NCBI GenBank assembly: GCA_965220805.1
Contig: OZ244844.1
Coordinates: 3,527,262-3,591,261 of the forward strand
Source of the DNA: Alphaproteobacteria bacterium
Lineage (GTDB): Bacteria > Pseudomonadota > Alphaproteobacteria > SP197
Reading direction: 5' to 3'
Length of the DNA stretch: 64,000 bases
Shown: positions 1 through 64,000 of the stretch, one piece after another
Position numbering within the stretch: the stretch's first letter is position 1
Layout of the letters: each line of letters starts with the position of its first letter
Translations under genes and position numbers: made by a program
The notes under the pieces: generated by a model
Seen by the model: only the letters and a program-made list of their open reading frames with translations
Databases searched by the model: none
What the model was told of the DNA's origin: nothing

Positions 1-2
1 GG

Positions 3-866
3 TTGTGGGATCTCATGTTCCGTCATGCCAGCGTTCCCGGGGTAGGCGGGGTCGTGAGCTACGCGATCAGCGCGGTTGATCTCGCCTTGTGGGATCTCAA
101 GGGAAAACTCCTGCAGCGCCCGGTCTATGAACTGCTGGGCGGGCCGGCGCACGCGGAGGTCTTCTGCTATGCCACCGGCCATGACATCGAGTGGATGCTC
201 GAATCGGGTTTCCAGGCGGTCAAGCTGCCATGCTTTCTGGGTGAGGCGCAGGGCATTGTGGCCCTCGAGAGGATCGAGGAGAAGGTGGCGCAGGCCAGGG
301 AGATGCTCGGTCCCGAACGTGAACTGATGCTCGACTGCTGGGTGGCCAGCGATGTCGAGTTCATGGTGAGGCTCGGCGAACGGTTGCGGCCCTATGGCCT
401 GAAGTGGCTTGAGGACTATCTCTACCCCGAGGACTTCGCCTCATACGAGGAACTGCGCAGGCGCCTGCCCTGGCAGACACTGGCGACCGGCGAGCGCTGG
501 TTTACCCATCTTCCCTTCGGCGAGGCAGCGGCGCGCCGCACCGTCGACATTTTCCAGCCCGACATCCGCTGGGTCGGAGGTGTGACGGCCTGTATCAAGA
601 TCGGTCACATCGCCGAAGGCGCCGGCCTCCAGGTGGCCCTCCACGGCGGTGTCAACGACTTGTTCGGCCAGCACCTGTGCTACGCCATGCCCAGCAACAT
701 GTGGGGTGAACTCTACATTGATTCTGCCCCCGGCATCCCGCTGGAGGAAGGCTGGCGGCCCACGCCGGGCATGGCCGTCCCGAATAACGGCCGCCTCATT
801 CCGCCGGCCACACCCGGTTTCGGAATCGAACTCACCCGCGACCAACTCGAGGCCATGTCCGACTGA
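3..866 (+). CDS. Enolase-superfamily acid-sugar dehydratase (L-rhamnonate dehydratase-like); 5' end lies outside the window
   Basis: The ORF is open to the window edge. Motifs AISAVDLALWDLKGK, LMLDCW, LKWLEDY and IFQPDIRWVGG are typical of the mandelate racemase/enolase superfamily barrel. The closest recalled match is the RhmD branch. Confidence 0.85.
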   Translation: MWDLMFRHASVPGVGGVVSYAISAVDLALWDLKGKLLQRPVYELLGGPAHAEVFCYATGHDIEWMLESGFQAVKLPCFLGEAQGIVALERIEEKVAQAREMLGPERELMLDCWVASDVEFMVRLGERLRPYGLKWLEDYLYPEDFASYEELRRRLPWQTLATGERWFTHLPFGEAAARRTVDIFQPDIRWVGGVTACIKIGHIAEGAGLQVALHGGVNDLFGQHLCYAMPSNMWGELYIDSAPGIPLEEGWRPTPGMAVPNNGRLIPPATPGFGIELTRDQLEAMSD

Positions 867-1251
867 TCAAGCCTGTACCCATCACCGCACGCCCAGCGCA
901 GCGGAATGGGTAGAAAAGGGACACCTGCGCGGGGTTGCCAAGTGGGCGACAGGCACCTCTCCGGCGACCCTCTCGATCATGACGGCTCCGCAGGTCAGGG
1001 CCACCCCGGAGCGCCCCCGAGACCACGATACCAGCGACGTGATCGGCAACGCGTTCGGCGGGTTCGGTGTTCGCCACGACGAGGTCGACCCATGCCACAC
1101 AGTACCCGGCCCACCTGGATGATGAAGCGCGGAATCGTCTTGCTTGACCTCGATGGGAACGTTGCTAGTCTGACGTCGAAGTGCGGGCATCTCGCTTGAA
1201 GACACGACACTGTCCGACCCCATCGCATCAATCCTTTTGGAGATCGAAAAC

Positions 1252-1482
1252 ATGGCAACCACCGAAGACCGCATCAGGCAGATCATCGCCGACAACATCG
1301 ATGCCGACCGTGATCCCGACTTCGACGCGAAGCTCGTCGACTCCGGCGTCTCGTCGATCGATTGCATTAACTTTTACAAGCTCGTGAACGATGAGTTCAG
1401 TCTGGGGCTGGTTGCCGACGAGTGCCGACAGTTCGAGACTCTGAGTCAGCTGGTTGAGTACATCAATCAGAAGGCCGCGTAA
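1252..1482 (+). CDS. Stand-alone acyl/peptidyl carrier protein (phosphopantetheine-binding)
   Basis: 76 aa from ATG 1252, with GGAG 9 nt upstream; the track ORF begins at TTG 1237. It has a carrier-protein helix pattern, with a candidate phosphopantetheine Ser in LVDSGVSSIDCINFYKLV. GC is visibly lower than in the neighbours. Confidence 0.75.
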   Translation: MATTEDRIRQIIADNIDADRDPDFDAKLVDSGVSSIDCINFYKLVNDEFSLGLVADECRQFETLSQLVEYINQKAA

Positions 1483-1912
1483 CAGCAAGCCCACACAGGC
1501 TGTCAGCGGGATTCCGGGGCCTTCACTTCTGACTTGCAGAGAGACCTCGGCGCCCCGGAGTTCCTGTCTCTCCGATCATCCGGATCGACGTTGCCGCTTG
1601 TCATGGATGGTGATGCAGATTCGCTGAAATGCCGAGGGCGTCCCGGCATCCGAAAGTCGGGTCAAAGAAAGTCGGTCTTGAGCCCATGCCGGCAAGTGGC
1701 CGTGCATCGTTCACCGTTGCAGAATCTCCCCTGAGAGTCCTTGTCGGTCTTCGAAGGTCCGCACGATGGGATCGTCACCGGGCGCGAGACGAACGAAACC
1801 GGCGCTGGCCAGTATCCGCCCTGTCGGGAAGGCCGGAGTTGTGCTTCGAGGATTTGAACGCGACCGAAGTCGCACGATAGAGTCTCCCGTCTGCCGACCG
1901 GGCGCTCCTGCA

Positions 1913-2617
1913 ATGATCCCGATGGAGAATTCATGGTGGAGTCCCTGGCGCGAGGTGGATGGCGTGGCCGTCATTCATGTCGACCTTGCGCCGGATGCCG
2001 GACGCGAAGCGTCGGCTGTCTCTTTGCTCGACGACAGCGAGAAAGCGCGCAGCAGCCGCTTCCGGTCGGTGCGGGCCCGGCGCGAGTTCGTCCTTTGCCG
2101 AGCGGCGCTTCGCATCAGCCTCGCCGAGCGCCTGGGCTGCTGCTGTGAACGGCTTTCTTTTGGCTTCCTGGAACACGGCAAGCCCTATGCCAGGCTCGCC
2201 GAACGGTCCGCCGACATCGCGTTCAACGTCAGTCACAGCGACGGACACGGCCTGATCGCGATCACCGACAAGGCGAGTGTCGGCGTCGACGTGGAGGAAC
2301 GAGCGCCTGAGCGCGACCTCGACGGCATCGGCAGCCTGGTGTACGGGCCCGAGGAGCGTCGGCTTCTGGGCAACGCTTCGGGTCCGGAGAAAGTGCAGTT
2401 CTTCTATCGCCTGTGGAGTATGAAGGAGGCGTTGATCAAGGCGCTCGGCACCGGATTCTCCCTGAGCCCGTCGGGATTCGAGGTTCCCGGACCGATATTG
2501 CAGGGAGAGCGATCCGCGATCTTCCGCTTCCCACATCTTCCGTCACAGGCGTGGCGTATCCTGGACTTGGGGGAGCCGCGTTTCGCCGCCGCGCTCGCCT
2601 ACCGAGTAACGCCTTGA
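1913..2617 (+). CDS. 4'-phosphopantetheinyl transferase, Sfp/EntD type
   Basis: Motifs FNVSHSDGHGLIAI, VGVDVEE and WSMKEALIKALG. The start is placed at ATG 1913, although the ORF is open from 1766. Confidence 0.85.
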   Translation: MIPMENSWWSPWREVDGVAVIHVDLAPDAGREASAVSLLDDSEKARSSRFRSVRARREFVLCRAALRISLAERLGCCCERLSFGFLEHGKPYARLAERSADIAFNVSHSDGHGLIAITDKASVGVDVEERAPERDLDGIGSLVYGPEERRLLGNASGPEKVQFFYRLWSMKEALIKALGTGFSLSPSGFEVPGPILQGERSAIFRFPHLPSQAWRILDLGEPRFAAALAYRVTP

Positions 2618-2696
2618 CCTAGACCGAAACCGGTTGAGAGTTGCATTGCCGGTCCACATTCCTGCTGCCTGTGCGTGCTTCAGGAAAGGTACGATC

Positions 2697-2864
2697 ATGG
2701 CGCTCGGCTGGTCCGGGAGCAGTCCCATGGCGGATGGCCGGGAGCCGGGAATCTCCTCCACCGGCGCGGCCACAGTGACACTGGCCCAGGCACCCCGTGT
2801 TCCCGGTGCAGATTGCCTCTCCGTCTTCTGGCGCATGCTGGAAGGAGAGAAGATGCATGATTGA
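2697..2864 (+). pseudogene. Possible remnant of a ketosynthase (PKS/FAS-like) N-terminus
   Basis: A 55-codon ORF (ATG 2697, AGGAAAGG upstream) ends in APRVPGADCLSVFWRMLEGEKMHD*. This resembles the KS-domain N-terminal signature (..CRFPGA.....FW..L..G.D..). No KS body follows in any frame. Confidence 0.25.
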
Positions 2865-2941
2865 GGGGCCCCCGGTTTTGGCCCCGGTCGTATCGACGAA
2901 CTGTTCCCTGAAGGCGAAGCGCAGCGGATTGCGTTTCCCGG

Positions 2942-3937
2942 TCACCCGTTCCAGCGCTGAAGCCACTGGCTCGTGGGACGAGAACGGCAGGTGGAACGAC
3001 GAGCGCCGGTTACGTCTTCCGGATCGCCATGCGTGGCCAGGGGGAGGTCGAGATTGGTCAGGTACTCGCGCACCATCGCAGCACAACGCGCAGGTTGCTC
3101 CAGTTGCAGAAAGTGCGACGCCTGTGGCACGAAGTCGTAGTCGACGGCCGACGCATGACTCAGGTCGAATGTGGGGAGATACGCGTAAGGCAGTGTCGGA
3201 TCGGCGCCGATGACCTTCGTCGGGCAGATCAGTGTCGACAGGTCCAGCAAGGGCGAGAAGCTCCTCACATACTCCGCGATCTGGGCTTCGTAATCGCGAG
3301 GACAGCACAGTTCGTAACCATCTCCCTCGGCGCTCTTGCGAAGGGTCGATTGGGCCATGAGATCGCGCACACCCGGCACGACGTGGGCGAACCCGGGAAC
3401 GATGGCCAGGACTTCTGCGTACTGCTGCCGGGATGTGAATCGCTCTGTCCGGCGACGGGTCATGGCGGCCGTCCGTTCCGCCGCCTCGATGAACTCCTGT
3501 TCGCTGGCGGCGGGCTTGCAGAGAGGCGGATCGAAGAGAACCAGCGCGGAATAGGCATCATTGAATGACAGCAGGGCGACAAGTGTCGACAATGAATGAA
3601 ACACGCCGACCGTCGTCTTTTCGCCGTACTCCCGGACGATGGCGTCGAGAATGATGTCATGGTCGAGAATCAGTGTCGGAATGTTGTGATCCCTCTGGAC
3701 ACCGACCGCGTTCCAGCCGTGGTTCCTCAGATCGTAGACCATCAGGTCGAAGTCATTTGCGAGCAACGACCAGAATGGATAGTAGAGGTCGGCCGCGAGG
3801 CCGTTGCCGTGGGTCAGGACGAGCCGGGGACCGGACGGGTTGCCGTGTCGCCGCACGGTGGTCACGGTGCTCTCGTCAAGCCGGACGTCGCACGTGGCAA
3901 GAGGCTCGGGTATCGTCCACATCGTTGCTTCCGTCAT
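2942..3937 (-). CDS. Alpha/beta-fold hydrolase, paralogue 1 (intact)
   Basis: LVLTHGNGLAADLYY (oxyanion region), VGVFHSLSTLV (nucleophile elbow) and ASHFLQLEQP (catalytic His near the C-terminus). The start is placed at ATG 3937, although the ORF is open to 4183. Confidence 0.85.
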   Translation of the reverse strand: MTEATMWTIPEPLATCDVRLDESTVTTVRRHGNPSGPRLVLTHGNGLAADLYYPFWSLLANDFDLMVYDLRNHGWNAVGVQRDHNIPTLILDHDIILDAIVREYGEKTTVGVFHSLSTLVALLSFNDAYSALVLFDPPLCKPAASEQEFIEAAERTAAMTRRRTERFTSRQQYAEVLAIVPGFAHVVPGVRDLMAQSTLRKSAEGDGYELCCPRDYEAQIAEYVRSFSPLLDLSTLICPTKVIGADPTLPYAYLPTFDLSHASAVDYDFVPQASHFLQLEQPARCAAMVREYLTNLDLPLATHGDPEDVTGARRSTCRSRPTSQWLQRWNG

Positions 3938-4250
3938 GGCACTTGTGTCCGGTGTCCTCATTGATGCAGTGCCTGGAACGGGACACGGCATGGCTTTACT
4001 GGTCGCCCACGTCACTGCACTGTTCACGGGAAACCCGGACGATTCGGTTTCCCTTGAACGCAGGAACTGGAGGGACCGTTGTCCGTTGCTGTGTGGTGAT
4101 CCCCCGCGGATCCTGGAAGTCCGGGGGAGCTTCCTCTCGTTGGCCCTTGGGTCAATGTCCCACAGTTTGCGTCCTGACGCCACTCAAGTAGCGGACGTCC
4201 CTTCCCTGCCACGTTCTAGCGCCCGTCCTGCGGGCCTTTCAGGTGCGCGG
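3100..4250. repeat. Direct repeat copy A (hydrolase coding core plus its upstream leader)
   Basis: Hand alignment with 7419-8540. The coding core differs at roughly 5 % of nucleotides, includes a run of about 190 identical nt, and shows 7 amino-acid changes in 252 residues. Upstream of the start codon the homology continues but is much more diverged and carries indels. Confidence 0.9.
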
Positions 4251-4728
4251 CTTCGAGAACGCCTCCGGATCGGCGGCGAACCTGGCAAGTGTGCTGACCG
4301 GGACGTGGCGGGGTTTCGACGGCATGCGCGTCCGGATGTCCTCGGGTGATCGACGGGAGGTGGTCAGTGTAGCGATTTTCTCTTTGGCGATCATGCTCTT
4401 TGGAAACGGCCGGCGTGTTCCCGTGGAATTCGACCCGCCACCGTCTGCGGCGTCAGCGTTCGCGCCGCAGTCTGTTCATCAGGATCGGCCAGAATACCGA
4501 CAACTGTGACATGCGCTGCTGATGCGTGAGCGATAGCCCATCTTCTCGCAATGGCTGCACCCATGTTTGCCGAAAACCTCAGCGCCGGATCGAGTGTTGC
4601 GAACGGGCGACGCAGCGTGTATTCACCGTGTCCGCACTCGATGGCCCGTCCTTGAAGGCGGGTTCGCCGGAATGTGGAGTCCTGCAAGATCTCGGTTGGC
4701 CAAAGTCCCTGCTCCTTGAGGTGCACCA

Positions 4729-5934
4729 GTGAAATCAGCCGTGCATGGCAAACGATGGGCGCAAGAGTATCGCGATCTCGGAACGGGACCGCTGACCACC
4801 GAGCCCTACATTTCCGAGCGATACTTTGCCCTGGAGCGAGACCGTGTCTTTCGTCGCAGCTGGCTCTATGTCGGTCGTGTCGAGGAGATTTCACAACCTG
4901 GCGACTATTTCGTTCGGGACATAGCGATGTGCCGCGTCTCGGTGCTGATCATGCGGGGTTCGGACAGCGTTGTGCGCGGCTTTCACAATGTCTGTTCGCA
5001 CCGCGGCAACACGTTGGTACAGGACGAGCGGGGCTCCTGTCCCGGCAGGGTTTTCTGCCAGTTCCACAGCTGGGTCTACAAGGACACAGGCGAACTGCTT
5101 CACGTGCCTGACGAGGAGAACTTCCATGACCTCGACAAGAGCGAGCACGGCCTGACGCCGGTGAACACGGACATCTGGGAGGGCTTCATCTTCGTCCACC
5201 TCGATCCCGAGCCTGCCTGGACGCTGCGCGACTATCTCGATGATGTCGCCGACCGGCTCGATGGATGTCCGTTCCACGAGATGGAACTCTTTCAAGTCTA
5301 CAGAGTGGAGGAACGCGCCAATTGGAAGATCGGGCTGGACGCCCAGAACGAGTTGTATCACTTGCCGTTCCAGCATCGCCGGACGCTGGGCGACGTGTTT
5401 GCGACGAATGACGTGTCGGGGAGCCGTTTCAAGGACGTCAGACTTTATCGGCGTCACAGTGCCTGGGAGGGTGAGTACCGGCGGTTCCAGAGCCTGACGC
5501 CGCTCAAGATCGCCCTGTTTGTGAACCGGGACGACACGCCGGCCTTCGACGTGCCGCAAGTGCCGGATGGAATGATTCACTTCAATCTGTTTCCGAACAC
5601 CGTGTTGACGCTCTTCAAGGTGGGGAAATCGACAAGCTGCATCACCTACAATTTCTGGCCGGTAGCCGTCGACCGCACGGTCTGGGAGATTCGCTTTCAT
5701 TTCAGGCCGGCCGCCACCATAGGCGAGCGGATCCAGCAAGAGTACTTCAAGTGCCTGATCCGCGAGACGCTGCAGGAGGACACGGCGGCGCATGAGAGCG
5801 TTCATGCAGGCATCGCTTCCCGCGCGAAGCCGCATATCCTCCTGCAGGATGACGAAGTGCCGATACGCCACTTTCGGAAAGTCCTTGACGCTTGCATCGG
5901 CGAGGATCAGCTCGCGGGCTCCGGTTCGCCGTGA
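4729..5934 (+). CDS. Rieske [2Fe-2S] non-haem-iron oxygenase, alpha (catalytic) subunit
   Basis: Rieske motif CSHRGN..(17)..CQFHSW and mononuclear-iron motif DAQNELYHLPFQH. GTG start at 4729 with GAGG 7 nt upstream. Confidence 0.9.
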   Translation: MKSAVHGKRWAQEYRDLGTGPLTTEPYISERYFALERDRVFRRSWLYVGRVEEISQPGDYFVRDIAMCRVSVLIMRGSDSVVRGFHNVCSHRGNTLVQDERGSCPGRVFCQFHSWVYKDTGELLHVPDEENFHDLDKSEHGLTPVNTDIWEGFIFVHLDPEPAWTLRDYLDDVADRLDGCPFHEMELFQVYRVEERANWKIGLDAQNELYHLPFQHRRTLGDVFATNDVSGSRFKDVRLYRRHSAWEGEYRRFQSLTPLKIALFVNRDDTPAFDVPQVPDGMIHFNLFPNTVLTLFKVGKSTSCITYNFWPVAVDRTVWEIRFHFRPAATIGERIQQEYFKCLIRETLQEDTAAHESVHAGIASRAKPHILLQDDEVPIRHFRKVLDACIGEDQLAGSGSP

Positions 5935-5952
5935 AAAGACGGAGGATACGCG

Positions 5953-6276
5953 ATGAGTGAGCCGCTGCTGCCGGAGATGTTCGCAGATCTCGAGCCCTTC
6001 GCGGATTGGGCGCGCGAGCCGGAGCGGGCGCGAACCGAAAGGAAGGAGGCGGCCTCAGTGGAGGAAATCCGCGCCTTCTACGATGCAATGATGCTGCGGT
6101 TCGATGAGATTCTCGACTATCTTCAGAACCACTTCGGTAACGACATGCCGGCCCCGGCGCACCGCCTCTACCTGATGTCGCTGTCGCTGATCGAGGTTGC
6201 CAGCCTCGTCGAACTCTACAAGCGACGCGAGGCCATTGAAGCGTGCGATCCGCTGCGCTACGAGGCGCGGTTCTGA
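5953..6276 (+). CDS. Hypothetical 107-aa acidic, helical protein, coupled to the Rieske oxygenase
   Basis: ATG lies 18 nt after the oxygenase stop, with GGAGG upstream. No family was recognised. Confidence 0.6.
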   Translation: MSEPLLPEMFADLEPFADWAREPERARTERKEAASVEEIRAFYDAMMLRFDEILDYLQNHFGNDMPAPAHRLYLMSLSLIEVASLVELYKRREAIEACDPLRYEARF

Positions 6277-6536
6277 GCGAAAGACGGACCGGACACCCGT
6301 CTGCCGAAGAGACCTAAGCGGAACTTCCTGGGCTCAAGAGTGGCCGAGTGTCCCCCAACTTTCTGATTTGAGGCATTGTTGGGCTGAGAGCCCCAGTTTC
6401 AACCTGCCATGCTTATGGGAACAGCGCGATCGGATGCCTGATCCGCCGGCGCACCTTCTCCTTCTCGGACTCGATGCGGGCGAGGAACCCTTTCGCCGCT
6501 TCCTGGGTGCCGCTCCGCCCGTCCCGCCGGGACCGC

Positions 6537-6989
6537 TCACGGATCGGGACGTGCGAAACGGCACCGGGAGTGGACTTCGGTCCATTCCTCGTTGGTGTCA
6601 CTTGCTGCTGTGTCGTAGTCGCACTCGACCTTGAGACCCGTGTAGGCGCCTTCGGCACCGATCATGTCGTGAGTCCCGGATGTCCCGCTTCTGAGTGATC
6701 GCACGTACAGCTTGCCGTTCGGCAAGGTCAACTCGGACACGGCAACGATGTCGCCGTCCGCGATCCAGGCCAAGACCAGTCCCGTGCCCTTGTGGCCGGC
6801 TTCGAAAGGCCGATCCGCAGGGTCCACGATCTCCACGTCGCAGCGGGACTGGCCGGCTGTCGTATCGCCCACCTCGACGTAAACCGGCCGGCACACGCTG
6901 ACGGTGGAGAACTCGCCGGAATCATCATCGGCAGCCACCGCCGCGGACATCGCGAGAAGAACGGCGCACATCAGGTTCGTTCGCATCAT
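6537..6989 (-). CDS. Small secreted protein (signal peptide, four Cys in the mature part)
   Basis: MMRTNLMCAVLLAMSAAVAADD is a signal-peptide-like N-terminus, with GGGAG upstream of ATG 6989. The ORF is open to 7049. It lies 80 nt downstream of hydrolase paralogue 2 on the same strand. Confidence 0.6.
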   Translation of the reverse strand: MMRTNLMCAVLLAMSAAVAADDDSGEFSTVSVCRPVYVEVGDTTAGQSRCDVEIVDPADRPFEAGHKGTGLVLAWIADGDIVAVSELTLPNGKLYVRSLRSGTSGTHDMIGAEGAYTGLKVECDYDTAASDTNEEWTEVHSRCRFARPDP

Positions 6990-7068
6990 GCAGGGCTCCC
7001 ATCTTTTCTTGCGGCCGGACACAGTATGGACCTTCTGCCTCGACCGCAACGTCCAGCGTCCTGTCCCG

Positions 7069-8232
7069 TCAATGCGTGTTATCAGTCGGTTGAGCCTGGT
7101 GAGGACGGAGCCGGCGTTGGCGAGCCAGGCGATCTGCCGGGCCCAGCGCCCGCCGCCCAGCCCTGAGTGGGGTGACCGAGGTCACCGCGCGCCACCTCTG
7201 ACCGAGAAACGCCGCTCTACGGGCTTCTATGGCGCTCTGTGGAGTGACGAACCGGTGATTGCCCGCCACCGGCGGTACACCGCCCGCATCTGCCGAAGGT
7301 GGGGTCACGACCCAGCCCGCGTCCGGGTGATCACCAGCGACCTCGGCCGGCAATGCGCGACCTGGTCGCCACGCACCGACTGCCTCGAGATAGGCCTCGG
7401 CCACGACCGGACTCCGGACCAGTTGCAGAAAGTGCGACGCCTGTGGCACGAAATCGTAGTCAACAGCCGACGCATGACTCAGGTCGAAGGTAGGAAGATA
7501 CGCGTAAGGCAGTGTCGGATCGGCGCCGATGACCTTCGTCGGGCAGATCAGTGTCGACAGGTCCAGCAAGGGCGAGAAGCTCCTCACATACTCCGCGATC
7601 TGGGCTTCGTAATCGCGAGGACAGCACAGTTCGTAACCATCTCCCTCGGCGCTCTTGCGAAGGGTCGATTGGGCCATGAGATCGCGCACGCCCGACACGA
7701 CGCGGGCGAACCCGGGAATGATCGCCAGGACTTCTGCGTACTGCTGACGGGATGTGAATCGCTCCGTCCGGCGCCGGGTCATGACGGCCGTCCGTTCCGC
7801 TGCCTCGATGAACTCCAGTTCGCTGGCAGCGGGTTTGCAGAGCGGCGGATCGAACAGAACCAACGCGGAATAGGCATCATTGAATGACAGCAGGGCGACA
7901 AGTGTCGACAGTGAATGAAACACGCCGATCGTCGTCTTTTCGCCGTACTCCCGAACGATGGCATCGAGAATGATGTCATGGTCGAAGATCAGTGTCGGAA
8001 TGTTGTGATCCCGCTGGACACCGACCGCGTTCCAGCCGTGATTCCTGAGATCGTAGACCATCAAGTCGAAGTCATTGGCGAGCAATGACCAGAATGGATA
8101 GTAGAGGTCGGCTGCCAGACCGTTGCCGTGGGTCAGAACGAGCCTCGGGCCGGACGGATTGCCATGCCGCCGCACCGTTGTCGCGGTGTTCTCGTCGAGC
8201 CGCACGTGGCAAGAGGCTCGGGTATCGTCCAC
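7069..8232 (-). CDS. Alpha/beta-fold hydrolase, paralogue 2 (start shifted, C-terminus replaced; functional status uncertain)
   Basis: Identical to paralogue 1 at 245 of 252 core residues. A 7-nt indel puts the ancestral ATGs (8249, 8234) out of frame. In-frame candidate starts are GTG 8232 or ATG 8376. Homology stops right after HFLQL and a 117-codon unrelated tail follows. Confidence 0.55.
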   Translation of the reverse strand: MDDTRASCHVRLDENTATTVRRHGNPSGPRLVLTHGNGLAADLYYPFWSLLANDFDLMVYDLRNHGWNAVGVQRDHNIPTLIFDHDIILDAIVREYGEKTTIGVFHSLSTLVALLSFNDAYSALVLFDPPLCKPAASELEFIEAAERTAVMTRRRTERFTSRQQYAEVLAIIPGFARVVSGVRDLMAQSTLRKSAEGDGYELCCPRDYEAQIAEYVRSFSPLLDLSTLICPTKVIGADPTLPYAYLPTFDLSHASAVDYDFVPQASHFLQLVRSPVVAEAYLEAVGAWRPGRALPAEVAGDHPDAGWVVTPPSADAGGVPPVAGNHRFVTPQSAIEARRAAFLGQRWRAVTSVTPLRAGRRALGPADRLARQRRLRPHQAQPTDNTH

Positions 8233-8540
8233 ATCGTTGCTTCCGTCATGGCGCTTGTGTCCGGTTTCCACCCGATGCGGTGCCTGGAACGGAACACGGC
8301 ATAGAGTCAATCGTCGCCCACGTCTCCGCAATGTTGACGGAAAATGATCGCAGGAACCAGTGGGACGGTTGTCCACTGCTGCGTGGTGGTCCCTGCGTGT
8401 CCTGGAAATCCGGGGGATCTTCCTCTCATTGGTCGTCAGGGCAATGTTCCACAGTTTGCGCCCTTATGCCACTCACACGACAGACGCCTCCTCCCCTGCC
8501 ACCTTCGGGTGTCCGTCCCCTAGCCCTTTCAAGTGGGTGC
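7419..8540. repeat. Direct repeat copy B
   Basis: See copy A; same orientation. Confidence 0.9.
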
Positions 8541-8765
8541 GATGTCCCTTGTCTGCGTCGGAATGGCCATGCGTCCAGGCCGACTCTGAACACCATCCAA
8601 TCCCTGCCGCAACGGTCCCTTCCCGTTTCGGAAGGCAGCGCGCCCGGCGGGGCGGAAGGTTCCGTTCTCGGATGAGCAACCTCCTCGGCACCGTGGTTCC
8701 CCTGATCCCGGGTATGGTAAAACGATCTCACGGCACAACGGGTTTCCCGGGAGAGGGATGACATC

Positions 8766-10100
8766 ATGGACGACAGTCTCACGCAGTCCCTTCAGGACCT
8801 CGACCGGCATCACCACCTGCATCCCTTTACCGACGCTCGCGTCTTCAATGACGCTGGCGTGCGTGTCATCACGGGAGCTGAGGGAGTCTACCTGACGACC
8901 TCGCGCGGTCACCGCGTTCTCGATGGCATGGCGGGGCTTTGGTGCGTCAACATCGGCTATGGACGCCGAGAACTTGCCCGGGCAGCCCATGATCAGCTCC
9001 TCTCCCTGCCCTACTACAACACCTTCTTCCAGACATCGACCGTGCCCACCACCCGCCTCGCCGGACGCCTCGCGGAGGTCACACCGGAGGGTTTCAACCA
9101 CGTCTTCTTCGCCAATTCCGGGTCGGAAGCAAACGACACGGCGGCAAAGATGGTGCGCTGGTACTGGAACACCAGGGGGCAGCCATCCCGAAAGACCATC
9201 ATTTCCCGCCGCCACGCCTACCATGGTGTCACCCTGGCGGCGGCGAGCATGTGCGGACTTGAGGAGATGCACCCGCAGTTCGACCTGCCTCTTCCCGGCT
9301 TCATCCACGCGGACTGTCCATACTGGTACCGCTATGGGCGCGGGATGGACCCGGATGACTTCGGCATCGCCGCAGCACGCTCCGTCGAACGGCTGATCAT
9401 TGAGAGCGGGCCGGAGAACATCGGCGCGTTCATCGGCGAACCGGTCATGGGGGCCGGCGGGGTCATCGTGCCTCCGGCGAGCTATTGGCCGGAGATCATG
9501 AGAATCTGCCGTGAATACGGCATCCTCGTCATTGCCGATGAAGTGATCTGCGGATTTGGTCGGACCGGCGAATGGTTCGGCAGCGACACCTTCGGCATCG
9601 AACCCGACATCATGACCGTCGCCAAGGGACTCTCGTCAGGCTATCAGCCCATCAGCGGCATCCTCGTGCACGACCGGATTGCCGGCGTGATGGTCGAAGA
9701 GGGCGGGGAGTTTCAGCATGGATTCACGTGGTCGGGTCATCCCGTTGCCGCCGCCGTGGCGCTGGAGAACATCGACATCCTGCAGCGCGAATCCATCATC
9801 GAGACATGCCGGTCCGTGACCGCACCCCACATGCAGCAGCGACTGCGGGATCTCGCCGATCAACCTCTCGTCGGCGAGGTGCGCGGAGTGGGCATGATGG
9901 CAGCGGTGGAACTCTCGGGCGAAGGGGGCACCGCTGCCAGGGTTCGCGAAGAGGCGTGGAAGCGCGGTATTCTCGTTCGCGCCACCGGCGAATCCCTCAT
10001 CCTGTCGCCACCCCTCATCATCACCGCTGACGAGATCGACACGCTGGCAGATACGCTCCTCGCGGCACTCGCCGCCATCGCTTCGCAGCCCGCGGCATGA
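8766..10100 (+). CDS. Class-III (omega) aminotransferase, PLP-dependent
   Basis: HHLHPFTD, GLWCVNIGYGR, FFANSGSEANDTA and DEVICGFGRTG motifs; 444 aa, typical of beta-alanine/putrescine-pyruvate transaminases. Confidence 0.9.
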   Translation: MDDSLTQSLQDLDRHHHLHPFTDARVFNDAGVRVITGAEGVYLTTSRGHRVLDGMAGLWCVNIGYGRRELARAAHDQLLSLPYYNTFFQTSTVPTTRLAGRLAEVTPEGFNHVFFANSGSEANDTAAKMVRWYWNTRGQPSRKTIISRRHAYHGVTLAAASMCGLEEMHPQFDLPLPGFIHADCPYWYRYGRGMDPDDFGIAAARSVERLIIESGPENIGAFIGEPVMGAGGVIVPPASYWPEIMRICREYGILVIADEVICGFGRTGEWFGSDTFGIEPDIMTVAKGLSSGYQPISGILVHDRIAGVMVEEGGEFQHGFTWSGHPVAAAVALENIDILQRESIIETCRSVTAPHMQQRLRDLADQPLVGEVRGVGMMAAVELSGEGGTAARVREEAWKRGILVRATGESLILSPPLIITADEIDTLADTLLAALAAIASQPAA

Positions 10101-10111
10101 GGCTCTGACCC

Positions 10112-10657
10112 ATGATCGGACGCTTTGCGGCAAGGCTGGGACACCGCCTCCCGGGACACATGGTCGCCGGAACGATCCTGACGATTGTGGGAGCCTGGTT
10201 CTTCTACCAACCGTTGCGTCACGACTACCCCATGACAGACGACCTCGTCGCAGTCGAGGCGGGTGTCGCGGACGCTGTCGAAATCCGCAAGCGGCGCGGC
10301 GCCGTCATCCGGTTCCTCGTTCCCGATCCCATCGAACTACAGGCAGTTCTCGAAGGAGACGGGAAAGTCGTGCGTTATCGCAATGACCTTCCACACTATC
10401 GGGAGTTCAAGGAAACCCTGAAGTCAGGAACCCATGTCTTTCATCTGTGGATCGATGCTTCGAACCCCGACGATGCCACGCTTGTCTGGCAGTTCGACAG
10501 CGGAGGAACAACCCTGGTTACGGTTGATGATACCATCCAGGCGCTGAAAGAGGTCCGTGAACGGGAAATGTGGTTGCCTGGCGTCATCGCGATCTTCGGT
10601 CTCGCCATCATCACACTATCCCTGTGGCGTCGCATGTCGAAGGGCCCCCCGGCCTGA
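10112..10657 (+). CDS. Hypothetical two-TM membrane protein with a ~120-aa domain between the helices
   Basis: Hydrophobic helices near both termini. It begins 11 nt after the aminotransferase stop. No family was recognised. Confidence 0.55.
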   Translation: MIGRFAARLGHRLPGHMVAGTILTIVGAWFFYQPLRHDYPMTDDLVAVEAGVADAVEIRKRRGAVIRFLVPDPIELQAVLEGDGKVVRYRNDLPHYREFKETLKSGTHVFHLWIDASNPDDATLVWQFDSGGTTLVTVDDTIQALKEVREREMWLPGVIAIFGLAIITLSLWRRMSKGPPA

Positions 10658-10730
10658 GTCGTTGCGGCAGACTACGGGCGCACCGTCATCTCGAGAAAGG
10701 TCGAGCCCGTCGGGACCTCTCCGGTGCGTC

Positions 10731-12284
10731 TCAGGCCTGATTTCGCTTCATCATGGCACGCAGGTCGCTGAGGGCCCAGGCGCCAAGCTGGCGGGCTGTG
10801 ACCGCGTAGGTTACGAAGCCCAGTGTCACGAGAATCGCAAGGTAGGCGGCGAGATGGCCGCTGTCTGCGGACCACCACTCGTCGCGAGTGGTGTGTGCGG
10901 CTGCGAGGGCCGCTACCATTACCGCTGTGGCTGCAAGCATGCGGGGCAGACGTCGCTTGAGCCGATTGTCCGCGGCAAAGTGGCCCCGGCGTACCAGCAC
11001 CACATAGAGGATGATCGCGTTGATCCATGCCGCCGCGGCCGTCGCAAGGGCGATGCCGACATGGCCCAGGGACCAGACGAGGGCCAGCATGACGGCGAGG
11101 TTACTCAGCAAGCCGACCACAGCAATCCTCAACACGGTCCCGGGGTCCTTGCGCGCAAAGAAGGCAGGCACCAGAACCTTGACGAGCACATAGGCAGGCA
11201 ATCCGGCTGCGAAGGCCCTGAGAGCAGAGGCACTCGCCTCGCTGTCGGCGGCATTGAAGGCGCCGCGCTCAAAGAGCGTGGAAATTACCGGATGCGCAAT
11301 GACTACCAGGGCGGCGGCCGCCGGAAGGCACAGGATCATGACAAGTTCGATGGCGCGACTCTGGCTCTCATTGGCACCCGCCTCGTCACGGGCCTCGATC
11401 TGCCGGGAGAGCAGGGGAAGAAGTGCGCTGCCGACGGCAATGCCGACAATACCCAACGGCAACTGATTGACCCGGTCGGCGTAGTAGAGCCACGAAATGG
11501 CGCCGGTGGTCAGGAACGAGGCAACCCACAAATCGATGAGAAGGTTGATCTGCACCACGCCGGCGCCAAGGGCCGCTGGGACGAAACGCCGGAGGAGTTC
11601 CCTTACACCTGCAGTCAAGCGCGGCAGAAGGAGGCGCGGCACCATGCCGGCGCGCCTGACTGCATGGAGGACAAGCGCCAACTGCAGAATTCCACCGCAC
11701 GTCACACCCCACGAGACGGCCTTCCCCGCATGCACATCGTCGAGCACATGAATCAGGAGCGCAGCGCCGATGAGGCTCAAATTGAGCAGGATGGGCGCAG
11801 CGGCATAGGCGGCAAATCGCCCGGTCGAGTTGAGCATGCCGCCAAAAAGCGCCACCAGTGAGATGAGAAGAATGTAGGGAAAGGTGATGCGGGTGAGATC
11901 GACGGCCAGGTCGAATTTTCGGGGTTCGTCGACGAATCCGGGCGCCAGGACCGTGACCACCCACGGCATGGCCACCTCGAAGATTGCGACCAGCACGGCG
12001 AGAACCACGGCGAGAACTGCCAGGACCTCATCGGCCAGACGCCTCGCTGCCGCTTCGCCCTCGCCCTCCAGGCTTCGGGCAAAAAGAGGAATGAATACGG
12101 TGTTGAAGGCACCCTCCGCCAGAAGGCGGCGGAAGAAGTTGGGGAGCTTGAAGGCGACGAGGAAGGCGTCCGCCACCCAACCCGTCCCCAAGGCGGCGGC
12201 GAACAGCACGTCCCGCACGAATCCGAGAACCCTGCTCGCGGCTGTCAGTCCGCTGACGGTCAGGAAAGCCCTGGTGAGGTTCAT
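10731..12284 (-). CDS. murJ: Lipid II flippase MurJ (MviN)
   Basis: N-terminus MNLTRAFLTVSGLTAASRVLGFVRDVLFAAALG...FKLPNFFRRLLAEGAF is the canonical MurJ signature; 517 aa, polytopic. Confidence 0.9.
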   Translation of the reverse strand: MNLTRAFLTVSGLTAASRVLGFVRDVLFAAALGTGWVADAFLVAFKLPNFFRRLLAEGAFNTVFIPLFARSLEGEGEAAARRLADEVLAVLAVVLAVLVAIFEVAMPWVVTVLAPGFVDEPRKFDLAVDLTRITFPYILLISLVALFGGMLNSTGRFAAYAAAPILLNLSLIGAALLIHVLDDVHAGKAVSWGVTCGGILQLALVLHAVRRAGMVPRLLLPRLTAGVRELLRRFVPAALGAGVVQINLLIDLWVASFLTTGAISWLYYADRVNQLPLGIVGIAVGSALLPLLSRQIEARDEAGANESQSRAIELVMILCLPAAAALVVIAHPVISTLFERGAFNAADSEASASALRAFAAGLPAYVLVKVLVPAFFARKDPGTVLRIAVVGLLSNLAVMLALVWSLGHVGIALATAAAAWINAIILYVVLVRRGHFAADNRLKRRLPRMLAATAVMVAALAAAHTTRDEWWSADSGHLAAYLAILVTLGFVTYAVTARQLGAWALSDLRAMMKRNQA

Positions 12285-12417
12285 CCCCCTCTCACAGCGT
12301 CGCCGGAAAGCCCTTGATCACGCTCCACTCCACCAACGGAACGCCCATCTGCGGATGACAATGATCAGGAAAAATGGCGAACAGGTGTCCTGCCCGTCGG
12401 CGACCGGACAGTGACCG

Positions 12418-13251
12418 TCAGGGCGTGATGCCGCGCAGCCGTTCACTGCGGCGGCGCAGGAGCTCCATCACGATCATCAACAAGACCGATGTCATGATGA
12501 GCATGGTGGCGACCGCCATGATGGTTGGTGAAAGCAGTTCGCGGATGCCCGACCACATGCGCCTCGGGAGCGTGTGCTCTTCGGTGCTGGCAAGGAATAT
12601 CGCGATGACCAGTTCATCCCAGGACGTGATGAAGGCGAAGAGTGCGCCGGCCACCACGCCGGGGAGGATGAGAGGAAGGGTGATACGGAAGAAGACGCGC
12701 AAGGGGTCGCCCCCGAGACTCGCACCGGCCCGGATGAGATTGTAATCGAAGCCCGCCAGGGTGGCCGAAACGGTGATGACGACAAACGGCACACCGATTG
12801 TTGCGTGAGCGAACACAAGCCCGGCAAGCGTTCCGGTCAGTCCGAGCTTGGCATAGAAGTAGAACATGCCGGCCGCGGTGATGACGATCGGTACGACGAT
12901 GGGAGAGATGAGGACCGCGAGGATCGTGGTCTTCCCCGGATACTCGGCGCGATTGAGACCCAGTGCTGCCAGGGTTCCCAGCACCGTCGCCACCAGGGTC
13001 GCAAAGATGCCAACGATGATGCTGTTGTAAAGGCCCAGCAACCATTGCGGACTGTTGAAGAACTCTTCGTACCAGCGCAGCGAGTAACCTGGCATGGGGT
13101 ACGTAAAGTAGGGCTCGGAATTGAAGCTGAGCGGGATGATCACGATGATCGGTATGAACAGGAAAGCGAAGACCAGGCCGCAGATCACGCGAAACGCGAC
13201 GTACCAGATCCTGTCAAGTGTCGTGGCGTAGGACGGCATGGCCATGGTCAA
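12418..13251 (-). CDS. ABC transporter permease (PotC-like)
   Basis: Six-TM permease with an EAA-type loop (IRAGASLGGDPLRVFFRITLP). 4-nt overlap with the upstream permease. Confidence 0.85.
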   Translation of the reverse strand: MTMAMPSYATTLDRIWYVAFRVICGLVFAFLFIPIIVIIPLSFNSEPYFTYPMPGYSLRWYEEFFNSPQWLLGLYNSIIVGIFATLVATVLGTLAALGLNRAEYPGKTTILAVLISPIVVPIVITAAGMFYFYAKLGLTGTLAGLVFAHATIGVPFVVITVSATLAGFDYNLIRAGASLGGDPLRVFFRITLPLILPGVVAGALFAFITSWDELVIAIFLASTEEHTLPRRMWSGIRELLSPTIMAVATMLIMTSVLLMIVMELLRRRSERLRGITP

Positions 13252-14510
13252 TTCACCTTGAGCCGGTCAACACCGACGAAACGGTTGTAGATGAAGAACA
13301 TGACAAGAGTGAGCAGCAGCAACACGACGGACAGGGCCGCGCCAAGTCCCCAGTTGGCCGTACGCCCCATGTTCTGGACGATCCAGTAACTGGTCATCTG
13401 ATCGCCGGGCCCGCCAACCAGCGCCGGGGTGATGTAGTACCCCAGAGAAAGAATGAAGACGAGCAGTGTTCCCGCCGCCACTCCGGGCATGCATTGGGGA
13501 AAGTAGACCTTCAGGAAGGCCTTCCAGCCTGGCGCGCCGAGGGATGCCGCCGCCCGCATGTGCCAGGGGTTGATAGTCTTCATCACGCTGTACATGGGCA
13601 GCACCATGAACGGCAGGAGAATGTGCACCATTGCCACGTAGACACCGAACCGGTTGCGGATCAGTTCCTGTGGTTCGTTCCACAGGCCCATCCACAACGC
13701 CATGTCATTGATCAACCCCTCGTTCTGCAGCAGCACGAGCCACGAGGTCGTCCTCACCAGCAGTGATGTCCAGAACGGCAGAAGAACGAGAATCAGCAGC
13801 AGGTTGCTGATGCGTGTCGGCAATGTCGCCAGGAGATAGGCAATCGGCAGACCGAGCAGGAAGCACAGCAGGGTGACCGCGAAACTGATTTCGATGGTCC
13901 GCAGGAGAACGTCGACGTAGATGGCCCGGTCGGGTGAGACACTGACAATCTCGCGTTCCTTGTCGCGCTGCAGGTCGAGCGACCACAGGAGGTAGTAGTC
14001 GGTGTAGTAGTCAGAGGCGTTCTTGATGGCATACCAGTAGGCAGGGTCACTCCAGTCCTTGTCGATCCTGATGAAGCCATCGTGGATCTGATCGGGGGGA
14101 AGCAGCGCAAGCTCTTCGGACTTGCGGGCGGTCTTCTTGACCATCGACTTGAAGCCGCTGATGTCATAGTTGAGCCGCTTGGCCGCACGGCCGAACTGGC
14201 CGCGATCGGCGATGGAGAGTTCCTCGGCAAAGGTGGTCATGGCCTCCGGTGGAGGAAACCCCTCGCCATCCCACTCCTGGAACAGTTCTGCCGTACGCGG
14301 GAACCCTGACGTGAGATCCGGATCCTCGACGGAAAGTGACAGCAGGGAAATGATTGGCAGGATGAACCCGACCACGAGAAACACGAAGAGCGGTGCAACG
14401 AGAGCGATCGCCCAAACCTTGCGCATGCGCTCGGCGCGCCTGAGCTTGATCCTCAGCGGCACGCCGTCGGCGGTGCGCATCACCTCATGGCTGCCTGTGG
14501 TCGCCACCAT
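13248..14510 (-). CDS. ABC transporter permease (PotB-like) with a ~135-aa periplasmic insertion between TM1 and TM2
   Basis: Permease core (MRAAASLGAPGWKAFLKVYFPQ). At 420 aa it is about 130 aa longer than classical PotB, owing to a hydrophilic block after TM1. Confidence 0.85.
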   Translation of the reverse strand: MVATTGSHEVMRTADGVPLRIKLRRAERMRKVWAIALVAPLFVFLVVGFILPIISLLSLSVEDPDLTSGFPRTAELFQEWDGEGFPPPEAMTTFAEELSIADRGQFGRAAKRLNYDISGFKSMVKKTARKSEELALLPPDQIHDGFIRIDKDWSDPAYWYAIKNASDYYTDYYLLWSLDLQRDKEREIVSVSPDRAIYVDVLLRTIEISFAVTLLCFLLGLPIAYLLATLPTRISNLLLILVLLPFWTSLLVRTTSWLVLLQNEGLINDMALWMGLWNEPQELIRNRFGVYVAMVHILLPFMVLPMYSVMKTINPWHMRAAASLGAPGWKAFLKVYFPQCMPGVAAGTLLVFILSLGYYITPALVGGPGDQMTSYWIVQNMGRTANWGLGAALSVVLLLLTLVMFFIYNRFVGVDRLKVN

Positions 14511-14542
14511 GTCCTGCCGTCTCCGGACTGTCTGAAGAAACG

Positions 14543-14580
14543 ACAGGGATAACCGGGACGGTGACGTCCCGGTTATCCCT
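14543..14580 (-). terminator. Perfect 17-bp stem / 4-nt loop hairpin between the binding-protein and permease genes (intra-operon attenuator or mRNA stabiliser)
   Basis: CAGGGATAACCGGGACG-GTGA-CGTCCCGGTTATCCCTG read directly. It lies 13 nt after the SBP stop. Confidence 0.6.
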
Positions 14581-14592
14581 GAAACTTGAACG

Positions 14593-15666
14593 TTACTGCG
14601 AACGCCAGACCTGGAAGCGCTCGGTCAGCTCTTCTTCATGGTCAGCCCACCAGATGGTGTCCACCCACAGGGCATTTGCAAGATTGGCCGCTGAGGTCGG
14701 CAAGTGCTGCAGAATGTCCGGATTGATGAGTGCACCCGCCTCGGCGGTCGTCGGGCCGTACGAGATGTACTGGGACTGACGCGCCATGACTTCGGGACGG
14801 CTGGCATACTCGACGAACTTCATGGCGAGATCATACTCCGGATGCCCGGCTGGAATGACCCAGTGATCATAGTCGATGGTCTGTCCATCCCAGACGATGA
14901 CGAAGTTCTTTCCTTCCTTGACGACCGCATTGTAGATGCGTCCGTTCCAGGCGGTGGTCATGGCGACCTCGCCGTCAGAAAGAAGCTGCGGCGCCATGGC
15001 GCCGGTATCCCACCAGATGACCTCGTGCTTGATCGATTCAAGCTTGGCGAAAGCGCGGTCAAGCGCCTCTTCCTCGTTGTCGCGCAGGTAGGCATAGACC
15101 TCTTCAGCGGCAAGACCGTCAGCCATGAGTGCCATTTCGATCGACGCGGCCGGGCTGTTGGCATAGAGGCCACGCTTGCCCGGGAACGCCTCGAGATCGA
15201 AGAAGTCGGCGATCGTGGTCGGAACGTTGTCACCGGAATAGGCATCGCCATCGTAGGCATAGATGGTCGCCCAAGAGATTGTGCCCACTCCACAGTCGAG
15301 TGCCGCACCCGGGAAGAAGCGGTCCATGCCGCCGAGCGCATCCCAGTCGAGTTCTGCAAGAAGGCCCTCGTCACAACCGGCCATGGCGGTTCCCGATTCC
15401 GAGTCGATGACGTGCCACTTGTATTCGCCACTGTCGACCTGGACGCGGATCTCCGACAGGGTGCCACCCCACTCGTCCTCGAGGACGGTCATGTCGATTT
15501 CCTTGGCCGCAGGCTTGTAGTAGGCCTCGCGCTGGCTGGCGGAATAGGCGCCACCCCAGGAAGCCACGGTCACCGTGTCCTGGGCCAGGACGGCTGACGG
15601 AGCCTGCAGGCCCGCCAGCGCGGCACCGGCAAGGACCGCGGCTGAAACTCTCATTATTCCCTTCAT
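14593..15666 (-). CDS. Periplasmic solute-binding protein, PotD/PotF (polyamine-type) family
   Basis: Signal peptide MKGIMRVSAAVLAGAALAGLQAPSAVLA; family-1 SBP size; operon context. Confidence 0.8.
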   Translation of the reverse strand: MKGIMRVSAAVLAGAALAGLQAPSAVLAQDTVTVASWGGAYSASQREAYYKPAAKEIDMTVLEDEWGGTLSEIRVQVDSGEYKWHVIDSESGTAMAGCDEGLLAELDWDALGGMDRFFPGAALDCGVGTISWATIYAYDGDAYSGDNVPTTIADFFDLEAFPGKRGLYANSPAASIEMALMADGLAAEEVYAYLRDNEEEALDRAFAKLESIKHEVIWWDTGAMAPQLLSDGEVAMTTAWNGRIYNAVVKEGKNFVIVWDGQTIDYDHWVIPAGHPEYDLAMKFVEYASRPEVMARQSQYISYGPTTAEAGALINPDILQHLPTSAANLANALWVDTIWWADHEEELTERFQVWRSQ

Positions 15667-15771
15667 GATTGTCGTCTCCCTTTAAAGGACGTTGTTCATG
15701 TCTTGCACGGTCACGAAGACCCTGCTTCATGCGCCGCGTCACACGCGGCCTGAAGGATGCTTCCTGTCATG

Positions 15772-16893
15772 TCAGGCGGCATCCAGCGCCCGGCAGTCGC
15801 CCGACCGCCAGCCGATTCCGATTTCCTGTCCTGGTTCGAGACCACCAAGGCCCGAACCACGTGGCACCTTGACGACGAAATCGTCGTTGCCGAAAACCTC
15901 CATGCGCACTCGGGTGTGGTCACCCATGTAGATCTGTTCCTGCACCATTGCCGTGAAGACGTCGTCGCAACCATCGCCTTCCGAGGCGCCGACCACCACG
16001 ACCTCGGGACGCAGCGACAGGGTGGTCTGCTGGCCCACCTCGGAAACATTGACCGGCAGGGCCCTGATCGTGTGCCCGCTGGGGAGTTCGACAAGACAGA
16101 GATCCTCTGCGAGCTCCGTAATCCTGCCCTTGAGCCGGTTGTTCTCGCCGATGAACTGGGCAACGAAGGCGTTCTTCGGCCGTTCATAGAGTTCCTCGGG
16201 CGCGTCGAGCTGCTGGATGACGCCATCATCGAAGACCGCGATGCGGTCCGACATGGTCAGCGCCTCACTCTGGTCATGTGTGACGTAGACGAACGTCAGG
16301 CCCACGTTCTGGTGAATGTGTTTCATCTCGATCTGCATCTGCTCGCGCAACTTCTTGTCGAGAGCGCCCAGCGGCTCGTCCATGAGGACGATCTGGGGTT
16401 CGAACACGAGGGCGCGCGCCAGGGCGACGCGCTGTTGTTGACCGCCGGAAAGCTGTGCCGGGCGGCGCCTCTCGAACCCGGTGAGTTCCACCATGGCGAG
16501 GGCATCGGCGATCTTCTTCTCCCGGGAAGATTTTTCAACCTTGTGACACTGCAGGGGAAACTCGAGGTTCTCGTAGACCGTCATGTGGGGAAACAGGGCG
16601 TAGTTCTGGAAAACCATGCCGATATCCCGCTTGTGCGGCGGCACCAGGCGCAGCGAGCGCCCGTTGAGCACGATGTCGCCATGGGTGGTCGACTCGAACC
16701 CGGCGAGCATCATGAGCGTCGTCGTCTTGCCCGACCCGGACGGTCCGAGAAGAGTGAGGAACTCGCCTTTCTCGATCGCCAGATTGAGGTCCTTGACCAC
16801 GAGAACCTCCCCGTCATAGGTCTTCTGGACGTTCTCGAACCGCACCTGGGGCTCGTTGCTCCCGCGATCCGGTCTGTGCGTGCTGTCCGTCAT
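15772..16893 (-). CDS. ABC transporter ATP-binding protein (PotA-like)
   Basis: Walker A GPSGSGKTT, signature LSGGQQQRVALARAL, Walker B VLMDEPLGALD, plus a C-terminal regulatory (TOBE-like) extension. Confidence 0.9.
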   Translation of the reverse strand: MTDSTHRPDRGSNEPQVRFENVQKTYDGEVLVVKDLNLAIEKGEFLTLLGPSGSGKTTTLMMLAGFESTTHGDIVLNGRSLRLVPPHKRDIGMVFQNYALFPHMTVYENLEFPLQCHKVEKSSREKKIADALAMVELTGFERRRPAQLSGGQQQRVALARALVFEPQIVLMDEPLGALDKKLREQMQIEMKHIHQNVGLTFVYVTHDQSEALTMSDRIAVFDDGVIQQLDAPEELYERPKNAFVAQFIGENNRLKGRITELAEDLCLVELPSGHTIRALPVNVSEVGQQTTLSLRPEVVVVGASEGDGCDDVFTAMVQEQIYMGDHTRVRMEVFGNDDFVVKVPRGSGLGGLEPGQEIGIGWRSGDCRALDAA

Positions 16894-17103
16894 TCACCTC
16901 ATCCCGAACGTTTCACCAAGATCTCAAACTCCATCCGGCCCTCGGGCCCGCTGCCGGGCCTAAATACCTGCGACCGCCTCCGCAGGGAAGTGGAATCGCT
17001 AGGTGCAGACTAGATCATACTCGCGCATTATCAATAACGACTCTAGCGAACGGCAAACGACACCGGTAACCCAGATGCGTGATTTTCCAACTGCCGGCCA
17101 TCC

Positions 17104-18405
17104 ATGACCCACCCTTTTTCGTCACCAGGATCCAGAGCCCTGGGGCTCGTAGCCCTTCTCGGGTTCGTCCTCGGGCCTGTGCTTTGTCCCGCGTCAGAGG
17201 ACGGCCCGCCGCTTCCGGTAACGAGCACTGAAGTGACCCATGCCGCCGTTGCCAGCGGGTTGATCGGCGCAGCGGACTTTGAAGCCATCGACGATCCCCA
17301 CGTGGGTCCGCTCCTTGTGGGCCGTCCCGGGACGCCGGATGACCCGGCGCGGACCTTCAGCATCATCATGTTCGAAAGCGGGTCGGGACTGACACAGGTC
17401 CAGTTTGTGATGTCCGCCCCCTGGGAGGGGCTCAACGCTCGCCTCGAGCTCGCAGCCAGTATCGCCAGCCTGGTGGTAACCCTGCCATCGTCCCTGCCAC
17501 CCATGCCGCCTATGGAAGCCGGACCGGTCAGCCTGACACCGATGGCGTCGTGGCTCTACAGCCTGTTCTACGAATCCTGGCTCGGTTGGCCCGGTTCCGG
17601 GAAGAGGCTGGTGCGGGTGCGCGATGGCGTCGCCGTCATCATGGAAGGCACACCTCCGGAAACATGGATCATGACGCTGGCCGTCGACCGCAGTTTTCCT
17701 GACACGACGTGGCCCGGAGATTGGGCCGGGTCCGACTCCCCTGGCGTGACGGAAGCCCGGCTGCTCATTCGCCAGGGCGAGTATCACAAGGCCCGCGACA
17801 TCCTGAGACCCCTGGCCAACAACGGCGACCCCCAAGCCGCCCTGCTCATGGGCGACATGGTAAGGTTCGGCAGGATCGGCATCCCCCACATCGAGCATGC
17901 AACCGACTGGTACCTTGTCGCCGCACGTCACCGTCACCCCCGGGCAATCTGGTCCCTGGCAGCAATGCTGACCGAAGGATGGGGAACATTCTTCATCAAC
18001 AACCTGAAGGGTCAGCTCCTCACGCGGGCCGAAGCCGCCGGCTCGGCAGACGCCCTTCTCGTCCTCGGGAACACCACCCCAGGGGTGAACTACGTGCGTC
18101 CGCCGGGCGTTTCGGCCAGTGATCAGATCCTCAATGCGGCCCGTTGGGGACTGCTGGCTGCCCAGCACGACATGGCAAGACGCTACTCTGAGGGTAACGG
18201 CGTTGCTGCCGACCCGATAGAGGCCTGCGCCTGGGCCATGGTCGCCCTGGAGAACACCGGCCCTGGCGCCAACTATCTCTATTCCCGGCAGCTTCTTGCC
18301 GATCTCGCCTCCGGACTCGACGACGACGGCCTCGCACTGGCGAGGGAAAGAGCCATGAATCTCGTGATCGGGCCGCCTGCATGGTCGCCCCGATCGATCG
18401 AGTGA
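17104..18405 (+). CDS. Secreted Sel1-like repeat (SLR/TPR-type) protein with an unknown N-terminal domain
   Basis: N-terminal hydrophobic signal. The C-terminal half has Sel1-type repeats (AALLMGDMVRFG..., AQHDMARRYSEGNGVAADPIEACAWAMVA). Confidence 0.7.
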   Translation: MTHPFSSPGSRALGLVALLGFVLGPVLCPASEDGPPLPVTSTEVTHAAVASGLIGAADFEAIDDPHVGPLLVGRPGTPDDPARTFSIIMFESGSGLTQVQFVMSAPWEGLNARLELAASIASLVVTLPSSLPPMPPMEAGPVSLTPMASWLYSLFYESWLGWPGSGKRLVRVRDGVAVIMEGTPPETWIMTLAVDRSFPDTTWPGDWAGSDSPGVTEARLLIRQGEYHKARDILRPLANNGDPQAALLMGDMVRFGRIGIPHIEHATDWYLVAARHRHPRAIWSLAAMLTEGWGTFFINNLKGQLLTRAEAAGSADALLVLGNTTPGVNYVRPPGVSASDQILNAARWGLLAAQHDMARRYSEGNGVAADPIEACAWAMVALENTGPGANYLYSRQLLADLASGLDDDGLALARERAMNLVIGPPAWSPRSIE

Positions 18406-18566
18406 GAAACTCCCTTTCCGCCAGGCAAGAATGAGGCTCGCGACGCCTGTTTCCGCAAGACTGCACTGCGAATCGCTCCGGTCCCGGATACAGTCGTGGT
18501 GCTGCGACGCCGGTCTTCCCGTCCTTGCACGAGGCGGGTAGATTGCCGCATCGACGGGAGGTGACA

Positions 18567-19790
18567 ATGCAGGCGCACGACATTCCTGCGGTGGACGACC
18601 TGATCGCCCGGCAACGATCCGGTTTCACCCTGGAACAGCCGTTCTACCGGGATCCCGGGATCTTCAGAAGGGACATGGAGAAGGTCGTTTCCAGATCCTG
18701 GCTCTATGTCGCCCACGAGAGCGAGATTCCCTCGAAGGGCGACTACCTTGTGTACCAGATCGGCGAGGAATCCATCATCCTCGTGCGTGGACGCGATCAG
18801 GTGGTGCGCGCCTTCTTCAATGTCTGCCGACACCGCGGCAGCCGCATCTGCCTTGAGGAACGCGGCAATGCCGGCAAGCTGGTGTGCCCCTATCATGCCT
18901 GGGCCTACGATCTCGATGGCCGTCTCATCGCCGCACGCTCCATGCCCGAAGGATTCAGCAAGGCGGACTATCCGCTCCATGAATGCTCGGTTCGTGTCGC
19001 CCACGGTCTCATCTTCATCTGCCTGGCGGGCGCTGATGATCCGCTGGTTGCGGACTTCAGCGGCATTGCCGACCTGCTCGACACCTATGCCGGGCAGCAC
19101 CACCTGAGGGACACGAAGATCGTGCACCGCGAGGTCTACCCGACCTACGCCAACTGGAAACTCGTCGTCGACAACTTCCGCGAGTGCTATCACTGCTCAC
19201 CGGCCCACCCCGAGTACACGATGGTCAATGCCTACGTGATGGCGCACGAACGCGGTCCGAATACGTACCGCCCGGTGGTCGAGGCCTGGGCCGAGAAGGC
19301 GAGGAAGCTCGGCCTACCGGTGGGCTGGTCGGATGGCGACATCGGTGACCCGCGTCAGCCTCACAGTGTGTGGCGCCAGCCCATTCGCGAGGGCTACGTC
19401 ACGCTTTCGGAGGATGGACAGCCCGTCGCTCCCATGCTTGGCGCCCTTGAACACTGGGATGGTGGCGAGAGCGCCTTCACGCTTGGCCCGCTCTCCTATG
19501 CCTACCTGTGTGCCGATCACCTCACGATGTTCCGCTTCACGCCCGTCACGCCGGAATTCAGCGAAGTCCTCGTCACCTGGCACGTTCGCGCCGATGCCGA
19601 CCTTGCCCGGGACGTCGATCTCAAGCGCCTGATCTGGATGTGGGACGTCACCACCATCGAGGACACGAAGATCATTATCGACAACCAGAAGGGCGTGAAC
19701 TCCGCACGCTATTCCCCCGGGCCCTATGCGGTCCTGGAGGATTACTCCGCAGCCTTCACCGACTGGTACCTGGACCGCATCGCGTCCTGA
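18567..19790 (+). CDS. Rieske oxygenase of the GbcA/CntA/Stc2 (quaternary-amine monooxygenase/demethylase) type
   Basis: Rieske motif CRHRGSRIC...CPYHAWAY and iron motif NFRECYHCSPAHPEY. ATG 18567 is preceded by GGGAGG; the ORF is open from 18525. Confidence 0.85.
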   Translation: MQAHDIPAVDDLIARQRSGFTLEQPFYRDPGIFRRDMEKVVSRSWLYVAHESEIPSKGDYLVYQIGEESIILVRGRDQVVRAFFNVCRHRGSRICLEERGNAGKLVCPYHAWAYDLDGRLIAARSMPEGFSKADYPLHECSVRVAHGLIFICLAGADDPLVADFSGIADLLDTYAGQHHLRDTKIVHREVYPTYANWKLVVDNFRECYHCSPAHPEYTMVNAYVMAHERGPNTYRPVVEAWAEKARKLGLPVGWSDGDIGDPRQPHSVWRQPIREGYVTLSEDGQPVAPMLGALEHWDGGESAFTLGPLSYAYLCADHLTMFRFTPVTPEFSEVLVTWHVRADADLARDVDLKRLIWMWDVTTIEDTKIIIDNQKGVNSARYSPGPYAVLEDYSAAFTDWYLDRIAS

Positions 19791-19822
19791 TTCCCCGACA
19801 TTCCGGGGAAAGAGTCCGGATC

Positions 19823-20212
19823 CTACGCGGCCCTTGCCGCCTGGTATCTCGAACGCAAAAGCGCCGGATCCTCTTCAGGCGGAAGTCCGGCTCGCACCCG
19901 GGCCGGGAGTGCTGAACGCACGATGCGGTAGGACACGGCAAGGCGCTGCCACAGGTGGTCTTCCGCGCAGTCAAAGGGCAGGTTGATCCACGAACGGTGG
20001 AAGTACCGCGCCTTCCTGCCGATGCCCGCATCGATCAGCATCGTCGCCGTCTCGATGCTGTCGGTCTTGACGGAAACGCCTTCATCGGATGCGCCCATGC
20101 AGGCAAACATCTTGCCACCGATCTTCCAGGCATCATGGCCGTCTCCCCAGGGATCCGTGTCCTCCGCGCCCGGAAAGACAGCGCACATCGCATTGATCGT
20201 CACCCGGCTCAT
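19823..20212 (-). CDS. MmcQ/YjbR-family protein
   Basis: MSRVTINAMCAVFPGAEDTDPWGDGHDAWKIGGKMFA... matches the YjbR/MmcQ pattern. Start is ATG 20212. Confidence 0.7.
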   Translation of the reverse strand: MSRVTINAMCAVFPGAEDTDPWGDGHDAWKIGGKMFACMGASDEGVSVKTDSIETATMLIDAGIGRKARYFHRSWINLPFDCAEDHLWQRLAVSYRIVRSALPARVRAGLPPEEDPALLRSRYQAARAA

Positions 20213-20343
20213 GTTCCCTCGACTCCGTCGTGTCACCCTCAGAATCACTACACTCTCCGTGAGGAAGGTGCGACTCGCAATGCCTGATGCGACAGGGCAA
20301 ACTCTCCTCTCGCATGTCATTTGACGATAAGGAGTTTGAAGTC

Positions 20344-21264
20344 ATGGGAATTGCGAAGAAGTTTCTGCTCACCGCCGGTGTCGCCCTCATGTTCACAGGT
20401 CCGGCCGGCGCGGACGTGCCCGAGTCGGAGAGGCCGATCATTGCTCCACTGCACAACTGGACCGGCGCTCAGATATCCACGACCGTCGCAGGGGAGATTC
20501 TCCGGCGCATCGGCTACGACGTCGAATACGTGGCCGTCTCCGCACTGGCGGCGGCACAGGGTATCGCCGATGGCGAGATCACCTATTCGCTCGAATTGTG
20601 GGATAACAACCTGGGTGACCTTTATCCGGTCCTGATCGAGGAGGGCGATATCGTCGACATCGGTGATCTGGGACTCGATGCCCGGGAAGGTTGGCTCTAT
20701 CCGCTCCATGTCGAGAAGGAGTGCCCGGGCCTGCCCGCCTGGGAGGCTTTCCTCGATTGCCACGAGATCTTTGCCACCGCCGAGACCATGCCCAATGGCC
20801 GCTTCCTCGACTATCCGTCGGAATGGCGCAGCCGCGGCGGCGATCTCATTCGCGAGCAGGACCTGCCCTTCGACGTCGTGCCGGCCGGCAGTGAGGGAAC
20901 GATGATCGCGGAACTCAATTCGGCAATGGATCGCCAGGCGCCGCTTGTCATGATGTTCTGGGCTCCCCACTGGGTGCTGTCGGTTCATGAGACCGGCTGG
21001 ATCGACATGCCCGAGGATCTGGTGAACCAGTACAGCCTCCACAAGCCGCGCATCTTCAAGGTCGTGTGGCCCGGAATCCACGATGAGTGGCCCGTCGCCG
21101 CCCGGTTCCTGGAGAACTTCACTCTCGCGAACGGTCCCCAGGAAATCATGATGGACCTGATCGACAACCAGCAACAGGACCTCATTGAAGTGACGAACCA
21201 GTGGCTCGACGAAAACGTGGACGTCTGGCAACCCATGGTCGACGCGGCCATGGCAGGTTCCTGA
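20344..21264 (+). CDS. Glycine betaine/proline betaine-type periplasmic binding protein (ProX/OpuAC family); no adjacent permease or ATPase
   Basis: Signal peptide MGIAKKFLLTAGVALMFTGPAGA, then NWTGAQISTTVAGEILRRIGYDVEYV...ELWDNN, typical of OpuAC-fold SBPs. AAGGAG lies upstream of ATG 20344. Confidence 0.8.
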   Translation: MGIAKKFLLTAGVALMFTGPAGADVPESERPIIAPLHNWTGAQISTTVAGEILRRIGYDVEYVAVSALAAAQGIADGEITYSLELWDNNLGDLYPVLIEEGDIVDIGDLGLDAREGWLYPLHVEKECPGLPAWEAFLDCHEIFATAETMPNGRFLDYPSEWRSRGGDLIREQDLPFDVVPAGSEGTMIAELNSAMDRQAPLVMMFWAPHWVLSVHETGWIDMPEDLVNQYSLHKPRIFKVVWPGIHDEWPVAARFLENFTLANGPQEIMMDLIDNQQQDLIEVTNQWLDENVDVWQPMVDAAMAGS

Positions 21265-21275
21265 CCTTATCCTGA

Positions 21276-21313
21276 CATGACAATGCCGGGGCGCGGGCCC
21301 CGGCATTGTCATG
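21276..21313. terminator. Bidirectional terminator hairpin between convergent proX-like and ffh
   Basis: 16-bp inverted repeat CATGACAATGCCGGGG / CCCCGGCATTGTCATG with a 6-nt loop, read directly. Confidence 0.6.
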
Positions 21314-21346
21314 TGGTCCGGGTGAACGTTGCGGTTCTGGTACCGT

Positions 21347-22747
21347 TCAGGGAAACTTCAGTCCACCCGGCATGTCGATGCCGGATAACGGATTCCCGGA
21401 ATCAGGCATCTCGAAGCCAGGCGGGAGTTGGCCCTTCTTCGCCATCCTGCGGACCTTCTTCATGCTGCCGTTCATCTGGGCATGCATTTTCATGACCCTG
21501 TTGACGTCCTGGATGCGGGTGCCAGAACCGGCGGCTATGCGCTTCTTGCGGCTTGCGTGAATGATGCGCGGATCACGGCGCTCGGCGGGCGTCATCGATG
21601 AGAGGATCGCTTCGATGCGGCCGAGCGCAGATTCGTCGAGTTTCGAGGCTTCCATCTCCCGGCGCGCCCGGGCAACGCCGGGCAGCAATCCGAGAAGGCC
21701 CTGCATGCCGCCCATCCGGCGCAGGTGAGATATCTGCAGGCGCAAGTCGTCGAAGTCGAGCCCCTGTCCGGTCTCCATCTTCCTTGCCAGCTTCTGCGCA
21801 TCCTCCTCTTCCACCACCCGGGCCGCCTTTTCCACCAGGCCCACGACGTCGCCCATGCCGAGAATCTGGCCGGCCAGCCGGTCGGGGTGGAAGGGTTCGA
21901 GCTGGTCGAGTTGTTCGCCGGTTCCCATCAGCTTGATGGGACACCCGGTGACCTGCCGCATCGAGAGGGCAGCTCCTCCGCGGGCATCGCCGTCGATACG
22001 GGTGAGCACGATACCGGTGACACCGGCGCTCTCGTGAAATGACCTGGCGCTGTTGACCGCATCCTGCCCGGTCATGGCATCCGCCACGAACAGCACTTCG
22101 CGGGGCGAGGCCAGGTCCCTGACGCTTGCCAGTTCCTCCATCAGTTCATCGTCGATGTGGAGTCGGCCTGCGGTATCGAGGAGAACGACATCGGTGGCGC
22201 TGCGTCGCGCTGCCTTGAGAGCGCGCCGGGCAATGGCAAGGGGGCCTTCTCCGGCAACGATCGGCAGGGTCTCAACCCCAGCCTGTTGTCCAAGAACCGC
22301 CAACTGCTCCTGGGCCGCCGGACGGCGGACATCCAGGGAGGCCATCAAGACCTTCCTTTTCCCTTCCCCCTCCTGGAGCCAGCGCCCGATCTTGGCCGTG
22401 GTCGTGGTCTTGCCGGAACCCTGGAGACCGACCAGCATCATGGCGACCGGGGGATTGCCGGCAAGATCAATCTCGGTGGTTTCGGACCCGAGCGTTTCCA
22501 CCAGGTGGTCATGCACGAGCTTGATGACCTGCTGGGCCGGATTGACACCCGGCAGCCTCTCCGCACCACGCGACCGTTCGCGGACCGTCTCGACGAACTG
22601 CCTGGCGACGGAGAGCGCTACATCGGCTTCAAGCAAGGCGGCACGCACCTCGCGCAGGGCAGCATCGATGTCGCTCTCGCGCAGGGAGCCCTTGCGCCGC
22701 AGTCGGGTGAAGATTCCCTCGAGGTTGCTGGTGAGCCTGTCGAACAT
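21347..22747 (-). CDS. ffh: Signal recognition particle protein Ffh
   Basis: MFDRLTSNLEGIFTRLR... N-domain, GLQGSGKTTT G-domain, Met-rich M-domain. The track ORF carries a spurious 92-codon N-terminal extension. Confidence 0.95.
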   Translation of the reverse strand: MFDRLTSNLEGIFTRLRRKGSLRESDIDAALREVRAALLEADVALSVARQFVETVRERSRGAERLPGVNPAQQVIKLVHDHLVETLGSETTEIDLAGNPPVAMMLVGLQGSGKTTTTAKIGRWLQEGEGKRKVLMASLDVRRPAAQEQLAVLGQQAGVETLPIVAGEGPLAIARRALKAARRSATDVVLLDTAGRLHIDDELMEELASVRDLASPREVLFVADAMTGQDAVNSARSFHESAGVTGIVLTRIDGDARGGAALSMRQVTGCPIKLMGTGEQLDQLEPFHPDRLAGQILGMGDVVGLVEKAARVVEEEDAQKLARKMETGQGLDFDDLRLQISHLRRMGGMQGLLGLLPGVARARREMEASKLDESALGRIEAILSSMTPAERRDPRIIHASRKKRIAAGSGTRIQDVNRVMKMHAQMNGSMKKVRRMAKKGQLPPGFEMPDSGNPLSGIDMPGGLKFP

Positions 22748-22766
22748 GGGCACTCCCCTTGAGGGC

Positions 22767-23249
22767 TCAGGACTCTTCCCGGACCATCCGGTAATGGAAG
22801 TCGCAGTAGTCCGCGCCCTGCATGATCGTCTGCGTGCGCCTGAGGCGGATGCGCGGATCATAGCCTGTCGCGAAGGTCGCATCGCGATTGCAGGAGAGTT
22901 CGAAACCGATTTCCGCCAGCCCCATCTCCCTGTACATCTCCGCATAGCGGCACCGCGTGACACGATAGACGTACTCGTCTTCCGTGCTGTGCGCGACTTC
23001 TGTCTCAAGGGCGCCATCGGCATCCCAGAGATGCTGGAAGGACAGAAATCCGCGGAGTCCCCCTGGGCCTCCGTTCTTCTCGGCGAACTCGCGTCCCTCG
23101 GCGATGGCCGCCTCGACGATCGCCGATGAAAGGATCCGGCGCGCCCCTGCCTCGCCGACCTCGGCCTTCATGGCCTGCCAGAGCGGCCGGACAACCTCTG
23201 CCTGAATGCGCCGCCTTTCGAGAACCGGCAGGCGATTGAGCGTCGTCAT
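22767..23249 (-). CDS. L-2-amino-thiazoline-4-carboxylic acid hydrolase-like (ATC-hydrolase family) small protein
   Basis: Pattern TRCRYAEMYREMG..ELSCNRD....G........RTQTIMQGADYCDFHY recalled from that family. Start is ATG 23249. Confidence 0.6.
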   Translation of the reverse strand: MTTLNRLPVLERRRIQAEVVRPLWQAMKAEVGEAGARRILSSAIVEAAIAEGREFAEKNGGPGGLRGFLSFQHLWDADGALETEVAHSTEDEYVYRVTRCRYAEMYREMGLAEIGFELSCNRDATFATGYDPRIRLRRTQTIMQGADYCDFHYRMVREES

Positions 23250-23315
23250 CGGGGTCACCTCGTCTGCCAGGTGGGCATGGACGCCGGTGGCGTCCGCCCC
23301 TATATACCAACAGCC

Positions 23316-24143
23316 ATGGATCCTGTCAGTTTCGTCAAGATGCACGGCCTGGGCAATGATTTCGTCATCATCGACGCCCGGGAGCGTGCCGCGCCGCTTC
23401 CCTCATGCGCGATCCGCACGATTGCCGATCGCCGCGTCGGTGTGGGATGCGACCAGCTCATCCGTCTCGAACCTTCGATTGCGGGCGATGCCTTCATGCG
23501 CATCTGGAACCCGGACGGCAGCGAGGCCGAGGCCTGCGGCAACGGAACCCGCTGCGTCGCCCGGCTTCTCATGGAAGAGACCGGAAGGGATGATGCTGGC
23601 ATCGAAACACGGTCCGGCCTGCTGAAGGCTCGCCGGTGCGGAGTGGAGATGTTCGACGTTGACATGGGCAGCCCCCGATTCGGCTGGCGGGACATCCCGT
23701 TGGCGAGGCCGTCTGACACGCTTCAGGTTGATCTCGGCGATGCCGCGCCTTCGCCTGCCACCTGTGTCAGTATCGGTAATCCGCATGCCGTCCTCTTCGT
23801 CAAGGACTGCGATGCGGTTGACCTTGCGACGACTGGACCGCTGCTCGAAGAACACTCTCTCTTCCCGCGACGGGCCAACATCAGCTTCGCCACGGTCGAG
23901 ACGGAGTCGAGACTGCGGGCGCGGGTCTGGGAGCGGGCGGCCGGCGCCACGCTCGCCTGCGGGTCTGCGGCCTGCGCTATCGCCGTCGCCGGTCACCGGC
24001 GCGGCCTCACCCTGCGCCATGTGACCGTGGCCCTGCCCGGCGGCGACCTCGACCTCGACTGGCGCGAAAACGGACACATTCACATGGCCGGACCCGCCCG
24101 CCTGGTGTGCAGGGGAACCCTCATGCCGGAGATCACGGCATGA
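23316..24143 (+). CDS. dapF: Diaminopimelate epimerase
   Basis: FVKMHGLGNDFVIID N-terminus; the two catalytic Cys contexts (EACGNGTRC, LACGSAACA). Confidence 0.9.
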   Translation: MDPVSFVKMHGLGNDFVIIDARERAAPLPSCAIRTIADRRVGVGCDQLIRLEPSIAGDAFMRIWNPDGSEAEACGNGTRCVARLLMEETGRDDAGIETRSGLLKARRCGVEMFDVDMGSPRFGWRDIPLARPSDTLQVDLGDAAPSPATCVSIGNPHAVLFVKDCDAVDLATTGPLLEEHSLFPRRANISFATVETESRLRARVWERAAGATLACGSAACAIAVAGHRRGLTLRHVTVALPGGDLDLDWRENGHIHMAGPARLVCRGTLMPEITA

Positions 24144-25336
24144 GCCATGTGGTGAACTTCGGCTGTCGCCTCAACGCCCGGGAGGCGGGACTCATGTCCC
24201 GTCACCTGGAGTCGGACGGTGTGGAGAACACGATCGTCGTCAACACCTGCGCCGTGACGGCCGAAGCCGAGCGCCAGGCTCGCCAGACGGTGCGCCGGCT
24301 GCGCCGTGAGAATCCGTCGGCCACCATCGTCGCCACCGGCTGCGCCAGCGAGATTGACCGCCAGGCGTGGGCCGCCATGCCGGAAATCGACCGTATCGTG
24401 GCCAACGGCGTCAAGACCCGACGCGAGACTTGGACCACGGCGTCGGACCCGCATCAAACCATTCCCCCGGCGACGAGGGCCCGAACCCCCGTCGAGGTGC
24501 AGAACGGTTGCGATCATCACTGCACGTTCTGCATCATCCCCCGCGGCCGCGGCCCTTCGAGAAGCCGCCAGACGGACGATGTCATCAACGATGTTCGCGA
24601 CATCGTCTCGTCCGGATGCAACGAGGTGGTGCTGACCGGTGTCGACATCACGGCATGGGGTCAGGACCTCCCGGATCGGCCCCGCCTCGGTGACCTTGTT
24701 TTCGCCATCCTCGCCGGCGTACCCGAACTGCCCCGTCTCAGGCTGACCAGCCTGGATGTCGCGGAGGTCGACGAAACACTCCTCGACGCCATCGCCTCCG
24801 AGGAGCGCCTCATGCCTCATCTCCACCTGTCACTTCAGGCGGGTGATCCCATGATTCTCAAGCGCATGAGGCGGCGGCATACACCGCAGGATGCTGTCCG
24901 CTTCTGCCGAAATGTGCGCCGGCTGCGTCCGGATATCGTGTTCGGTGCCGATCTGATAGCCGGATTCCCCACCGAATCGGAGGACATGTTTGCCAACACC
25001 CTGGACCACGTGGACGACTGCGGACTGACATGGCTCCATGTCTTCCCCTATTCCGAGCGGCCCGGAACTCCTGCAGCCAGGATGCCGTCTCTTCCGCGCC
25101 ACGTGAGAAAGGAGCGTGCAGCGAGGCTGCGCCAGGCCGGTGCGGCGGCGGCTGCATCCTGTCTTGACTCCCTTGTTGGCTCCACCTCTGCCGTTCTCGT
25201 GGAAGCCCCGGGGAGAGGCCGCACGGAACACTACGCCCCGGTGGCGACTCGAGCGGACCTCGCGACGGGCAGCATCCACCCGCTCGTCCTCGCCGGCCGC
25301 GACGGTGACCGGCTTCTCTCGGGACCGGCCCCTTGA
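24140..25336 (+). CDS. mtaB: Radical-SAM methylthiotransferase, MtaB type
   Basis: N-terminal UPF0004 domain (NFGCRLNA, VNTCAVT), radical-SAM CDHHCTFC, TRAM-like C-terminus. ATGA overlap with the dapF stop. Confidence 0.85.
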   Translation: MSHVVNFGCRLNAREAGLMSRHLESDGVENTIVVNTCAVTAEAERQARQTVRRLRRENPSATIVATGCASEIDRQAWAAMPEIDRIVANGVKTRRETWTTASDPHQTIPPATRARTPVEVQNGCDHHCTFCIIPRGRGPSRSRQTDDVINDVRDIVSSGCNEVVLTGVDITAWGQDLPDRPRLGDLVFAILAGVPELPRLRLTSLDVAEVDETLLDAIASEERLMPHLHLSLQAGDPMILKRMRRRHTPQDAVRFCRNVRRLRPDIVFGADLIAGFPTESEDMFANTLDHVDDCGLTWLHVFPYSERPGTPAARMPSLPRHVRKERAARLRQAGAAAAASCLDSLVGSTSAVLVEAPGRGRTEHYAPVATRADLATGSIHPLVLAGRDGDRLLSGPAP

Positions 25337-26256
25337 GCAGTGATGGCTGGTTTGCCCGGCTGCGTGCCGGGCTCACGCGCTCTTCGGACAGACTGAAGGA
25401 CTCAATCGGTGCGATCGTCAACGCCCGAAAGCTCGACAGCTCCGTCCTGGAGGAACTCGAGGATGCGTTGATCGAGAGCGATATCGGTGTGACCACGGCA
25501 GCTACCCTGGTGGCGGAACTGTCTCGCTTGCGGTTCAACCGGCAGGTGACCGACGAGGACGTGCGCGGTGACCTTGCCGAACACATCGCCCGCATTCTCG
25601 AGCCGCTTGCCGTGCCTCTGTGCCCCGATCCCGCCAATCGCCCCCATGTCGTCCTCGTGATGGGAGTCAACGGGACAGGAAAAACCACGACGATCGGCAA
25701 ACTCGCGCAGCATCACCGGGACAAAGGTCTCGCAGTGGTGCTGGCCGCCGGCGATACCTTTCGAGCGGCAGCCATGGAACAGCTCGGGATCTGGGGCCGG
25801 CGGACCGGCGCCAACGTGGTGAGTGGCAAGGAGGGAGGTGATCCCGCAGCTCTTGCCTACACGGCCTACCAAACGGCGCAGTCTCTCGATGCGGACCTTC
25901 TTCTCGTCGACACTGCGGGCCGTCTCCACAACAAGCGCCATTTGATGGACGAACTGGTCAAGATCCGGCGGGTTCTGGGCAAGCTGGATTCCGAAGCGCC
26001 GCACGACCGGGTTCTCGTCGTCGATGCGACCACGGGCCAGAACGCACACTCCCAGGTCGAGACCTTCCGTGATGCGTGCGACATCACCGGACTGATCGTC
26101 ACCAAGCTCGATGGTTCGGCGCGGGGCGGTGTCGTCGTCGGCCTCGGCGAACGATTCCAACTCCCCCTACACGCCATAGGCATCGGCGAGGGCGCTGATG
26201 ATCTCAGGCCCTTCGAGGCACGGGAGTACGCCCGCTCCCTCATGGGGCTTTCCTGA
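25333..26256 (+). CDS. ftsY: Signal recognition particle receptor FtsY (short form)
   Basis: GVNGTGKTTTIGKLA, DTAGRLHNK and TKLDGSARGG motifs. TTG start overlaps the mtaB stop. Confidence 0.9.
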   Translation: MSSDGWFARLRAGLTRSSDRLKDSIGAIVNARKLDSSVLEELEDALIESDIGVTTAATLVAELSRLRFNRQVTDEDVRGDLAEHIARILEPLAVPLCPDPANRPHVVLVMGVNGTGKTTTIGKLAQHHRDKGLAVVLAAGDTFRAAAMEQLGIWGRRTGANVVSGKEGGDPAALAYTAYQTAQSLDADLLLVDTAGRLHNKRHLMDELVKIRRVLGKLDSEAPHDRVLVVDATTGQNAHSQVETFRDACDITGLIVTKLDGSARGGVVVGLGERFQLPLHAIGIGEGADDLRPFEAREYARSLMGLS

Positions 26257-26307
26257 CCACCCCGGGACTGCTATTCGTCAGCCCCCATTCAACCGGATAC
26301 GGCGCGC

Positions 26308-26904
26308 ATGACAACACCGGTGCTGTCTGAAGACGAGCGGGACTCCCGTGACAAGACTGCCCCAGCGGCGAAAATCCTCTTCGACTCCCGCCTGATCCTG
26401 CTCTTCGGCGAGATCAACGAAAAGGTGGCACGCGAGACGACCGCGCAGCTCCTGGCGCTGAGCGAGACCTCGCATGAACCCATCCGCCTGGTGATCAGTT
26501 CACCGGGAGGTCACGTCGAGTCGGGCGATGCCATTCACGACATGATTCGCTTCATCGGCGCTCCCGTGACGGTCATCGGAACCGGCTGGGTGGCCAGCGC
26601 GGGCGTGCATATCTACCTCGCCGCAGCAAAGGAAAGGCGCTACTGCACCCCCAACACCCGGTTCCTGCTTCACCAGCCCATGGGCGGCATCGGTGGCAGT
26701 GCCGTCGACATGGAGATCGAGGCCCGTGAGATCCTGAAGATGCGCGACCGCCTCAACCGCGTCATTGCCAGCGAGACAGGGCAATCGATCGAGCAAGTGG
26801 CGCGTGACACGGACCGCAACCACTGGCTCAGTCCGGAAGAAGCCCGCGACTACGGCATTGTCAGCCACATCGTGTCAGGAATCGACGACATCAACGTGTG
26901 TTGA
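26308..26904 (+). CDS. ClpP-family serine protease paralogue (no adjacent Clp ATPase)
   Basis: ClpP fold motifs with an apparent Ser-His-Asp triad (GWVASAG, FLLHQPMGG, ARDTDRNHWLS). Confidence 0.8.
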   Translation: MTTPVLSEDERDSRDKTAPAAKILFDSRLILLFGEINEKVARETTAQLLALSETSHEPIRLVISSPGGHVESGDAIHDMIRFIGAPVTVIGTGWVASAGVHIYLAAAKERRYCTPNTRFLLHQPMGGIGGSAVDMEIEAREILKMRDRLNRVIASETGQSIEQVARDTDRNHWLSPEEARDYGIVSHIVSGIDDINVC

Positions 26905-26963
26905 AGCGTTCCCCGGCAGCCGACTTGGCCCGGGTGAAGACTCCTCAGACGCATGCCACGTTC

Positions 26964-29117
26964 CTATGCCGAGAAGGCTTGTGCCGGGCGCCCGGCCGAT
27001 TTCCGGGGCGGGACAGCCCCGTCAGAGCGCTTAACCGCCGTCTGGGGAACCAGCACGGCATCGACGGCTCTGACGAAGTCTTCACCGACTATGAGCGGAT
27101 TGACGTCCATCTCAGCGATGACGTCCTTCAGCGCGTGGCAGACGGCGGAAAACCGGCTGAGCACGACCGAGAGCAGGGCAATGTCGCAGGGCGGCCGGGA
27201 ACGCACGCCTTCAAGCAGGCGCCGGGTCCTGAGCCCGTCGATGAGACGGCGGGCCTCACCGGCACCAAAGGGCGCGAGCGACGAGGCCCGGTCTTCAAGC
27301 AGTTCCACCAGGGTGCCTCCGGCGCTCACCATCACCACGGGCCCCCACTGCGGATCATTCACCATGCCGAATGCCACTTCGGTTTCACCCCGGACCATTT
27401 CGGCAACACACATGTCCGGCCCAAGCGACATCAGGGACGTGACGGCATTGCGCAACGCCGCCTCGTCCTGAAGATCGAGATGAACGCCACCGCTGTCGGA
27501 CTTGTGAAGGAGTCCCGGCACCGCCGTCTTGAGCACCACCGGGTATCCGATGTCACGGGCCAGCTTCGCGGCTTCGTCAGGGGAGCAGCATAGCCGGTTC
27601 GCCGCTACCGGAATGCCGAATTCACCAAGCATGGCGAGAACTTCGGTTTCGCCAGGAGCGTCACTCCGGGAAAGACGTTCCTTCCAGAGCCGGACAAGGT
27701 CCGGATCCATGGCCGGCGCCGTTCCATCGTTCACCATCCGTCGATCACGGTACGCGAAGGCACACCTCACGCCCGTGAGAAGCGGCTTCACACCGTTGAT
27801 CACCGGAACGCCGCTGTCGAGCATGTCGCTGGCGAAGGATCCGTTGTCGGCAGCGCCGAGGGAACTGGTGAGAATGTAGGGTTTGTCCGAGTCACGGCCA
27901 ATCCGCCGCGCCGCCTCACCGATCTCCGGCAGGCCCTCCTGCCGGTCCGTGCGGAAGTACTCGTGGGCAAGAATCGCAACTCCGGGGTCCCGTTCGAGAA
28001 TGCCGGCACACTGGCCGATCACGGTTCCGAGGCGTTCGTCGAACGGGCCCGCGGCGTCGAGCGGATTGACTGCCTCGAGCCCGATACCGAGACGCGAATC
28101 GAGAGCACTGACGGTTGCCCTGGACAACGGTGCGAACTCAATTTCCATGTCACTGGCAAGATCGATCAGCTGTTCGCGCAATCCTCCCGAATCGAGAATC
28201 GCGGCAAACCCACCCATGCCCACGTTCTTCCCCAGAGCGAAGATCTGGGCTGCAGCCATGAGGCCGTCGAGGTCGTCCGTGCGCAACACGCCGTAGCGGC
28301 GGCACACCGCATCGAATGCCGTGTCATCACCGACAAGGGCCCCTGAATGGGTCTGGGCAAGCCTGGCGCTTTCCGGCGTTCTTCCGACCTTCGTCACCAC
28401 CACGGGGATGTCCCGGTCGCACGCCTTGGCGACGGCCCGCACGAAGGCGTCAGGATCACGGATCGCCTCGGCAAAGAGTGCCAGAACTCGGGTTGTTGGC
28501 TGCTCCAGGGCGTAGTCCATGTAGTCCGCGAGCGATGCGTTGATCTCCTGTCCCTGGGACACCAGCAGATTGAAGCGCATCCGGCGGGACTCGTTGGCAA
28601 GCAGGCCGAACACCGATCCCGAGTGGCACAGGGCCGCAATGTTGCCGGGCCTGGTATCGAAGGGCTCCTGAAAACTCGCGAAGGTCCGCGCCTCAAAGTT
28701 GTAGAATCCCATGCCGTTGCCACCGCAAACCGGAACGCCCGCCTCGCGGGCCATCGCCTTCAGGCGTTCGAGAAGGCGGGGTTCCCGGTCGTCATCGAGG
28801 AGACAGGCATCGAAGATGACCATGGCACGGGCTCCGGCGCGGATCGCTTCGCCCATCACCCTCTCCATGCGATGCGCGGCCACCGACAGGATTGCAAGAT
28901 CGACAGGCCCGGAGAGATCCGCCAGGGAGGCCACGGCCTCGATGCCCTCGACGGCAGAGTGTCTCGGGTTCACCACCGCAAGACTGCCAGGGTAGCCACC
29001 CGCCAGAAGGCTTCTTGTCATGAGGTTTCCGACGGAGCCGGGCCGCGGCGATCCGCCGACAAGGGCAATGGATCGCGGCGCAAGCAGGGGCTCAAGCCAG
29101 TGGGTGCGTGCCGTCAT
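26964..29117 (-). CDS. ADP-forming (NDP-forming) acyl-CoA synthetase, fused alpha/beta type
   Basis: N-terminal CoA-binding Rossmann fold (SIALVGGSPRPGSVG), succinyl-CoA-synthetase-like ligase-CoA domain and C-terminal ATP-grasp domain; 717 aa. Confidence 0.8.
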   Translation of the reverse strand: MTARTHWLEPLLAPRSIALVGGSPRPGSVGNLMTRSLLAGGYPGSLAVVNPRHSAVEGIEAVASLADLSGPVDLAILSVAAHRMERVMGEAIRAGARAMVIFDACLLDDDREPRLLERLKAMAREAGVPVCGGNGMGFYNFEARTFASFQEPFDTRPGNIAALCHSGSVFGLLANESRRMRFNLLVSQGQEINASLADYMDYALEQPTTRVLALFAEAIRDPDAFVRAVAKACDRDIPVVVTKVGRTPESARLAQTHSGALVGDDTAFDAVCRRYGVLRTDDLDGLMAAAQIFALGKNVGMGGFAAILDSGGLREQLIDLASDMEIEFAPLSRATVSALDSRLGIGLEAVNPLDAAGPFDERLGTVIGQCAGILERDPGVAILAHEYFRTDRQEGLPEIGEAARRIGRDSDKPYILTSSLGAADNGSFASDMLDSGVPVINGVKPLLTGVRCAFAYRDRRMVNDGTAPAMDPDLVRLWKERLSRSDAPGETEVLAMLGEFGIPVAANRLCCSPDEAAKLARDIGYPVVLKTAVPGLLHKSDSGGVHLDLQDEAALRNAVTSLMSLGPDMCVAEMVRGETEVAFGMVNDPQWGPVVMVSAGGTLVELLEDRASSLAPFGAGEARRLIDGLRTRRLLEGVRSRPPCDIALLSVVLSRFSAVCHALKDVIAEMDVNPLIVGEDFVRAVDAVLVPQTAVKRSDGAVPPRKSAGRPAQAFSA

Positions 29118-29254
29118 CCAGAACCCCTCGCCTTCACCGCCGGCAAATCATGGTGCGGTCATGGTGCGTGTCAAGGCAGATCCGGCGTCTTGCGGGAGGG
29201 CGCGCGCAGGCGTTAACTAATGGTGCGATTGATTCGGAACCGCGGGAGCAATCC

Positions 29255-30064
29255 ATGACCATGCCGGCTGAAGACAGCGTGAGCCAGGGCGTGACTGTCC
29301 ACCGGGAGGACGGCGTGCTGCTCGTCATCCTTGATCGTCCTCCGGCCAACGCCATCGACAATGCAACCAGCCGCAGGATGGGAGAAGTGTTCCTCGGATT
29401 TCGTGATGATCCCGACCTCAGGGTGGCCATCCTGACCGGCGGCGGCGAGAAGTTCTTCTCGGCCGGCTGGGACCTCAAGGCCGCGTCGGCCGAACTCGAG
29501 GTGCTCGAGGAGGATTACGGGCCTGGCGGGTTCGGCGGCATGCAGGATCTGCTCGATCTCAACAAACCCATCATCAGCGCGGTCAACGGCATCTGTTGTG
29601 GTGGCGGACTCGAAGTCGCCCTCGACGCCGACATCCTGATTGCTGCCGAACATGCCACCTTCGCGCTCCCCGAAATCACCGTCGGCACCTATGCGCCGGC
29701 CGCCTGTATCGCCCTGCCCAAGCGCATTCCCTATCACATCGCCATGGAACTCCTTCTCACCGGCAGATGGTTCGATGCCGCCGAAGCACACCGCTGGGGT
29801 CTGGTCAATCGCGTGGTTCCTTCAACGGACCTCATGGATGAAGCCTGGAAACTGGCACGGCTCCTTGCCGACGGGCCACCCCTTGTCCAGGCGGTCACCA
29901 AGGAAATCGTGCGCGACGCAGAGGACAAGAAGTTCCAGGACGCTCTCAACAAGGTCAACAGACGGCAGTACCGCACCGTCGAGACCATGATCCCCAGCGA
30001 GGACCGCAAGGAGGGTCCGCGCGCCTTCCAGGAGAAGCGCAAACCGGTCTGGAAGGGGCGCTGA
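29255..30064 (+). CDS. Crotonase-family enzyme closely resembling carnitinyl-CoA dehydratase CaiD
   Basis: Recalled E. coli CaiD aligns along the whole length (RPPANAID, MGEVFLGFRDDPDLRVAILTGGGEKFFSAGWDLKAA, LNKPIISAVNG, FQEKRKPVWKGR C-terminus). ATG 29255 has GGGAG upstream. Confidence 0.8.
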   Translation: MTMPAEDSVSQGVTVHREDGVLLVILDRPPANAIDNATSRRMGEVFLGFRDDPDLRVAILTGGGEKFFSAGWDLKAASAELEVLEEDYGPGGFGGMQDLLDLNKPIISAVNGICCGGGLEVALDADILIAAEHATFALPEITVGTYAPAACIALPKRIPYHIAMELLLTGRWFDAAEAHRWGLVNRVVPSTDLMDEAWKLARLLADGPPLVQAVTKEIVRDAEDKKFQDALNKVNRRQYRTVETMIPSEDRKEGPRAFQEKRKPVWKGR

Positions 30065-30087
30065 CCGGGATTTCCGTCTCGGGAGAT

Positions 30088-32169
30088 GTGACAAGAGTGA
30101 CGCGCGACCCGCGATACGACATTCTCTTCGAGCCGGTGCGCATCGGCCCCGTCGTGGCGCGCAACAGGTTCTACCAAGTTCCCCACTGCAATGGCGCCGG
30201 CATCCAGTTTCCCCACGGACAGGCCGCCATGCGAGGCATGAAGGCCGAGGGCGGTTGGGCGGTGGTGAACACCGAGTGGTGTTCGATCCACCCGTCCATG
30301 GACATTCCGCCGGCCCAGAGCACGAGGCTGTGGAGCCAGGAGGATGTGCGCGTTCACGCCCTGATGGTGGAGGCCGTCCATCGCCACGGCGCGCTGGCCG
30401 GGTGCGAACTCGCCCACGCAGGTCTCACGTCACACAATTCCTACAGCCGGCTGCCGGCCATGGGGCCATCTGCCCGTCCCATGCCTCCCCGGGACTTTCC
30501 CGGTCAAGGCCGGTCCATGACGCGCAACGACATTCGCAACGTCCGGCGCTGGCACCGCGAGGGTGTCAGACGTGCCCTCGAGGCAGGGTTCGACCTTGTC
30601 TACGTCTACGCCAGTCACGGCATCACGGTCTTCACGGACTTCCTGTCGCCGCGAATCAACCGGCGCACAGATGAATACGGGGGGTGTTTCGAGAATCGCC
30701 TGCGCCTGTTGCGCGAGACCCTCGAGGACGTCATGGAAGAGGCGCAGGGACGTTGTGCCGTAGCCCTGCGCTTCGGCGTCGACGAAAAGGACGGACCGGT
30801 CCACCTGGGAGAGGAAGAGTGCCGGGCGGTCGTCGAAAGCCTGGCCGAGGTACCCGATCTGTGGGATGTGAACGTCGGCGGGCCGAACGACATGCTGACC
30901 TCGCGATTCCGCAAGGAGGGTTGGCAGGAACCTTCCATGGCCTTCGTCAAGACACTCACCTCCAGACCTGTGGTTGGCGTCGGCCGATTCACCAGTCCGG
31001 ACACGATGGCGGCCATGGTCAGGCGCGGCGTTGTCGACTTCATCGGCGCAGCCCGACCGTCAATCGCCGATCCGTTCCTGCCCCGCAAGATCGAGGAAGG
31101 CCGCATCGACGACATTCGCGAGTGCATCGGCTGCAACGTGTGCCTGGCCTCCAACATGATGTCCGTGCCCATACGCTGCACGCAGAATCCCACCATGTCG
31201 GAGGAATGGCGTCGTGGATGGCACCCGGAACGGTTGCCCCGGCGCGGCAGCGGAGCACGCGTCCTTGTCATCGGAGCAGGACCGGCCGGTCTCGAGGCAG
31301 CCAGGGCCGCAGGAGAGCGGGACTATGAGGTGACTTTGGCCGAGGCAGGGGCGGAGCCAGGTGGCCATCTCAACCGATTGGCGCGGCTACCAGGTCTCGA
31401 GGAATGGATCCGGGTACGCGATTGGCGCGTCAGCCAGATCGACCGATTGAACAATGTCGAGGTGTACCGGGGGAGCAGACTCGACGCATCAGACGTGACG
31501 GACTGGGGCTTCGGGCACGTGATTGTCGCCACCGGATCGCACTGGCGTCGCGACGGAGTAGGACACACCAACATCGATCCAATTCAGGGACACTCCGGCG
31601 AACATGTCCTCAACCCAGACGACATTCCTGGCGATACCCCTGTGCATTCGCCGGTGGTGATCTTCGATGATGACGCCTATGTCATGGGGGGAGCACTGGC
31701 AGAGAAACTCGCCCGCGATGGACACCGCGTCCTTCTTGTCGCCACCGGGGCCATGGTTTCGCCCTGGAGCAGTTTCGTGATCGACCAGGCGGACATTCAC
31801 CGCCGCCTGGTCTCGTGTGGCGTGGAGGTTCTCCTCAACCACAATCTCCTGTCCATCCAGGAGGACTCGGTGAGACTGGCCGGAATGTTCGGTGAACCCC
31901 CATTCACCCGGCGGGCAGCGAGCGTCGTTCTGGTGACGATGCGCACCCCGCAGACTGAGCTGGCCCGCAGCCTCTCCGGGGCCATGGACAGAGGCGACAT
32001 CCGAAGCCTCACGGCCGTGGGCGACTGCCGGGTGCCGGGGCTCATTTCCGAAGCGGTCTTCAGCGGGCACCTGGCGGCACGCTCCCTCGACGAAGCCAAT
32101 CCCGGCGACCTTCCCTTCCGGGTCGAACAGGTGCCTGCGGGCACGGGAGACGAGTTGTGCGTGAGGTAG
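30088..32169 (+). CDS. Trimethylamine/dimethylamine/histamine dehydrogenase-family flavoprotein (FMN + 4Fe-4S + ADP-binding domains)
   Basis: [33 protein letters not shown] closely parallels the recalled TMADH N-terminus, including the FMN-linking Cys. Also [25 protein letters not shown] and the cluster motif CIGCNVC...C. GTG start 30088; GTG 30097 is an alternative. Confidence 0.85.
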   Translation: [693 protein letters not shown]

Positions 32170-32963
32170 GCGATCGGGACCGCGCCCTATTCGAGGAAGA
32201 CGGCGTCGTGCTGCTGCACGGGGCCTTTGACGAGGCATGGGTCGACTTTCTTCGCCAGGCCGTCGACGAGGCCATGGCCAACCCGGGGCCTCACGCCATG
32301 GAGTACGCCAGTGAAGGACGCTTCTTCGGCGATGTCGAACTCGCCCATCGCCTGCCGGCGTTCATGCGCTTCGTGCGCGAATCGCCTGCGGCGAGATACG
32401 CCGGCCTCATCATGGGTTCCTCGAAGGTCAACTATTTCGACGATCATCTCCTGGTCAAGGAACCCGGGACCGGCAAACCCTCCCCGTGGCACCAGGACCA
32501 GCCCTACTGGGCTGTCAGCGGGCGCCAGGTCTGCTCCCTGTGGCTGCCGCTCGACCCTGTCAGCTGCGACATTGCCGTCGAGTTCGTTAAGGGCTCCCAC
32601 GATTGGCAGGAGTTCAGCCCCTATCACTTCGAGGACGGGCGCCTCTATGAGGGAGTCGGGCTCCCTCGCCTGCCGGACATCGAATCGCACCGCGACCGAT
32701 ACGAAATCCTGCGTTTTCCCATGGAACCCGGTGACGCGCTCATGTTTCACGGCATGACCGTTCACGGTGCTCCGGGCAACACGGGCAGTCTTCGCCGCCG
32801 GGCGCTCTCGACCCGGTGGACCGGAGACGATGCGCGCTTTCACCGGCGTCCAGGCGAGATTTCGGTACCCACCGTTCTGCCGGACCTTGCCGAAGGCGCA
32901 AGCCTTGATTGTGACCGTTTCCCGGTCGTCTGGAGACACGCCCCTCCGGGGCATGGTGCGTGA
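32157..32963 (+). CDS. Fe(II)/2-oxoglutarate dioxygenase, PhyH (phytanoyl-CoA dioxygenase) family
   Basis: PWHQDQPYW (H-x-D) and MFHGMTVHGAPGN (distal His) motifs. GTG start overlaps the preceding gene by 13 nt. Confidence 0.8.
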   Translation: MREVGDRDRALFEEDGVVLLHGAFDEAWVDFLRQAVDEAMANPGPHAMEYASEGRFFGDVELAHRLPAFMRFVRESPAARYAGLIMGSSKVNYFDDHLLVKEPGTGKPSPWHQDQPYWAVSGRQVCSLWLPLDPVSCDIAVEFVKGSHDWQEFSPYHFEDGRLYEGVGLPRLPDIESHRDRYEILRFPMEPGDALMFHGMTVHGAPGNTGSLRRRALSTRWTGDDARFHRRPGEISVPTVLPDLAEGASLDCDRFPVVWRHAPPGHGA

Positions 32964-32969
32964 TCATCC

Positions 32970-33917
32970 ATGGAAACTCGCTCGCTCTATCCACCGGTCG
33001 ACCCATATCGATCGGACCGACTGGCGGTCGGGGACGGCCACGAACTCTACTTCGAGGAGTGCGGCAACCCTGAAGGCAAGCCCGCCGTCTTCCTGCACGG
33101 CGGACCCGGAGGTGGTGTAAGACCACACTACCGGCAGTACTTCGATCCCGAAGCCTGGCACGTGGTCCTGTTCGACCAGCGGGGTTGCGGCCGTTCCACG
33201 CCATGGGCTTCGCTCGAGGCCAACACCACGTGGCACCTGGTTCATGACATGGAGGTCTTGAGGGGACATCTCGGAATCTCCTCCTGGCTTGTCTTCGGTG
33301 GATCCTGGGGAAGCGCGCTGGCGCTCGCCTATGCCCAGACCCATCCCGAGCATGTGAGTGAACTCGTTCTCTACGGCATTTTCACCCTGCGCCAATCGGA
33401 ACTCCGGTGGCTCTACCAGGACGGAGCCAGCCACGTCTTTCCCGATGCCTGGGAGGATTTTCTCGCCCCTGTTCCCGAAGCCGGAAGGGACGACATGATG
33501 GGATCCTACATGCACCTCCTGACATCCGGCGATCCCGACATCGAACGCGAGGCAGCGAGGGCATGGAGTGTCTGGGAAGGGTCGATCCTCTCGCTTGTCC
33601 CCGATCCAGGACGGCTGGAGAGGTTCGCATGCGATGGTTTCGCCAGGGCCTTTGCTCGGATTGAGTGTCACTACTTTGTCAATGGCGGGTTCTTCTCCCG
33701 CGACGGCCAGCTTATCGACGACATCGACAGGTGTCGGCACATACCCGCGGTGATCGTGCAGGGACGCTACGACATCTGCACACCGGCCAGAACGGCATGG
33801 GACCTGCACCGCGCATGGCCGGAAGCCGACTTCCGCCTCGTACCCGATACCGGGCACACGGCCCTCGAACCGGGGAACATCCATGAGCTCGTGGGTGCCA
33901 CGGATGGCTTCAGGTAG
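32970..33917 (+). CDS. pip: Prolyl aminopeptidase (proline iminopeptidase) family alpha/beta hydrolase
   Basis: LYPPVDPY....L.VGDGHELYFEECGNPEGKPAVFLHGGPGGG and GGSWGSALALAY nucleophile elbow. Confidence 0.85.
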   Translation: METRSLYPPVDPYRSDRLAVGDGHELYFEECGNPEGKPAVFLHGGPGGGVRPHYRQYFDPEAWHVVLFDQRGCGRSTPWASLEANTTWHLVHDMEVLRGHLGISSWLVFGGSWGSALALAYAQTHPEHVSELVLYGIFTLRQSELRWLYQDGASHVFPDAWEDFLAPVPEAGRDDMMGSYMHLLTSGDPDIEREAARAWSVWEGSILSLVPDPGRLERFACDGFARAFARIECHYFVNGGFFSRDGQLIDDIDRCRHIPAVIVQGRYDICTPARTAWDLHRAWPEADFRLVPDTGHTALEPGNIHELVGATDGFR

Positions 33918-33949
33918 GTTCGGCTTTCATTGGGAAGAGGACTCCGGCG

Positions 33950-34738
33950 ATGGATCTGGAACTTCGTGGCAAGACTGTCCTGATCACCGGCGGATCACGC
34001 GGCATCGGCCTCGCCACGGCCCGTGTCTTCGCGTCGGAAGGGGCTGATCTCCATCTGGCCTCGAGGACGAGAGAGGATCTCGAATGTGCCAGGAACGCCA
34101 TCCGGAGCGAATTCGCGGTAGCCGTCGACATCCACGTGGCGGATCTCTCGAGCGGGGAAGAAGCGCGCGCGGTGGCGCACGCCTGCGCCGACGCCGACAT
34201 TATGGTGAACAATGCCGGCGCCATTCCGCTTGGCACATTGCTGGATGTCGACGACGAGACCTGGCGCGCCGCCTGGGATCTCAAGCTCTTCGGTTACATC
34301 ACGATGATGCGCGCCATGTACGATCAAATGAAGGCGCGCGGCCGGGGCGTGATCGTCAACAACATCGGCACGGCGGGCGATCAGGCACCATCCGGCTATG
34401 CCGCAGGGGTGACGGCCAATGGTGCGCTCGTCACCCTGACGCGGGCGCTCGGTGGAACGAGTCTCGACGATGGAATCAGGGTTGTTGGCATCAGTCCCGG
34501 TGACATGGAAAACGAGCGCGGCATCATGGCGCTCAAACACCATGCCTTGAAGAGATTCGGGGACAGCGACCGGTGGCGCGAGCTGATCTCCGGCATGCCC
34601 GGCGGGTCGCTCCCGGTTTCAGAGGACATGGCCCATGCCATCGTCTTTCTCGCCAGCCCCCGGGCACGTTTCATCAGCGGCGTGGTGCTCACCATCGACG
34701 GCGGCATGTGCGCACGCCAGGCGGTCATCGGCGGCTGA
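33950..34738 (+). CDS. Short-chain dehydrogenase/reductase (SDR)
   Basis: TGGSRGIG cofactor motif, NNAG, and catalytic region consistent with a classical SDR. Confidence 0.85.
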   Translation: MDLELRGKTVLITGGSRGIGLATARVFASEGADLHLASRTREDLECARNAIRSEFAVAVDIHVADLSSGEEARAVAHACADADIMVNNAGAIPLGTLLDVDDETWRAAWDLKLFGYITMMRAMYDQMKARGRGVIVNNIGTAGDQAPSGYAAGVTANGALVTLTRALGGTSLDDGIRVVGISPGDMENERGIMALKHHALKRFGDSDRWRELISGMPGGSLPVSEDMAHAIVFLASPRARFISGVVLTIDGGMCARQAVIGG

Positions 34739-34942
34739 AGAGCACATCGACACCGGACTGCCGGCCGTGATCCCCTCGTCGCCACGATGGGACTGAAGCA
34801 ACGCGGGACAAACAGCTCTCACGCGGGATGGTCGTGACGGTCCCGCAGCCCCTCGGACGATCTTTCATTCTTCGGGTTGCCTTCATCACGACATGGCGGC
34901 ATGCCATACTTCCTGTTCCTGTCGACCTGCGGAGTGCCGGCC

Positions 34943-36766
34943 ATGCGTCTCGTGCCCATTCTTGTTGTCCTGGTGCTGGCAGCGGGGGCCGCGCTGGCCG
35001 AAACGGTGCGGGAGTCCCACGGAATCTCGCGGTACGGCGACCTCAAGTACGACGAGACCTTCCGTCACTTCGACTATGTCAATCCCGACGCGCCCAAGGG
35101 CGGCGAGGCCCGGCTCTTCGGCTTCGGCGGTTTCGACACTCTCAACGCCTACAGCCTCAGGGGGCGCAAGGCGGCGGGTCTCTCGAGGCTCTATGACACC
35201 CTGCTGAAAGAGTCGAATGATGAACCGACCGCGGCCTACGGACTGCTGGCCGATCGCGTGCGGGTACCAGACGATCACTCCTGGGTCGCCTTCCGCTTGC
35301 GCGCCGAAGCACGATGGCATGATGGCACGCCGGTCACGGCGGACGATGTGGTCTGGAGTCTCGAAACCCTGCGCGAGAGCGGTCTGCCTTTCTACGCCGC
35401 GTACTATGCCAATGTCACCGAAGCGGTCGTCGAGGACGGTGGCTGGGTGCGCTTCACATTTGATGGTCCGGGTAATGTCGAACTGCCGCTGATTCTGGGT
35501 GATCTTCCGGTGCTGCCACGCCATTGGTACGAGGGCCGGAGTTTCGAGGAGGCCAGCCTCGAGTTCCCCATGGGAAGCGGACCCTACAAGGTCATAGACG
35601 TCGACCCGGGGCGTTCCATCACCTACGCGCGCCACGAGGACTACTGGGGCGCTGGTCTTCCGGTCAATTCCGGATTCTACAACTTCGATCGCATTCGCTA
35701 CGACGAGTATCTCGATCTCGACATCGCCATGGAGGCCTTCAAGGCACACGAGTACGACGTTCGTTCGGAGAACAATTCCAAGCGCTGGGCAACGTCCTAC
35801 AGCGGCAGCATCTTCGATGACGGTCTGGTCATCGTCGAGAAGATCGTACACAGCCGTCCCCAGGGCATGCAGGGATTCGTCTTCAACCTGCGCCGCGAGA
35901 AATTCGCCGATCCGAGGGTCCGTCAGGCACTTGCCCTGGCCTTCGATTTCGAGTGGGCCAACCAGAACCTCTTCTACGGCCAGTACCTGCGATCGGTGAG
36001 CTATTTTTCCAATTCGGAACTTGCCGCCAGCGGCGCCCCGGATGATGCCGAACGCGCCCTGCTGGAGCACTATGCCGACGACCTTCCGGACTCTGTCTTC
36101 GGCGAGGCTCCCGTACCACCGGTCACCGACGGGTCCGGCAACATCAGGACCAATCTGCGCAAGGCAAAGGCCCTGCTGGCAGAGGCAGGCTGGACAGTCG
36201 AGGACGGCGTGTTGACCGGTCCATCAGGAACACCCATGGAAATCGAGTTCCTCATGGTCCAGCCGGCATTCGAACGCATTCTCCAACCGTTTCGCGCCCA
36301 GCTCGAGCGCCTCGGAGCCCGCCTGGAGATCCGGTCCATCGATGCCGCCCAGTACAAGGAACGCCTCGACAATTTCGATTTCGACATGGTGGTGTCCAGT
36401 TTCGGCCAGTCGCGCTCGCCAGGCAATGAACAGAGAAACTACTGGGGCTCGGCAGCCGCCGACATTCCCGGAAGCAACAACCTTGCCGGCATCAGGAGTC
36501 CGGTGATCGACGCCCTTGTCGAAGAGATCATCTATGCTGGCACCCGAGCGGACCTCGTGACGGCATCGCGGGTTCTCGACCGGGTGCTGCGCCACGGCCA
36601 CTATGTCATTCCCAACTGGCACATCACCTACGACCGGGTCGCCTGGTGGGACAGGTTCGGACAGCCTGACATCGTTTCCGACGACGGCATCGTTCTCGAC
36701 ACCTGGTGGATTGATGCCGGGAGGGATGCGGCGCTCAAGGAGCGAATCGGCACGGATAACGACTGA
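34943..36766 (+). CDS. yejA: Family-5 (peptide/microcin C-type) periplasmic binding protein, YejA-like
   Basis: Signal peptide MRLVPILVVLVLAAGAALA; ~600-aa SBP at the head of a yejABEF-ordered operon. Confidence 0.75.
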   Translation: MRLVPILVVLVLAAGAALAETVRESHGISRYGDLKYDETFRHFDYVNPDAPKGGEARLFGFGGFDTLNAYSLRGRKAAGLSRLYDTLLKESNDEPTAAYGLLADRVRVPDDHSWVAFRLRAEARWHDGTPVTADDVVWSLETLRESGLPFYAAYYANVTEAVVEDGGWVRFTFDGPGNVELPLILGDLPVLPRHWYEGRSFEEASLEFPMGSGPYKVIDVDPGRSITYARHEDYWGAGLPVNSGFYNFDRIRYDEYLDLDIAMEAFKAHEYDVRSENNSKRWATSYSGSIFDDGLVIVEKIVHSRPQGMQGFVFNLRREKFADPRVRQALALAFDFEWANQNLFYGQYLRSVSYFSNSELAASGAPDDAERALLEHYADDLPDSVFGEAPVPPVTDGSGNIRTNLRKAKALLAEAGWTVEDGVLTGPSGTPMEIEFLMVQPAFERILQPFRAQLERLGARLEIRSIDAAQYKERLDNFDFDMVVSSFGQSRSPGNEQRNYWGSAAADIPGSNNLAGIRSPVIDALVEEIIYAGTRADLVTASRVLDRVLRHGHYVIPNWHITYDRVAWWDRFGQPDIVSDDGIVLDTWWIDAGRDAALKERIGTDND

Positions 36767-36780
36767 CCGAAGGCAGCGTC

Positions 36781-37863
36781 ATGTTCGCCTACATTGTCCG
36801 GCGCCTGCTGTTCATCGCCCCTACGCTGTTCGCCATCATGATGATCAATTTCGTCATCGTGCAGTTCGTGCCGGGCGGGCCCGTCGAACGCATCCTTGCC
36901 GAACTCGAAGGCACGGCCGTCGGCGCCACGGCCAGGGTTGCAGGCTCTGGCAGTGACGTACAGTCCGCGGGAGAATCGCTCTACCGCGGGGCGCAGGGAC
37001 TGCCGGACGGTTTCGTCGAGAAACTCGAGAAGATGTACGGCCTCGACAAGCCACCGGTCGAGCGATTCCTTCTGATGATGGAGAATTACCTCACCTTCGA
37101 CTTCGGGGAGAGTGCCTTCCGGAGCCGGAGCGTCGTCGATCTCATTGTCGAAAAGATGCCTGTCTCCATTTCCCTTGGACTATGGACGACGCTCGTCGTC
37201 TACATCGTGTCCATCCCCTTAGGGATCGCCAAGGCAAGGCGTGACGGCAGCGCCTTCGACGTGTGGACAAGCGGCACGATTATCCTGGGATACGCCATCC
37301 CGGGTTTCCTGTTCGCCATCCTCCTCGTGGTGCTGTTCGCCGGCGGATCCTACTGGAAGCTCTTCCCGTTGCGCGGTCTCGTTTCTCCGGGTTTCGAGGA
37401 CATGAGCACCCTGGGCCAGATTGCTGACTACTTCTGGCACCTGGCACTGCCCCTGACGGCCCTCATCATCGGCAGCTTCGCCACGCTGACCATGCTCACC
37501 AAGAATTCCTTCATCGACCAGATCCGAAGCCAGTACGTCACGACAGCACGCGCCAAGGGGCTGAGCGAGCGGCGGGTCCTCTACGGCCACGTGTTCCGCA
37601 ACGGCATGCTCATCATCATTGCCGGCTTTCCCGGGGCCATCATCGGCATCCTCTTCACGGGCGCGCTCCTCATCGAGATCATCTTCTCACTCGACGGCCT
37701 CGGACTGCTCGGTTACGAGGCAGCCATTGACCGGGACTATCCGGTCATGTTCGCAACTCTCTACATTTTCACCCTTCTCGGCCTCGTCCTGAATCTCGTC
37801 GGCGACCTGATGTATGTCATCGTCGATCCGCGTATCGACTTCGAAAGCCGGGATGTCGGATGA
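36781..37863 (+). CDS. yejB: ABC permease, YejB-like
   Basis: MFAYIVRRLLFIAPTLFAIMMINFVIVQFVPGGP N-terminus typical of DppB/YejB permeases; 360 aa. Confidence 0.8.
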   Translation: MFAYIVRRLLFIAPTLFAIMMINFVIVQFVPGGPVERILAELEGTAVGATARVAGSGSDVQSAGESLYRGAQGLPDGFVEKLEKMYGLDKPPVERFLLMMENYLTFDFGESAFRSRSVVDLIVEKMPVSISLGLWTTLVVYIVSIPLGIAKARRDGSAFDVWTSGTIILGYAIPGFLFAILLVVLFAGGSYWKLFPLRGLVSPGFEDMSTLGQIADYFWHLALPLTALIIGSFATLTMLTKNSFIDQIRSQYVTTARAKGLSERRVLYGHVFRNGMLIIIAGFPGAIIGILFTGALLIEIIFSLDGLGLLGYEAAIDRDYPVMFATLYIFTLLGLVLNLVGDLMYVIVDPRIDFESRDVG

Positions 37864-38903
37864 GGTTCAGCAGCCACAGGTTGGATCCCATCACGCGACG
37901 GCGCCTGACCAATTTCCAGGCCAACAGACGCGGCTACTGGTCCTTCCGGATCTTCCTCGTCCTCTTCGCCTTCACCTTGCCGGCAGAGTTGATTGCAAAT
38001 GACCGGCCCCTTGCCGTGTGGTTCGACGGTGCTCTCTACGTACCCGTGCTGACGGCCTACCCCGAGACGGTATTCGGTGGCGATTTCGAGACCGAGGCGG
38101 ACTACCGCGATCCCTTCGTCAAGGATCTCATCCATGATGGGGGCGGGTGGATCGTCTGGCCTCTCATTGCCTACGACTACCGCACCATCAACTACGATCT
38201 TCCGAGTCCGGCGCCCTCCCCTCCGACCGCCGAAAACTGGCTTGGAACGGATGATCAGGGACGTGACGTCGCGGCGCGAGTCATCTACGCCTTTCGCCTC
38301 TCGGTTCTCTTCGGTCTCGTCCTGACACTCGTTTCATCCGTCATCGGAATCGCCGCCGGCGCCGTCCAGGGCTACTACGGGGGCTGGATCGACCTTCTGG
38401 CGCAACGCGCCCTCGAGGTGTGGGGCGGCATACCGGTGCTCTACATCCTCATCATTCTGGCAAGTGTCATCGTTCCCGGATTCTGGACCCTTCTCGGTCT
38501 TCTCGTCCTGTTCTCGTGGACGGCTCTCGTGGGCCTGGTCCGGGCAGAGTTCCTGCGCACCAGGAACTTCGACTATGTCAAGGCAGCGCGGGCACTGGGG
38601 GTGACCGACAGGGTCATCATGGTGCGCCACGTGCTGCCCAATGCGATGGTGTCGACCCTGACCTTCCTGCCCTTCATTCTCAATGGTTCGATCACCACGC
38701 TCACGGCTCTCGACTTTCTCGGATTCGGTCTGCCGCCGGGCTCACCCTCGCTTGGAGAGCTGCTGAACCAGGGGCGCAACAACCTTCAGGCGCCATGGCT
38801 TGGATTGACGGGATTTGCCGTCGTCGCACTGATGCTCTCTCTCCTCACATTCACCGGAGAGGCCGTGCGCGATGCCTTCGATCCCCGGAAGTTGCCGTCA
38901 TGA
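37860..38903 (+). CDS. yejE: ABC permease, YejE-like
   Basis: DppC/YejE-type permease (WLGTDDQGRDV motif). 4-nt overlap with yejB. Confidence 0.8.
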   Translation: MRFSSHRLDPITRRRLTNFQANRRGYWSFRIFLVLFAFTLPAELIANDRPLAVWFDGALYVPVLTAYPETVFGGDFETEADYRDPFVKDLIHDGGGWIVWPLIAYDYRTINYDLPSPAPSPPTAENWLGTDDQGRDVAARVIYAFRLSVLFGLVLTLVSSVIGIAAGAVQGYYGGWIDLLAQRALEVWGGIPVLYILIILASVIVPGFWTLLGLLVLFSWTALVGLVRAEFLRTRNFDYVKAARALGVTDRVIMVRHVLPNAMVSTLTFLPFILNGSITTLTALDFLGFGLPPGSPSLGELLNQGRNNLQAPWLGLTGFAVVALMLSLLTFTGEAVRDAFDPRKLPS

Positions 38904-40522
38904 CGCTCCTTGATGTCCGCGATCTCACGGTCCGATTCAAGGTGGAGAATCGCATCATCGATGCCGTCAGGAACGTGAGTTTCTCCATCGCCCCGTCCGA
39001 GACACTTGCCCTTGTCGGCGAGTCGGGGTCCGGCAAGTCGGTCACGGCTCTTTCCATTCTTCGCCTCGTCGCTTCCGGGCATTCGTCCGGTGAGGTCATT
39101 TTCCGGGGCGACAATCTCGTCGGCATGCCGGAACGGGACCTGCGTCAGGTACGAGGCAACCGGATTTCCATGATCTTCCAGGAGCCGATGACGTCCCTCA
39201 ATCCACTCCATTCCATTTCCCGGCAGATCGCAGAGCCTCTGGTCGTTCACCAGGGCATGACGGCCCAGGCGGCCGCAAGGCGGGTGCGCGAACTCATGGA
39301 CCTCGTCGGACTGGGCGATCTGGCGGACCGGGTTCATGACTACCCCCACACGCTTTCGGGAGGCCAGCGCCAGCGCGTGATGATCGCCATGGCGCTGGCC
39401 TGCGAACCGGATCTCCTGATCGCTGATGAACCGACAACCGCCCTCGATGTCACGGTGGAAGCCCGCATTCTCGAACTGCTGGGCTCCCTCCAGCGACAAC
39501 TGTCGATGGCCGTTCTCTTCATTACCCACAACCTCTCCATCGTCCACCGGTTTGCCGATCACGTGGCGGTGATGGATGGTGGCCGGATCGTCGAATCGGG
39601 AACCGTCGCCGATGTCTTCACCCGCCCGCAGCATGCGTCGACCCAACATCTTCTCACCTCACAACCCCGTGGCAGGCCGCAGCCGGTTCCACAAGAGAGC
39701 GCAAGGCGTCTCGATGCCCGGTCCCTGAAGGTCTGGTTCCCTGTCCACGCAGGCGTGTTCAGAAGGACGGTCGGTCATGTCAAGGCCGTCGACGGCATCG
39801 ACCTGGCAGTCCGAGGCCGCGAGACCATCGGCATCGTCGGTGAATCGGGATCCGGAAAATCGACGCTTGGTATGGCCATCCTGCGGCTCATCACCAGTGA
39901 AGGCGACATCAGCTACGAAAACCGCAGCCTGCAGGGGCTGGGTTTCCGGGACCTCAGACCACTGCGCCGGGAACTTCAGATCATCTTCCAGGATCCCTTC
40001 GGCTCGCTGTCGCCACGCATGTCGGTAGCCGGCATCATCGAAGAGGGACTGAAGGTCCACGGCATGGGGAAGAGTCCATCAGGCCGCCGCGAGCTGGTTG
40101 CCGAAGCTCTCCACGAGGTCGGTCTCGAGCCCGCCATGATGGATCGTTATCCCCACGAGTTCTCCGGGGGTCAACGCCAGCGCATCGCCATCGCCCGCGC
40201 GATGATCCTCAAACCGAGGGTCGTCGTTCTCGACGAACCGACAAGCGCCCTCGACATGTCGGTACAATCCCAGATCATCACGTTGCTGCGCCGGCTTCAG
40301 GACGATCACGATCTCGCCTATCTCTTCATCAGTCACGACCTCAGGGTGGTGCGTGCGATGAGCCATCATGTCCTGGTGATGAAGGCGGGGCGCGTGGTCG
40401 AATCGGGAAGCGCTCACGACATCTTCGAAACACCGAAATCCGCGTACACCCGCGCCCTGATGGCTGCGGTCAGCGACACCGGCGGGGCATGGGCACGATC
40501 CGGACAGGATCCGGCGTGCTGA
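38900..40522 (+). CDS. yejF: Tandem-domain ABC ATPase, YejF-like
   Basis: Two full ABC cassettes (GESGSGKS x2, LSGGQRQR x2). ATG 38900 overlaps the yejE stop. The track ORF from 38420 is an out-of-context extension. Confidence 0.9.
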
Positions 40523-40540
40523 ATTCTGGAGGAAAGCACC

Positions 40541-41473
40541 ATGGCACTTCTCTACATGAGCGGACACAGCGACGGTCCGGTGTGGGAGGCATGTCTCGCT
40601 CCCCATTTTCCCGGCCTCGACTTTCGCGTCCATCCTGACAGCGGCTCGCCCGAAGACATCGATGCCGCCCTGGTCTGGAATCATCCTCTTGACGATCTGG
40701 CGCGTTTTCCCCGCCTCAGGCTCGTCATGTCCCTTGGTGCCGGCGTCGACCATATCTTGGCGTCACGTCATCTGGTTCCTCATGGCGTCGCCCTGACACG
40801 CATTGTCGACCCCGCCATGACCGCGCAGATGACCGGCTGGTGCGTGATGGTCATGCTCGACCACCTGCGCCGCATGGAAGACTACCGCCGGCTCCACAGG
40901 GAGCGCCGCTATGAAGAGCTCGAGGTGCTGCTACCGCGCGATGTCACGGTAGGTATCCTGGGACTCGGCGTGCTCGGCGGGGACTGTGCCCGTGTCATCA
41001 CGGCGATGGGCTACCAGGTCAGGGGATGGAGCAGGTCGCCGCGCCACGTCGAAGGCGTGACCTGCCATTCGGGAATGAAGGCACTCGAGGAATTCCTGGG
41101 GCCCTGTGATGTCGTGATATGCCTGTTGCCGCTCACCGGAGAAACCGAAGGCATCCTGAATGCCCGCACGATGTCCTGGATGAAACCGGGAGCCTTTCTC
41201 ATCAATGCCGCACGGGGCGGCCATGTCGTGGAGGAAGATCTTGTTCGGGCGATCGACGATGGTCGTCTCGCCGGCGCCGCGCTCGATGTCCAGCGCCAGG
41301 AACCCATGCCTGACGACCATCCGTTCTGGTATCACCCGAAGATCATGACCTTTCCGCACATCGCGGCCCTGACCGTACCGGAAACCAGCGCTCCCCAGAT
41401 TGCCGAGAACTTTCGGCGGCTGCGTACCGGCAAGCCCTTCATCAATGTCGTGGATCTCGAGCGCGGCTACTGA
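40541..41473 (+). CDS. D-isomer-specific 2-hydroxyacid dehydrogenase (GhrA-like glyoxylate/hydroxypyruvate reductase)
   Basis: NAD-binding GILGLGVLGG, catalytic region INAARGGHVVEEDL, and HPKIMTFPHIAA C-terminal motif. Confidence 0.8.
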   Translation: MALLYMSGHSDGPVWEACLAPHFPGLDFRVHPDSGSPEDIDAALVWNHPLDDLARFPRLRLVMSLGAGVDHILASRHLVPHGVALTRIVDPAMTAQMTGWCVMVMLDHLRRMEDYRRLHRERRYEELEVLLPRDVTVGILGLGVLGGDCARVITAMGYQVRGWSRSPRHVEGVTCHSGMKALEEFLGPCDVVICLLPLTGETEGILNARTMSWMKPGAFLINAARGGHVVEEDLVRAIDDGRLAGAALDVQRQEPMPDDHPFWYHPKIMTFPHIAALTVPETSAPQIAENFRRLRTGKPFINVVDLERGY

Positions 41474-42534
41474 GCGGGAGAAGGATCCGCTATCGGGACA
41501 TCCGAAAGATCGAGTCCGGCTTCGATATAATAGGCGGCCGCGCCGGGGTGCAACGGCACGGCGGCGCCGAGCAGTGCATTGGAGAGCTTCATCTGTCGCG
41601 CTGCGGGATGCCCCGAGGCAAGCTGTTCGCTGTTGTTGGAGTGCCAAAGCGCCCGCGTGATCCGATAGACCAGGTCCTCGGTCGCGGCGTGTGTCACGAT
41701 CCACTGCACTCCGATCGCCAGGGTGGTGACGTGGGAGAGGCCCGGATAGGACCCTTCCGGAACCACCGACAGGGAAAAGAAGGGGTGGTCGACGAGAAGG
41801 CCAAGCGCATGTTCCGCAGGTATCGGCAAGAGATCGGCGATCCCTTCCTCGACAAGGTCGAACACGGAATTGGCGGGGTATCCGGCAATGACGAAGAGTC
41901 CGTCAAGGTCACCTGCTCTCATCATGGAGACGGCGGGGCCGTGCTTGATGTAGCGAACATCGAGATCGACATCGCTGAGACCGTAGGCATCAAGAATGAT
42001 CCTCGCGGCGACCAGCGTTCCCGACCCTTCGACATCCAGTGATATTCGCTTGCCGGCCAGGTCCGGAATCGCCGCGATGCCGGCATCGCGCCTGACGACG
42101 ATGTGGATCACCTCGGGATAGAGGCTGCCAATCAACCGCAGTTGCCGCCGCGGGGCGCTGCCGGCAAAGATGCCGGTCCCCGTGTAGGCCCAATAGACGA
42201 CATCCGACTGGGAAAACCCCGATTCCACTTCGCCCGAGACGACCGATCCGATGTTCTCGACAGCGCCTTCCGACGACAGGGCCGTCGCCAGGAGTCCGGG
42301 CACACAGCTGCCGCCATCCTCTTCGCAGTCCGGCCCGCCCGGCGGACCGGAAATCACCGTGGCCACGAGTGCCCCTACCGGATAGAAGGTCCCGGCTGTG
42401 CCGCCGGTTGCAATGCGGAAGAATGTCAGTTCGGTATCGGCCAGAAGTCCTGACGGCACCAGCGCCGCCACGACGCCACCGGCTCCCGCAGCCAGTGCCG
42501 ATCGGCGCGGCATTCCCGATACCGGCTTGACCAT
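41467..42534 (-). CDS. TAXI-family TRAP transporter solute-binding protein; no membrane component adjacent
   Basis: FFRIATGGTAGTFYPVGALVA signature of TAXI receptors; RRSALAAGAG Tat-like signal. Start is ambiguous (42570, 42534 or 42513). Confidence 0.8.
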   Translation of the reverse strand: MVKPVSGMPRRSALAAGAGGVVAALVPSGLLADTELTFFRIATGGTAGTFYPVGALVATVISGPPGGPDCEEDGGSCVPGLLATALSSEGAVENIGSVVSGEVESGFSQSDVVYWAYTGTGIFAGSAPRRQLRLIGSLYPEVIHIVVRRDAGIAAIPDLAGKRISLDVEGSGTLVAARIILDAYGLSDVDLDVRYIKHGPAVSMMRAGDLDGLFVIAGYPANSVFDLVEEGIADLLPIPAEHALGLLVDHPFFSLSVVPEGSYPGLSHVTTLAIGVQWIVTHAATEDLVYRITRALWHSNNSEQLASGHPAARQMKLSNALLGAAVPLHPGAAAYYIEAGLDLSDVPIADPSPAQ

Positions 42535-42826
42535 CACCCGTTTCCCTCTTGCCGACAGACGCCCTGCCAACTCCTCCTCACTCTACGATAGCAGACCTTC
42601 CACGTCATGCCGTCTCCAACGGGTACCTCGCGCGGTGCCCAAGGTCGACACTGTATTCCGTGCAAGGGTCATGGACGTCGGGAGCAAACGGGAATGGTGT
42701 TGGCGTGGAATTGGCAGCCGGGGAATGCGCGATCGATACGGTTGAAGAAGCCGGTATCGGGTTCAATCATGCTGCTGCAAGGGGTGCGACAAAGATACCT
42801 GAAGAGGCGGGAACCGGAGGCACGCC

Positions 42827-44356
42827 ATGACGACGGCAGGCAGCAGACGGCGCTCCCGGCGGCGCGGCGGAACATCCTTCTTCAGCACTGCGCCAATGAC
42901 ACCGACCAGGCGGCGCTTGCCTGTCTTTGAACCCTTTGGCGAGGACGTACTCGAGGCCATCGAGAGGCAGGCGGACTGGATCCTCGATACCGTCGGCGTT
43001 GACTTTCGCGGGGATGATGTCGCCCTGGCACTCTTCCGGTCAGCCGGAGCGCGTGTCGAGAACCAGCGTGTCAGGATGGAACCGGGTCAGGCCCGCGCGC
43101 TGTGCGCGTCGGCGCCCGAGACCTTCGTGCTTCACGCACGCAATCCCGAACGAAGCGTCACGCTGGGCGGCGATCACGTGGTGCTGATGCCAGGCTACGG
43201 TTCGCCCTTCGTCACCGATCTTGACCGCGGGCGGCGCTATGCCTCGCTCGAGGATTTCAGGAACTTCGTCCGCCTCACGTTCATGACGCCGTGGCTCGGT
43301 CACTCCGGCGGCACGGTGTGCGAACCCGTCGATATCCCCGTCAACAAGCGTCATCTTGACATGGTGATGGCCCACCTCACGCTCTCCGACAAGCCCTTCA
43401 TGGGAGCGGTGACCACGCCGCAACGTGCGCGTGATTCGATCGACATGGCCCGTATCGCCTTCTCGCCGCAGGTGCTGGAAGACAACGCGGTCATTCAGGC
43501 CAACATCAATGTCAATTCTCCACTGGTCTACGACGCCAGCATGTCGGCAGCCCTCAGGGTCTATGCAGAGACCAACCAGTGTGTCGCGGTCTCTCCTTCG
43601 GTCATCGGCGGCGCCATGGGCCCGCTCACTCCTGCGGCCATCTGCGCCCAGACACTGGCGGAGGGCATGGCGGGAATCGCGCTCGCCCAGCTCGTCCGCC
43701 CCGGCTGCCCCTGTGTTCTCGGTAGTTTCCACGCCACCATGAACCTGAAGTCAGGAGCGCTCACCTTTGGCACGCCCGAGGCCAACCTCGTCACATTCGC
43801 CCTGGCACAGCTCGGCCGCAGGCTTCGCGTTCCCGTGCGTTCCGGCGGCGGCCAGATCACGGCTTCCAACACGCCTGACGGACAGGCGATGCAGGACAGC
43901 ACCAGCGCCATGTGGGCCACGATGATCTCCGGTGCCCACCAGATCTGGCATGCTGCCGGATGGCTCGAGGCTGGCCTTACCATGTCCTACGAGAAGTTCG
44001 TCATGGATGTCGATCACAGCGGCATGATGCTCCGCATGCTCCAGGGATTCCGCGCCGAGTCCGAGGACCTCGCAGCCGACGCCTATATCGAGGCGGCCCC
44101 GGGTGAGAACCACCTCGCGACGGCCCATACATTGCGCCGGTACCGGAGTGCGAATTTCATGCCCGTGATACCGGAGCCGGGCTCCTGGGAAGCCTGGTCC
44201 GGTGACGGATCGCGCCGCGTGGAGGAACGGGCCAACGCCGTGTGGAAGACGATGCTTGAGTCCTTCGAGGCCCCAGCGATCGATGATGCGGTCGCAGATG
44301 CCCTCAACGATTTCGTCACCCGGCGCAAGGCATCGATGGAGGATGCCTGGTACTGA
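42827..44356 (+). CDS. MttB-superfamily (trimethylamine methyltransferase-like) protein, non-pyrrolysine type
   Basis: Arg-rich N-terminus, then MttB-family blocks (VLMPGYGSPFVTD, NSPLVYD, GGAMGP, SGAHQIWHAAGWLEAGL). Uninterrupted ORF with no in-frame TAG. Confidence 0.8.
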   Translation: MTTAGSRRRSRRRGGTSFFSTAPMTPTRRRLPVFEPFGEDVLEAIERQADWILDTVGVDFRGDDVALALFRSAGARVENQRVRMEPGQARALCASAPETFVLHARNPERSVTLGGDHVVLMPGYGSPFVTDLDRGRRYASLEDFRNFVRLTFMTPWLGHSGGTVCEPVDIPVNKRHLDMVMAHLTLSDKPFMGAVTTPQRARDSIDMARIAFSPQVLEDNAVIQANINVNSPLVYDASMSAALRVYAETNQCVAVSPSVIGGAMGPLTPAAICAQTLAEGMAGIALAQLVRPGCPCVLGSFHATMNLKSGALTFGTPEANLVTFALAQLGRRLRVPVRSGGGQITASNTPDGQAMQDSTSAMWATMISGAHQIWHAAGWLEAGLTMSYEKFVMDVDHSGMMLRMLQGFRAESEDLAADAYIEAAPGENHLATAHTLRRYRSANFMPVIPEPGSWEAWSGDGSRRVEERANAVWKTMLESFEAPAIDDAVADALNDFVTRRKASMEDAWY

Positions 44357-44390
44357 CATCGGGCACGTGTCGGGAACACAAGGGTCCAAC

Positions 44391-45584
44391 TTACAGGAAG
44401 ACGAAGCCGGCGGCTCCGGCGAGCAGCACAACCGCCCAGGGGGGCGTCTTCCAGGCTGCGAGCGCTACGAAGGAGGCTGCGGCGATGGCGGTCGCCAGGG
44501 GCGAGATGAGGCCGGCAGAGAGGATCGGGTCATAGAACACCGCAGCAAGCAGTCCCACGACCGCGGCGTTGACGCCGGCAAAGGCGCGCCGGGACGGGGG
44601 CGCACGGCGCAAGTGTCCCTGAAAGTGCAGGCCGCTGACAATGAGGAGTGCCGAGGGGAAGAAAATCGCCAACAACGCCAGCAGGGCTGCCAATGCAGAC
44701 GGTGGCGTCTCCATAACGGCGCCAAGGTAGGCAGCGAATGTGAACAATGGCCCGGGAACCGCCTGCGCCGCACCGTATCCGGCAAGAAAGGCTTCGCGAT
44801 CGACCATGCCGGTATCCACTACCTCGGCCTCGAGAAGGGGCAAGACGACATGCCCGCCGCCGAAGACCATCGAACCCGCGCGATAGAAGGCATCGATGAG
44901 AGGCCATGGGCCGTCAACGATGAGACCGGATACCACCGGAAGTGCCGTCAGGAGAAGGAAGAAGACAAGCAGGGCCAGAATGGCAGCCGTGCGGCCGACG
45001 GGTACCGCCATCAGCTCTTCCCCGTCCGGCGCCGTCTCATCGCGCAACCAGACAAGACCGGCGAGCCCTCCCCCGACGATGACCATCAGCTGCCCGGTGG
45101 CGAAGGGAATCAACATGGCGCCAATCATGCCGGCGACTGCAATCGTGCCCCTCTTGCGGTCCGGCGCCAGACTGCGCGCCATGCCGATGAGGGCGTGGGC
45201 CACAACGGCGACCGCGGCGGCCTTCAATCCGTGTATCCAGCCGGTACCCAGAGCCGCTTCGAGCTCGCCGGCCCCGAAGGCGAAAGCGGTGAGAAGCAGT
45301 GCTGAAGGGAGTGTGAATCCGAGCCACGCCGCCAACAATCCGCCGTAACCGGCGCGCATGAGTCCGATCGCCATGCCAACCTGACTCGAGGCGGGGCCGG
45401 GAAGAAGCTGCCCCAGGGCGACGACATCGCCATATGCCCTGTCGCTCATCCATTGGAGCCGCACGACAAAGGCCTCGCGAAAGTAGCCAAGATGGGCCAC
45501 GGGCCCTCCGAAAGAGGTGAGACCCAGAACGAGAAAGACGCGAAAGACCTCAAACGGTGAACCGCGCGTCCCTCCGGACGTCAT
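44391..45584 (-). CDS. chrA: Chromate ion transporter (CHR family), long two-domain form
   Basis: FLVLGLTSFGGPVAHLGYFR and LPGPASSQV motifs, duplicated CHR halves. ATGA overlap with the hpnE stop. Confidence 0.85.
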   Translation of the reverse strand: MTSGGTRGSPFEVFRVFLVLGLTSFGGPVAHLGYFREAFVVRLQWMSDRAYGDVVALGQLLPGPASSQVGMAIGLMRAGYGGLLAAWLGFTLPSALLLTAFAFGAGELEAALGTGWIHGLKAAAVAVVAHALIGMARSLAPDRKRGTIAVAGMIGAMLIPFATGQLMVIVGGGLAGLVWLRDETAPDGEELMAVPVGRTAAILALLVFFLLLTALPVVSGLIVDGPWPLIDAFYRAGSMVFGGGHVVLPLLEAEVVDTGMVDREAFLAGYGAAQAVPGPLFTFAAYLGAVMETPPSALAALLALLAIFFPSALLIVSGLHFQGHLRRAPPSRRAFAGVNAAVVGLLAAVFYDPILSAGLISPLATAIAAASFVALAAWKTPPWAVVLLAGAAGFVFL

Positions 45585-46834
45585 GCGTCCCCGCAGGCCC
45601 GGGCGGCGCGCTTGCCGGAAAGAACAGCTCCCTCGATCGTCGCCGGAAGACCCGTATCCGTCCAGTCACCGGCCAGGTACATGTTGGCGAACGAGGTACG
45701 GGTTGCGGGACGCATGGCGATGGTGTCGGGATCCTGCGAAATCGTCGCACGGCGTTCCTTGATGACACGCCAGGGCGGCAACGTGTCCGGATCGGAATCG
45801 AGAACCGCAGCCACGTCACGCCATGCCGTCATCGCGATATCATCCAGTGTCCGGCGAATCATGTCGTTGGCCGCACTGACCGTGACGGAAACAACCTGGT
45901 CCCGTACAAAGATCCACTGGGCCATGCCTCCGATCAATCCGACAAAGGGCTGGCCACCGGGAAGCACGGCTGGCCCGGGCAGGCGAAAGTGGACATTGAC
46001 GATCCCCTGATGCTTGCGCGGGACCTCGAGGCCTGTCACGAGATCACCGGCGACCGACGCAGGCAGGGCAAGGATCACGCTGTCTCCCTCCAACAGGGTG
46101 ATGCTGGTCGAGGCAAAGTCCAGCCTCTCCACTCTGCCGGCTGACGTCTGCAAGGCGCTGAGCCGACTGGAAAGCCTGATGTCGACTCCCTTCGACGCGA
46201 GGTATCCCAGCGCCGGATCAATGAAGGTGGCTGAGAGCGAGTGTGAGGCGACGAGAGGACGGCAACAGGACTCTCCCTTCATGAGCGTTCTCCGGAGTGC
46301 CTGGCGCAACAGTCCCGCCGAAGCGTCCGCGAGCGGCGTGTTGAGAACCGCGACGGTGAGAGGTTCCCAGAAGCACGTCACAAGCCTTCCCGATCGCCCC
46401 ACGCACTCTCCCACCGTCCGGCTTTCACCGGCAGTGATGACAGAAAGTGCGGAGAGATACTGAACCGGCGTGGTAAGCGGAACACGGCGTTGTGGATCGA
46501 GAATCCACCACGGTATCCGTCCCCCGCCGGGCCGCACGGTCCACTGTCGTGCATCGCGCACGTCAACAAAGGGATACGCGGCAGGTACCGGTCCCGTGAC
46601 CTGATCAGCCGCACCAATGGTATCGAGGTACAGAAGGGTGTGACGGTTGCCGGTCATCAACAGATGATTGCCGTTGTCAATCCGGCACTCGAGCCGGGAA
46701 TCAAGAAGAGACCGGCATCGTCCCCCAGCCTGTGCGGCTGCCTCGTGGAGCACCACGCGCTTTCCGCTGCCCGCCAGACACACGGCGGCCGAGAGACCCG
46801 CGAGGCCGGCACCGATAATGTGAACAACGGGCAC
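45581..46834 (-). CDS. hpnE: Hydroxysqualene dehydroxylase (squalene-associated FAD-dependent desaturase) HpnE
   Basis: VHIIGAGLAGLSAAV...HEAAAQAGGRCRS...IDNGNHLL N-terminus typical of HpnE. Sits immediately downstream of hpnD. Confidence 0.8.
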   Translation of the reverse strand: MPVVHIIGAGLAGLSAAVCLAGSGKRVVLHEAAAQAGGRCRSLLDSRLECRIDNGNHLLMTGNRHTLLYLDTIGAADQVTGPVPAAYPFVDVRDARQWTVRPGGGRIPWWILDPQRRVPLTTPVQYLSALSVITAGESRTVGECVGRSGRLVTCFWEPLTVAVLNTPLADASAGLLRQALRRTLMKGESCCRPLVASHSLSATFIDPALGYLASKGVDIRLSSRLSALQTSAGRVERLDFASTSITLLEGDSVILALPASVAGDLVTGLEVPRKHQGIVNVHFRLPGPAVLPGGQPFVGLIGGMAQWIFVRDQVVSVTVSAANDMIRRTLDDIAMTAWRDVAAVLDSDPDTLPPWRVIKERRATISQDPDTIAMRPATRTSFANMYLAGDWTDTGLPATIEGAVLSGKRAARACGDA

Positions 46835-46846
46835 AGGGCCTGGCCT

Positions 46847-47686
46847 TCAGAGGAGTCCGTATCTGAGTGCAAGCCATACCAGACGCACCTTGGGTGGCTT
46901 CACCGGAACATCGAGTCGGGTCCAGCCCCGCTGCTCCAGGAGATCGAGGATCTCGCTGTAGACCTTCATCATGGCCACGATAGGCCTGATCCGGCGCCGG
47001 CCAATCTCGCTCAGAAGCCGGTCCGCCTCCGCGTAGTGGCGCCGCGCCATCGACGCCAGTTCGGCGCAGACGCCAGCAAAGGCCGGGTGTTTCAAGACCT
47101 CGCCCGGAGAAGCAGCCCCGATACCGTGCCTCGTCAGGATATCCCTGGGGACGTACAGTCTGCCCTCCTTTGCGTCGTCCTCAAGATCACGCAGGATGTT
47201 CGTGATCTGGAACGCGTTTCCCATGGTCTGTGCCATGACCGGTCCCGGGTGTCCGGTGATGCCGAAGACATGGATGATCAGTACACCGACTGCTCCTGCG
47301 ACACGGCGGCAGTAGGCGAAAAGATCTTCCGTTGCGGACATCTCCACTCCCGGAGCAATATCTGTTTCCATGCCGTCGATGATCGCCAGGAACTCCTCCC
47401 TGGGGAGTTCAAAGCGCCTGACGGCCTGATCAAGCGCACGAGCGGTCGGCATGGTGGGAGAACCACCATAGAGTCGGCCGATCTCCTCGCGCCATGCGTC
47501 GAGAGCGGCCTTCCTGGATGCCACGTCGCCCGGGGTGTCCGCGATGTCATCGACTTCCCGGCAGAAGGCATAGATTGCGTACATGGCCCGCCGGCGCTCC
47601 GGCGCAATCACCTTCATGCTCCACAGGAATGACGTGCCGGAACGTGCGATGATACCGTTGACATGTTCCCAGGGGTCGTCGGCCAC
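46847..47686 (-). CDS. hpnD: Presqualene diphosphate synthase HpnD (squalene/phytoene synthase family)
   Basis: YAIYAFCREVDDIAD and ITNILRDLEDDAKEGRLYVP Asp-rich motifs. The start is uncertain: GTG 47686 gives ~280 aa with no overlap, but the ORF stays open to 47845 (ATG 47791, GTG 47752), overlapping the dxs 3' end. Confidence 0.75.
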   Translation of the reverse strand: MADDPWEHVNGIIARSGTSFLWSMKVIAPERRRAMYAIYAFCREVDDIADTPGDVASRKAALDAWREEIGRLYGGSPTMPTARALDQAVRRFELPREEFLAIIDGMETDIAPGVEMSATEDLFAYCRRVAGAVGVLIIHVFGITGHPGPVMAQTMGNAFQITNILRDLEDDAKEGRLYVPRDILTRHGIGAASPGEVLKHPAFAGVCAELASMARRHYAEADRLLSEIGRRRIRPIVAMMKVYSEILDLLEQRGWTRLDVPVKPPKVRLVWLALRYGLL

Positions 47687-47714
47687 GACAGTCTCGGTAG
47701 TCAGAGTATGCGAC

Positions 47715-49634
47715 TCACGAACTGCCCCTCGCCTTCTGGTGCTCCTCCACACCCACTGCAGCGAGGACCGTGGAGACAATTCCCGACGCATCGAGCCCCG
47801 CCTGGCGCACCTGATTCTCGGGTGCATCCTGGTCGAGGAAGGCATCGGGCATGATCACCGGTCTGAAGATAAGGCCGGAATCAAAATGGCCTCCACCGGC
47901 AAGGACATGCATGACCTGAGTGGCAAAGCCGCCGATCGAACCCTCTTCCACCGTCACGAGAACCTCGTGGTTGGTCGCCAGACGCATGATCAGTTCGCCA
48001 TCGACTGGCTTGGCGAAACGTGCATCGGCAACCGTTGTCGAAAGCCCCCTGGCATCCAGCACCACTGCCGCTTCCAGCGCGTCCTGCAACCGGGAACCAT
48101 AGGAAAGGAGCGCAATGCGGGTGCCTTCACGCAAGATCCGGCCGCGCCCGATCTCGAGAGGTTCGCCCCGTTCCGGCATGGGTGCTCCGATCCCTGAGCC
48201 ACGTGGATAGCGAAAGGCGCTCGGACGATCGTCGATGGCCACGGCCGTTGCCACCATGTGCACAAGTTCCGCCTCATCGGCCGGCGCCATGACAACCATG
48301 CCCGGCAGACAGCCCATGTAGGCAATGTCGAAGGCGCCACAGTGGGTTTGACCGTCCGCGCCCACAAATCCGGCACGGTCCATGGCAAAGCGCACCGGCA
48401 GACTCTGGATAGCCACGTCGTGGACAATTTGGTCGAACGCCCGCTGGAGGAAGGTCGAGTAGATGGCCGCGAAGGGTTTCATGCCTTCGGCCGCCAGCCC
48501 CGCTGCAAAAGTGACCGCGTGCTGTTCGGCCAGTCCGACATCAAAGGTGCGCTCGGGAAACACGTCGCCAAATCGGTCAACGCCGGTCCCTGACGGCATT
48601 GCCGCCGTGATCGCCACGATCGAATCGTCGCGCCGCGCCTCGCTGATCAGACTGTCGGCGAACACCTTCGTCCAGCTCGGCTTGTTGCTGGTGCTCTTGG
48701 CGATCTCGCCGGTCGCCACATCGAACTTGCCAACCCCGTGATACCGGTCGCTCGACCCTTCCGCCGGTGCATAGCCCTTTCCCTTTCGGGTGATGGCATG
48801 GATGAGAACCGGTCCCTCGCTTGTATCGTCGCGAACATTACGCAGCACGGGGATCAGGTGGTCCAGGTTGTGACCGTCTATGGGCCCGACATAGAAGAAG
48901 CCGAGTTCCTCGAACAGCGTGCCTCCGGTCAGCATCCCTCGCACATAGCTTTCCGCCCTGTGTGCTGTTTTCCTGACTGTATCGGGAAACCGATCCGAAA
49001 CCTGCAGGCCGATTTCGCGCAAGGACCGGTAGGACTTCGACGAGATGAGCCGCGACAGGTAGGCCGACAGCGCGCCAACGGGCGGGGCGATCGACATGTC
49101 GTTGTCATTCAGGATGACGATCAGTTTGCTGGCGCTCGCACCGGCATTGTTGAGGCCCTCGAACGACATGCCCCCGGTCATGGCGCCATCGCCGATGACG
49201 GCGACCACCCTGTTGGACTTCTCCTGGAGGTCCCGCGCCACGGAGAACCCGAGAGCCGCCGATATCGACGTTGACGCGTGTGCTGCGCCGAACGGATCGT
49301 ACTCGCTCTCCGAGCGCTTCGTGAATCCTGACAGGCCGCCTCCCTTGCGCAGGGTGCGGATCCGGTCCCGTCGTCCGGTCAGGATCTTGTGGGGGTACAC
49401 CTGATGGCCGACATCCCAGATGATCCGGTCGCCTGGCGTGTCAAAGAGATAGTGGAGCGCCACGGTCAGTTCGACCACCCCAAGACCTGCGCCAAGATGG
49501 CCTCCGGTGACCGACACCGCATCGATGGTCTCTGCCCGCAGCTCGTCGGCGATCTGCCCGAGCGCATCGACCGGCAGTTTCCTGAGGTCGCCTGGAACCC
49601 TGATCGTGTCGAGAAGAGGAGTGTCAGCCACCAT
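47715..49634 (-). CDS. dxs: 1-deoxy-D-xylulose-5-phosphate synthase
   Basis: [33 protein letters not shown] (TPP motif). ATG 49634 has GGGAGA upstream. Confidence 0.95.
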
Positions 49635-49783
49635 CCGATCTCCCGGAAATGAGGGAGATACTACAGGATCGGGGCACTGCACGCCACTTAGGGTGCCAGC
49701 CACGTCGCCGGTTTGCCGGATGGTGGTGGAGCATTGACCCCCAGTCCTCGACTACAGGGGGCCGGTAGTCCGATCCGGACCGG

Positions 49784-50266
49784 TCAGCCCAGTTGCTCGA
49801 TCATGGTCTCCGCACTGGTCGAGGAAAAGCCGTCTTCGTCTACATTGACCTGCTTGACCACGCCATCCTCGACGAGGATCGAGAACCGCTTCCCGCGCAT
49901 GCCGAAGGCAACTCCGGAGAGATCGAGTTCCAGCCCCAGCGCCCTCGAGTAGTCGGCATTGCCGTCGGCCAGCATGAGGACACTGTCTCCGACCCCCTGG
50001 TGCTCACCCCAGGCTCCCATGACAAAGGCGTCGTTGACCGCCATGCAGGCAATGGTGTCCACGCCCTTGCCCCTGATCGTGCCGGCATGGGTGACAAACC
50101 CTGGCAGGTGTTCGTTCGAACAGGTGGGGGTAAAGGCGCCGGGAACGGAGAAGAGGACCACCCTCTTCCCGGCAAAGAGCTCGTCGGTCGAGACCGGTGC
50201 CGGACCGCCCGCCGTCATGGTGTGAAGTGTTCCCGATGGCATGTTGTCGCCGACACTGATCGTCAT
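49784..50266 (-). CDS. Peroxiredoxin, Prx5 subfamily
   Basis: VLFSVPGAFTPTCS peroxidatic-Cys motif; 160 aa from ATG 50266. Confidence 0.85.
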   Translation of the reverse strand: MTISVGDNMPSGTLHTMTAGGPAPVSTDELFAGKRVVLFSVPGAFTPTCSNEHLPGFVTHAGTIRGKGVDTIACMAVNDAFVMGAWGEHQGVGDSVLMLADGNADYSRALGLELDLSGVAFGMRGKRFSILVEDGVVKQVNVDEDGFSSTSAETMIEQLG

Positions 50267-50409
50267 GGTCTCTTTCCTTTCGCCCGGGTTGGGTGATCTG
50301 TGCCGTGGTATATGGACCGACCGGCATCCTTCCTCAACCCCCTCCTGGTCCGTTGATGCAAAAGTCCGCGGCAACGGCTATGATGAACCCCGGCCGTGGA
50401 CATGGATTC

Positions 50410-50997
50410 ATGAACGAACCAATGGACGACGACAGCCAGCTCGAAGGACGCTGCCTGATTGCCATGCCGACGATCGGTGATCCGCGATTTGAACGGACCG
50501 TGATCTACATGTGCTCCCACAGCGACAAGGGTGCGATGGGGCTGGTCGTCAACAAGTCACTGGAGAGCATCACCGTCGATGATGTCGTCGAACGCCTCGG
50601 TCTCGATCCAGGCGACAGCGGCGATGGAATCCGCGTGCACTTCGGCGGTCCCGTGGAGACAGGACGGGGTTTTGTGCTGCATTCCGACGACTACGTGCGT
50701 GACGGAACGTTGCAGATTTCAGGGGGCATTGCTCTCACCGCCACTGTCGATGTCCTCAAGGCGATGATCCGGGGGGACGGCCCCCGCAACAGCCTGCTCG
50801 CTCTCGGCTACGCCGGGTGGGCGCCAGGCCAGCTCGATGCCGAAATCCAGAACAATGGCTGGCTGGTCTGTGACGCTGACCCCGAGCTCCTCTTCGACAG
50901 CGACCTCGATGGCAAGTGGACGGGGGCGCTGACGAAACTCGGCATCGACCCGGCCATGCTGGCCACCGACGTGGGCGGCACAGGCAAGCCGAACTGA
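50410..50997 (+). CDS. YqgE/AlgH-family (UPF0301) protein
   Basis: GRCLIAMPTIGDPRFERTVIYMCSHSDKGAMGLVVNK signature. Several candidate starts exist (50356-50422). Confidence 0.8.
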   Translation: MNEPMDDDSQLEGRCLIAMPTIGDPRFERTVIYMCSHSDKGAMGLVVNKSLESITVDDVVERLGLDPGDSGDGIRVHFGGPVETGRGFVLHSDDYVRDGTLQISGGIALTATVDVLKAMIRGDGPRNSLLALGYAGWAPGQLDAEIQNNGWLVCDADPELLFDSDLDGKWTGALTKLGIDPAMLATDVGGTGKPN

Positions 50998-51079
50998 CCT
51001 CATCCTCTCGAGGTCATCCTCACCATCGGACAGTAGCAATTGATCGTGGTCAATCCTCCTGGTCCCTGCCGGGTGTGCA

Positions 51080-51985
51080 TCAGTTGCCCGCACGAGAGAC
51101 CATCGCCACTCCAACCACTGCCACCATCATGCCGACGACCGCCAGCGCAGCGAGGGACTCGTCAAAGATGAGCCAGCCCATCACTGCGGTGGTGGGCGGA
51201 CTGAGATAGATCAGGCTGGTACCCCTGGTAGCAGCACCACGGGTCACGAGAGAGTAGAAAACCATCATGGCGATGACCGAGAGCACCACCGCTGACCACA
51301 GGAGGGCGAACAGGTACTCTCCGGTCCACGATACCTCCATGGTCTCGAAAGTGGCGGCCAGGGCAAGGATCACCACACAACTGACGGTGTTCTGGATCGC
51401 CACCGTGGTACGCAGATCGAAGACCGCACAGAACTTCTTCTGGTAAAGCGTGCCGGTCGTGATCGCCGCAAGTCCGACGAGTCCGAGCACATAGCCGAAC
51501 CAGACGGCCTCACCGAGGACGACCCTCTCCACCACGACCAGGCTCAGACCGCCAAACCCCAGCGCCAGCCCGAGCCATTGAAAGCGAGTCACCGACTCGC
51601 GGAGAAACGGCCCGGCCAGTGCCCCGGTGACCAATGGTTGCAGCCCGACGATCAGTGCCATGACGCCGATGGAGACACCGAGATAGATGCCGCAATAGAC
51701 ACCGATCAGATAGAGGCTCTGCACCAGCAGGCCGGCAACCGCGATGTGACCGTAGTCGCGCAGACGCCGCGGCCAAGAGGTGCGCAGGACCAGACAAAGC
51801 ACGAGAAGGAGCACACTGGCGATGACAAATCGCGTACCAAGGAATGTCAGGGGTTCGGCGTAGGGGGAGCCGAACTTCGCGGCAACGAACCCGGTTGCCC
51901 AGAACAGGACGAACACCACCGCAAGCGAGGCGAACATCAGCGGCGAATGCGGGGCAGGATGAGCGTTCGACATCAAGATCCACAA
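51080..51985 (-). CDS. DMT-superfamily (EamA-like) transporter
   Basis: About ten hydrophobic helices in two EamA-like halves. Confidence 0.75.
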   Translation of the reverse strand: MWILMSNAHPAPHSPLMFASLAVVFVLFWATGFVAAKFGSPYAEPLTFLGTRFVIASVLLLVLCLVLRTSWPRRLRDYGHIAVAGLLVQSLYLIGVYCGIYLGVSIGVMALIVGLQPLVTGALAGPFLRESVTRFQWLGLALGFGGLSLVVVERVVLGEAVWFGYVLGLVGLAAITTGTLYQKKFCAVFDLRTTVAIQNTVSCVVILALAATFETMEVSWTGEYLFALLWSAVVLSVIAMMVFYSLVTRGAATRGTSLIYLSPPTTAVMGWLIFDESLAALAVVGMMVAVVGVAMVSRAGN

Positions 51986-52068
51986 TTCGCCATCACACCC
52001 GCAGTTCGCCCGGGATCATGACTCGACGGGGAGACTGGCCGGATAACTCGCGCGCTGGACTTGCGGGT

Positions 52069-53709
52069 CTATGGCGCGACGCCGGAATCCGGGACCGAAT
52101 GGACGATCCTGCCGTTCATCATCGTCAGCTTGACACGGGCTTCAAGCAGCGAGGCCGGCCCCAGCGCCATGACGTCACGATCCAGCACGGCAACATCCGC
52201 GGCGAACCCGGGCCTCAGCACACCTGTCACGTGGTCGAGCCATGCAGCCCAGGCCGATTCGCGGGTGCCGTGGACGATGGCCTCTTCGAGTGGAAGTGCC
52301 CAGTCGGGTCGAAGTGCCGGCAGGGTCTCGTCAACCGGCGACTTGCGGGTTGAGGCGATGTACATGTTGGGAAGCGACCAGTGCGGGGTGGTCGGCGCAT
52401 CCGTGCCGAAGGCGAGAACTGAGCCCGCCGCGACATGCAGGGGCCAGGCAAAACCATGATTGGCTCGTTCCGGACCGATCATCGCAATCCAGTTCTGCAG
52501 ATAGGCCGGATCCATGTGCACCGGCTGCATAGACGCCGTGATGCCGAGCCGACCCATACGTTCGATGTCCTCCTGGCGGACGTACTCCAGGTGCTCTATG
52601 CGATGGCGTCTTCCGGACGTTCCGTTGACCCGCATGGCCCTTTCCATGGCATCGACGGTGTTCCGGATCGCCTGGTCGCCCACAGCGTGAACGGCAATCT
52701 GCAACCCGGCGGCATCTGCCGCCTCGACAACCGGGCCGAGCGCCTCGGGCGGCCAGATCGGATCGGAACTCGTCCCGTTCGTGTACGGTTTGCTGAGTGC
52801 GGCCGTACAGGCATCGATCGAGCCATCCGAGATGACCTTGACACCACCGACACGCAGCCAATCACCCTGATACTCCCGGGACAGTTCTGCGGCCCTCTTC
52901 ACCAGGGCGAGCTCTTCCGCGGTGTCGCCCTTGCGCCAGATGATCATGTGCGCCACGACCCGCACGGTCAGCTTGCCTGCCGCTCGCAGTCTGGCAATTG
53001 ATTCGAGCGCCTCCTCCTCAAGCGCCATCTCCACCACCGTAGTGATGCCCGCCCGCGCAAAGGCCTCGAGCGCCGTGGAGACATAGCCATCCCGCACCTC
53101 GTCATCAACCTGTGCAAGTAGTGGTGCCACCAGCTCGAAGCTGGCGCTTTCCAGCAAATGGCCGGTGGCTTCACCTGTTTCAGGGTCACGGGCGATGGTC
53201 CCGCCGGCAGGATCCGGCGTGTCGTCGTCGATGCCGAGTTCCTCGAGCGCGGCGGAATTGACCCAGCAGGAGTGAAAGTCAAAGGCCTCAAGATACACCG
53301 GCCGATCAGGGACGACCGCATCCAGCATCTCCTTGGTGGGCCTGTTGTCCGGCAGCACCGAGTGCACCCAGTCAGTCCCGAGGACGCGCGGCTCATGCGG
53401 GTTGTCGTCGGCCCACTCCTTCACCCGACGCTGGATCTCCTCGACGCTCGTGGCGTCGCGAAGATACGCCTTGAGCATGGAAGAGCCCGTCAGGGTGATG
53501 TGCACATGACCATCGACAAAGCCTGGCAAAACGAGACCATCGTCGACGTCAATGTGCACGGAACCGTCACCGGCCACGGCCGCCGCAGCCTCCGCGCCGC
53601 CCACGAAGACGATCCGGTCACCTTCAACAACAACCGCCTCTGCCCAGGGGTTGTCTGGGTCGGAGGTGAAGACGCGCCCGCCCGTGAAAATCCGCCTTTC
53701 AGTCGTCAT
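52069..53709 (-). CDS. Metal-dependent amidohydrolase (Amidohydro_3 / YtcJ-like)
   Basis: LPGFVDGHVHI metal-binding HxH, AVHAVGD, HRIEHLE, FGTDAP motifs; 546 aa. Confidence 0.85.
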   Translation of the reverse strand: MTTERRIFTGGRVFTSDPDNPWAEAVVVEGDRIVFVGGAEAAAAVAGDGSVHIDVDDGLVLPGFVDGHVHITLTGSSMLKAYLRDATSVEEIQRRVKEWADDNPHEPRVLGTDWVHSVLPDNRPTKEMLDAVVPDRPVYLEAFDFHSCWVNSAALEELGIDDDTPDPAGGTIARDPETGEATGHLLESASFELVAPLLAQVDDEVRDGYVSTALEAFARAGITTVVEMALEEEALESIARLRAAGKLTVRVVAHMIIWRKGDTAEELALVKRAAELSREYQGDWLRVGGVKVISDGSIDACTAALSKPYTNGTSSDPIWPPEALGPVVEAADAAGLQIAVHAVGDQAIRNTVDAMERAMRVNGTSGRRHRIEHLEYVRQEDIERMGRLGITASMQPVHMDPAYLQNWIAMIGPERANHGFAWPLHVAAGSVLAFGTDAPTTPHWSLPNMYIASTRKSPVDETLPALRPDWALPLEEAIVHGTRESAWAAWLDHVTGVLRPGFAADVAVLDRDVMALGPASLLEARVKLTMMNGRIVHSVPDSGVAP

Positions 53710-53788
53710 GTGTTCGCCTTCCTGTCACAAGTGGCCAGCATGAAGGGTGTTGACCACGCCGCATCCTGGCATCGCGGCTGATACTCCA

Positions 53789-55165
53789 TCAGGAAGCAGG
53801 CGTCGTGGTGGCCTCTACGAACGCCTCGGCGACTTCCAGATAGCGATCCACATCGGCCTCGTCATGGGCAAAGGAGCAGGCCGGACCCGCCGTATCCAGC
53901 GCTTCCCAGATCCCCCGGTTGGCCATGAACACGCGCCGTGAATTGGAGAAGAAATTGTCCATCGTCGCCGCGGATTCCTCGGTATTGCGTGGCAATTCCG
54001 GACCGAGTACCCAGCCGCAGCGGCCACCGATCTGCGGAGCCCGCCATTCGAGTTTCCGCCCCGCAAAGATCGCCTCGAGGCCTGCCGCGAGCCTTCTGCC
54101 GAGCATTTCGTTGCGGTCGTATGCTTCAGGCGTCAAACACTGCTCCAGCGTGGCACGCGCAGCCGCAAGGACCAGCGCATTCGCATAGGTGGTACCGCCC
54201 GTCACAAGGGCCGCACCGCCACTTTCCAGCGGCGACGGCGGCTTCGCGTGATGCTCCAGGACGCGGGCCTGCTCTGCGGTCATGCCGTAGGCGGCGAAGG
54301 GGACGCCACTGCCAAGCCCCTTGCCCAGCGTGACGACGTCAGGCGAAAGCTGCCAGGCGTTCGTCAACCCGCCGTACGCGAAGGAATGTGTGTGCGCCTC
54401 GTCGATGATCAGCATGGCGCCGGCGGAGCGGATGAGTGTCCGGGCCTGCGTCCAGAAGTCATCCTCGGGAAAGATGAGATTGAAATTGGTCAGCATGGGT
54501 TCGCTGAGAACGCACGCGACATCACCTCCCGAAAGTGTTGCCTCGAGTGCGGCGAGGTCATTGAACGGGATCGTCACCTCCCCTCGGGGGGCGTTGGCAG
54601 TACGTCCCGGCACGGCGGCCTTCGGATCGTCGCCATCATGTCGTCCCAGGACATCATCGATGTCACCGTGGTACTTACCTTCGAACATGAGCACGCGTTC
54701 GCGTCCCGTGCTGACCCGTGCCAGGCGAATGGCCTCCGCATTCGCATTGGAAACGGCGCCCGTGAACTGCCAGAAGGGCAGGCCCACGCGCCGGGCGAGA
54801 TTCTCGGCCACCACGATGCTGTCCTCGGACGGCAACAGGAAGGACGAACCCCGAGCCGCCTGGTCACTCAACGCCTCGGTGACCGGCGGCGGGGCAAATC
54901 CGACAAAGCCCGCGACATCGACCTGGTTCATGTCCAGGTAGCGGTGGCCGTCCACATCCTCGAAGGAGGCCCCGTCACCGGACACTGGATAAATCGTCGG
55001 GTGTTCGTAGAGCCCGGTCATCCACGACATCGGCACACCGCCCGGCATGGATGCACGACCACGCTCCAGCAGTTCCTGCGACCGCGGGCGGTGACGTATG
55101 AACTCGGCATCCTCGTGCTCACGAAGAGCGCGCAGCCTAGCGGAATCGATTCTCTCGACTGACAT
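53789..55165 (-). CDS. Class-III aminotransferase family protein (glutamate-1-semialdehyde aminomutase-like)
   Basis: RASMPGGV N-terminal motif of GSA-AM-like enzymes; IIDEAHT and the LGKGLGSG PLP-Lys region. Confidence 0.8.
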   Translation of the reverse strand: MSVERIDSARLRALREHEDAEFIRHRPRSQELLERGRASMPGGVPMSWMTGLYEHPTIYPVSGDGASFEDVDGHRYLDMNQVDVAGFVGFAPPPVTEALSDQAARGSSFLLPSEDSIVVAENLARRVGLPFWQFTGAVSNANAEAIRLARVSTGRERVLMFEGKYHGDIDDVLGRHDGDDPKAAVPGRTANAPRGEVTIPFNDLAALEATLSGGDVACVLSEPMLTNFNLIFPEDDFWTQARTLIRSAGAMLIIDEAHTHSFAYGGLTNAWQLSPDVVTLGKGLGSGVPFAAYGMTAEQARVLEHHAKPPSPLESGGAALVTGGTTYANALVLAAARATLEQCLTPEAYDRNEMLGRRLAAGLEAIFAGRKLEWRAPQIGGRCGWVLGPELPRNTEESAATMDNFFSNSRRVFMANRGIWEALDTAGPACSFAHDEADVDRYLEVAEAFVEATTTPAS

Positions 55166-55356
55166 ACCATCCTCTCTCGGACGACACGGGGATGCAGCCC
55201 GGCATCGTCACCGCATCAATGCTGTGTCTCGCCACGGTCACCGCCCGAAAATGGAGAGTGCGCGCATCGCACGACAGTCTCCCTGTAGTCGCTTTGGAGA
55301 GCGGAAACTCCCGTGGTCAGAGCCAGGAAGAAGGGTTGTCGATGAGCGCCTGAATG

Positions 55357-55390
55357 ACCGGACCGGAACACCGTGCGTCCCGGCCCGGTC
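55357..55390 (-). terminator. Stem-loop immediately 3' of the binding-protein gene
   Basis: GACCGGACCGG...CCGGCCCGGTC inverted repeat 18 nt after the SBP stop. No clear U-tract. Confidence 0.4.
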
Positions 55391-55407
55391 AGAAAACGCG
55401 ATCAGCC

Positions 55408-56526
55408 TCAGAAGCCTGCCTTCACTTCGTCGAACAGGCGAATATAGTTTTCCAGGACATCCCCATCCATGGCGGCAAAGAAGATTCCGTTGTTGAGCAG
55501 TGCCTCAGGCGTGCTCAGTCCGAGATCTGCAAGCGTGTCGTCAGACACCAGATCAAACGCCTTCGTGTTGGCGTGTCCAAAGCCGAAGTTCTCGATCTCG
55601 AATGCGCCGGCCTCCGGACTCGTCATCGCGTTGACGAGGTCGTAGGCGGCGTCGACGTCCTTCGTTCCGGGGTGGATCGTGAGCCCACATACCCATGTGA
55701 AGATTCCCTCCTTGGGAACTCCAAGCTCGATCGGCACACCCTGGGCGCGCAGGCGCACGTACGAATCGTTCCAACCGTAGGCTGCAACCAGTTCACCCGA
55801 CGCCAGGGCCTGATCGATCTCCGACACATCACCCCAGTAGAAACGCAGATTTTCGCGCTGCTTTTCCAGTAGCGGCCTCGTGGACAGAAGCTCTTCATCG
55901 GTCATGTTGAAGATGTCATCGTAACCCAGCAGAAGACCCGCAATCTGGACGTTCGCTTCCGTGTCGTATGTGGCGATCCGTCCCTTGTACCAGTCCTCGT
56001 AGACGATCGCCCAACTCAGGTTCTCGCCGGCATGTTCGGGCGCGACGATGTCCGAGCGATAGAGAACAGTGGAGTTGCCCCAATCCATCGGCATGAAATA
56101 GCGAACACCTTCATGCATCGAACCGGAGATGTCATTGAGGCTCTCGAACATGTCGGGCAGCCACGTCAGGCGGTCGGGATCAAGCGCCATGAGCATGCCC
56201 GCATCCCGCCACTTTTCCAGCGCATAGGTGCACGGATGCATGACGTCGGGCGTGAAGCCCTGGCGCATCTTCTGGAGTGCTTCTTCCTCCGTGGCCCAGA
56301 AGGCGGCCTCCGGCGAACCACCGTACTTTTCGGTGAAGGCTTCATGGAAACCCGCCGACTCGTAGCCCGACCAGCCAAAGTACAATGCCTCGCCGGCCGC
56401 GTGTGCCGGGCGGTGTATGGCAGGCATGGTCGCGAGTCCAAGCCCCGCGGCCGCCAGGCCACGCTCAAAGGTGCGCCGCGACATCATTCCGCCGCGCCAA
56501 GCCTCGACAAACTTCTTGGTGTCCAT
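55408..56526 (-). CDS. Tat-signal periplasmic binding protein, PotD/PotF-like; no cognate permease or ATPase adjacent
   Basis: MSRRTFERGLAAAGLGLATMPAIHRPAHA twin-arginine signal. GGAGG lies 6 nt before ATG 56526. Confidence 0.75.
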   Translation of the reverse strand: MDTKKFVEAWRGGMMSRRTFERGLAAAGLGLATMPAIHRPAHAAGEALYFGWSGYESAGFHEAFTEKYGGSPEAAFWATEEEALQKMRQGFTPDVMHPCTYALEKWRDAGMLMALDPDRLTWLPDMFESLNDISGSMHEGVRYFMPMDWGNSTVLYRSDIVAPEHAGENLSWAIVYEDWYKGRIATYDTEANVQIAGLLLGYDDIFNMTDEELLSTRPLLEKQRENLRFYWGDVSEIDQALASGELVAAYGWNDSYVRLRAQGVPIELGVPKEGIFTWVCGLTIHPGTKDVDAAYDLVNAMTSPEAGAFEIENFGFGHANTKAFDLVSDDTLADLGLSTPEALLNNGIFFAAMDGDVLENYIRLFDEVKAGF

Positions 56527-56974
56527 CCTCATCCTCCCCTGGCGCCGGGACCACCGCTGATGCAGCCCCGGCTGCATGTGTGCGTCCCCCCGGATCCGGG
56601 AAGACCGGTGCGTCCAAGGCTAGCGCATCGCACACCGGCAGACAAACTCACCAGGGAATCACATGACTCCGACTCATCCTCTCGTCATCCGGGCATCACG
56701 GCGGCCCGCTTTCCGTCGAGCGCTGTCATCGCCTGGGATTGATGGACTGGCGAGATGTGTTTGCCCTCCGCTCCGGGCAGGTTGGGAAGACTCCGGTCTC
56801 TGACATGACAGTTGACCTCGACGGCCCGCTGAACTCGGGTCCGTGCGAGTCGTAGTCAATGGTGAACCCTTCGTCGCCTTCGCTGGATACCCGATCCGTC
56901 AATAGCTCATGATGCGAATAATAGGTGCATAGAACCGCGACATGCATAATATTCTTCAACCGAAACTCAAATAT

Positions 56975-57592
56975 TCAACGCTCCGGCTCATGAGATCGGT
57001 TGCATGAACGCCACTCGGACTCGATCAGGGAAAAGAGCAGGTGATCGCGCCAGTCGCCGTTGATCTTGAGGTAGCTGCGGGCAATCCCCTCGAGACTGAA
57101 GCCCCGGGAGACAAGGAGCCGGCGGCTCGCCTCGTTGGCTGGCAGGCAGGCCGCCTCCAGACGATGCAGTCCGAACCTGTCGAAAGCGTGGCCGATCACC
57201 GCCCCCACCGCCTCGCTCATGTATCCCTGTCGGGCGTACGAGCGGCCAATCCAGTATCCAAGGGTCCCCGAACTCGCCACGCCCCGGCGAATGTCGCTCA
57301 CCGTCACGCCCCCCATCAACGCATCGTCGTCGCGTCGCACCAGAAACCAGCCGTAGGCCGTTCCGGCCTCATGATCACGCGCCTGCAGTTTGATGCGTCG
57401 GGTGAAGGCGCCCCTGGTCAGGGCATTGCGTGGCCACGTCGGTTCCCAGGGCTGCAGGAACTCCCGGCTTTCATGGCGCAACCTGGCCCATTGCGGCCAG
57501 TCATCAATGGCAGGCGGGCGGAGGAGGAGCCTGGCGCTCTCAAGAACGGCCGACTGCTGCCGCGATGCCGGTTTCCTCAGGAAGGCGAACAC
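56975..57592 (-). CDS. GNAT-family N-acetyltransferase (RimJ/RimL-like)
   Basis: RLLLRPP...W, GYWIGRSYARQGYMSEA and HRLEAACLPANEASRRLLVSRGF motifs. GTG 57592 overlaps the peptidase stop by 16 nt; ATG 57664 is an alternative. Confidence 0.75.
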   Translation of the reverse strand: MFAFLRKPASRQQSAVLESARLLLRPPAIDDWPQWARLRHESREFLQPWEPTWPRNALTRGAFTRRIKLQARDHEAGTAYGWFLVRRDDDALMGGVTVSDIRRGVASSGTLGYWIGRSYARQGYMSEAVGAVIGHAFDRFGLHRLEAACLPANEASRRLLVSRGFSLEGIARSYLKINGDWRDHLLFSLIESEWRSCNRSHEPER

Positions 57593-58863
57593 GCGCCCGT
57601 TCCCTTGCCCAGTCCCGACAGGATGCTCCCGTAGGGAACAATACCCTCCTCGGGTCCGATGCATGCCATTGCAGGACGTGCGCCCTGGAACAGGGTATCG
57701 GCACACTCGCGGATATCCGCCGCGCACACGGCCTCGATCTTCCCGACGATCTCTTCTTCCGAGATGGTGCGCCCGAAGACGAGCATCTGGCGCGCCAGCG
57801 CCTCGCACCGTGCGGCCGTGCTCTCACGCGCCATCAGGAGCCCCGCCTTCATCTGTGTGCGGGCCCGTTCGATCTCGTCATCGGCAAGGCCGTCTGACGT
57901 TCGTGCGATCACGTCGACGATCAGGTTCGTCACCTCCCGAGCATCGGCTTCGGCACACCCGGCATAGACGCCGAAGAGACCACTGTCCTCAAAGGCCGAG
58001 TGGAACGAGTAGATGGCGTAGGCGAGTCCCCGGTCCTCGCGGATCTCCTGGAAGAGGCGTGACGACATGCCGCCGCCGAGAGCACTGCTGAAGAACTGGA
58101 CCGGGTAGTAGTTGTCGTCCCGGACTGCGAACCCCGGACATCCCATGATGAGATGGACCTGCTCGACGTCATCACTGCGGTCGATGGCCCCGCCGGAATA
58201 GGCAGCGGGACGCGGGACGTGGCCATTGGAATGAGGCAGGTTGCAGAACTGGTCCTCCGCCAGACGTACGATTTCCCCGTGATCGACGGCTCCTGCAGCC
58301 GACAGCACCATGCTCTCGGCGGTGTAGTGGCCGGTCATGTGCCCCAGCAGGGTCTGCCGGGTCATGCCAGCAATGCTTGCTGGCGTGCCGAGGATGGAGC
58401 GTCCCATGGGCTGGTCGGGAAAGGCACACTCCTGGAAGAGATCAAAGACGAGATCATCCGGCGTGTCGAATACCTGGGCAATCTCCTGCTCCACGACCCA
58501 ACGCTCCTTTTCGAGTTCGCTCTCGTCGAAGACGGAGTTCTGCAGGATGTCTCCAAGTACGTCGATGGCCAGCGGCACATCGTCCCCGAGGACCCGGGCG
58601 TAGTAGGCCGTGTTCTCGCGCGTGGTGTAGGCGTTCACGTATCCGCCGACATCCTCGATTTCCTGGGCAATCATGCGCGCACTGCGCCGTCCCGTGCCCT
58701 TGAACGCCATGTGTTCGAGAAGGTGCGAGATGCCGTGGAGATGATCGGGCTCGTCGCGCGCGCCGACATTGACCCAGACACCCACTGCGGCAGAATCGAC
58801 TCCCTCGACCCTGTCGGTGACGATCCTCAGACCGTTGGCGAGTCGTGTGACATCCAGGCTCAA
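57577..58863 (-). CDS. M16-family (pitrilysin-like) zinc peptidase
   Basis: Inverted zinc motif HLLEHMAFKGT near the N-terminus; 428 aa. Confidence 0.9.
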   Translation of the reverse strand: MSLDVTRLANGLRIVTDRVEGVDSAAVGVWVNVGARDEPDHLHGISHLLEHMAFKGTGRRSARMIAQEIEDVGGYVNAYTTRENTAYYARVLGDDVPLAIDVLGDILQNSVFDESELEKERWVVEQEIAQVFDTPDDLVFDLFQECAFPDQPMGRSILGTPASIAGMTRQTLLGHMTGHYTAESMVLSAAGAVDHGEIVRLAEDQFCNLPHSNGHVPRPAAYSGGAIDRSDDVEQVHLIMGCPGFAVRDDNYYPVQFFSSALGGGMSSRLFQEIREDRGLAYAIYSFHSAFEDSGLFGVYAGCAEADAREVTNLIVDVIARTSDGLADDEIERARTQMKAGLLMARESTAARCEALARQMLVFGRTISEEEIVGKIEAVCAADIRECADTLFQGARPAMACIGPEEGIVPYGSILSGLGKGTGACSPS

Positions 58864-58891
58864 GGTTGCCCGCTAAGCATCGGCCACTCGA

Positions 58892-60304
58892 TCAACCGTC
58901 CGCCTCCGTGTTGTCGCGAACGTAACCCTGCACGACGTCGACGTCGTTTGGCAAGGTCGTCATATTCTCTGTCAGCCCCCGGATTCTTGAGAGTTTGGCA
59001 GGACTTTTCGATGGTTCTCCCAACGCGGTCGCGACCGCTTCCGGGAACTTCGCCGGATGTGCCTGGGCATGCATGATCACTGGGACGTCGGCATCGATCC
59101 CAACCTCGCGTGCAGCCGCCGTACCGCAGGCGGTGTGGGGATCCACCACGACGCCATGCTCGCGCCGCATGCGTCGCATCTCGGCAATGATTCCGTCATC
59201 GTCCAGTCGATGGCTCGAAATGATGGAGCGGGCCCGCATCAAGGCCCGTGCGGTCACGTCGAACGACCCCAAACGTGGCAGACGTCCCATCAGGCGCTCG
59301 ATTGAACTGCCGTCACGATCGTAGAGTTCGAAAAGCAGACGTTCGAAATTGCTCGAGATCTGGATATCCATGCTCGGCGACAATGTCGCCACGACATCAC
59401 GGGGCGTGTAGTGCCCGGTCTCGAAGAACCGGTGCAGTATGTCGTTGGCATTGGTCGCCACCACCAGTCGGTCGACTCCAAGCCCCATTCTCACGGCACA
59501 CCAGGCGGCAAGACAGGCGCCAAAATTCGCGGAAGGAATCGAGAAGGCGACCTTGCGGTCCGGCGCACCAAGGCGGACGGCGGCGGCGACACAATATGCC
59601 GTCTGCGCCATGATCCGCGTCCAGTTGATGGAATTGACTGCCGTCAGTCTGCGGGATGTCGCGAAAGCCGTGTCGTTGAACATGGCCTTCACCAGGGACT
59701 GACAGTCGTCGAACGTCCCCTCGATGGCGATGCAATGGACATTGCCGGCAACCACCGTGGTCATCTGGCGCCGCTGTATCTCGCTCACCCTGCCTTTGGG
59801 AAACAGGATGAAGATGTCCATGTTGCGCCGCCCGGCGCACCCGGCAATGGCCGCCGAACCGGTATCTCCCGACGTTGCCCCGAGAACGGTGACCCGTTCT
59901 CCCCTGCTCTCGAGCGCCCGGTCCATGAGTCGGGCAAGCAGTTGCAGGGCGAGGTCCTTGAAGGCGAAGGTCGGACCATGGAACAGTTCGAGGAGCCAGT
60001 CGTTGTCCGCCGTCTGCACCATGGGAATGACAGCTGGATGATCGAATCGCGCGTAGGCCTGGCGTGCCAACGAGAGCAGATCGTCAGGCCTGATCCAGCC
60101 GGCGACGAAGGGTTCGATGACACGCGCGACGATCTCGGCGTATGTCATGCCCTGCATGGCCCGAAAGTCCTGGGCCGTGAACACGGGCCAGATCTTCGGA
60201 ATCCAAAGACCTCCATCGGGGGCCAGTCCACCCAGCAGGATTTCCTCGAAGCCTGCTTCGGCCGTCCCTCCGCGGGTCGAAACGTACCTGATCTCGGACA
60301 TCAC
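58892..60304 (-). CDS. thrC: Threonine synthase (long form)
   Basis: RYVSTRG, FHGPTFAFKD (PLP-Lys), ATSGDTGSAA motifs. Confidence 0.9.
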   Translation of the reverse strand: MMSEIRYVSTRGGTAEAGFEEILLGGLAPDGGLWIPKIWPVFTAQDFRAMQGMTYAEIVARVIEPFVAGWIRPDDLLSLARQAYARFDHPAVIPMVQTADNDWLLELFHGPTFAFKDLALQLLARLMDRALESRGERVTVLGATSGDTGSAAIAGCAGRRNMDIFILFPKGRVSEIQRRQMTTVVAGNVHCIAIEGTFDDCQSLVKAMFNDTAFATSRRLTAVNSINWTRIMAQTAYCVAAAVRLGAPDRKVAFSIPSANFGACLAAWCAVRMGLGVDRLVVATNANDILHRFFETGHYTPRDVVATLSPSMDIQISSNFERLLFELYDRDGSSIERLMGRLPRLGSFDVTARALMRARSIISSHRLDDDGIIAEMRRMRREHGVVVDPHTACGTAAAREVGIDADVPVIMHAQAHPAKFPEAVATALGEPSKSPAKLSRIRGLTENMTTLPNDVDVVQGYVRDNTEADG

Positions 60305-60396
60305 CCGTTCGCCCGCAAGACTGTGACCCCACGTTCACTTAAATCAAAGAGGCGAACTCAACAAGGTCAGGCTTCTCCTGCACTTCACGTGATGGC

Positions 60397-61317
60397 CTAT
60401 GCGGTGCGGTACTTCGAGTTGGCGATGAGGCGAGGCTGCGGAGTTCCGGTAATGTCACAGTGCACATCGAGCATGGCCGAAAAGTCCTTGCCGCCAAATC
60501 CGCGGACCCTTGCCACGCTGTAGGCCTCGCGAGCAGCGGCGGCCATGGGCATCGGCACGCCCGTGGCGTTGGCGGCCTCGACCACGAGAGAGAGGTCCTT
60601 GTGCGCCAGGTCGATGGTGAACCCGGGAGACGTGTCATCGGCAAGCACCTTGACGGGCCAGGCCGAACTGATCTGCCCGTTGACGGCCGACGTACCACAG
60701 ATCACGTCGAGTGTGCTGTCGAGATCGAGGCCGAAGGCTGCTGCGAGAACGAGCGCTTCGGCGTTGATCTGGCAGGAGGCCGTGGAGATGAAGTTGTTGA
60801 CGAGCTTCGTGCGTGTCCCCGTACCGCAGTGGCCGCAGTGGAAGATCGCCGTCCCCATGGCCTCGAGAAGCGGCCGGACACGTTCGAGATTGTCTGACGT
60901 GCCTCCCACCATGAAGAGCGACTCTCCGGCATCAGCATGGGAGGCAAGGCGCCCTACCGGCGCGTCCATGAACTCCAGCCCCCTGCCCTTGCAGAGTTCC
61001 GCCATGGCGTCCGTGGTTTCAGGATCAATGGTGCTCATGTCCATGACGATGGTGCCCTTCCGCGCCGTGGCGAGGACGCCCTCCTGGCCTGTGATGACCT
61101 CGCGGACACTCGCCGGTCCGGGGAGCATGGTGATCACCACCTCCGCCTGGGCCGCCACTTCTGCCGGTGATGCAACAGGAACAGCGCCCAGGCGTGCCAG
61201 GGTGTCGACACGATCCGCCACGATGTCGTGAACCACCAGATCGAAGCCCTTGCGCGCGAGATTCGAGGCCATGGGGCATCCCATGCGTCCAAGGCCGATG
61301 AAACCCGTTGTTCCCAT
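60397..61317 (-). CDS. NAD(P)-dependent 3-hydroxyisobutyrate dehydrogenase-family oxidoreductase
   Basis: GFIGLGRMGCPMASNL dinucleotide fold. TGGAGGT lies 6 nt before ATG 61317. Confidence 0.85.
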   Translation of the reverse strand: MGTTGFIGLGRMGCPMASNLARKGFDLVVHDIVADRVDTLARLGAVPVASPAEVAAQAEVVITMLPGPASVREVITGQEGVLATARKGTIVMDMSTIDPETTDAMAELCKGRGLEFMDAPVGRLASHADAGESLFMVGGTSDNLERVRPLLEAMGTAIFHCGHCGTGTRTKLVNNFISTASCQINAEALVLAAAFGLDLDSTLDVICGTSAVNGQISSAWPVKVLADDTSPGFTIDLAHKDLSLVVEAANATGVPMPMAAAAREAYSVARVRGFGGKDFSAMLDVHCDITGTPQPRLIANSKYRTA

Positions 61318-61406
61318 GACATACCTCCACGTTTGCATCACACCGTGCCTTGCATCGGTGCATCAGAATCACCGGGCTCCCTTCAGAGTGAAGTCCCGGA
61401 GCATGA

Positions 61407-62033
61407 TCATGTTCCGCACAGCCGGTCGCCGGCATCTCCGAGTCCGGGCACCAGATAGCCGTGATCGTCCAGACATTTGTCGATGGCGGCCGTGAAGACC
61501 GAGACGTCCGGATGGGTCTTCGCCACAGTGTCGATCCCCTCGGGTGCGGCCAGCAGGGACATCAGCCGGATACTGCGGGCGGAGGCGCCTTTCAGCCGTG
61601 ACAACGCAGCGGATGCGGTGTTGCCTGTTCCCAGCATCGGATCGAGAACGACGACCGGCCTGTCGGCAACCTGGGGCGGCACCTTGAAGCAGTATTCGTT
61701 TGCCTGAAGCGTACGCGGGTCCCGCACCAGTCCGATGTATCCGACGGGGGCTGACGGCACCAGTTCGAGCATGCCGTCGAGCAATCCGTTGCCGGCACGC
61801 AGGATCGAGATCAGGACCGGTTCTCCTGTCTTGAGAAACGGTGCCTCCATCCTGGCAAGCGGCGTCTCGATGGTGCGCTCCACGAGGTCCAGATCACGCA
61901 GGACCTCGTAGCCGACCATCACGGCGAGTTCACGCATGAGCCGACGGAAGGGGTGGCTTTCTGTTTCCTTGGAACGCAAAAGGGAGAGCTTGTGCTGAAC
62001 CAGCGGATGATCAATCACGGCAACGCCTGGCAT
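61407..62033 (-). CDS. upp: Uracil phosphoribosyltransferase
   Basis: VIDHPLVQHKLSLLR N-terminus, LDPMLGTGNTA PRPP loop, YLVPGLGDAGDR C-terminus. Confidence 0.95.
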   Translation of the reverse strand: MPGVAVIDHPLVQHKLSLLRSKETESHPFRRLMRELAVMVGYEVLRDLDLVERTIETPLARMEAPFLKTGEPVLISILRAGNGLLDGMLELVPSAPVGYIGLVRDPRTLQANEYCFKVPPQVADRPVVVLDPMLGTGNTASAALSRLKGASARSIRLMSLLAAPEGIDTVAKTHPDVSVFTAAIDKCLDDHGYLVPGLGDAGDRLCGT

Positions 62034-62148
62034 GGAATCCTCCCTCCCCGCTGCCGGCGTCCCCAGATTTCGTTCTGGCCAATTGACCGGCGGTCAAAAT
62101 ACAACCCAGACTTGCGGGCCACTCTACCAATGTCACCGGAGCACTGTC

Positions 62149-64000
62149 TTGACCGGGTCCCTGAATCGATCCACCGCCCCTGGCAGGCGTCTCTTCAGTT
62201 TCGGCGTCATCACCGACACCCACGTCAACCAGGGTGAGGACGAGACGAATTCGCCGTTCGAATCAGGGCGCCTTGCCAACCGGCGCATGCGCCATGTCAT
62301 CCGGGAACTCAATGCGCGCGACCTTGCCTTTGTCGTCCACGTCGGCGACATCGTCCACCCTGTTCCGGCGATCCCGGGACTCTACGCCGACGCGGCCCGG
62401 CGCTTTTTCGAGGTGTTCGATACGCTGCGCCATCCTGCCTGGCTCACGCCCGGCAACCACGATGTCGGTGACAAGCCCAACGACTGGGCTCCTGCCGCCC
62501 GGATCAACGAGGATCATCTCGCCCTGTGGCAACACCATTTCGGTGACCAGTTCACGTCGTTTGATCACCAGGAGTGTCATTTCGTCATCATCAACGCCCA
62601 GGTCATCAACTCGCACCTGGAGGCCGAGGAACGCCAGCGTGCCTGGCTGGAAGCCGATCTCCGCAATCACCATGGCCGGCGCATCTTCCTTTTCAGCCAC
62701 TATCCGCCCTGTCTCATGCACGCGGACGAGGAAGAGACCTATGACAACATCGGCGAACCCGGTCGCTCATGGCTCCTCGATCTCGCCCGACAGCACCGGG
62801 TCGAAGCCCTGATTGCCGGGCATGTTCACAACTTCTGGTACCTCCGGCTCGACACCACCGACTGCTACATCCTGCCATCGACCGCCTTCGTGCGCTTTGA
62901 CTACGCCGAGATGCTGAGGGCCTCGCCGGGCGCTGAAACCGAGTTCGGACGCAACGACCGGCCCAAGCTCGGCTATGCGATCTGTCATGTCCACGAGGAC
63001 GGGCACATGGTCGAGATCGTGCGCACGTGGGGAAACACCCTCGACGCCGGTCCGCCGGCGGAAACACGACCGGAGTATCGTCTCGCCGCCATCCATCCGC
63101 GCCAGAACAGGCGTGCCGCATTCGGGTTCGACATGCGCCACAACTGGATGGAAATCGTCGAGATTCCTCCCACCGGCGGTCTCGACGAGTTTGACCGCAA
63201 GACGGTGCGCAATGACTACCCGCTGCTCGCCCTATGGGACATGGCGGTGCGACCGTTGAGGGTACCTGTGCGCGATCTCGTGAACGAGGCGAACGTTGCG
63301 CGAATGAACGTGCTGGCAGAACACGGACACCTCTTCACGCTCATGTCGTTCGGCGCCCCCACCGGCGACCTGATGGGGCGCCTCATGGCCCATCGTGACC
63401 TCTTCCGGACCTGGGACGTTGCCATCAATCCCGAAGTCATCGATCGTGACATAGGTCCCATTGCCTCTGCCGCCACCCGGGCCAGTGTCCCCCTCGTCCT
63501 GTCACGCCTGCGCTCGATCGACGAACAACGCGCCGAGGCGGGCAAGTACTACCACTCGATCAACCAGGGGTTCCTCGTCCGTGACACGGAAGAAATCGCC
63601 ACGATCGCAAGGCTGCCCGAACTCGATGGCGTGCTCGCCGGCGTGGTCTTCCGCCTCACCCTCGACATGCCGGTCTGGGAAACGGTGGCAGCGGCCAGCG
63701 CCGTGGCGACCGGCCTTGGCCTCAAGGCCCATGTCCACATGCGCATGGCCGGAACCAGTCCGGCCAGCCCGGTCATGGACGACACCCTAACCGTCAAGCG
63801 GATTGCCGAGGCGATGGCGGCCGCAGTGTCCTTTGCCAATGTCACCGTGTTCGCAGACACCCTGGTCGACATCGACCGGGGCTACTTCCCCCGATCGGGT
63901 GTTCTCGACCGTCTCTGCAATCCGCGTCCCGGCTACCACGTGGTGCGCCACATGCATGCGGCCCTCGACATCGTCGACGACGGGGTTTCGCCTTGCGCCG
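62149..64000 (+). CDS. Metallophosphoesterase fused to a large uncharacterised C-terminal region; 3' end outside the window (ORF absent from the supplied track)
   Basis: I translated frame 1 by hand from 62149 to the window end (617 codons) and found no stop. All five calcineurin-like motifs are in order (GVITDTH, HVGDIVH, TPGNHD, LFSHYPP, IAGHVHN). Proposed TTG start at 62149 has GGAG 7 nt upstream. Confidence 0.75.
   Translation, partial: MTGSLNRSTAPGRRLFSFGVITDTHVNQGEDETNSPFESGRLANRRMRHVIRELNARDLAFVVHVGDIVHPVPAIPGLYADAARRFFEVFDTLRHPAWLTPGNHDVGDKPNDWAPAARINEDHLALWQHHFGDQFTSFDHQECHFVIINAQVINSHLEAEERQRAWLEADLRNHHGRRIFLFSHYPPCLMHADEEETYDNIGEPGRSWLLDLARQHRVEALIAGHVHNFWYLRLDTTDCYILPSTAFVRFDYAEMLRASPGAETEFGRNDRPKLGYAICHVHEDGHMVEIVRTWGNTLDAGPPAETRPEYRLAAIHPRQNRRAAFGFDMRHNWMEIVEIPPTGGLDEFDRKTVRNDYPLLALWDMAVRPLRVPVRDLVNEANVARMNVLAEHGHLFTLMSFGAPTGDLMGRLMAHRDLFRTWDVAINPEVIDRDIGPIASAATRASVPLVLSRLRSIDEQRAEAGKYYHSINQGFLVRDTEEIATIARLPELDGVLAGVVFRLTLDMPVWETVAAASAVATGLGLKAHVHMRMAGTSPASPVMDDTLTVKRIAEAMAAAVSFANVTVFADTLVDIDRGYFPRSGVLDRLCNPRPGYHVVRHMHAALDIVDDGVSPCA

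Follow-up and report, generated by a model that had tools for sequence, protein, structure and literature searches.

The six tightly packed genes at positions 26964-34738 of the window (the whole 64,000-nt stretch of DNA analysed here) very probably form one functional unit. Our best explanation, offered tentatively, is a catabolic module for a small cationic nitrogen compound, built around an ADP-forming acyl-CoA synthetase (ACD), a CaiD/BcoD-like enoyl-CoA hydratase (ECH) and an Fe-S flavoprotein. The features of the island and its neighbouring transporter are as follows.

26964..29117, minus strand: ACD, fused alpha/beta ADP-forming acyl-CoA synthetase, 717 aa
29118..29254, no strand: divergent control region, 137 nt
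29255..30064, plus strand: CaiD/BcoD-like ECH, 269 aa
30088..32169, plus strand: Fe-S flavoprotein, trimethylamine/histamine dehydrogenase family, 693 aa
32157..32963, plus strand: PhyH-family Fe(II)/2-oxoglutarate oxygenase, 268 aa
32970..33917, plus strand: prolyl aminopeptidase (Pip), 315 aa
33950..34738, plus strand: atypical SDR-fold protein, 262 aa
34877..40522, plus strand: YejABEF-type peptide ABC transporter, adjoining the island, module membership uncertain

Organisation of the island

ACD diverges from the five plus-strand genes; 137 nt separate its start from the ATG of ECH, which has GGGAG ahead of it. The control region between them is strongly conserved in three close relatives (L001, L003 and L007) and holds the direct repeat TCATGGTGCGG / TCATGGTGCGT, a GTTAAC palindrome and, facing ACD, a candidate sigma-70-like element (TTGACA-16-CATGAT, 10/12). 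The first 13 nt of the PhyH gene lie within the end of the flavoprotein gene, and its start has GGGAG 7 nt upstream; Pip follows after a gap of 6 nt and the SDR gene after a further 32 nt. All genes, coordinates and gaps given in a preliminary description of this DNA were reproduced, but for the flavoprotein the second GTG (30097) is a likelier start than 30088, as it gives a 690-aa product, the same length as a 99%-identical homologue (P0121), with GGGAG 11 nt upstream. The gap between ECH and flavoprotein would thus be 32 nt and not the 23 nt first stated. The six family assignments made at that time were all correct, as judged by Pfam and NCBIfam profile matches.

The source genome belongs to an uncultured sponge symbiont of a sponge 'carnitine guild' lineage. 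One relative with the same synteny and a PhyH of 88% identity (L002) is Slaby's sponge bin56, assigned to group I of that guild.

Recurrence of the gene set

Co-occurrence across genomes had been proposed as a test of the island, and the genes are indeed found together. The set is retained in the close relatives L001-L003, L006 and L007 and, rearranged, in the distant contigs L008, L086, L089, L090, L173 and L174. We see all six orthologues in a different order in the unrelated contig L089, at 61-76% identity (ACD 64%, ECH 76%, flavoprotein 72%, PhyH 61%, Pip 70%, SDR 74%), where Pip adjoins the flavoprotein and the scrambled Pip, SDR and PhyH genes all lie within 10 kb of the core. In seven lineages, namely the window and the six distant contigs, ECH immediately precedes the flavoprotein (gaps of 23-60 nt), and the ECH proteins of these contigs are 73-84% identical to that of the island. 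ACD accompanies this pair in five lineages (the window, L008, L089, L173 and L174); its orthologues, at 54-64% identity, occur in the same four contigs and in L004. PhyH orthologues (61-69%) adjoin ACD in L004, L008 and L089, and SDR orthologues (74-76%) are found in L089 and L090. L086, L173 and L174 lack Pip, SDR and an orthologous PhyH and have other enzymes instead. As controls, none of 80 loci with a BcoD-type ECH carried the flavoprotein, and sister flavoproteins of the 'VGH' type (L087, L088) stand alone.

The grouping of the six genes is not a matter of chance, and because further uncultured bacteria have them as a group, with the order shuffled, they probably serve one pathway. The widely conserved core consists of ACD, ECH and the flavoprotein only, with PhyH, Pip and SDR as lineage-variable accessories. 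The carriers are several uncultured bacteria, largely sponge-associated.

Predicted functions of the core proteins

The flavoprotein, which has Oxidored_FMN and Pyr_redox_2 domains (Pfam), matched Nocardioides histamine dehydrogenase (HADH, 3K30) over nearly its full length in a PDB search (8e-209, 698.6 bits), compared with 1.6e-159 for trimethylamine dehydrogenase (TMADH) and only 1e-33 for FadH. It keeps Cys34 at the 6-S-cysteinyl-FMN position, the CxxCxxC...C motif for 4Fe-4S and the YxxH pair. The original 'TMADH-like' label is therefore preferred over a FadH-like one, and the reductive role that had also been suggested is unlikely because of these amine-dehydrogenase hallmarks. On sequence grounds the protein is a true member of the TMADH/HADH family within an uncharacterised subfamily, and these NTEWCS flavoproteins form a separate block of at least 63% identity. 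The four histamine-binding residues of 3K30 (Gln65, Glu79, Trp267 and Asp358) are all replaced or deleted, with loss of both acidic residues, and the whole subfamily shares the replacements. Trp64 takes the place of the polar Gln65, at the position of Tyr60 in TMADH, and this exchange and the loss of the acidic residues would suit an onium-type substrate. Trp264 and Trp355 of the TMADH bowl are both lost, which leaves only a weak indication of a trimethylammonium head group. Paralogues at 50-52% identity in Sinorhizobium meliloti pSymA and a Leisingera plasmid adjoin SSADH/betB.

The ECH protein matches ECH_1 in Pfam and keeps both catalytic Glu residues of crotonases (GGGLE..., LPE). Its best NCBIfam model is crotonobetainyl-CoA hydratase, at 294 bits and so under the cut-off of 500, and its nearest relatives (62-72%) are hydratases of ACAD-ACD-ECH-BKACE-carnitine dehydrogenase clusters (bco/cdh; gamma-butyrobetaine/carnitine), which bears out the earlier 'CaiD-like' call. 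The wider betaine/onium theme of the preliminary description agrees with these relatives, with the betaine-type genes present elsewhere in the window and with the 'carnitine guild' lineage of the host.

ACD comprises CoA_binding_2, Succ_CoA_lig and ATP-grasp_5 domains with a conserved phospho-His motif, THSGAL. Its best PDB match is the 4-hydroxybutyrate-CoA ligase 8WZU (3e-68), followed by the DMSP lyase DddX (7CM9, 2e-64), and relatives at 37-41% identity are located in amine/betaine clusters, all of which would suit a C4-C5 onium substrate.

Accessory proteins and transporter

The PhyH gene product (Pfam PhyH, 1e-30) has the N-dealkylating MysH as its best solved relative (1e-38), and its His112-x-Asp114...His203 and Arg213-215 are invariant among 45 homologues. 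Pip scores 414 bits with TIGR01249 (cut-off 260), aligns essentially full length with Serratia PAP 1QTR (1.7e-121, 408.8 bits) and keeps Ser113, Asp268, His296, Glu204, Glu232, Phe236 and Cys271. Judged by these residues, it is a bona fide prolyl aminopeptidase with imino-recognition glutamates, and amide cleavage as an entry step is more plausible than the finishing hydrolysis first assigned to it. It could also be a housekeeping gene, as it shares approximately 60% identity with general prolyl aminopeptidases and occurs in only two of the seven lineages. The SDR-fold protein (PRK06125, 330 bits, cut-off 261) has the cofactor motifs TGGSRGIG and NNAG, but by alignment the classical Ser/Tyr/Lys are Gly140/Val154/Asn157 and YxxxK is absent, which speaks against its proposed role as a finishing dehydrogenase. 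The adjoining transporter consists of a binding protein, two permeases and a fused ATPase (SBP_bac_5, BPD_transp_1 x2, ABC_tran x2; YejB 513 bits, cut-off 445; YejF the best model, 697 bits). Its synteny is confined to the window's own lineage, and L008, L089 and L174 have a different, orphan SBP_bac_5 in its place.

Proposed pathway

The variant clusters carry further genes that point to conversion of amine to aldehyde to acid before CoA activation. By gene calls, L174 has a betaine-aldehyde-type aldehyde dehydrogenase (ALDH) in a 4-nt overlap with the flavoprotein gene, an aldo-keto reductase stands behind the flavoprotein in L173, and LysA-like decarboxylases occur in L089, L173 and L174. 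The SSADH/betB neighbours of the 50-52% paralogues point the same way. Other extras include an amidase (L004, L173, L174), a beta-lactamase-family hydrolase (L173), LysR regulators and a peptide-type binding protein. The amidase, the hydrolase and the orphan SBP_bac_5, together with Pip in the window and L089, would suit a pathway that starts from an amide. The window's own island has no decarboxylase and no ALDH.

We tentatively place the substrate among small cationic nitrogen compounds similar to gamma-butyrobetaine and carnitine, with a C4-C5 skeleton bearing an omega-amino or omega-trimethylammonio group; the window's lineage probably receives it as a prolyl amide. Pip would remove the N-terminal proline and free the amine, whose C-N bond the flavoprotein would oxidise to an aldehyde, passing electrons onward as TMADH does to ETF; the ALDH coupling in other clusters supports this step. 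Oxidation of the aldehyde to the acid would follow, a step with no clear enzyme in the window's island, since it lacks a decarboxylase and ALDH and its SDR lacks the classical catalytic residues. ACD, by family, would convert the acid to a CoA thioester, and the PhyH-type oxygenase may then hydroxylate the acyl-CoA or strip an N-alkyl group. Finally, the hydratase would interconvert an onium- or amino-substituted enoyl-CoA and the 3-hydroxyacyl-CoA, and its nearest relatives suggest that the product may enter carnitine/butyrobetaine-type metabolism. As the module has no enzyme for desaturating a saturated acyl-CoA, the hydratase role needs either putative hydroxylation or desaturation by PhyH or an already oxygenated substrate. 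This order of steps is doubtful as a whole.

Alternative readings

The order first proposed is unlikely. In it, ACD would act at the outset on a free betaine or N-methylated amino-acid-like compound, and every later step would use the CoA thioester, with ECH catalysing (de)hydration, the flavoprotein oxidative N-dealkylation or deamination, PhyH hydroxylation and Pip a thioesterase-like finish. The constant adjacency of ECH and flavoprotein does suggest consecutive steps on one intermediate, PhyH adjoins ACD in three lineages, the founding member of the PhyH family uses a CoA ester substrate, and loss of the pocket-closing Trp of TMADH/HADH would fit a bulkier substrate. However, we know of no TMADH-family enzyme that accepts a CoA ester, the full prolyl-peptide recognition set of Pip does not suggest a thioesterase, and both the decarboxylases and the L174 ALDH, with its translational coupling to the flavoprotein, suggest that amines and aldehydes are handled in free form.

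The relationship of ACD to DddX raises a rather improbable second scheme, in which ACD would activate a beta-substituted propionate (a beta-alanine-betaine-, N-carboxyethyl-amine- or putreanine-type compound) and eliminate the amine to give acryloyl-CoA, which ECH would detoxify to 3-hydroxypropionyl-CoA while the flavoprotein oxidised the amine. His385-Glu386, invariant in six module ACDs, aligns by MAFFT and hhalign with His431-Glu432, the proposed catalytic base of DddX (PMC8163506); BcoAB-type ACDs, aligned together with these, lack the motif, and pairwise alignment places no HE at this site in the 4-hydroxybutyrate ligase. A second, divergent DddX-like lyase indicates that the activity recurs in the superfamily (PMC13543886). 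Against this, the pairwise HMMER alignment puts the motif elsewhere, overall identity to DddX is just 28%, the cation-pi residues Trp391 and Phe435 of DddX are Ala356 and Arg389 in the island ACD, and the nearest relatives of the hydratase use C4 onium esters, not acryloyl-CoA.

That the pathway is limited to the core, with PhyH, Pip and the SDR-like gene as unrelated neighbours in the same transcription unit, is improbable. The three contigs without these accessories, the closeness of Pip to general peptidases and the very large, mostly solitary PhyH subfamily (4590 matches) would fit such a reading, yet L089 retains all three near the core, L090 retains SDR (76%), and PhyH is retained beside ACD in L004 and L008.

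Synthesis of a butyrobetaine/carnitine-type osmolyte or other small metabolite is very improbable: eukaryotic butyrobetaine formation also follows a logic of decarboxylase, amine oxidation and aldehyde dehydrogenase, and butyrobetaine synthesis in bacteria has reportedly been seen and is unassigned, but catabolic islands typically carry LysR regulators, solute-binding proteins, amidases/peptidases and an ETF-type dehydrogenase, as these clusters do. Simple histamine utilisation, despite the strong HADH match, is extremely improbable, given the subfamily-wide replacement of the histamine-binding residues and an island in which no other gene belongs to imidazole-acetate metabolism.

Comparison with known systems

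Profile searches with Pfam and NCBIfam found no CaiA, CaiB or CaiC within the island, in keeping with the preliminary description, and literature searches gave no published description of this gene combination, again as first proposed. The island ACD is no more than 24-28% identical to BcoAB-type ACDs, the known gamma-butyrobetaine-CoA synthetase type. Overall, we see the catabolic module as an uncharacterised pathway that is a variant of known chemistry.

Organisation of the island

The six genes of the island probably form a new catabolic gene module, which includes a new subfamily of the trimethylamine dehydrogenase (TMADH) family coupled to a crotonase. All of its parts belong to known enzyme families, and the system as such is not novel in kind. 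A literature search found no paper linking these families, in agreement with the preliminary description, which had placed the combination outside described routes. The layout of the genes, in coordinates and spacing, is borne out by the ORF table and the sequence, with one adjustment, and Pfam and NCBIfam searches uphold each of the family assignments.

Genes of the island and the adjoining transporter
26964-29117, minus strand, ADP-forming acyl-CoA synthetase (ACD); start 137 nt from the ATG of the next gene
29255-30064, plus strand, CaiD/BcoD-like enoyl-CoA hydratase (ECH); ATG at 29255 with GGGAG upstream
30088-32169, plus strand, flavoprotein; its stop overlaps the PhyH gene by 13 nt
32157-32963, plus strand, PhyH
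32970-33917, plus strand, Pip; gap of 6 nt
33950-34738, plus strand, SDR; gap of 32 nt
34877-40522, YejABEF-like transporter; YejB 513 bits (above cut-off), fused YejF-like ATPase

The adjustment concerns the flavoprotein, which probably starts at the second GTG (30097), because a 99%-identical database protein (P0121) has 690 aa and a GGGAG lies 11 nt upstream of this codon. With this start, the gap between the ECH and flavoprotein genes is 32 nt rather than the 23 nt first described; the other spacings hold. The upstream flank holds genes of unrelated, housekeeping function (ffh, dapF, a MiaB-like radical-SAM gene, ftsY and a ClpP-like gene). In three close relatives of the window lineage (L001, L002 and L003) we see an extra Pyr_excise (pyrimidine-dimer excision-like) gene, absent from the window, between the ClpP-like gene and ACD (4288-4779 in L001), and a PhyH-Pip spacer of about 270 nt compared to 6 nt in the window. 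Downstream, the peptide transporter is followed by a GhrA-like 2-hydroxyacid dehydrogenase. A role for this YejABEF-type ABC transporter as importer for the module is left uncertain, as its synteny with the island is restricted to the window's own lineage.

The divergent intergenic region at 29118-29254 is as conserved as coding sequence among related MAGs. It contains a direct repeat (TCATGGTGCGG / TCATGGTGCGT) plus a GTTAAC palindrome, which could together be an operator. There is no regulator gene in the window's island; the module has LysR genes beside it in L008, L086, L089 and L173, all of them distant contigs.

The flavoprotein belongs to a discrete subfamily

The flavoprotein had been called TMADH-like, and its PDB matches uphold this: histamine dehydrogenase (HADH, 3K30) is matched at 8e-209, TMADH at 1.6e-159 and FadH only at 1e-33. 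The alignments are nearly full length (residues 9-680 to 3K30 and 6-686 to TMADH). The Pfam domains found, Oxidored_FMN, OYE-like_second_a-b and Pyr_redox_2, give the three-domain architecture by which we delimited the family, namely an OYE-like FMN barrel at the N terminus followed by two Rossmann-like domains, with a length near 690 aa and alignment from end to end. Cys34, within YQVPHCNG, is the predicted 6-S-cysteinyl FMN position (Cys30 in TMADH, Cys35 in HADH) and is kept in nearly all subfamily members, including 84 of 84 in the lower-identity set. The 4Fe-4S motif CxxCxxC...C, here CIGCNVCLASNMMSVPIRC, lines up with that of 3K30 and of TMADH, and the YxxH pair is also kept. Judged by its sequence, the flavoprotein is a genuine member of the TMADH/HADH family. 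A FadH-type reductase was rejected on the gulf between the FadH and HADH scores and on the presence of the covalent-FMN Cys.

The substrate-binding positions tell the flavoprotein apart from both enzymes. We take Gln65, Glu79, Trp267 and Asp358 to be the histamine-binding residues of 3K30. Gln65, Glu79 and Asp358 are replaced by Trp64, Ser78 and Asn356 in the flavoprotein, and Trp267 falls in a deletion (GG-PND vs GSWEGD); the replacements are conserved in the subfamily of at least 63% identity. Of the TMADH bowl formed by Tyr60, Trp264 and Trp355, the first position alone is aromatic (Trp64), with Trp264 lying within a four-residue deletion and Trp355 aligned to a gap beside Asn356. Histamine and trimethylamine were rejected as substrates on the basis of these binding-site residues. 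An NTEWCS signature marks the subfamily as a discrete group at 63-72% identity, and the remaining family members, at 60% identity or less, mostly have Glu at the signature position.

Paralogues of the flavoprotein in cultured bacteria (50-52% identity) have aldehyde dehydrogenases and hydrolases as neighbours. On Sinorhizobium meliloti pSymA (L175, 5415-10094) the order is SSADH, alpha/beta hydrolase and paralogue; on a Leisingera thetidis plasmid (L176, 3671-15550) it is LysR, binding protein, choline-sulfatase-like gene, paralogue, cupin, ABC transporter and betB. These paralogues lie in other uncharacterised clusters and offer tractable ways into the family.

The hydratase and the usual partners of its relatives

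ECH is CaiD-like, as had been proposed (ECH_1 9e-64; crotonobetainyl-CoA hydratase is the best NCBIfam model), and has both crotonase catalytic Glu residues, in the motifs GGGLE and LPE. Its 294 bits fall below the equivalog cut-off of 500 for NF002936. This model is specific to enteric CaiD, since even the hydratase of a clear butyrobetaine/carnitine (bco/cdh) cluster, L128, reaches only 337 bits. ECH is 62-72% identical to context-defined hydratases of bco/cdh clusters in marine metagenomes, and crotonobetainyl-/carnitinyl-CoA activity is predicted for it.

With ECH as a metagenome anchor, 80 loci were examined from at least 570 ECH relatives. Nearly all of these 80 relatives (62-72%) follow an ACD from another subfamily, with 24-28% identity to that of the window, and none of the 80 ordinary butyrobetaine/carnitine loci carries the flavoprotein. 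The L128 cluster (6813-13149) comprises acyl-CoA dehydrogenase, ACD, ECH, BKACE and carnitine 3-dehydrogenase (623 bits, above cut-off). It is the S. meliloti-type pathway from butyrobetaine through carnitine to glycine betaine, reportedly described by Bazire in 2019. Clusters of the L128 type are very common in marine metagenomes, with about 60 other loci (L092-L170) among the ECH relatives. The island itself was said to have no CaiA, CaiB or CaiC, and indeed none is present; acyl-CoA dehydrogenase, CaiA/B/C, BKACE and carnitine dehydrogenase are absent from the island and from 10 kb around every module locus.

The ligase, oxygenase, peptidase and SDR-fold protein

ACD has the CoA-binding, ligase-CoA and ATP-grasp Pfam domains that define its superfamily. 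Its similarity to 4-hydroxybutyrate-CoA ligase is about equal to that with the DMSP ligase/lyase DddX, and its predicted phospho-His, in THSGAL, aligns with DddX His292. Relatives in cultured bacteria (37-41% identity) lie in amine/betaine-type clusters: a Shinella plasmid combines ECH, ACD, 3-hydroxyacyl-CoA dehydrogenase, GcvT and BKACE, and the Ruegeria pomeroyi megaplasmid has LysR, choline dehydrogenase and a polyamine-type ABC transporter alongside.

The PhyH-like call stands (Pfam PhyH, 1e-30). The facial triad (His112, Asp114 and His203) and the 2OG-binding Arg213-215 are invariant in 45 homologues. The best solved relative is MysH (9PZE), an oxygenase that N-dealkylates, with a moderate match of 1e-38 (136 bits across some 258 aa). 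The subfamily is very large (4590 matches) and uncharacterised. Relatives of 65% identity or less almost never carry other module genes (80 genome loci), making PhyH a poor marker, and it was rejected as a genome-wide anchor for the module. An exact-sequence look-up found no record of the window PhyH.

The assignment of Pip is well founded, with 414 bits against a TIGR01249 cut-off of 260 and full-length matches to the prolyl aminopeptidases of Serratia marcescens (1QTR, 1.7e-121) and Xanthomonas campestris (1AZW, 1.7e-117). The catalytic triad of 1QTR (Ser113, Asp268 and His296) and its imino-binding Glu204 and Glu232 are all matched. Pip could be a housekeeping gene.

SDR family membership is likewise supported by a score above the PRK06125 cut-off and by the cofactor motifs TGGSRGIG and NNAG. 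In an alignment to 3AI1, however, the classical Ser/Tyr/Lys residues are Gly140/Val154/Asn157. YxxxK is absent, with no Lys within 14 residues of Tyr150, a position that is His in L090. NNIGTAG...AAGVTANGAL is invariant in four orthologues, and this SDR-fold protein may not be an ordinary dehydrogenase.

SDR orthologues
Window, 33950-34738
L001 (close relative), 12051-12839
L089 (distant contig), 18278-19066
L090 (distant contig), 16654-17442

Conservation of the module across lineages

The genes co-occur across genomes, as a check proposed in the preliminary description asked. Close relatives (L001-L003, L006 and L007) retain the whole arrangement. The flavoprotein subfamily was the more informative anchor, and with it the genes are found rearranged in distant contigs. 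One close relative, L002 (MPMV01), comes from the microbiome of the sponge Aplysina aerophoba, where it is bin56; it is an 'EF100-94H03'-clade alphaproteobacterium and has been placed in a symbiont group enriched in carnitine-metabolism genes.

Module genes on distant contigs, with protein identities
L089, all six orthologues in another order and orientation: ACD 64%, ECH 76%, flavoprotein 72%, PhyH 61%, Pip 70%, SDR 74%; also orphan SBP_bac_5, LysA-like decarboxylase, LysR
L008, ACD, LysR, PhyH, SBP_bac_5, luciferase-like monooxygenase, flavoprotein, ECH
L086 and L090, ECH-flavoprotein pair, PhyH paralogue close by; in L090 also SDR (76%), amid IS elements and ParAB
L173, ACD 57%, ECH 73%, flavoprotein 68%; also amidase, FrhB-like protein, ferredoxin and reductase, decarboxylase, LysR, aldo-keto reductase, beta-lactamase-family hydrolase
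L174, ACD 54%, ECH 74%, flavoprotein 64%; also amidase, FrhB-like protein, decarboxylase, SBP_bac_5, second ECH, betaine-aldehyde-type ALDH

The ECH gene lies directly upstream of the flavoprotein gene in 7 of 7 lineages, with gaps of 23-60 nt, and in L174 the betaine-aldehyde-type ALDH gene overlaps the flavoprotein gene by 4 nt. Flavoproteins of the sister 'VGH' type stand alone (L087 and L088). The co-conservation of the module is solid: ACD, ECH and flavoprotein are its core, and PhyH, Pip and SDR are accessories common to some lineages.

A sub-module running from ACD through an amidase-signature amidase to an FrhB/FdhB-like protein is seen in L173 (1-4723) and L174 (16410-21254), and L004 (10001-14446) has a variant with PhyH first and without the FrhB-like protein. 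It is in lineages without Pip that this ACD-amidase sub-module goes with the ECH-flavoprotein pair. Plasmid searches for an orthologous module in cultured bacteria found only 37-52% paralogues in other amine-type clusters; no cultured carrier was found.

Other amine and betaine genes in the window

Amine/betaine genes are unusually frequent in the window. Outside the island it encodes two Rieske oxygenases, members of an alpha-subunit family that includes betaine and carnitine oxygenases/demethylases, together with further genes of this kind. The MttB homologue is probably a non-Pyl quaternary-amine methyltransferase, to judge from its model scores.

Amine/betaine-type and related genes outside the island
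3-866, enolase-superfamily (MR_MLE) gene, cut by the window edge
4729-5934, Rieske-type oxygenase alpha subunit (Rieske + Ring_hydroxyl_A)
12418-16893, polyamine-type ABC transporter (SBP_bac_8, two permeases, ATPase with TOBE)
18525-19790, Rieske-type oxygenase alpha subunit (Rieske + Ring_hydroxyl_A)
20287-21264, orphan OpuAC-type glycine-betaine binding protein
41467-42570, NMT1_3 binding protein, adjoining the MttB-superfamily gene
42827-44356, MttB-superfamily protein, 509 aa (Pfam MTTB 668 bits; pyrrolysine TMA-methyltransferase model only 222 bits)

Proposed function

The relatives of ECH and ACD, the neighbours of the flavoprotein paralogues and the amine/betaine genes of the window point to a small cationic nitrogen compound as the substrate, partly handled as a CoA ester. 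We prefer a pathway of amide cleavage, amine oxidation and CoA activation, inferring its substrates and the order of its steps from the gene identities, catalytic motifs and co-localisation observed. Pip, or the amidase elsewhere, would free an amine from a peptide-like conjugate, and a decarboxylase, where present, would yield an amine from a Lys/DAP-like amino acid. The flavoprotein would convert the amine to an aldehyde, and oxidation to the acid would fall to an aldehyde dehydrogenase, which is evident in L174 and unclear in the window. ACD would then form the CoA ester, PhyH would hydroxylate or dealkylate, and the BcoD-like hydratase would act on an onium- or amino-substituted C4-C5 enoyl- or hydroxyacyl-CoA. 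Weak points of this pathway are that the module contains no desaturase and the window no obvious aldehyde-oxidising enzyme.

The preliminary description instead placed CoA activation first, in the catabolism of a betaine or N-methylated amino-acid-like compound. The invariable ECH-flavoprotein adjacency and the opened-up pocket of the flavoprotein speak for this order, which we nevertheless consider unlikely.

Less probable still is that ACD would act as a ligase/lyase with DddX-like chemistry. Its His385-Glu386 pair is invariant in six module-type ACDs, absent from BcoAB-type ACDs, and placed by MAFFT and hhalign on His431-Glu432 of DddX, of which Glu432 is the proposed catalytic base for DMSP-CoA cleavage (PMC8163506). 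The pair is a lead towards such an activity, but HMMER pairwise alignment put Gln393 at this position, and the cation-pi residues Trp391 and Phe435 of DddX correspond to Ala356 and Arg389 in the window ACD. Orthology with DddX was rejected on these missing residues and an identity of 28%.

A bolder reading, which we would call a long shot, is that the ECH-flavoprotein-ACD core, with the decarboxylase and betaine-aldehyde-type dehydrogenase, might constitute a new aerobic route. Its substrate would be a basic amino acid or polyamine derivative, such as an aminopropyl polyamine or a compound of the trimethyl-lysine or trimethyl-ornithine type. After decarboxylation, a TMADH-family amine dehydrogenase of a new class would oxidise it, and the product would become a butyrobetaine/valerobetaine-type CoA ester; sponge symbionts would have gained the route repeatedly, for use on host metabolites. 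If true, bacterial formation of butyrobetaine-type betaines or breakdown of trimethyl-lysine, for which we know of no genes, would thereby gain its enzymes.

Much of the nitrogen and carbon exchanged between marine animals and their microbes passes as quaternary amines and polyamines. Sponge symbionts feeding on host amines are a topical setting, and the module could bring to light a new route by which nitrogen compounds from the host are used. The symbiont guild of the window lineage was delimited by its surplus of 'carnitine' genes, whose substrate assignment is putative (PMC5649159). Solving the module would assign a function to the flavoprotein subfamily, to the large PhyH subfamily and to an SDR-fold family without classical catalytic residues.

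Comparison with known systems

The module couples a new TMADH/HADH-like subfamily to CoA-thioester chemistry, a combination absent from described amine/betaine pathways. With HADH (Nocardioides simplex 3K30, Rhizobium 6DE6) and TMADH (2TMD) the flavoprotein shares the three-domain FMN + 4Fe-4S + ADP-fold; it differs in having neither enzyme's substrate-binding residues, in forming its own NTEWCS subfamily and in its genomic coupling to a crotonase. ACD resembles DddX (7CM9), itself also an enzyme for a zwitterionic onium acid, in fold, domain order and phospho-His and, in the MAFFT and hhalign alignments, in a His-Glu pair, but not in overall sequence or cation-pi residues, and it is accompanied by neither a BCCT transporter nor dddB/C-type genes. 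PhyH has the same facial triad as MysH, an Fe/2OG oxygenase of palythine biosynthesis, in a context that is catabolic and lacks mycosporine genes. Unlike the Serratia and Xanthomonas enzymes, Pip sits within an amine/CoA module and is conserved together with it, in the window lineage and in L089.

Among whole pathways, the E. coli cai operon shares the CaiD-like hydratase, but the island lacks CaiA, CaiB, CaiC and CaiT and uses an ADP-forming ligase for activation. The S. meliloti-type bco/cdh system, in which BcoAB makes gamma-butyrobetainyl-CoA, also joins an ADP-forming ACD-type ligase to a CaiD-like hydratase acting on an onium acid. The window ACD is distant from the BcoAB type (24-28% identity), and in place of the acyl-CoA dehydrogenase, BKACE and carnitine dehydrogenase of that system the island has its flavoprotein of the TMADH family, the PhyH oxygenase, Pip and the atypical SDR.
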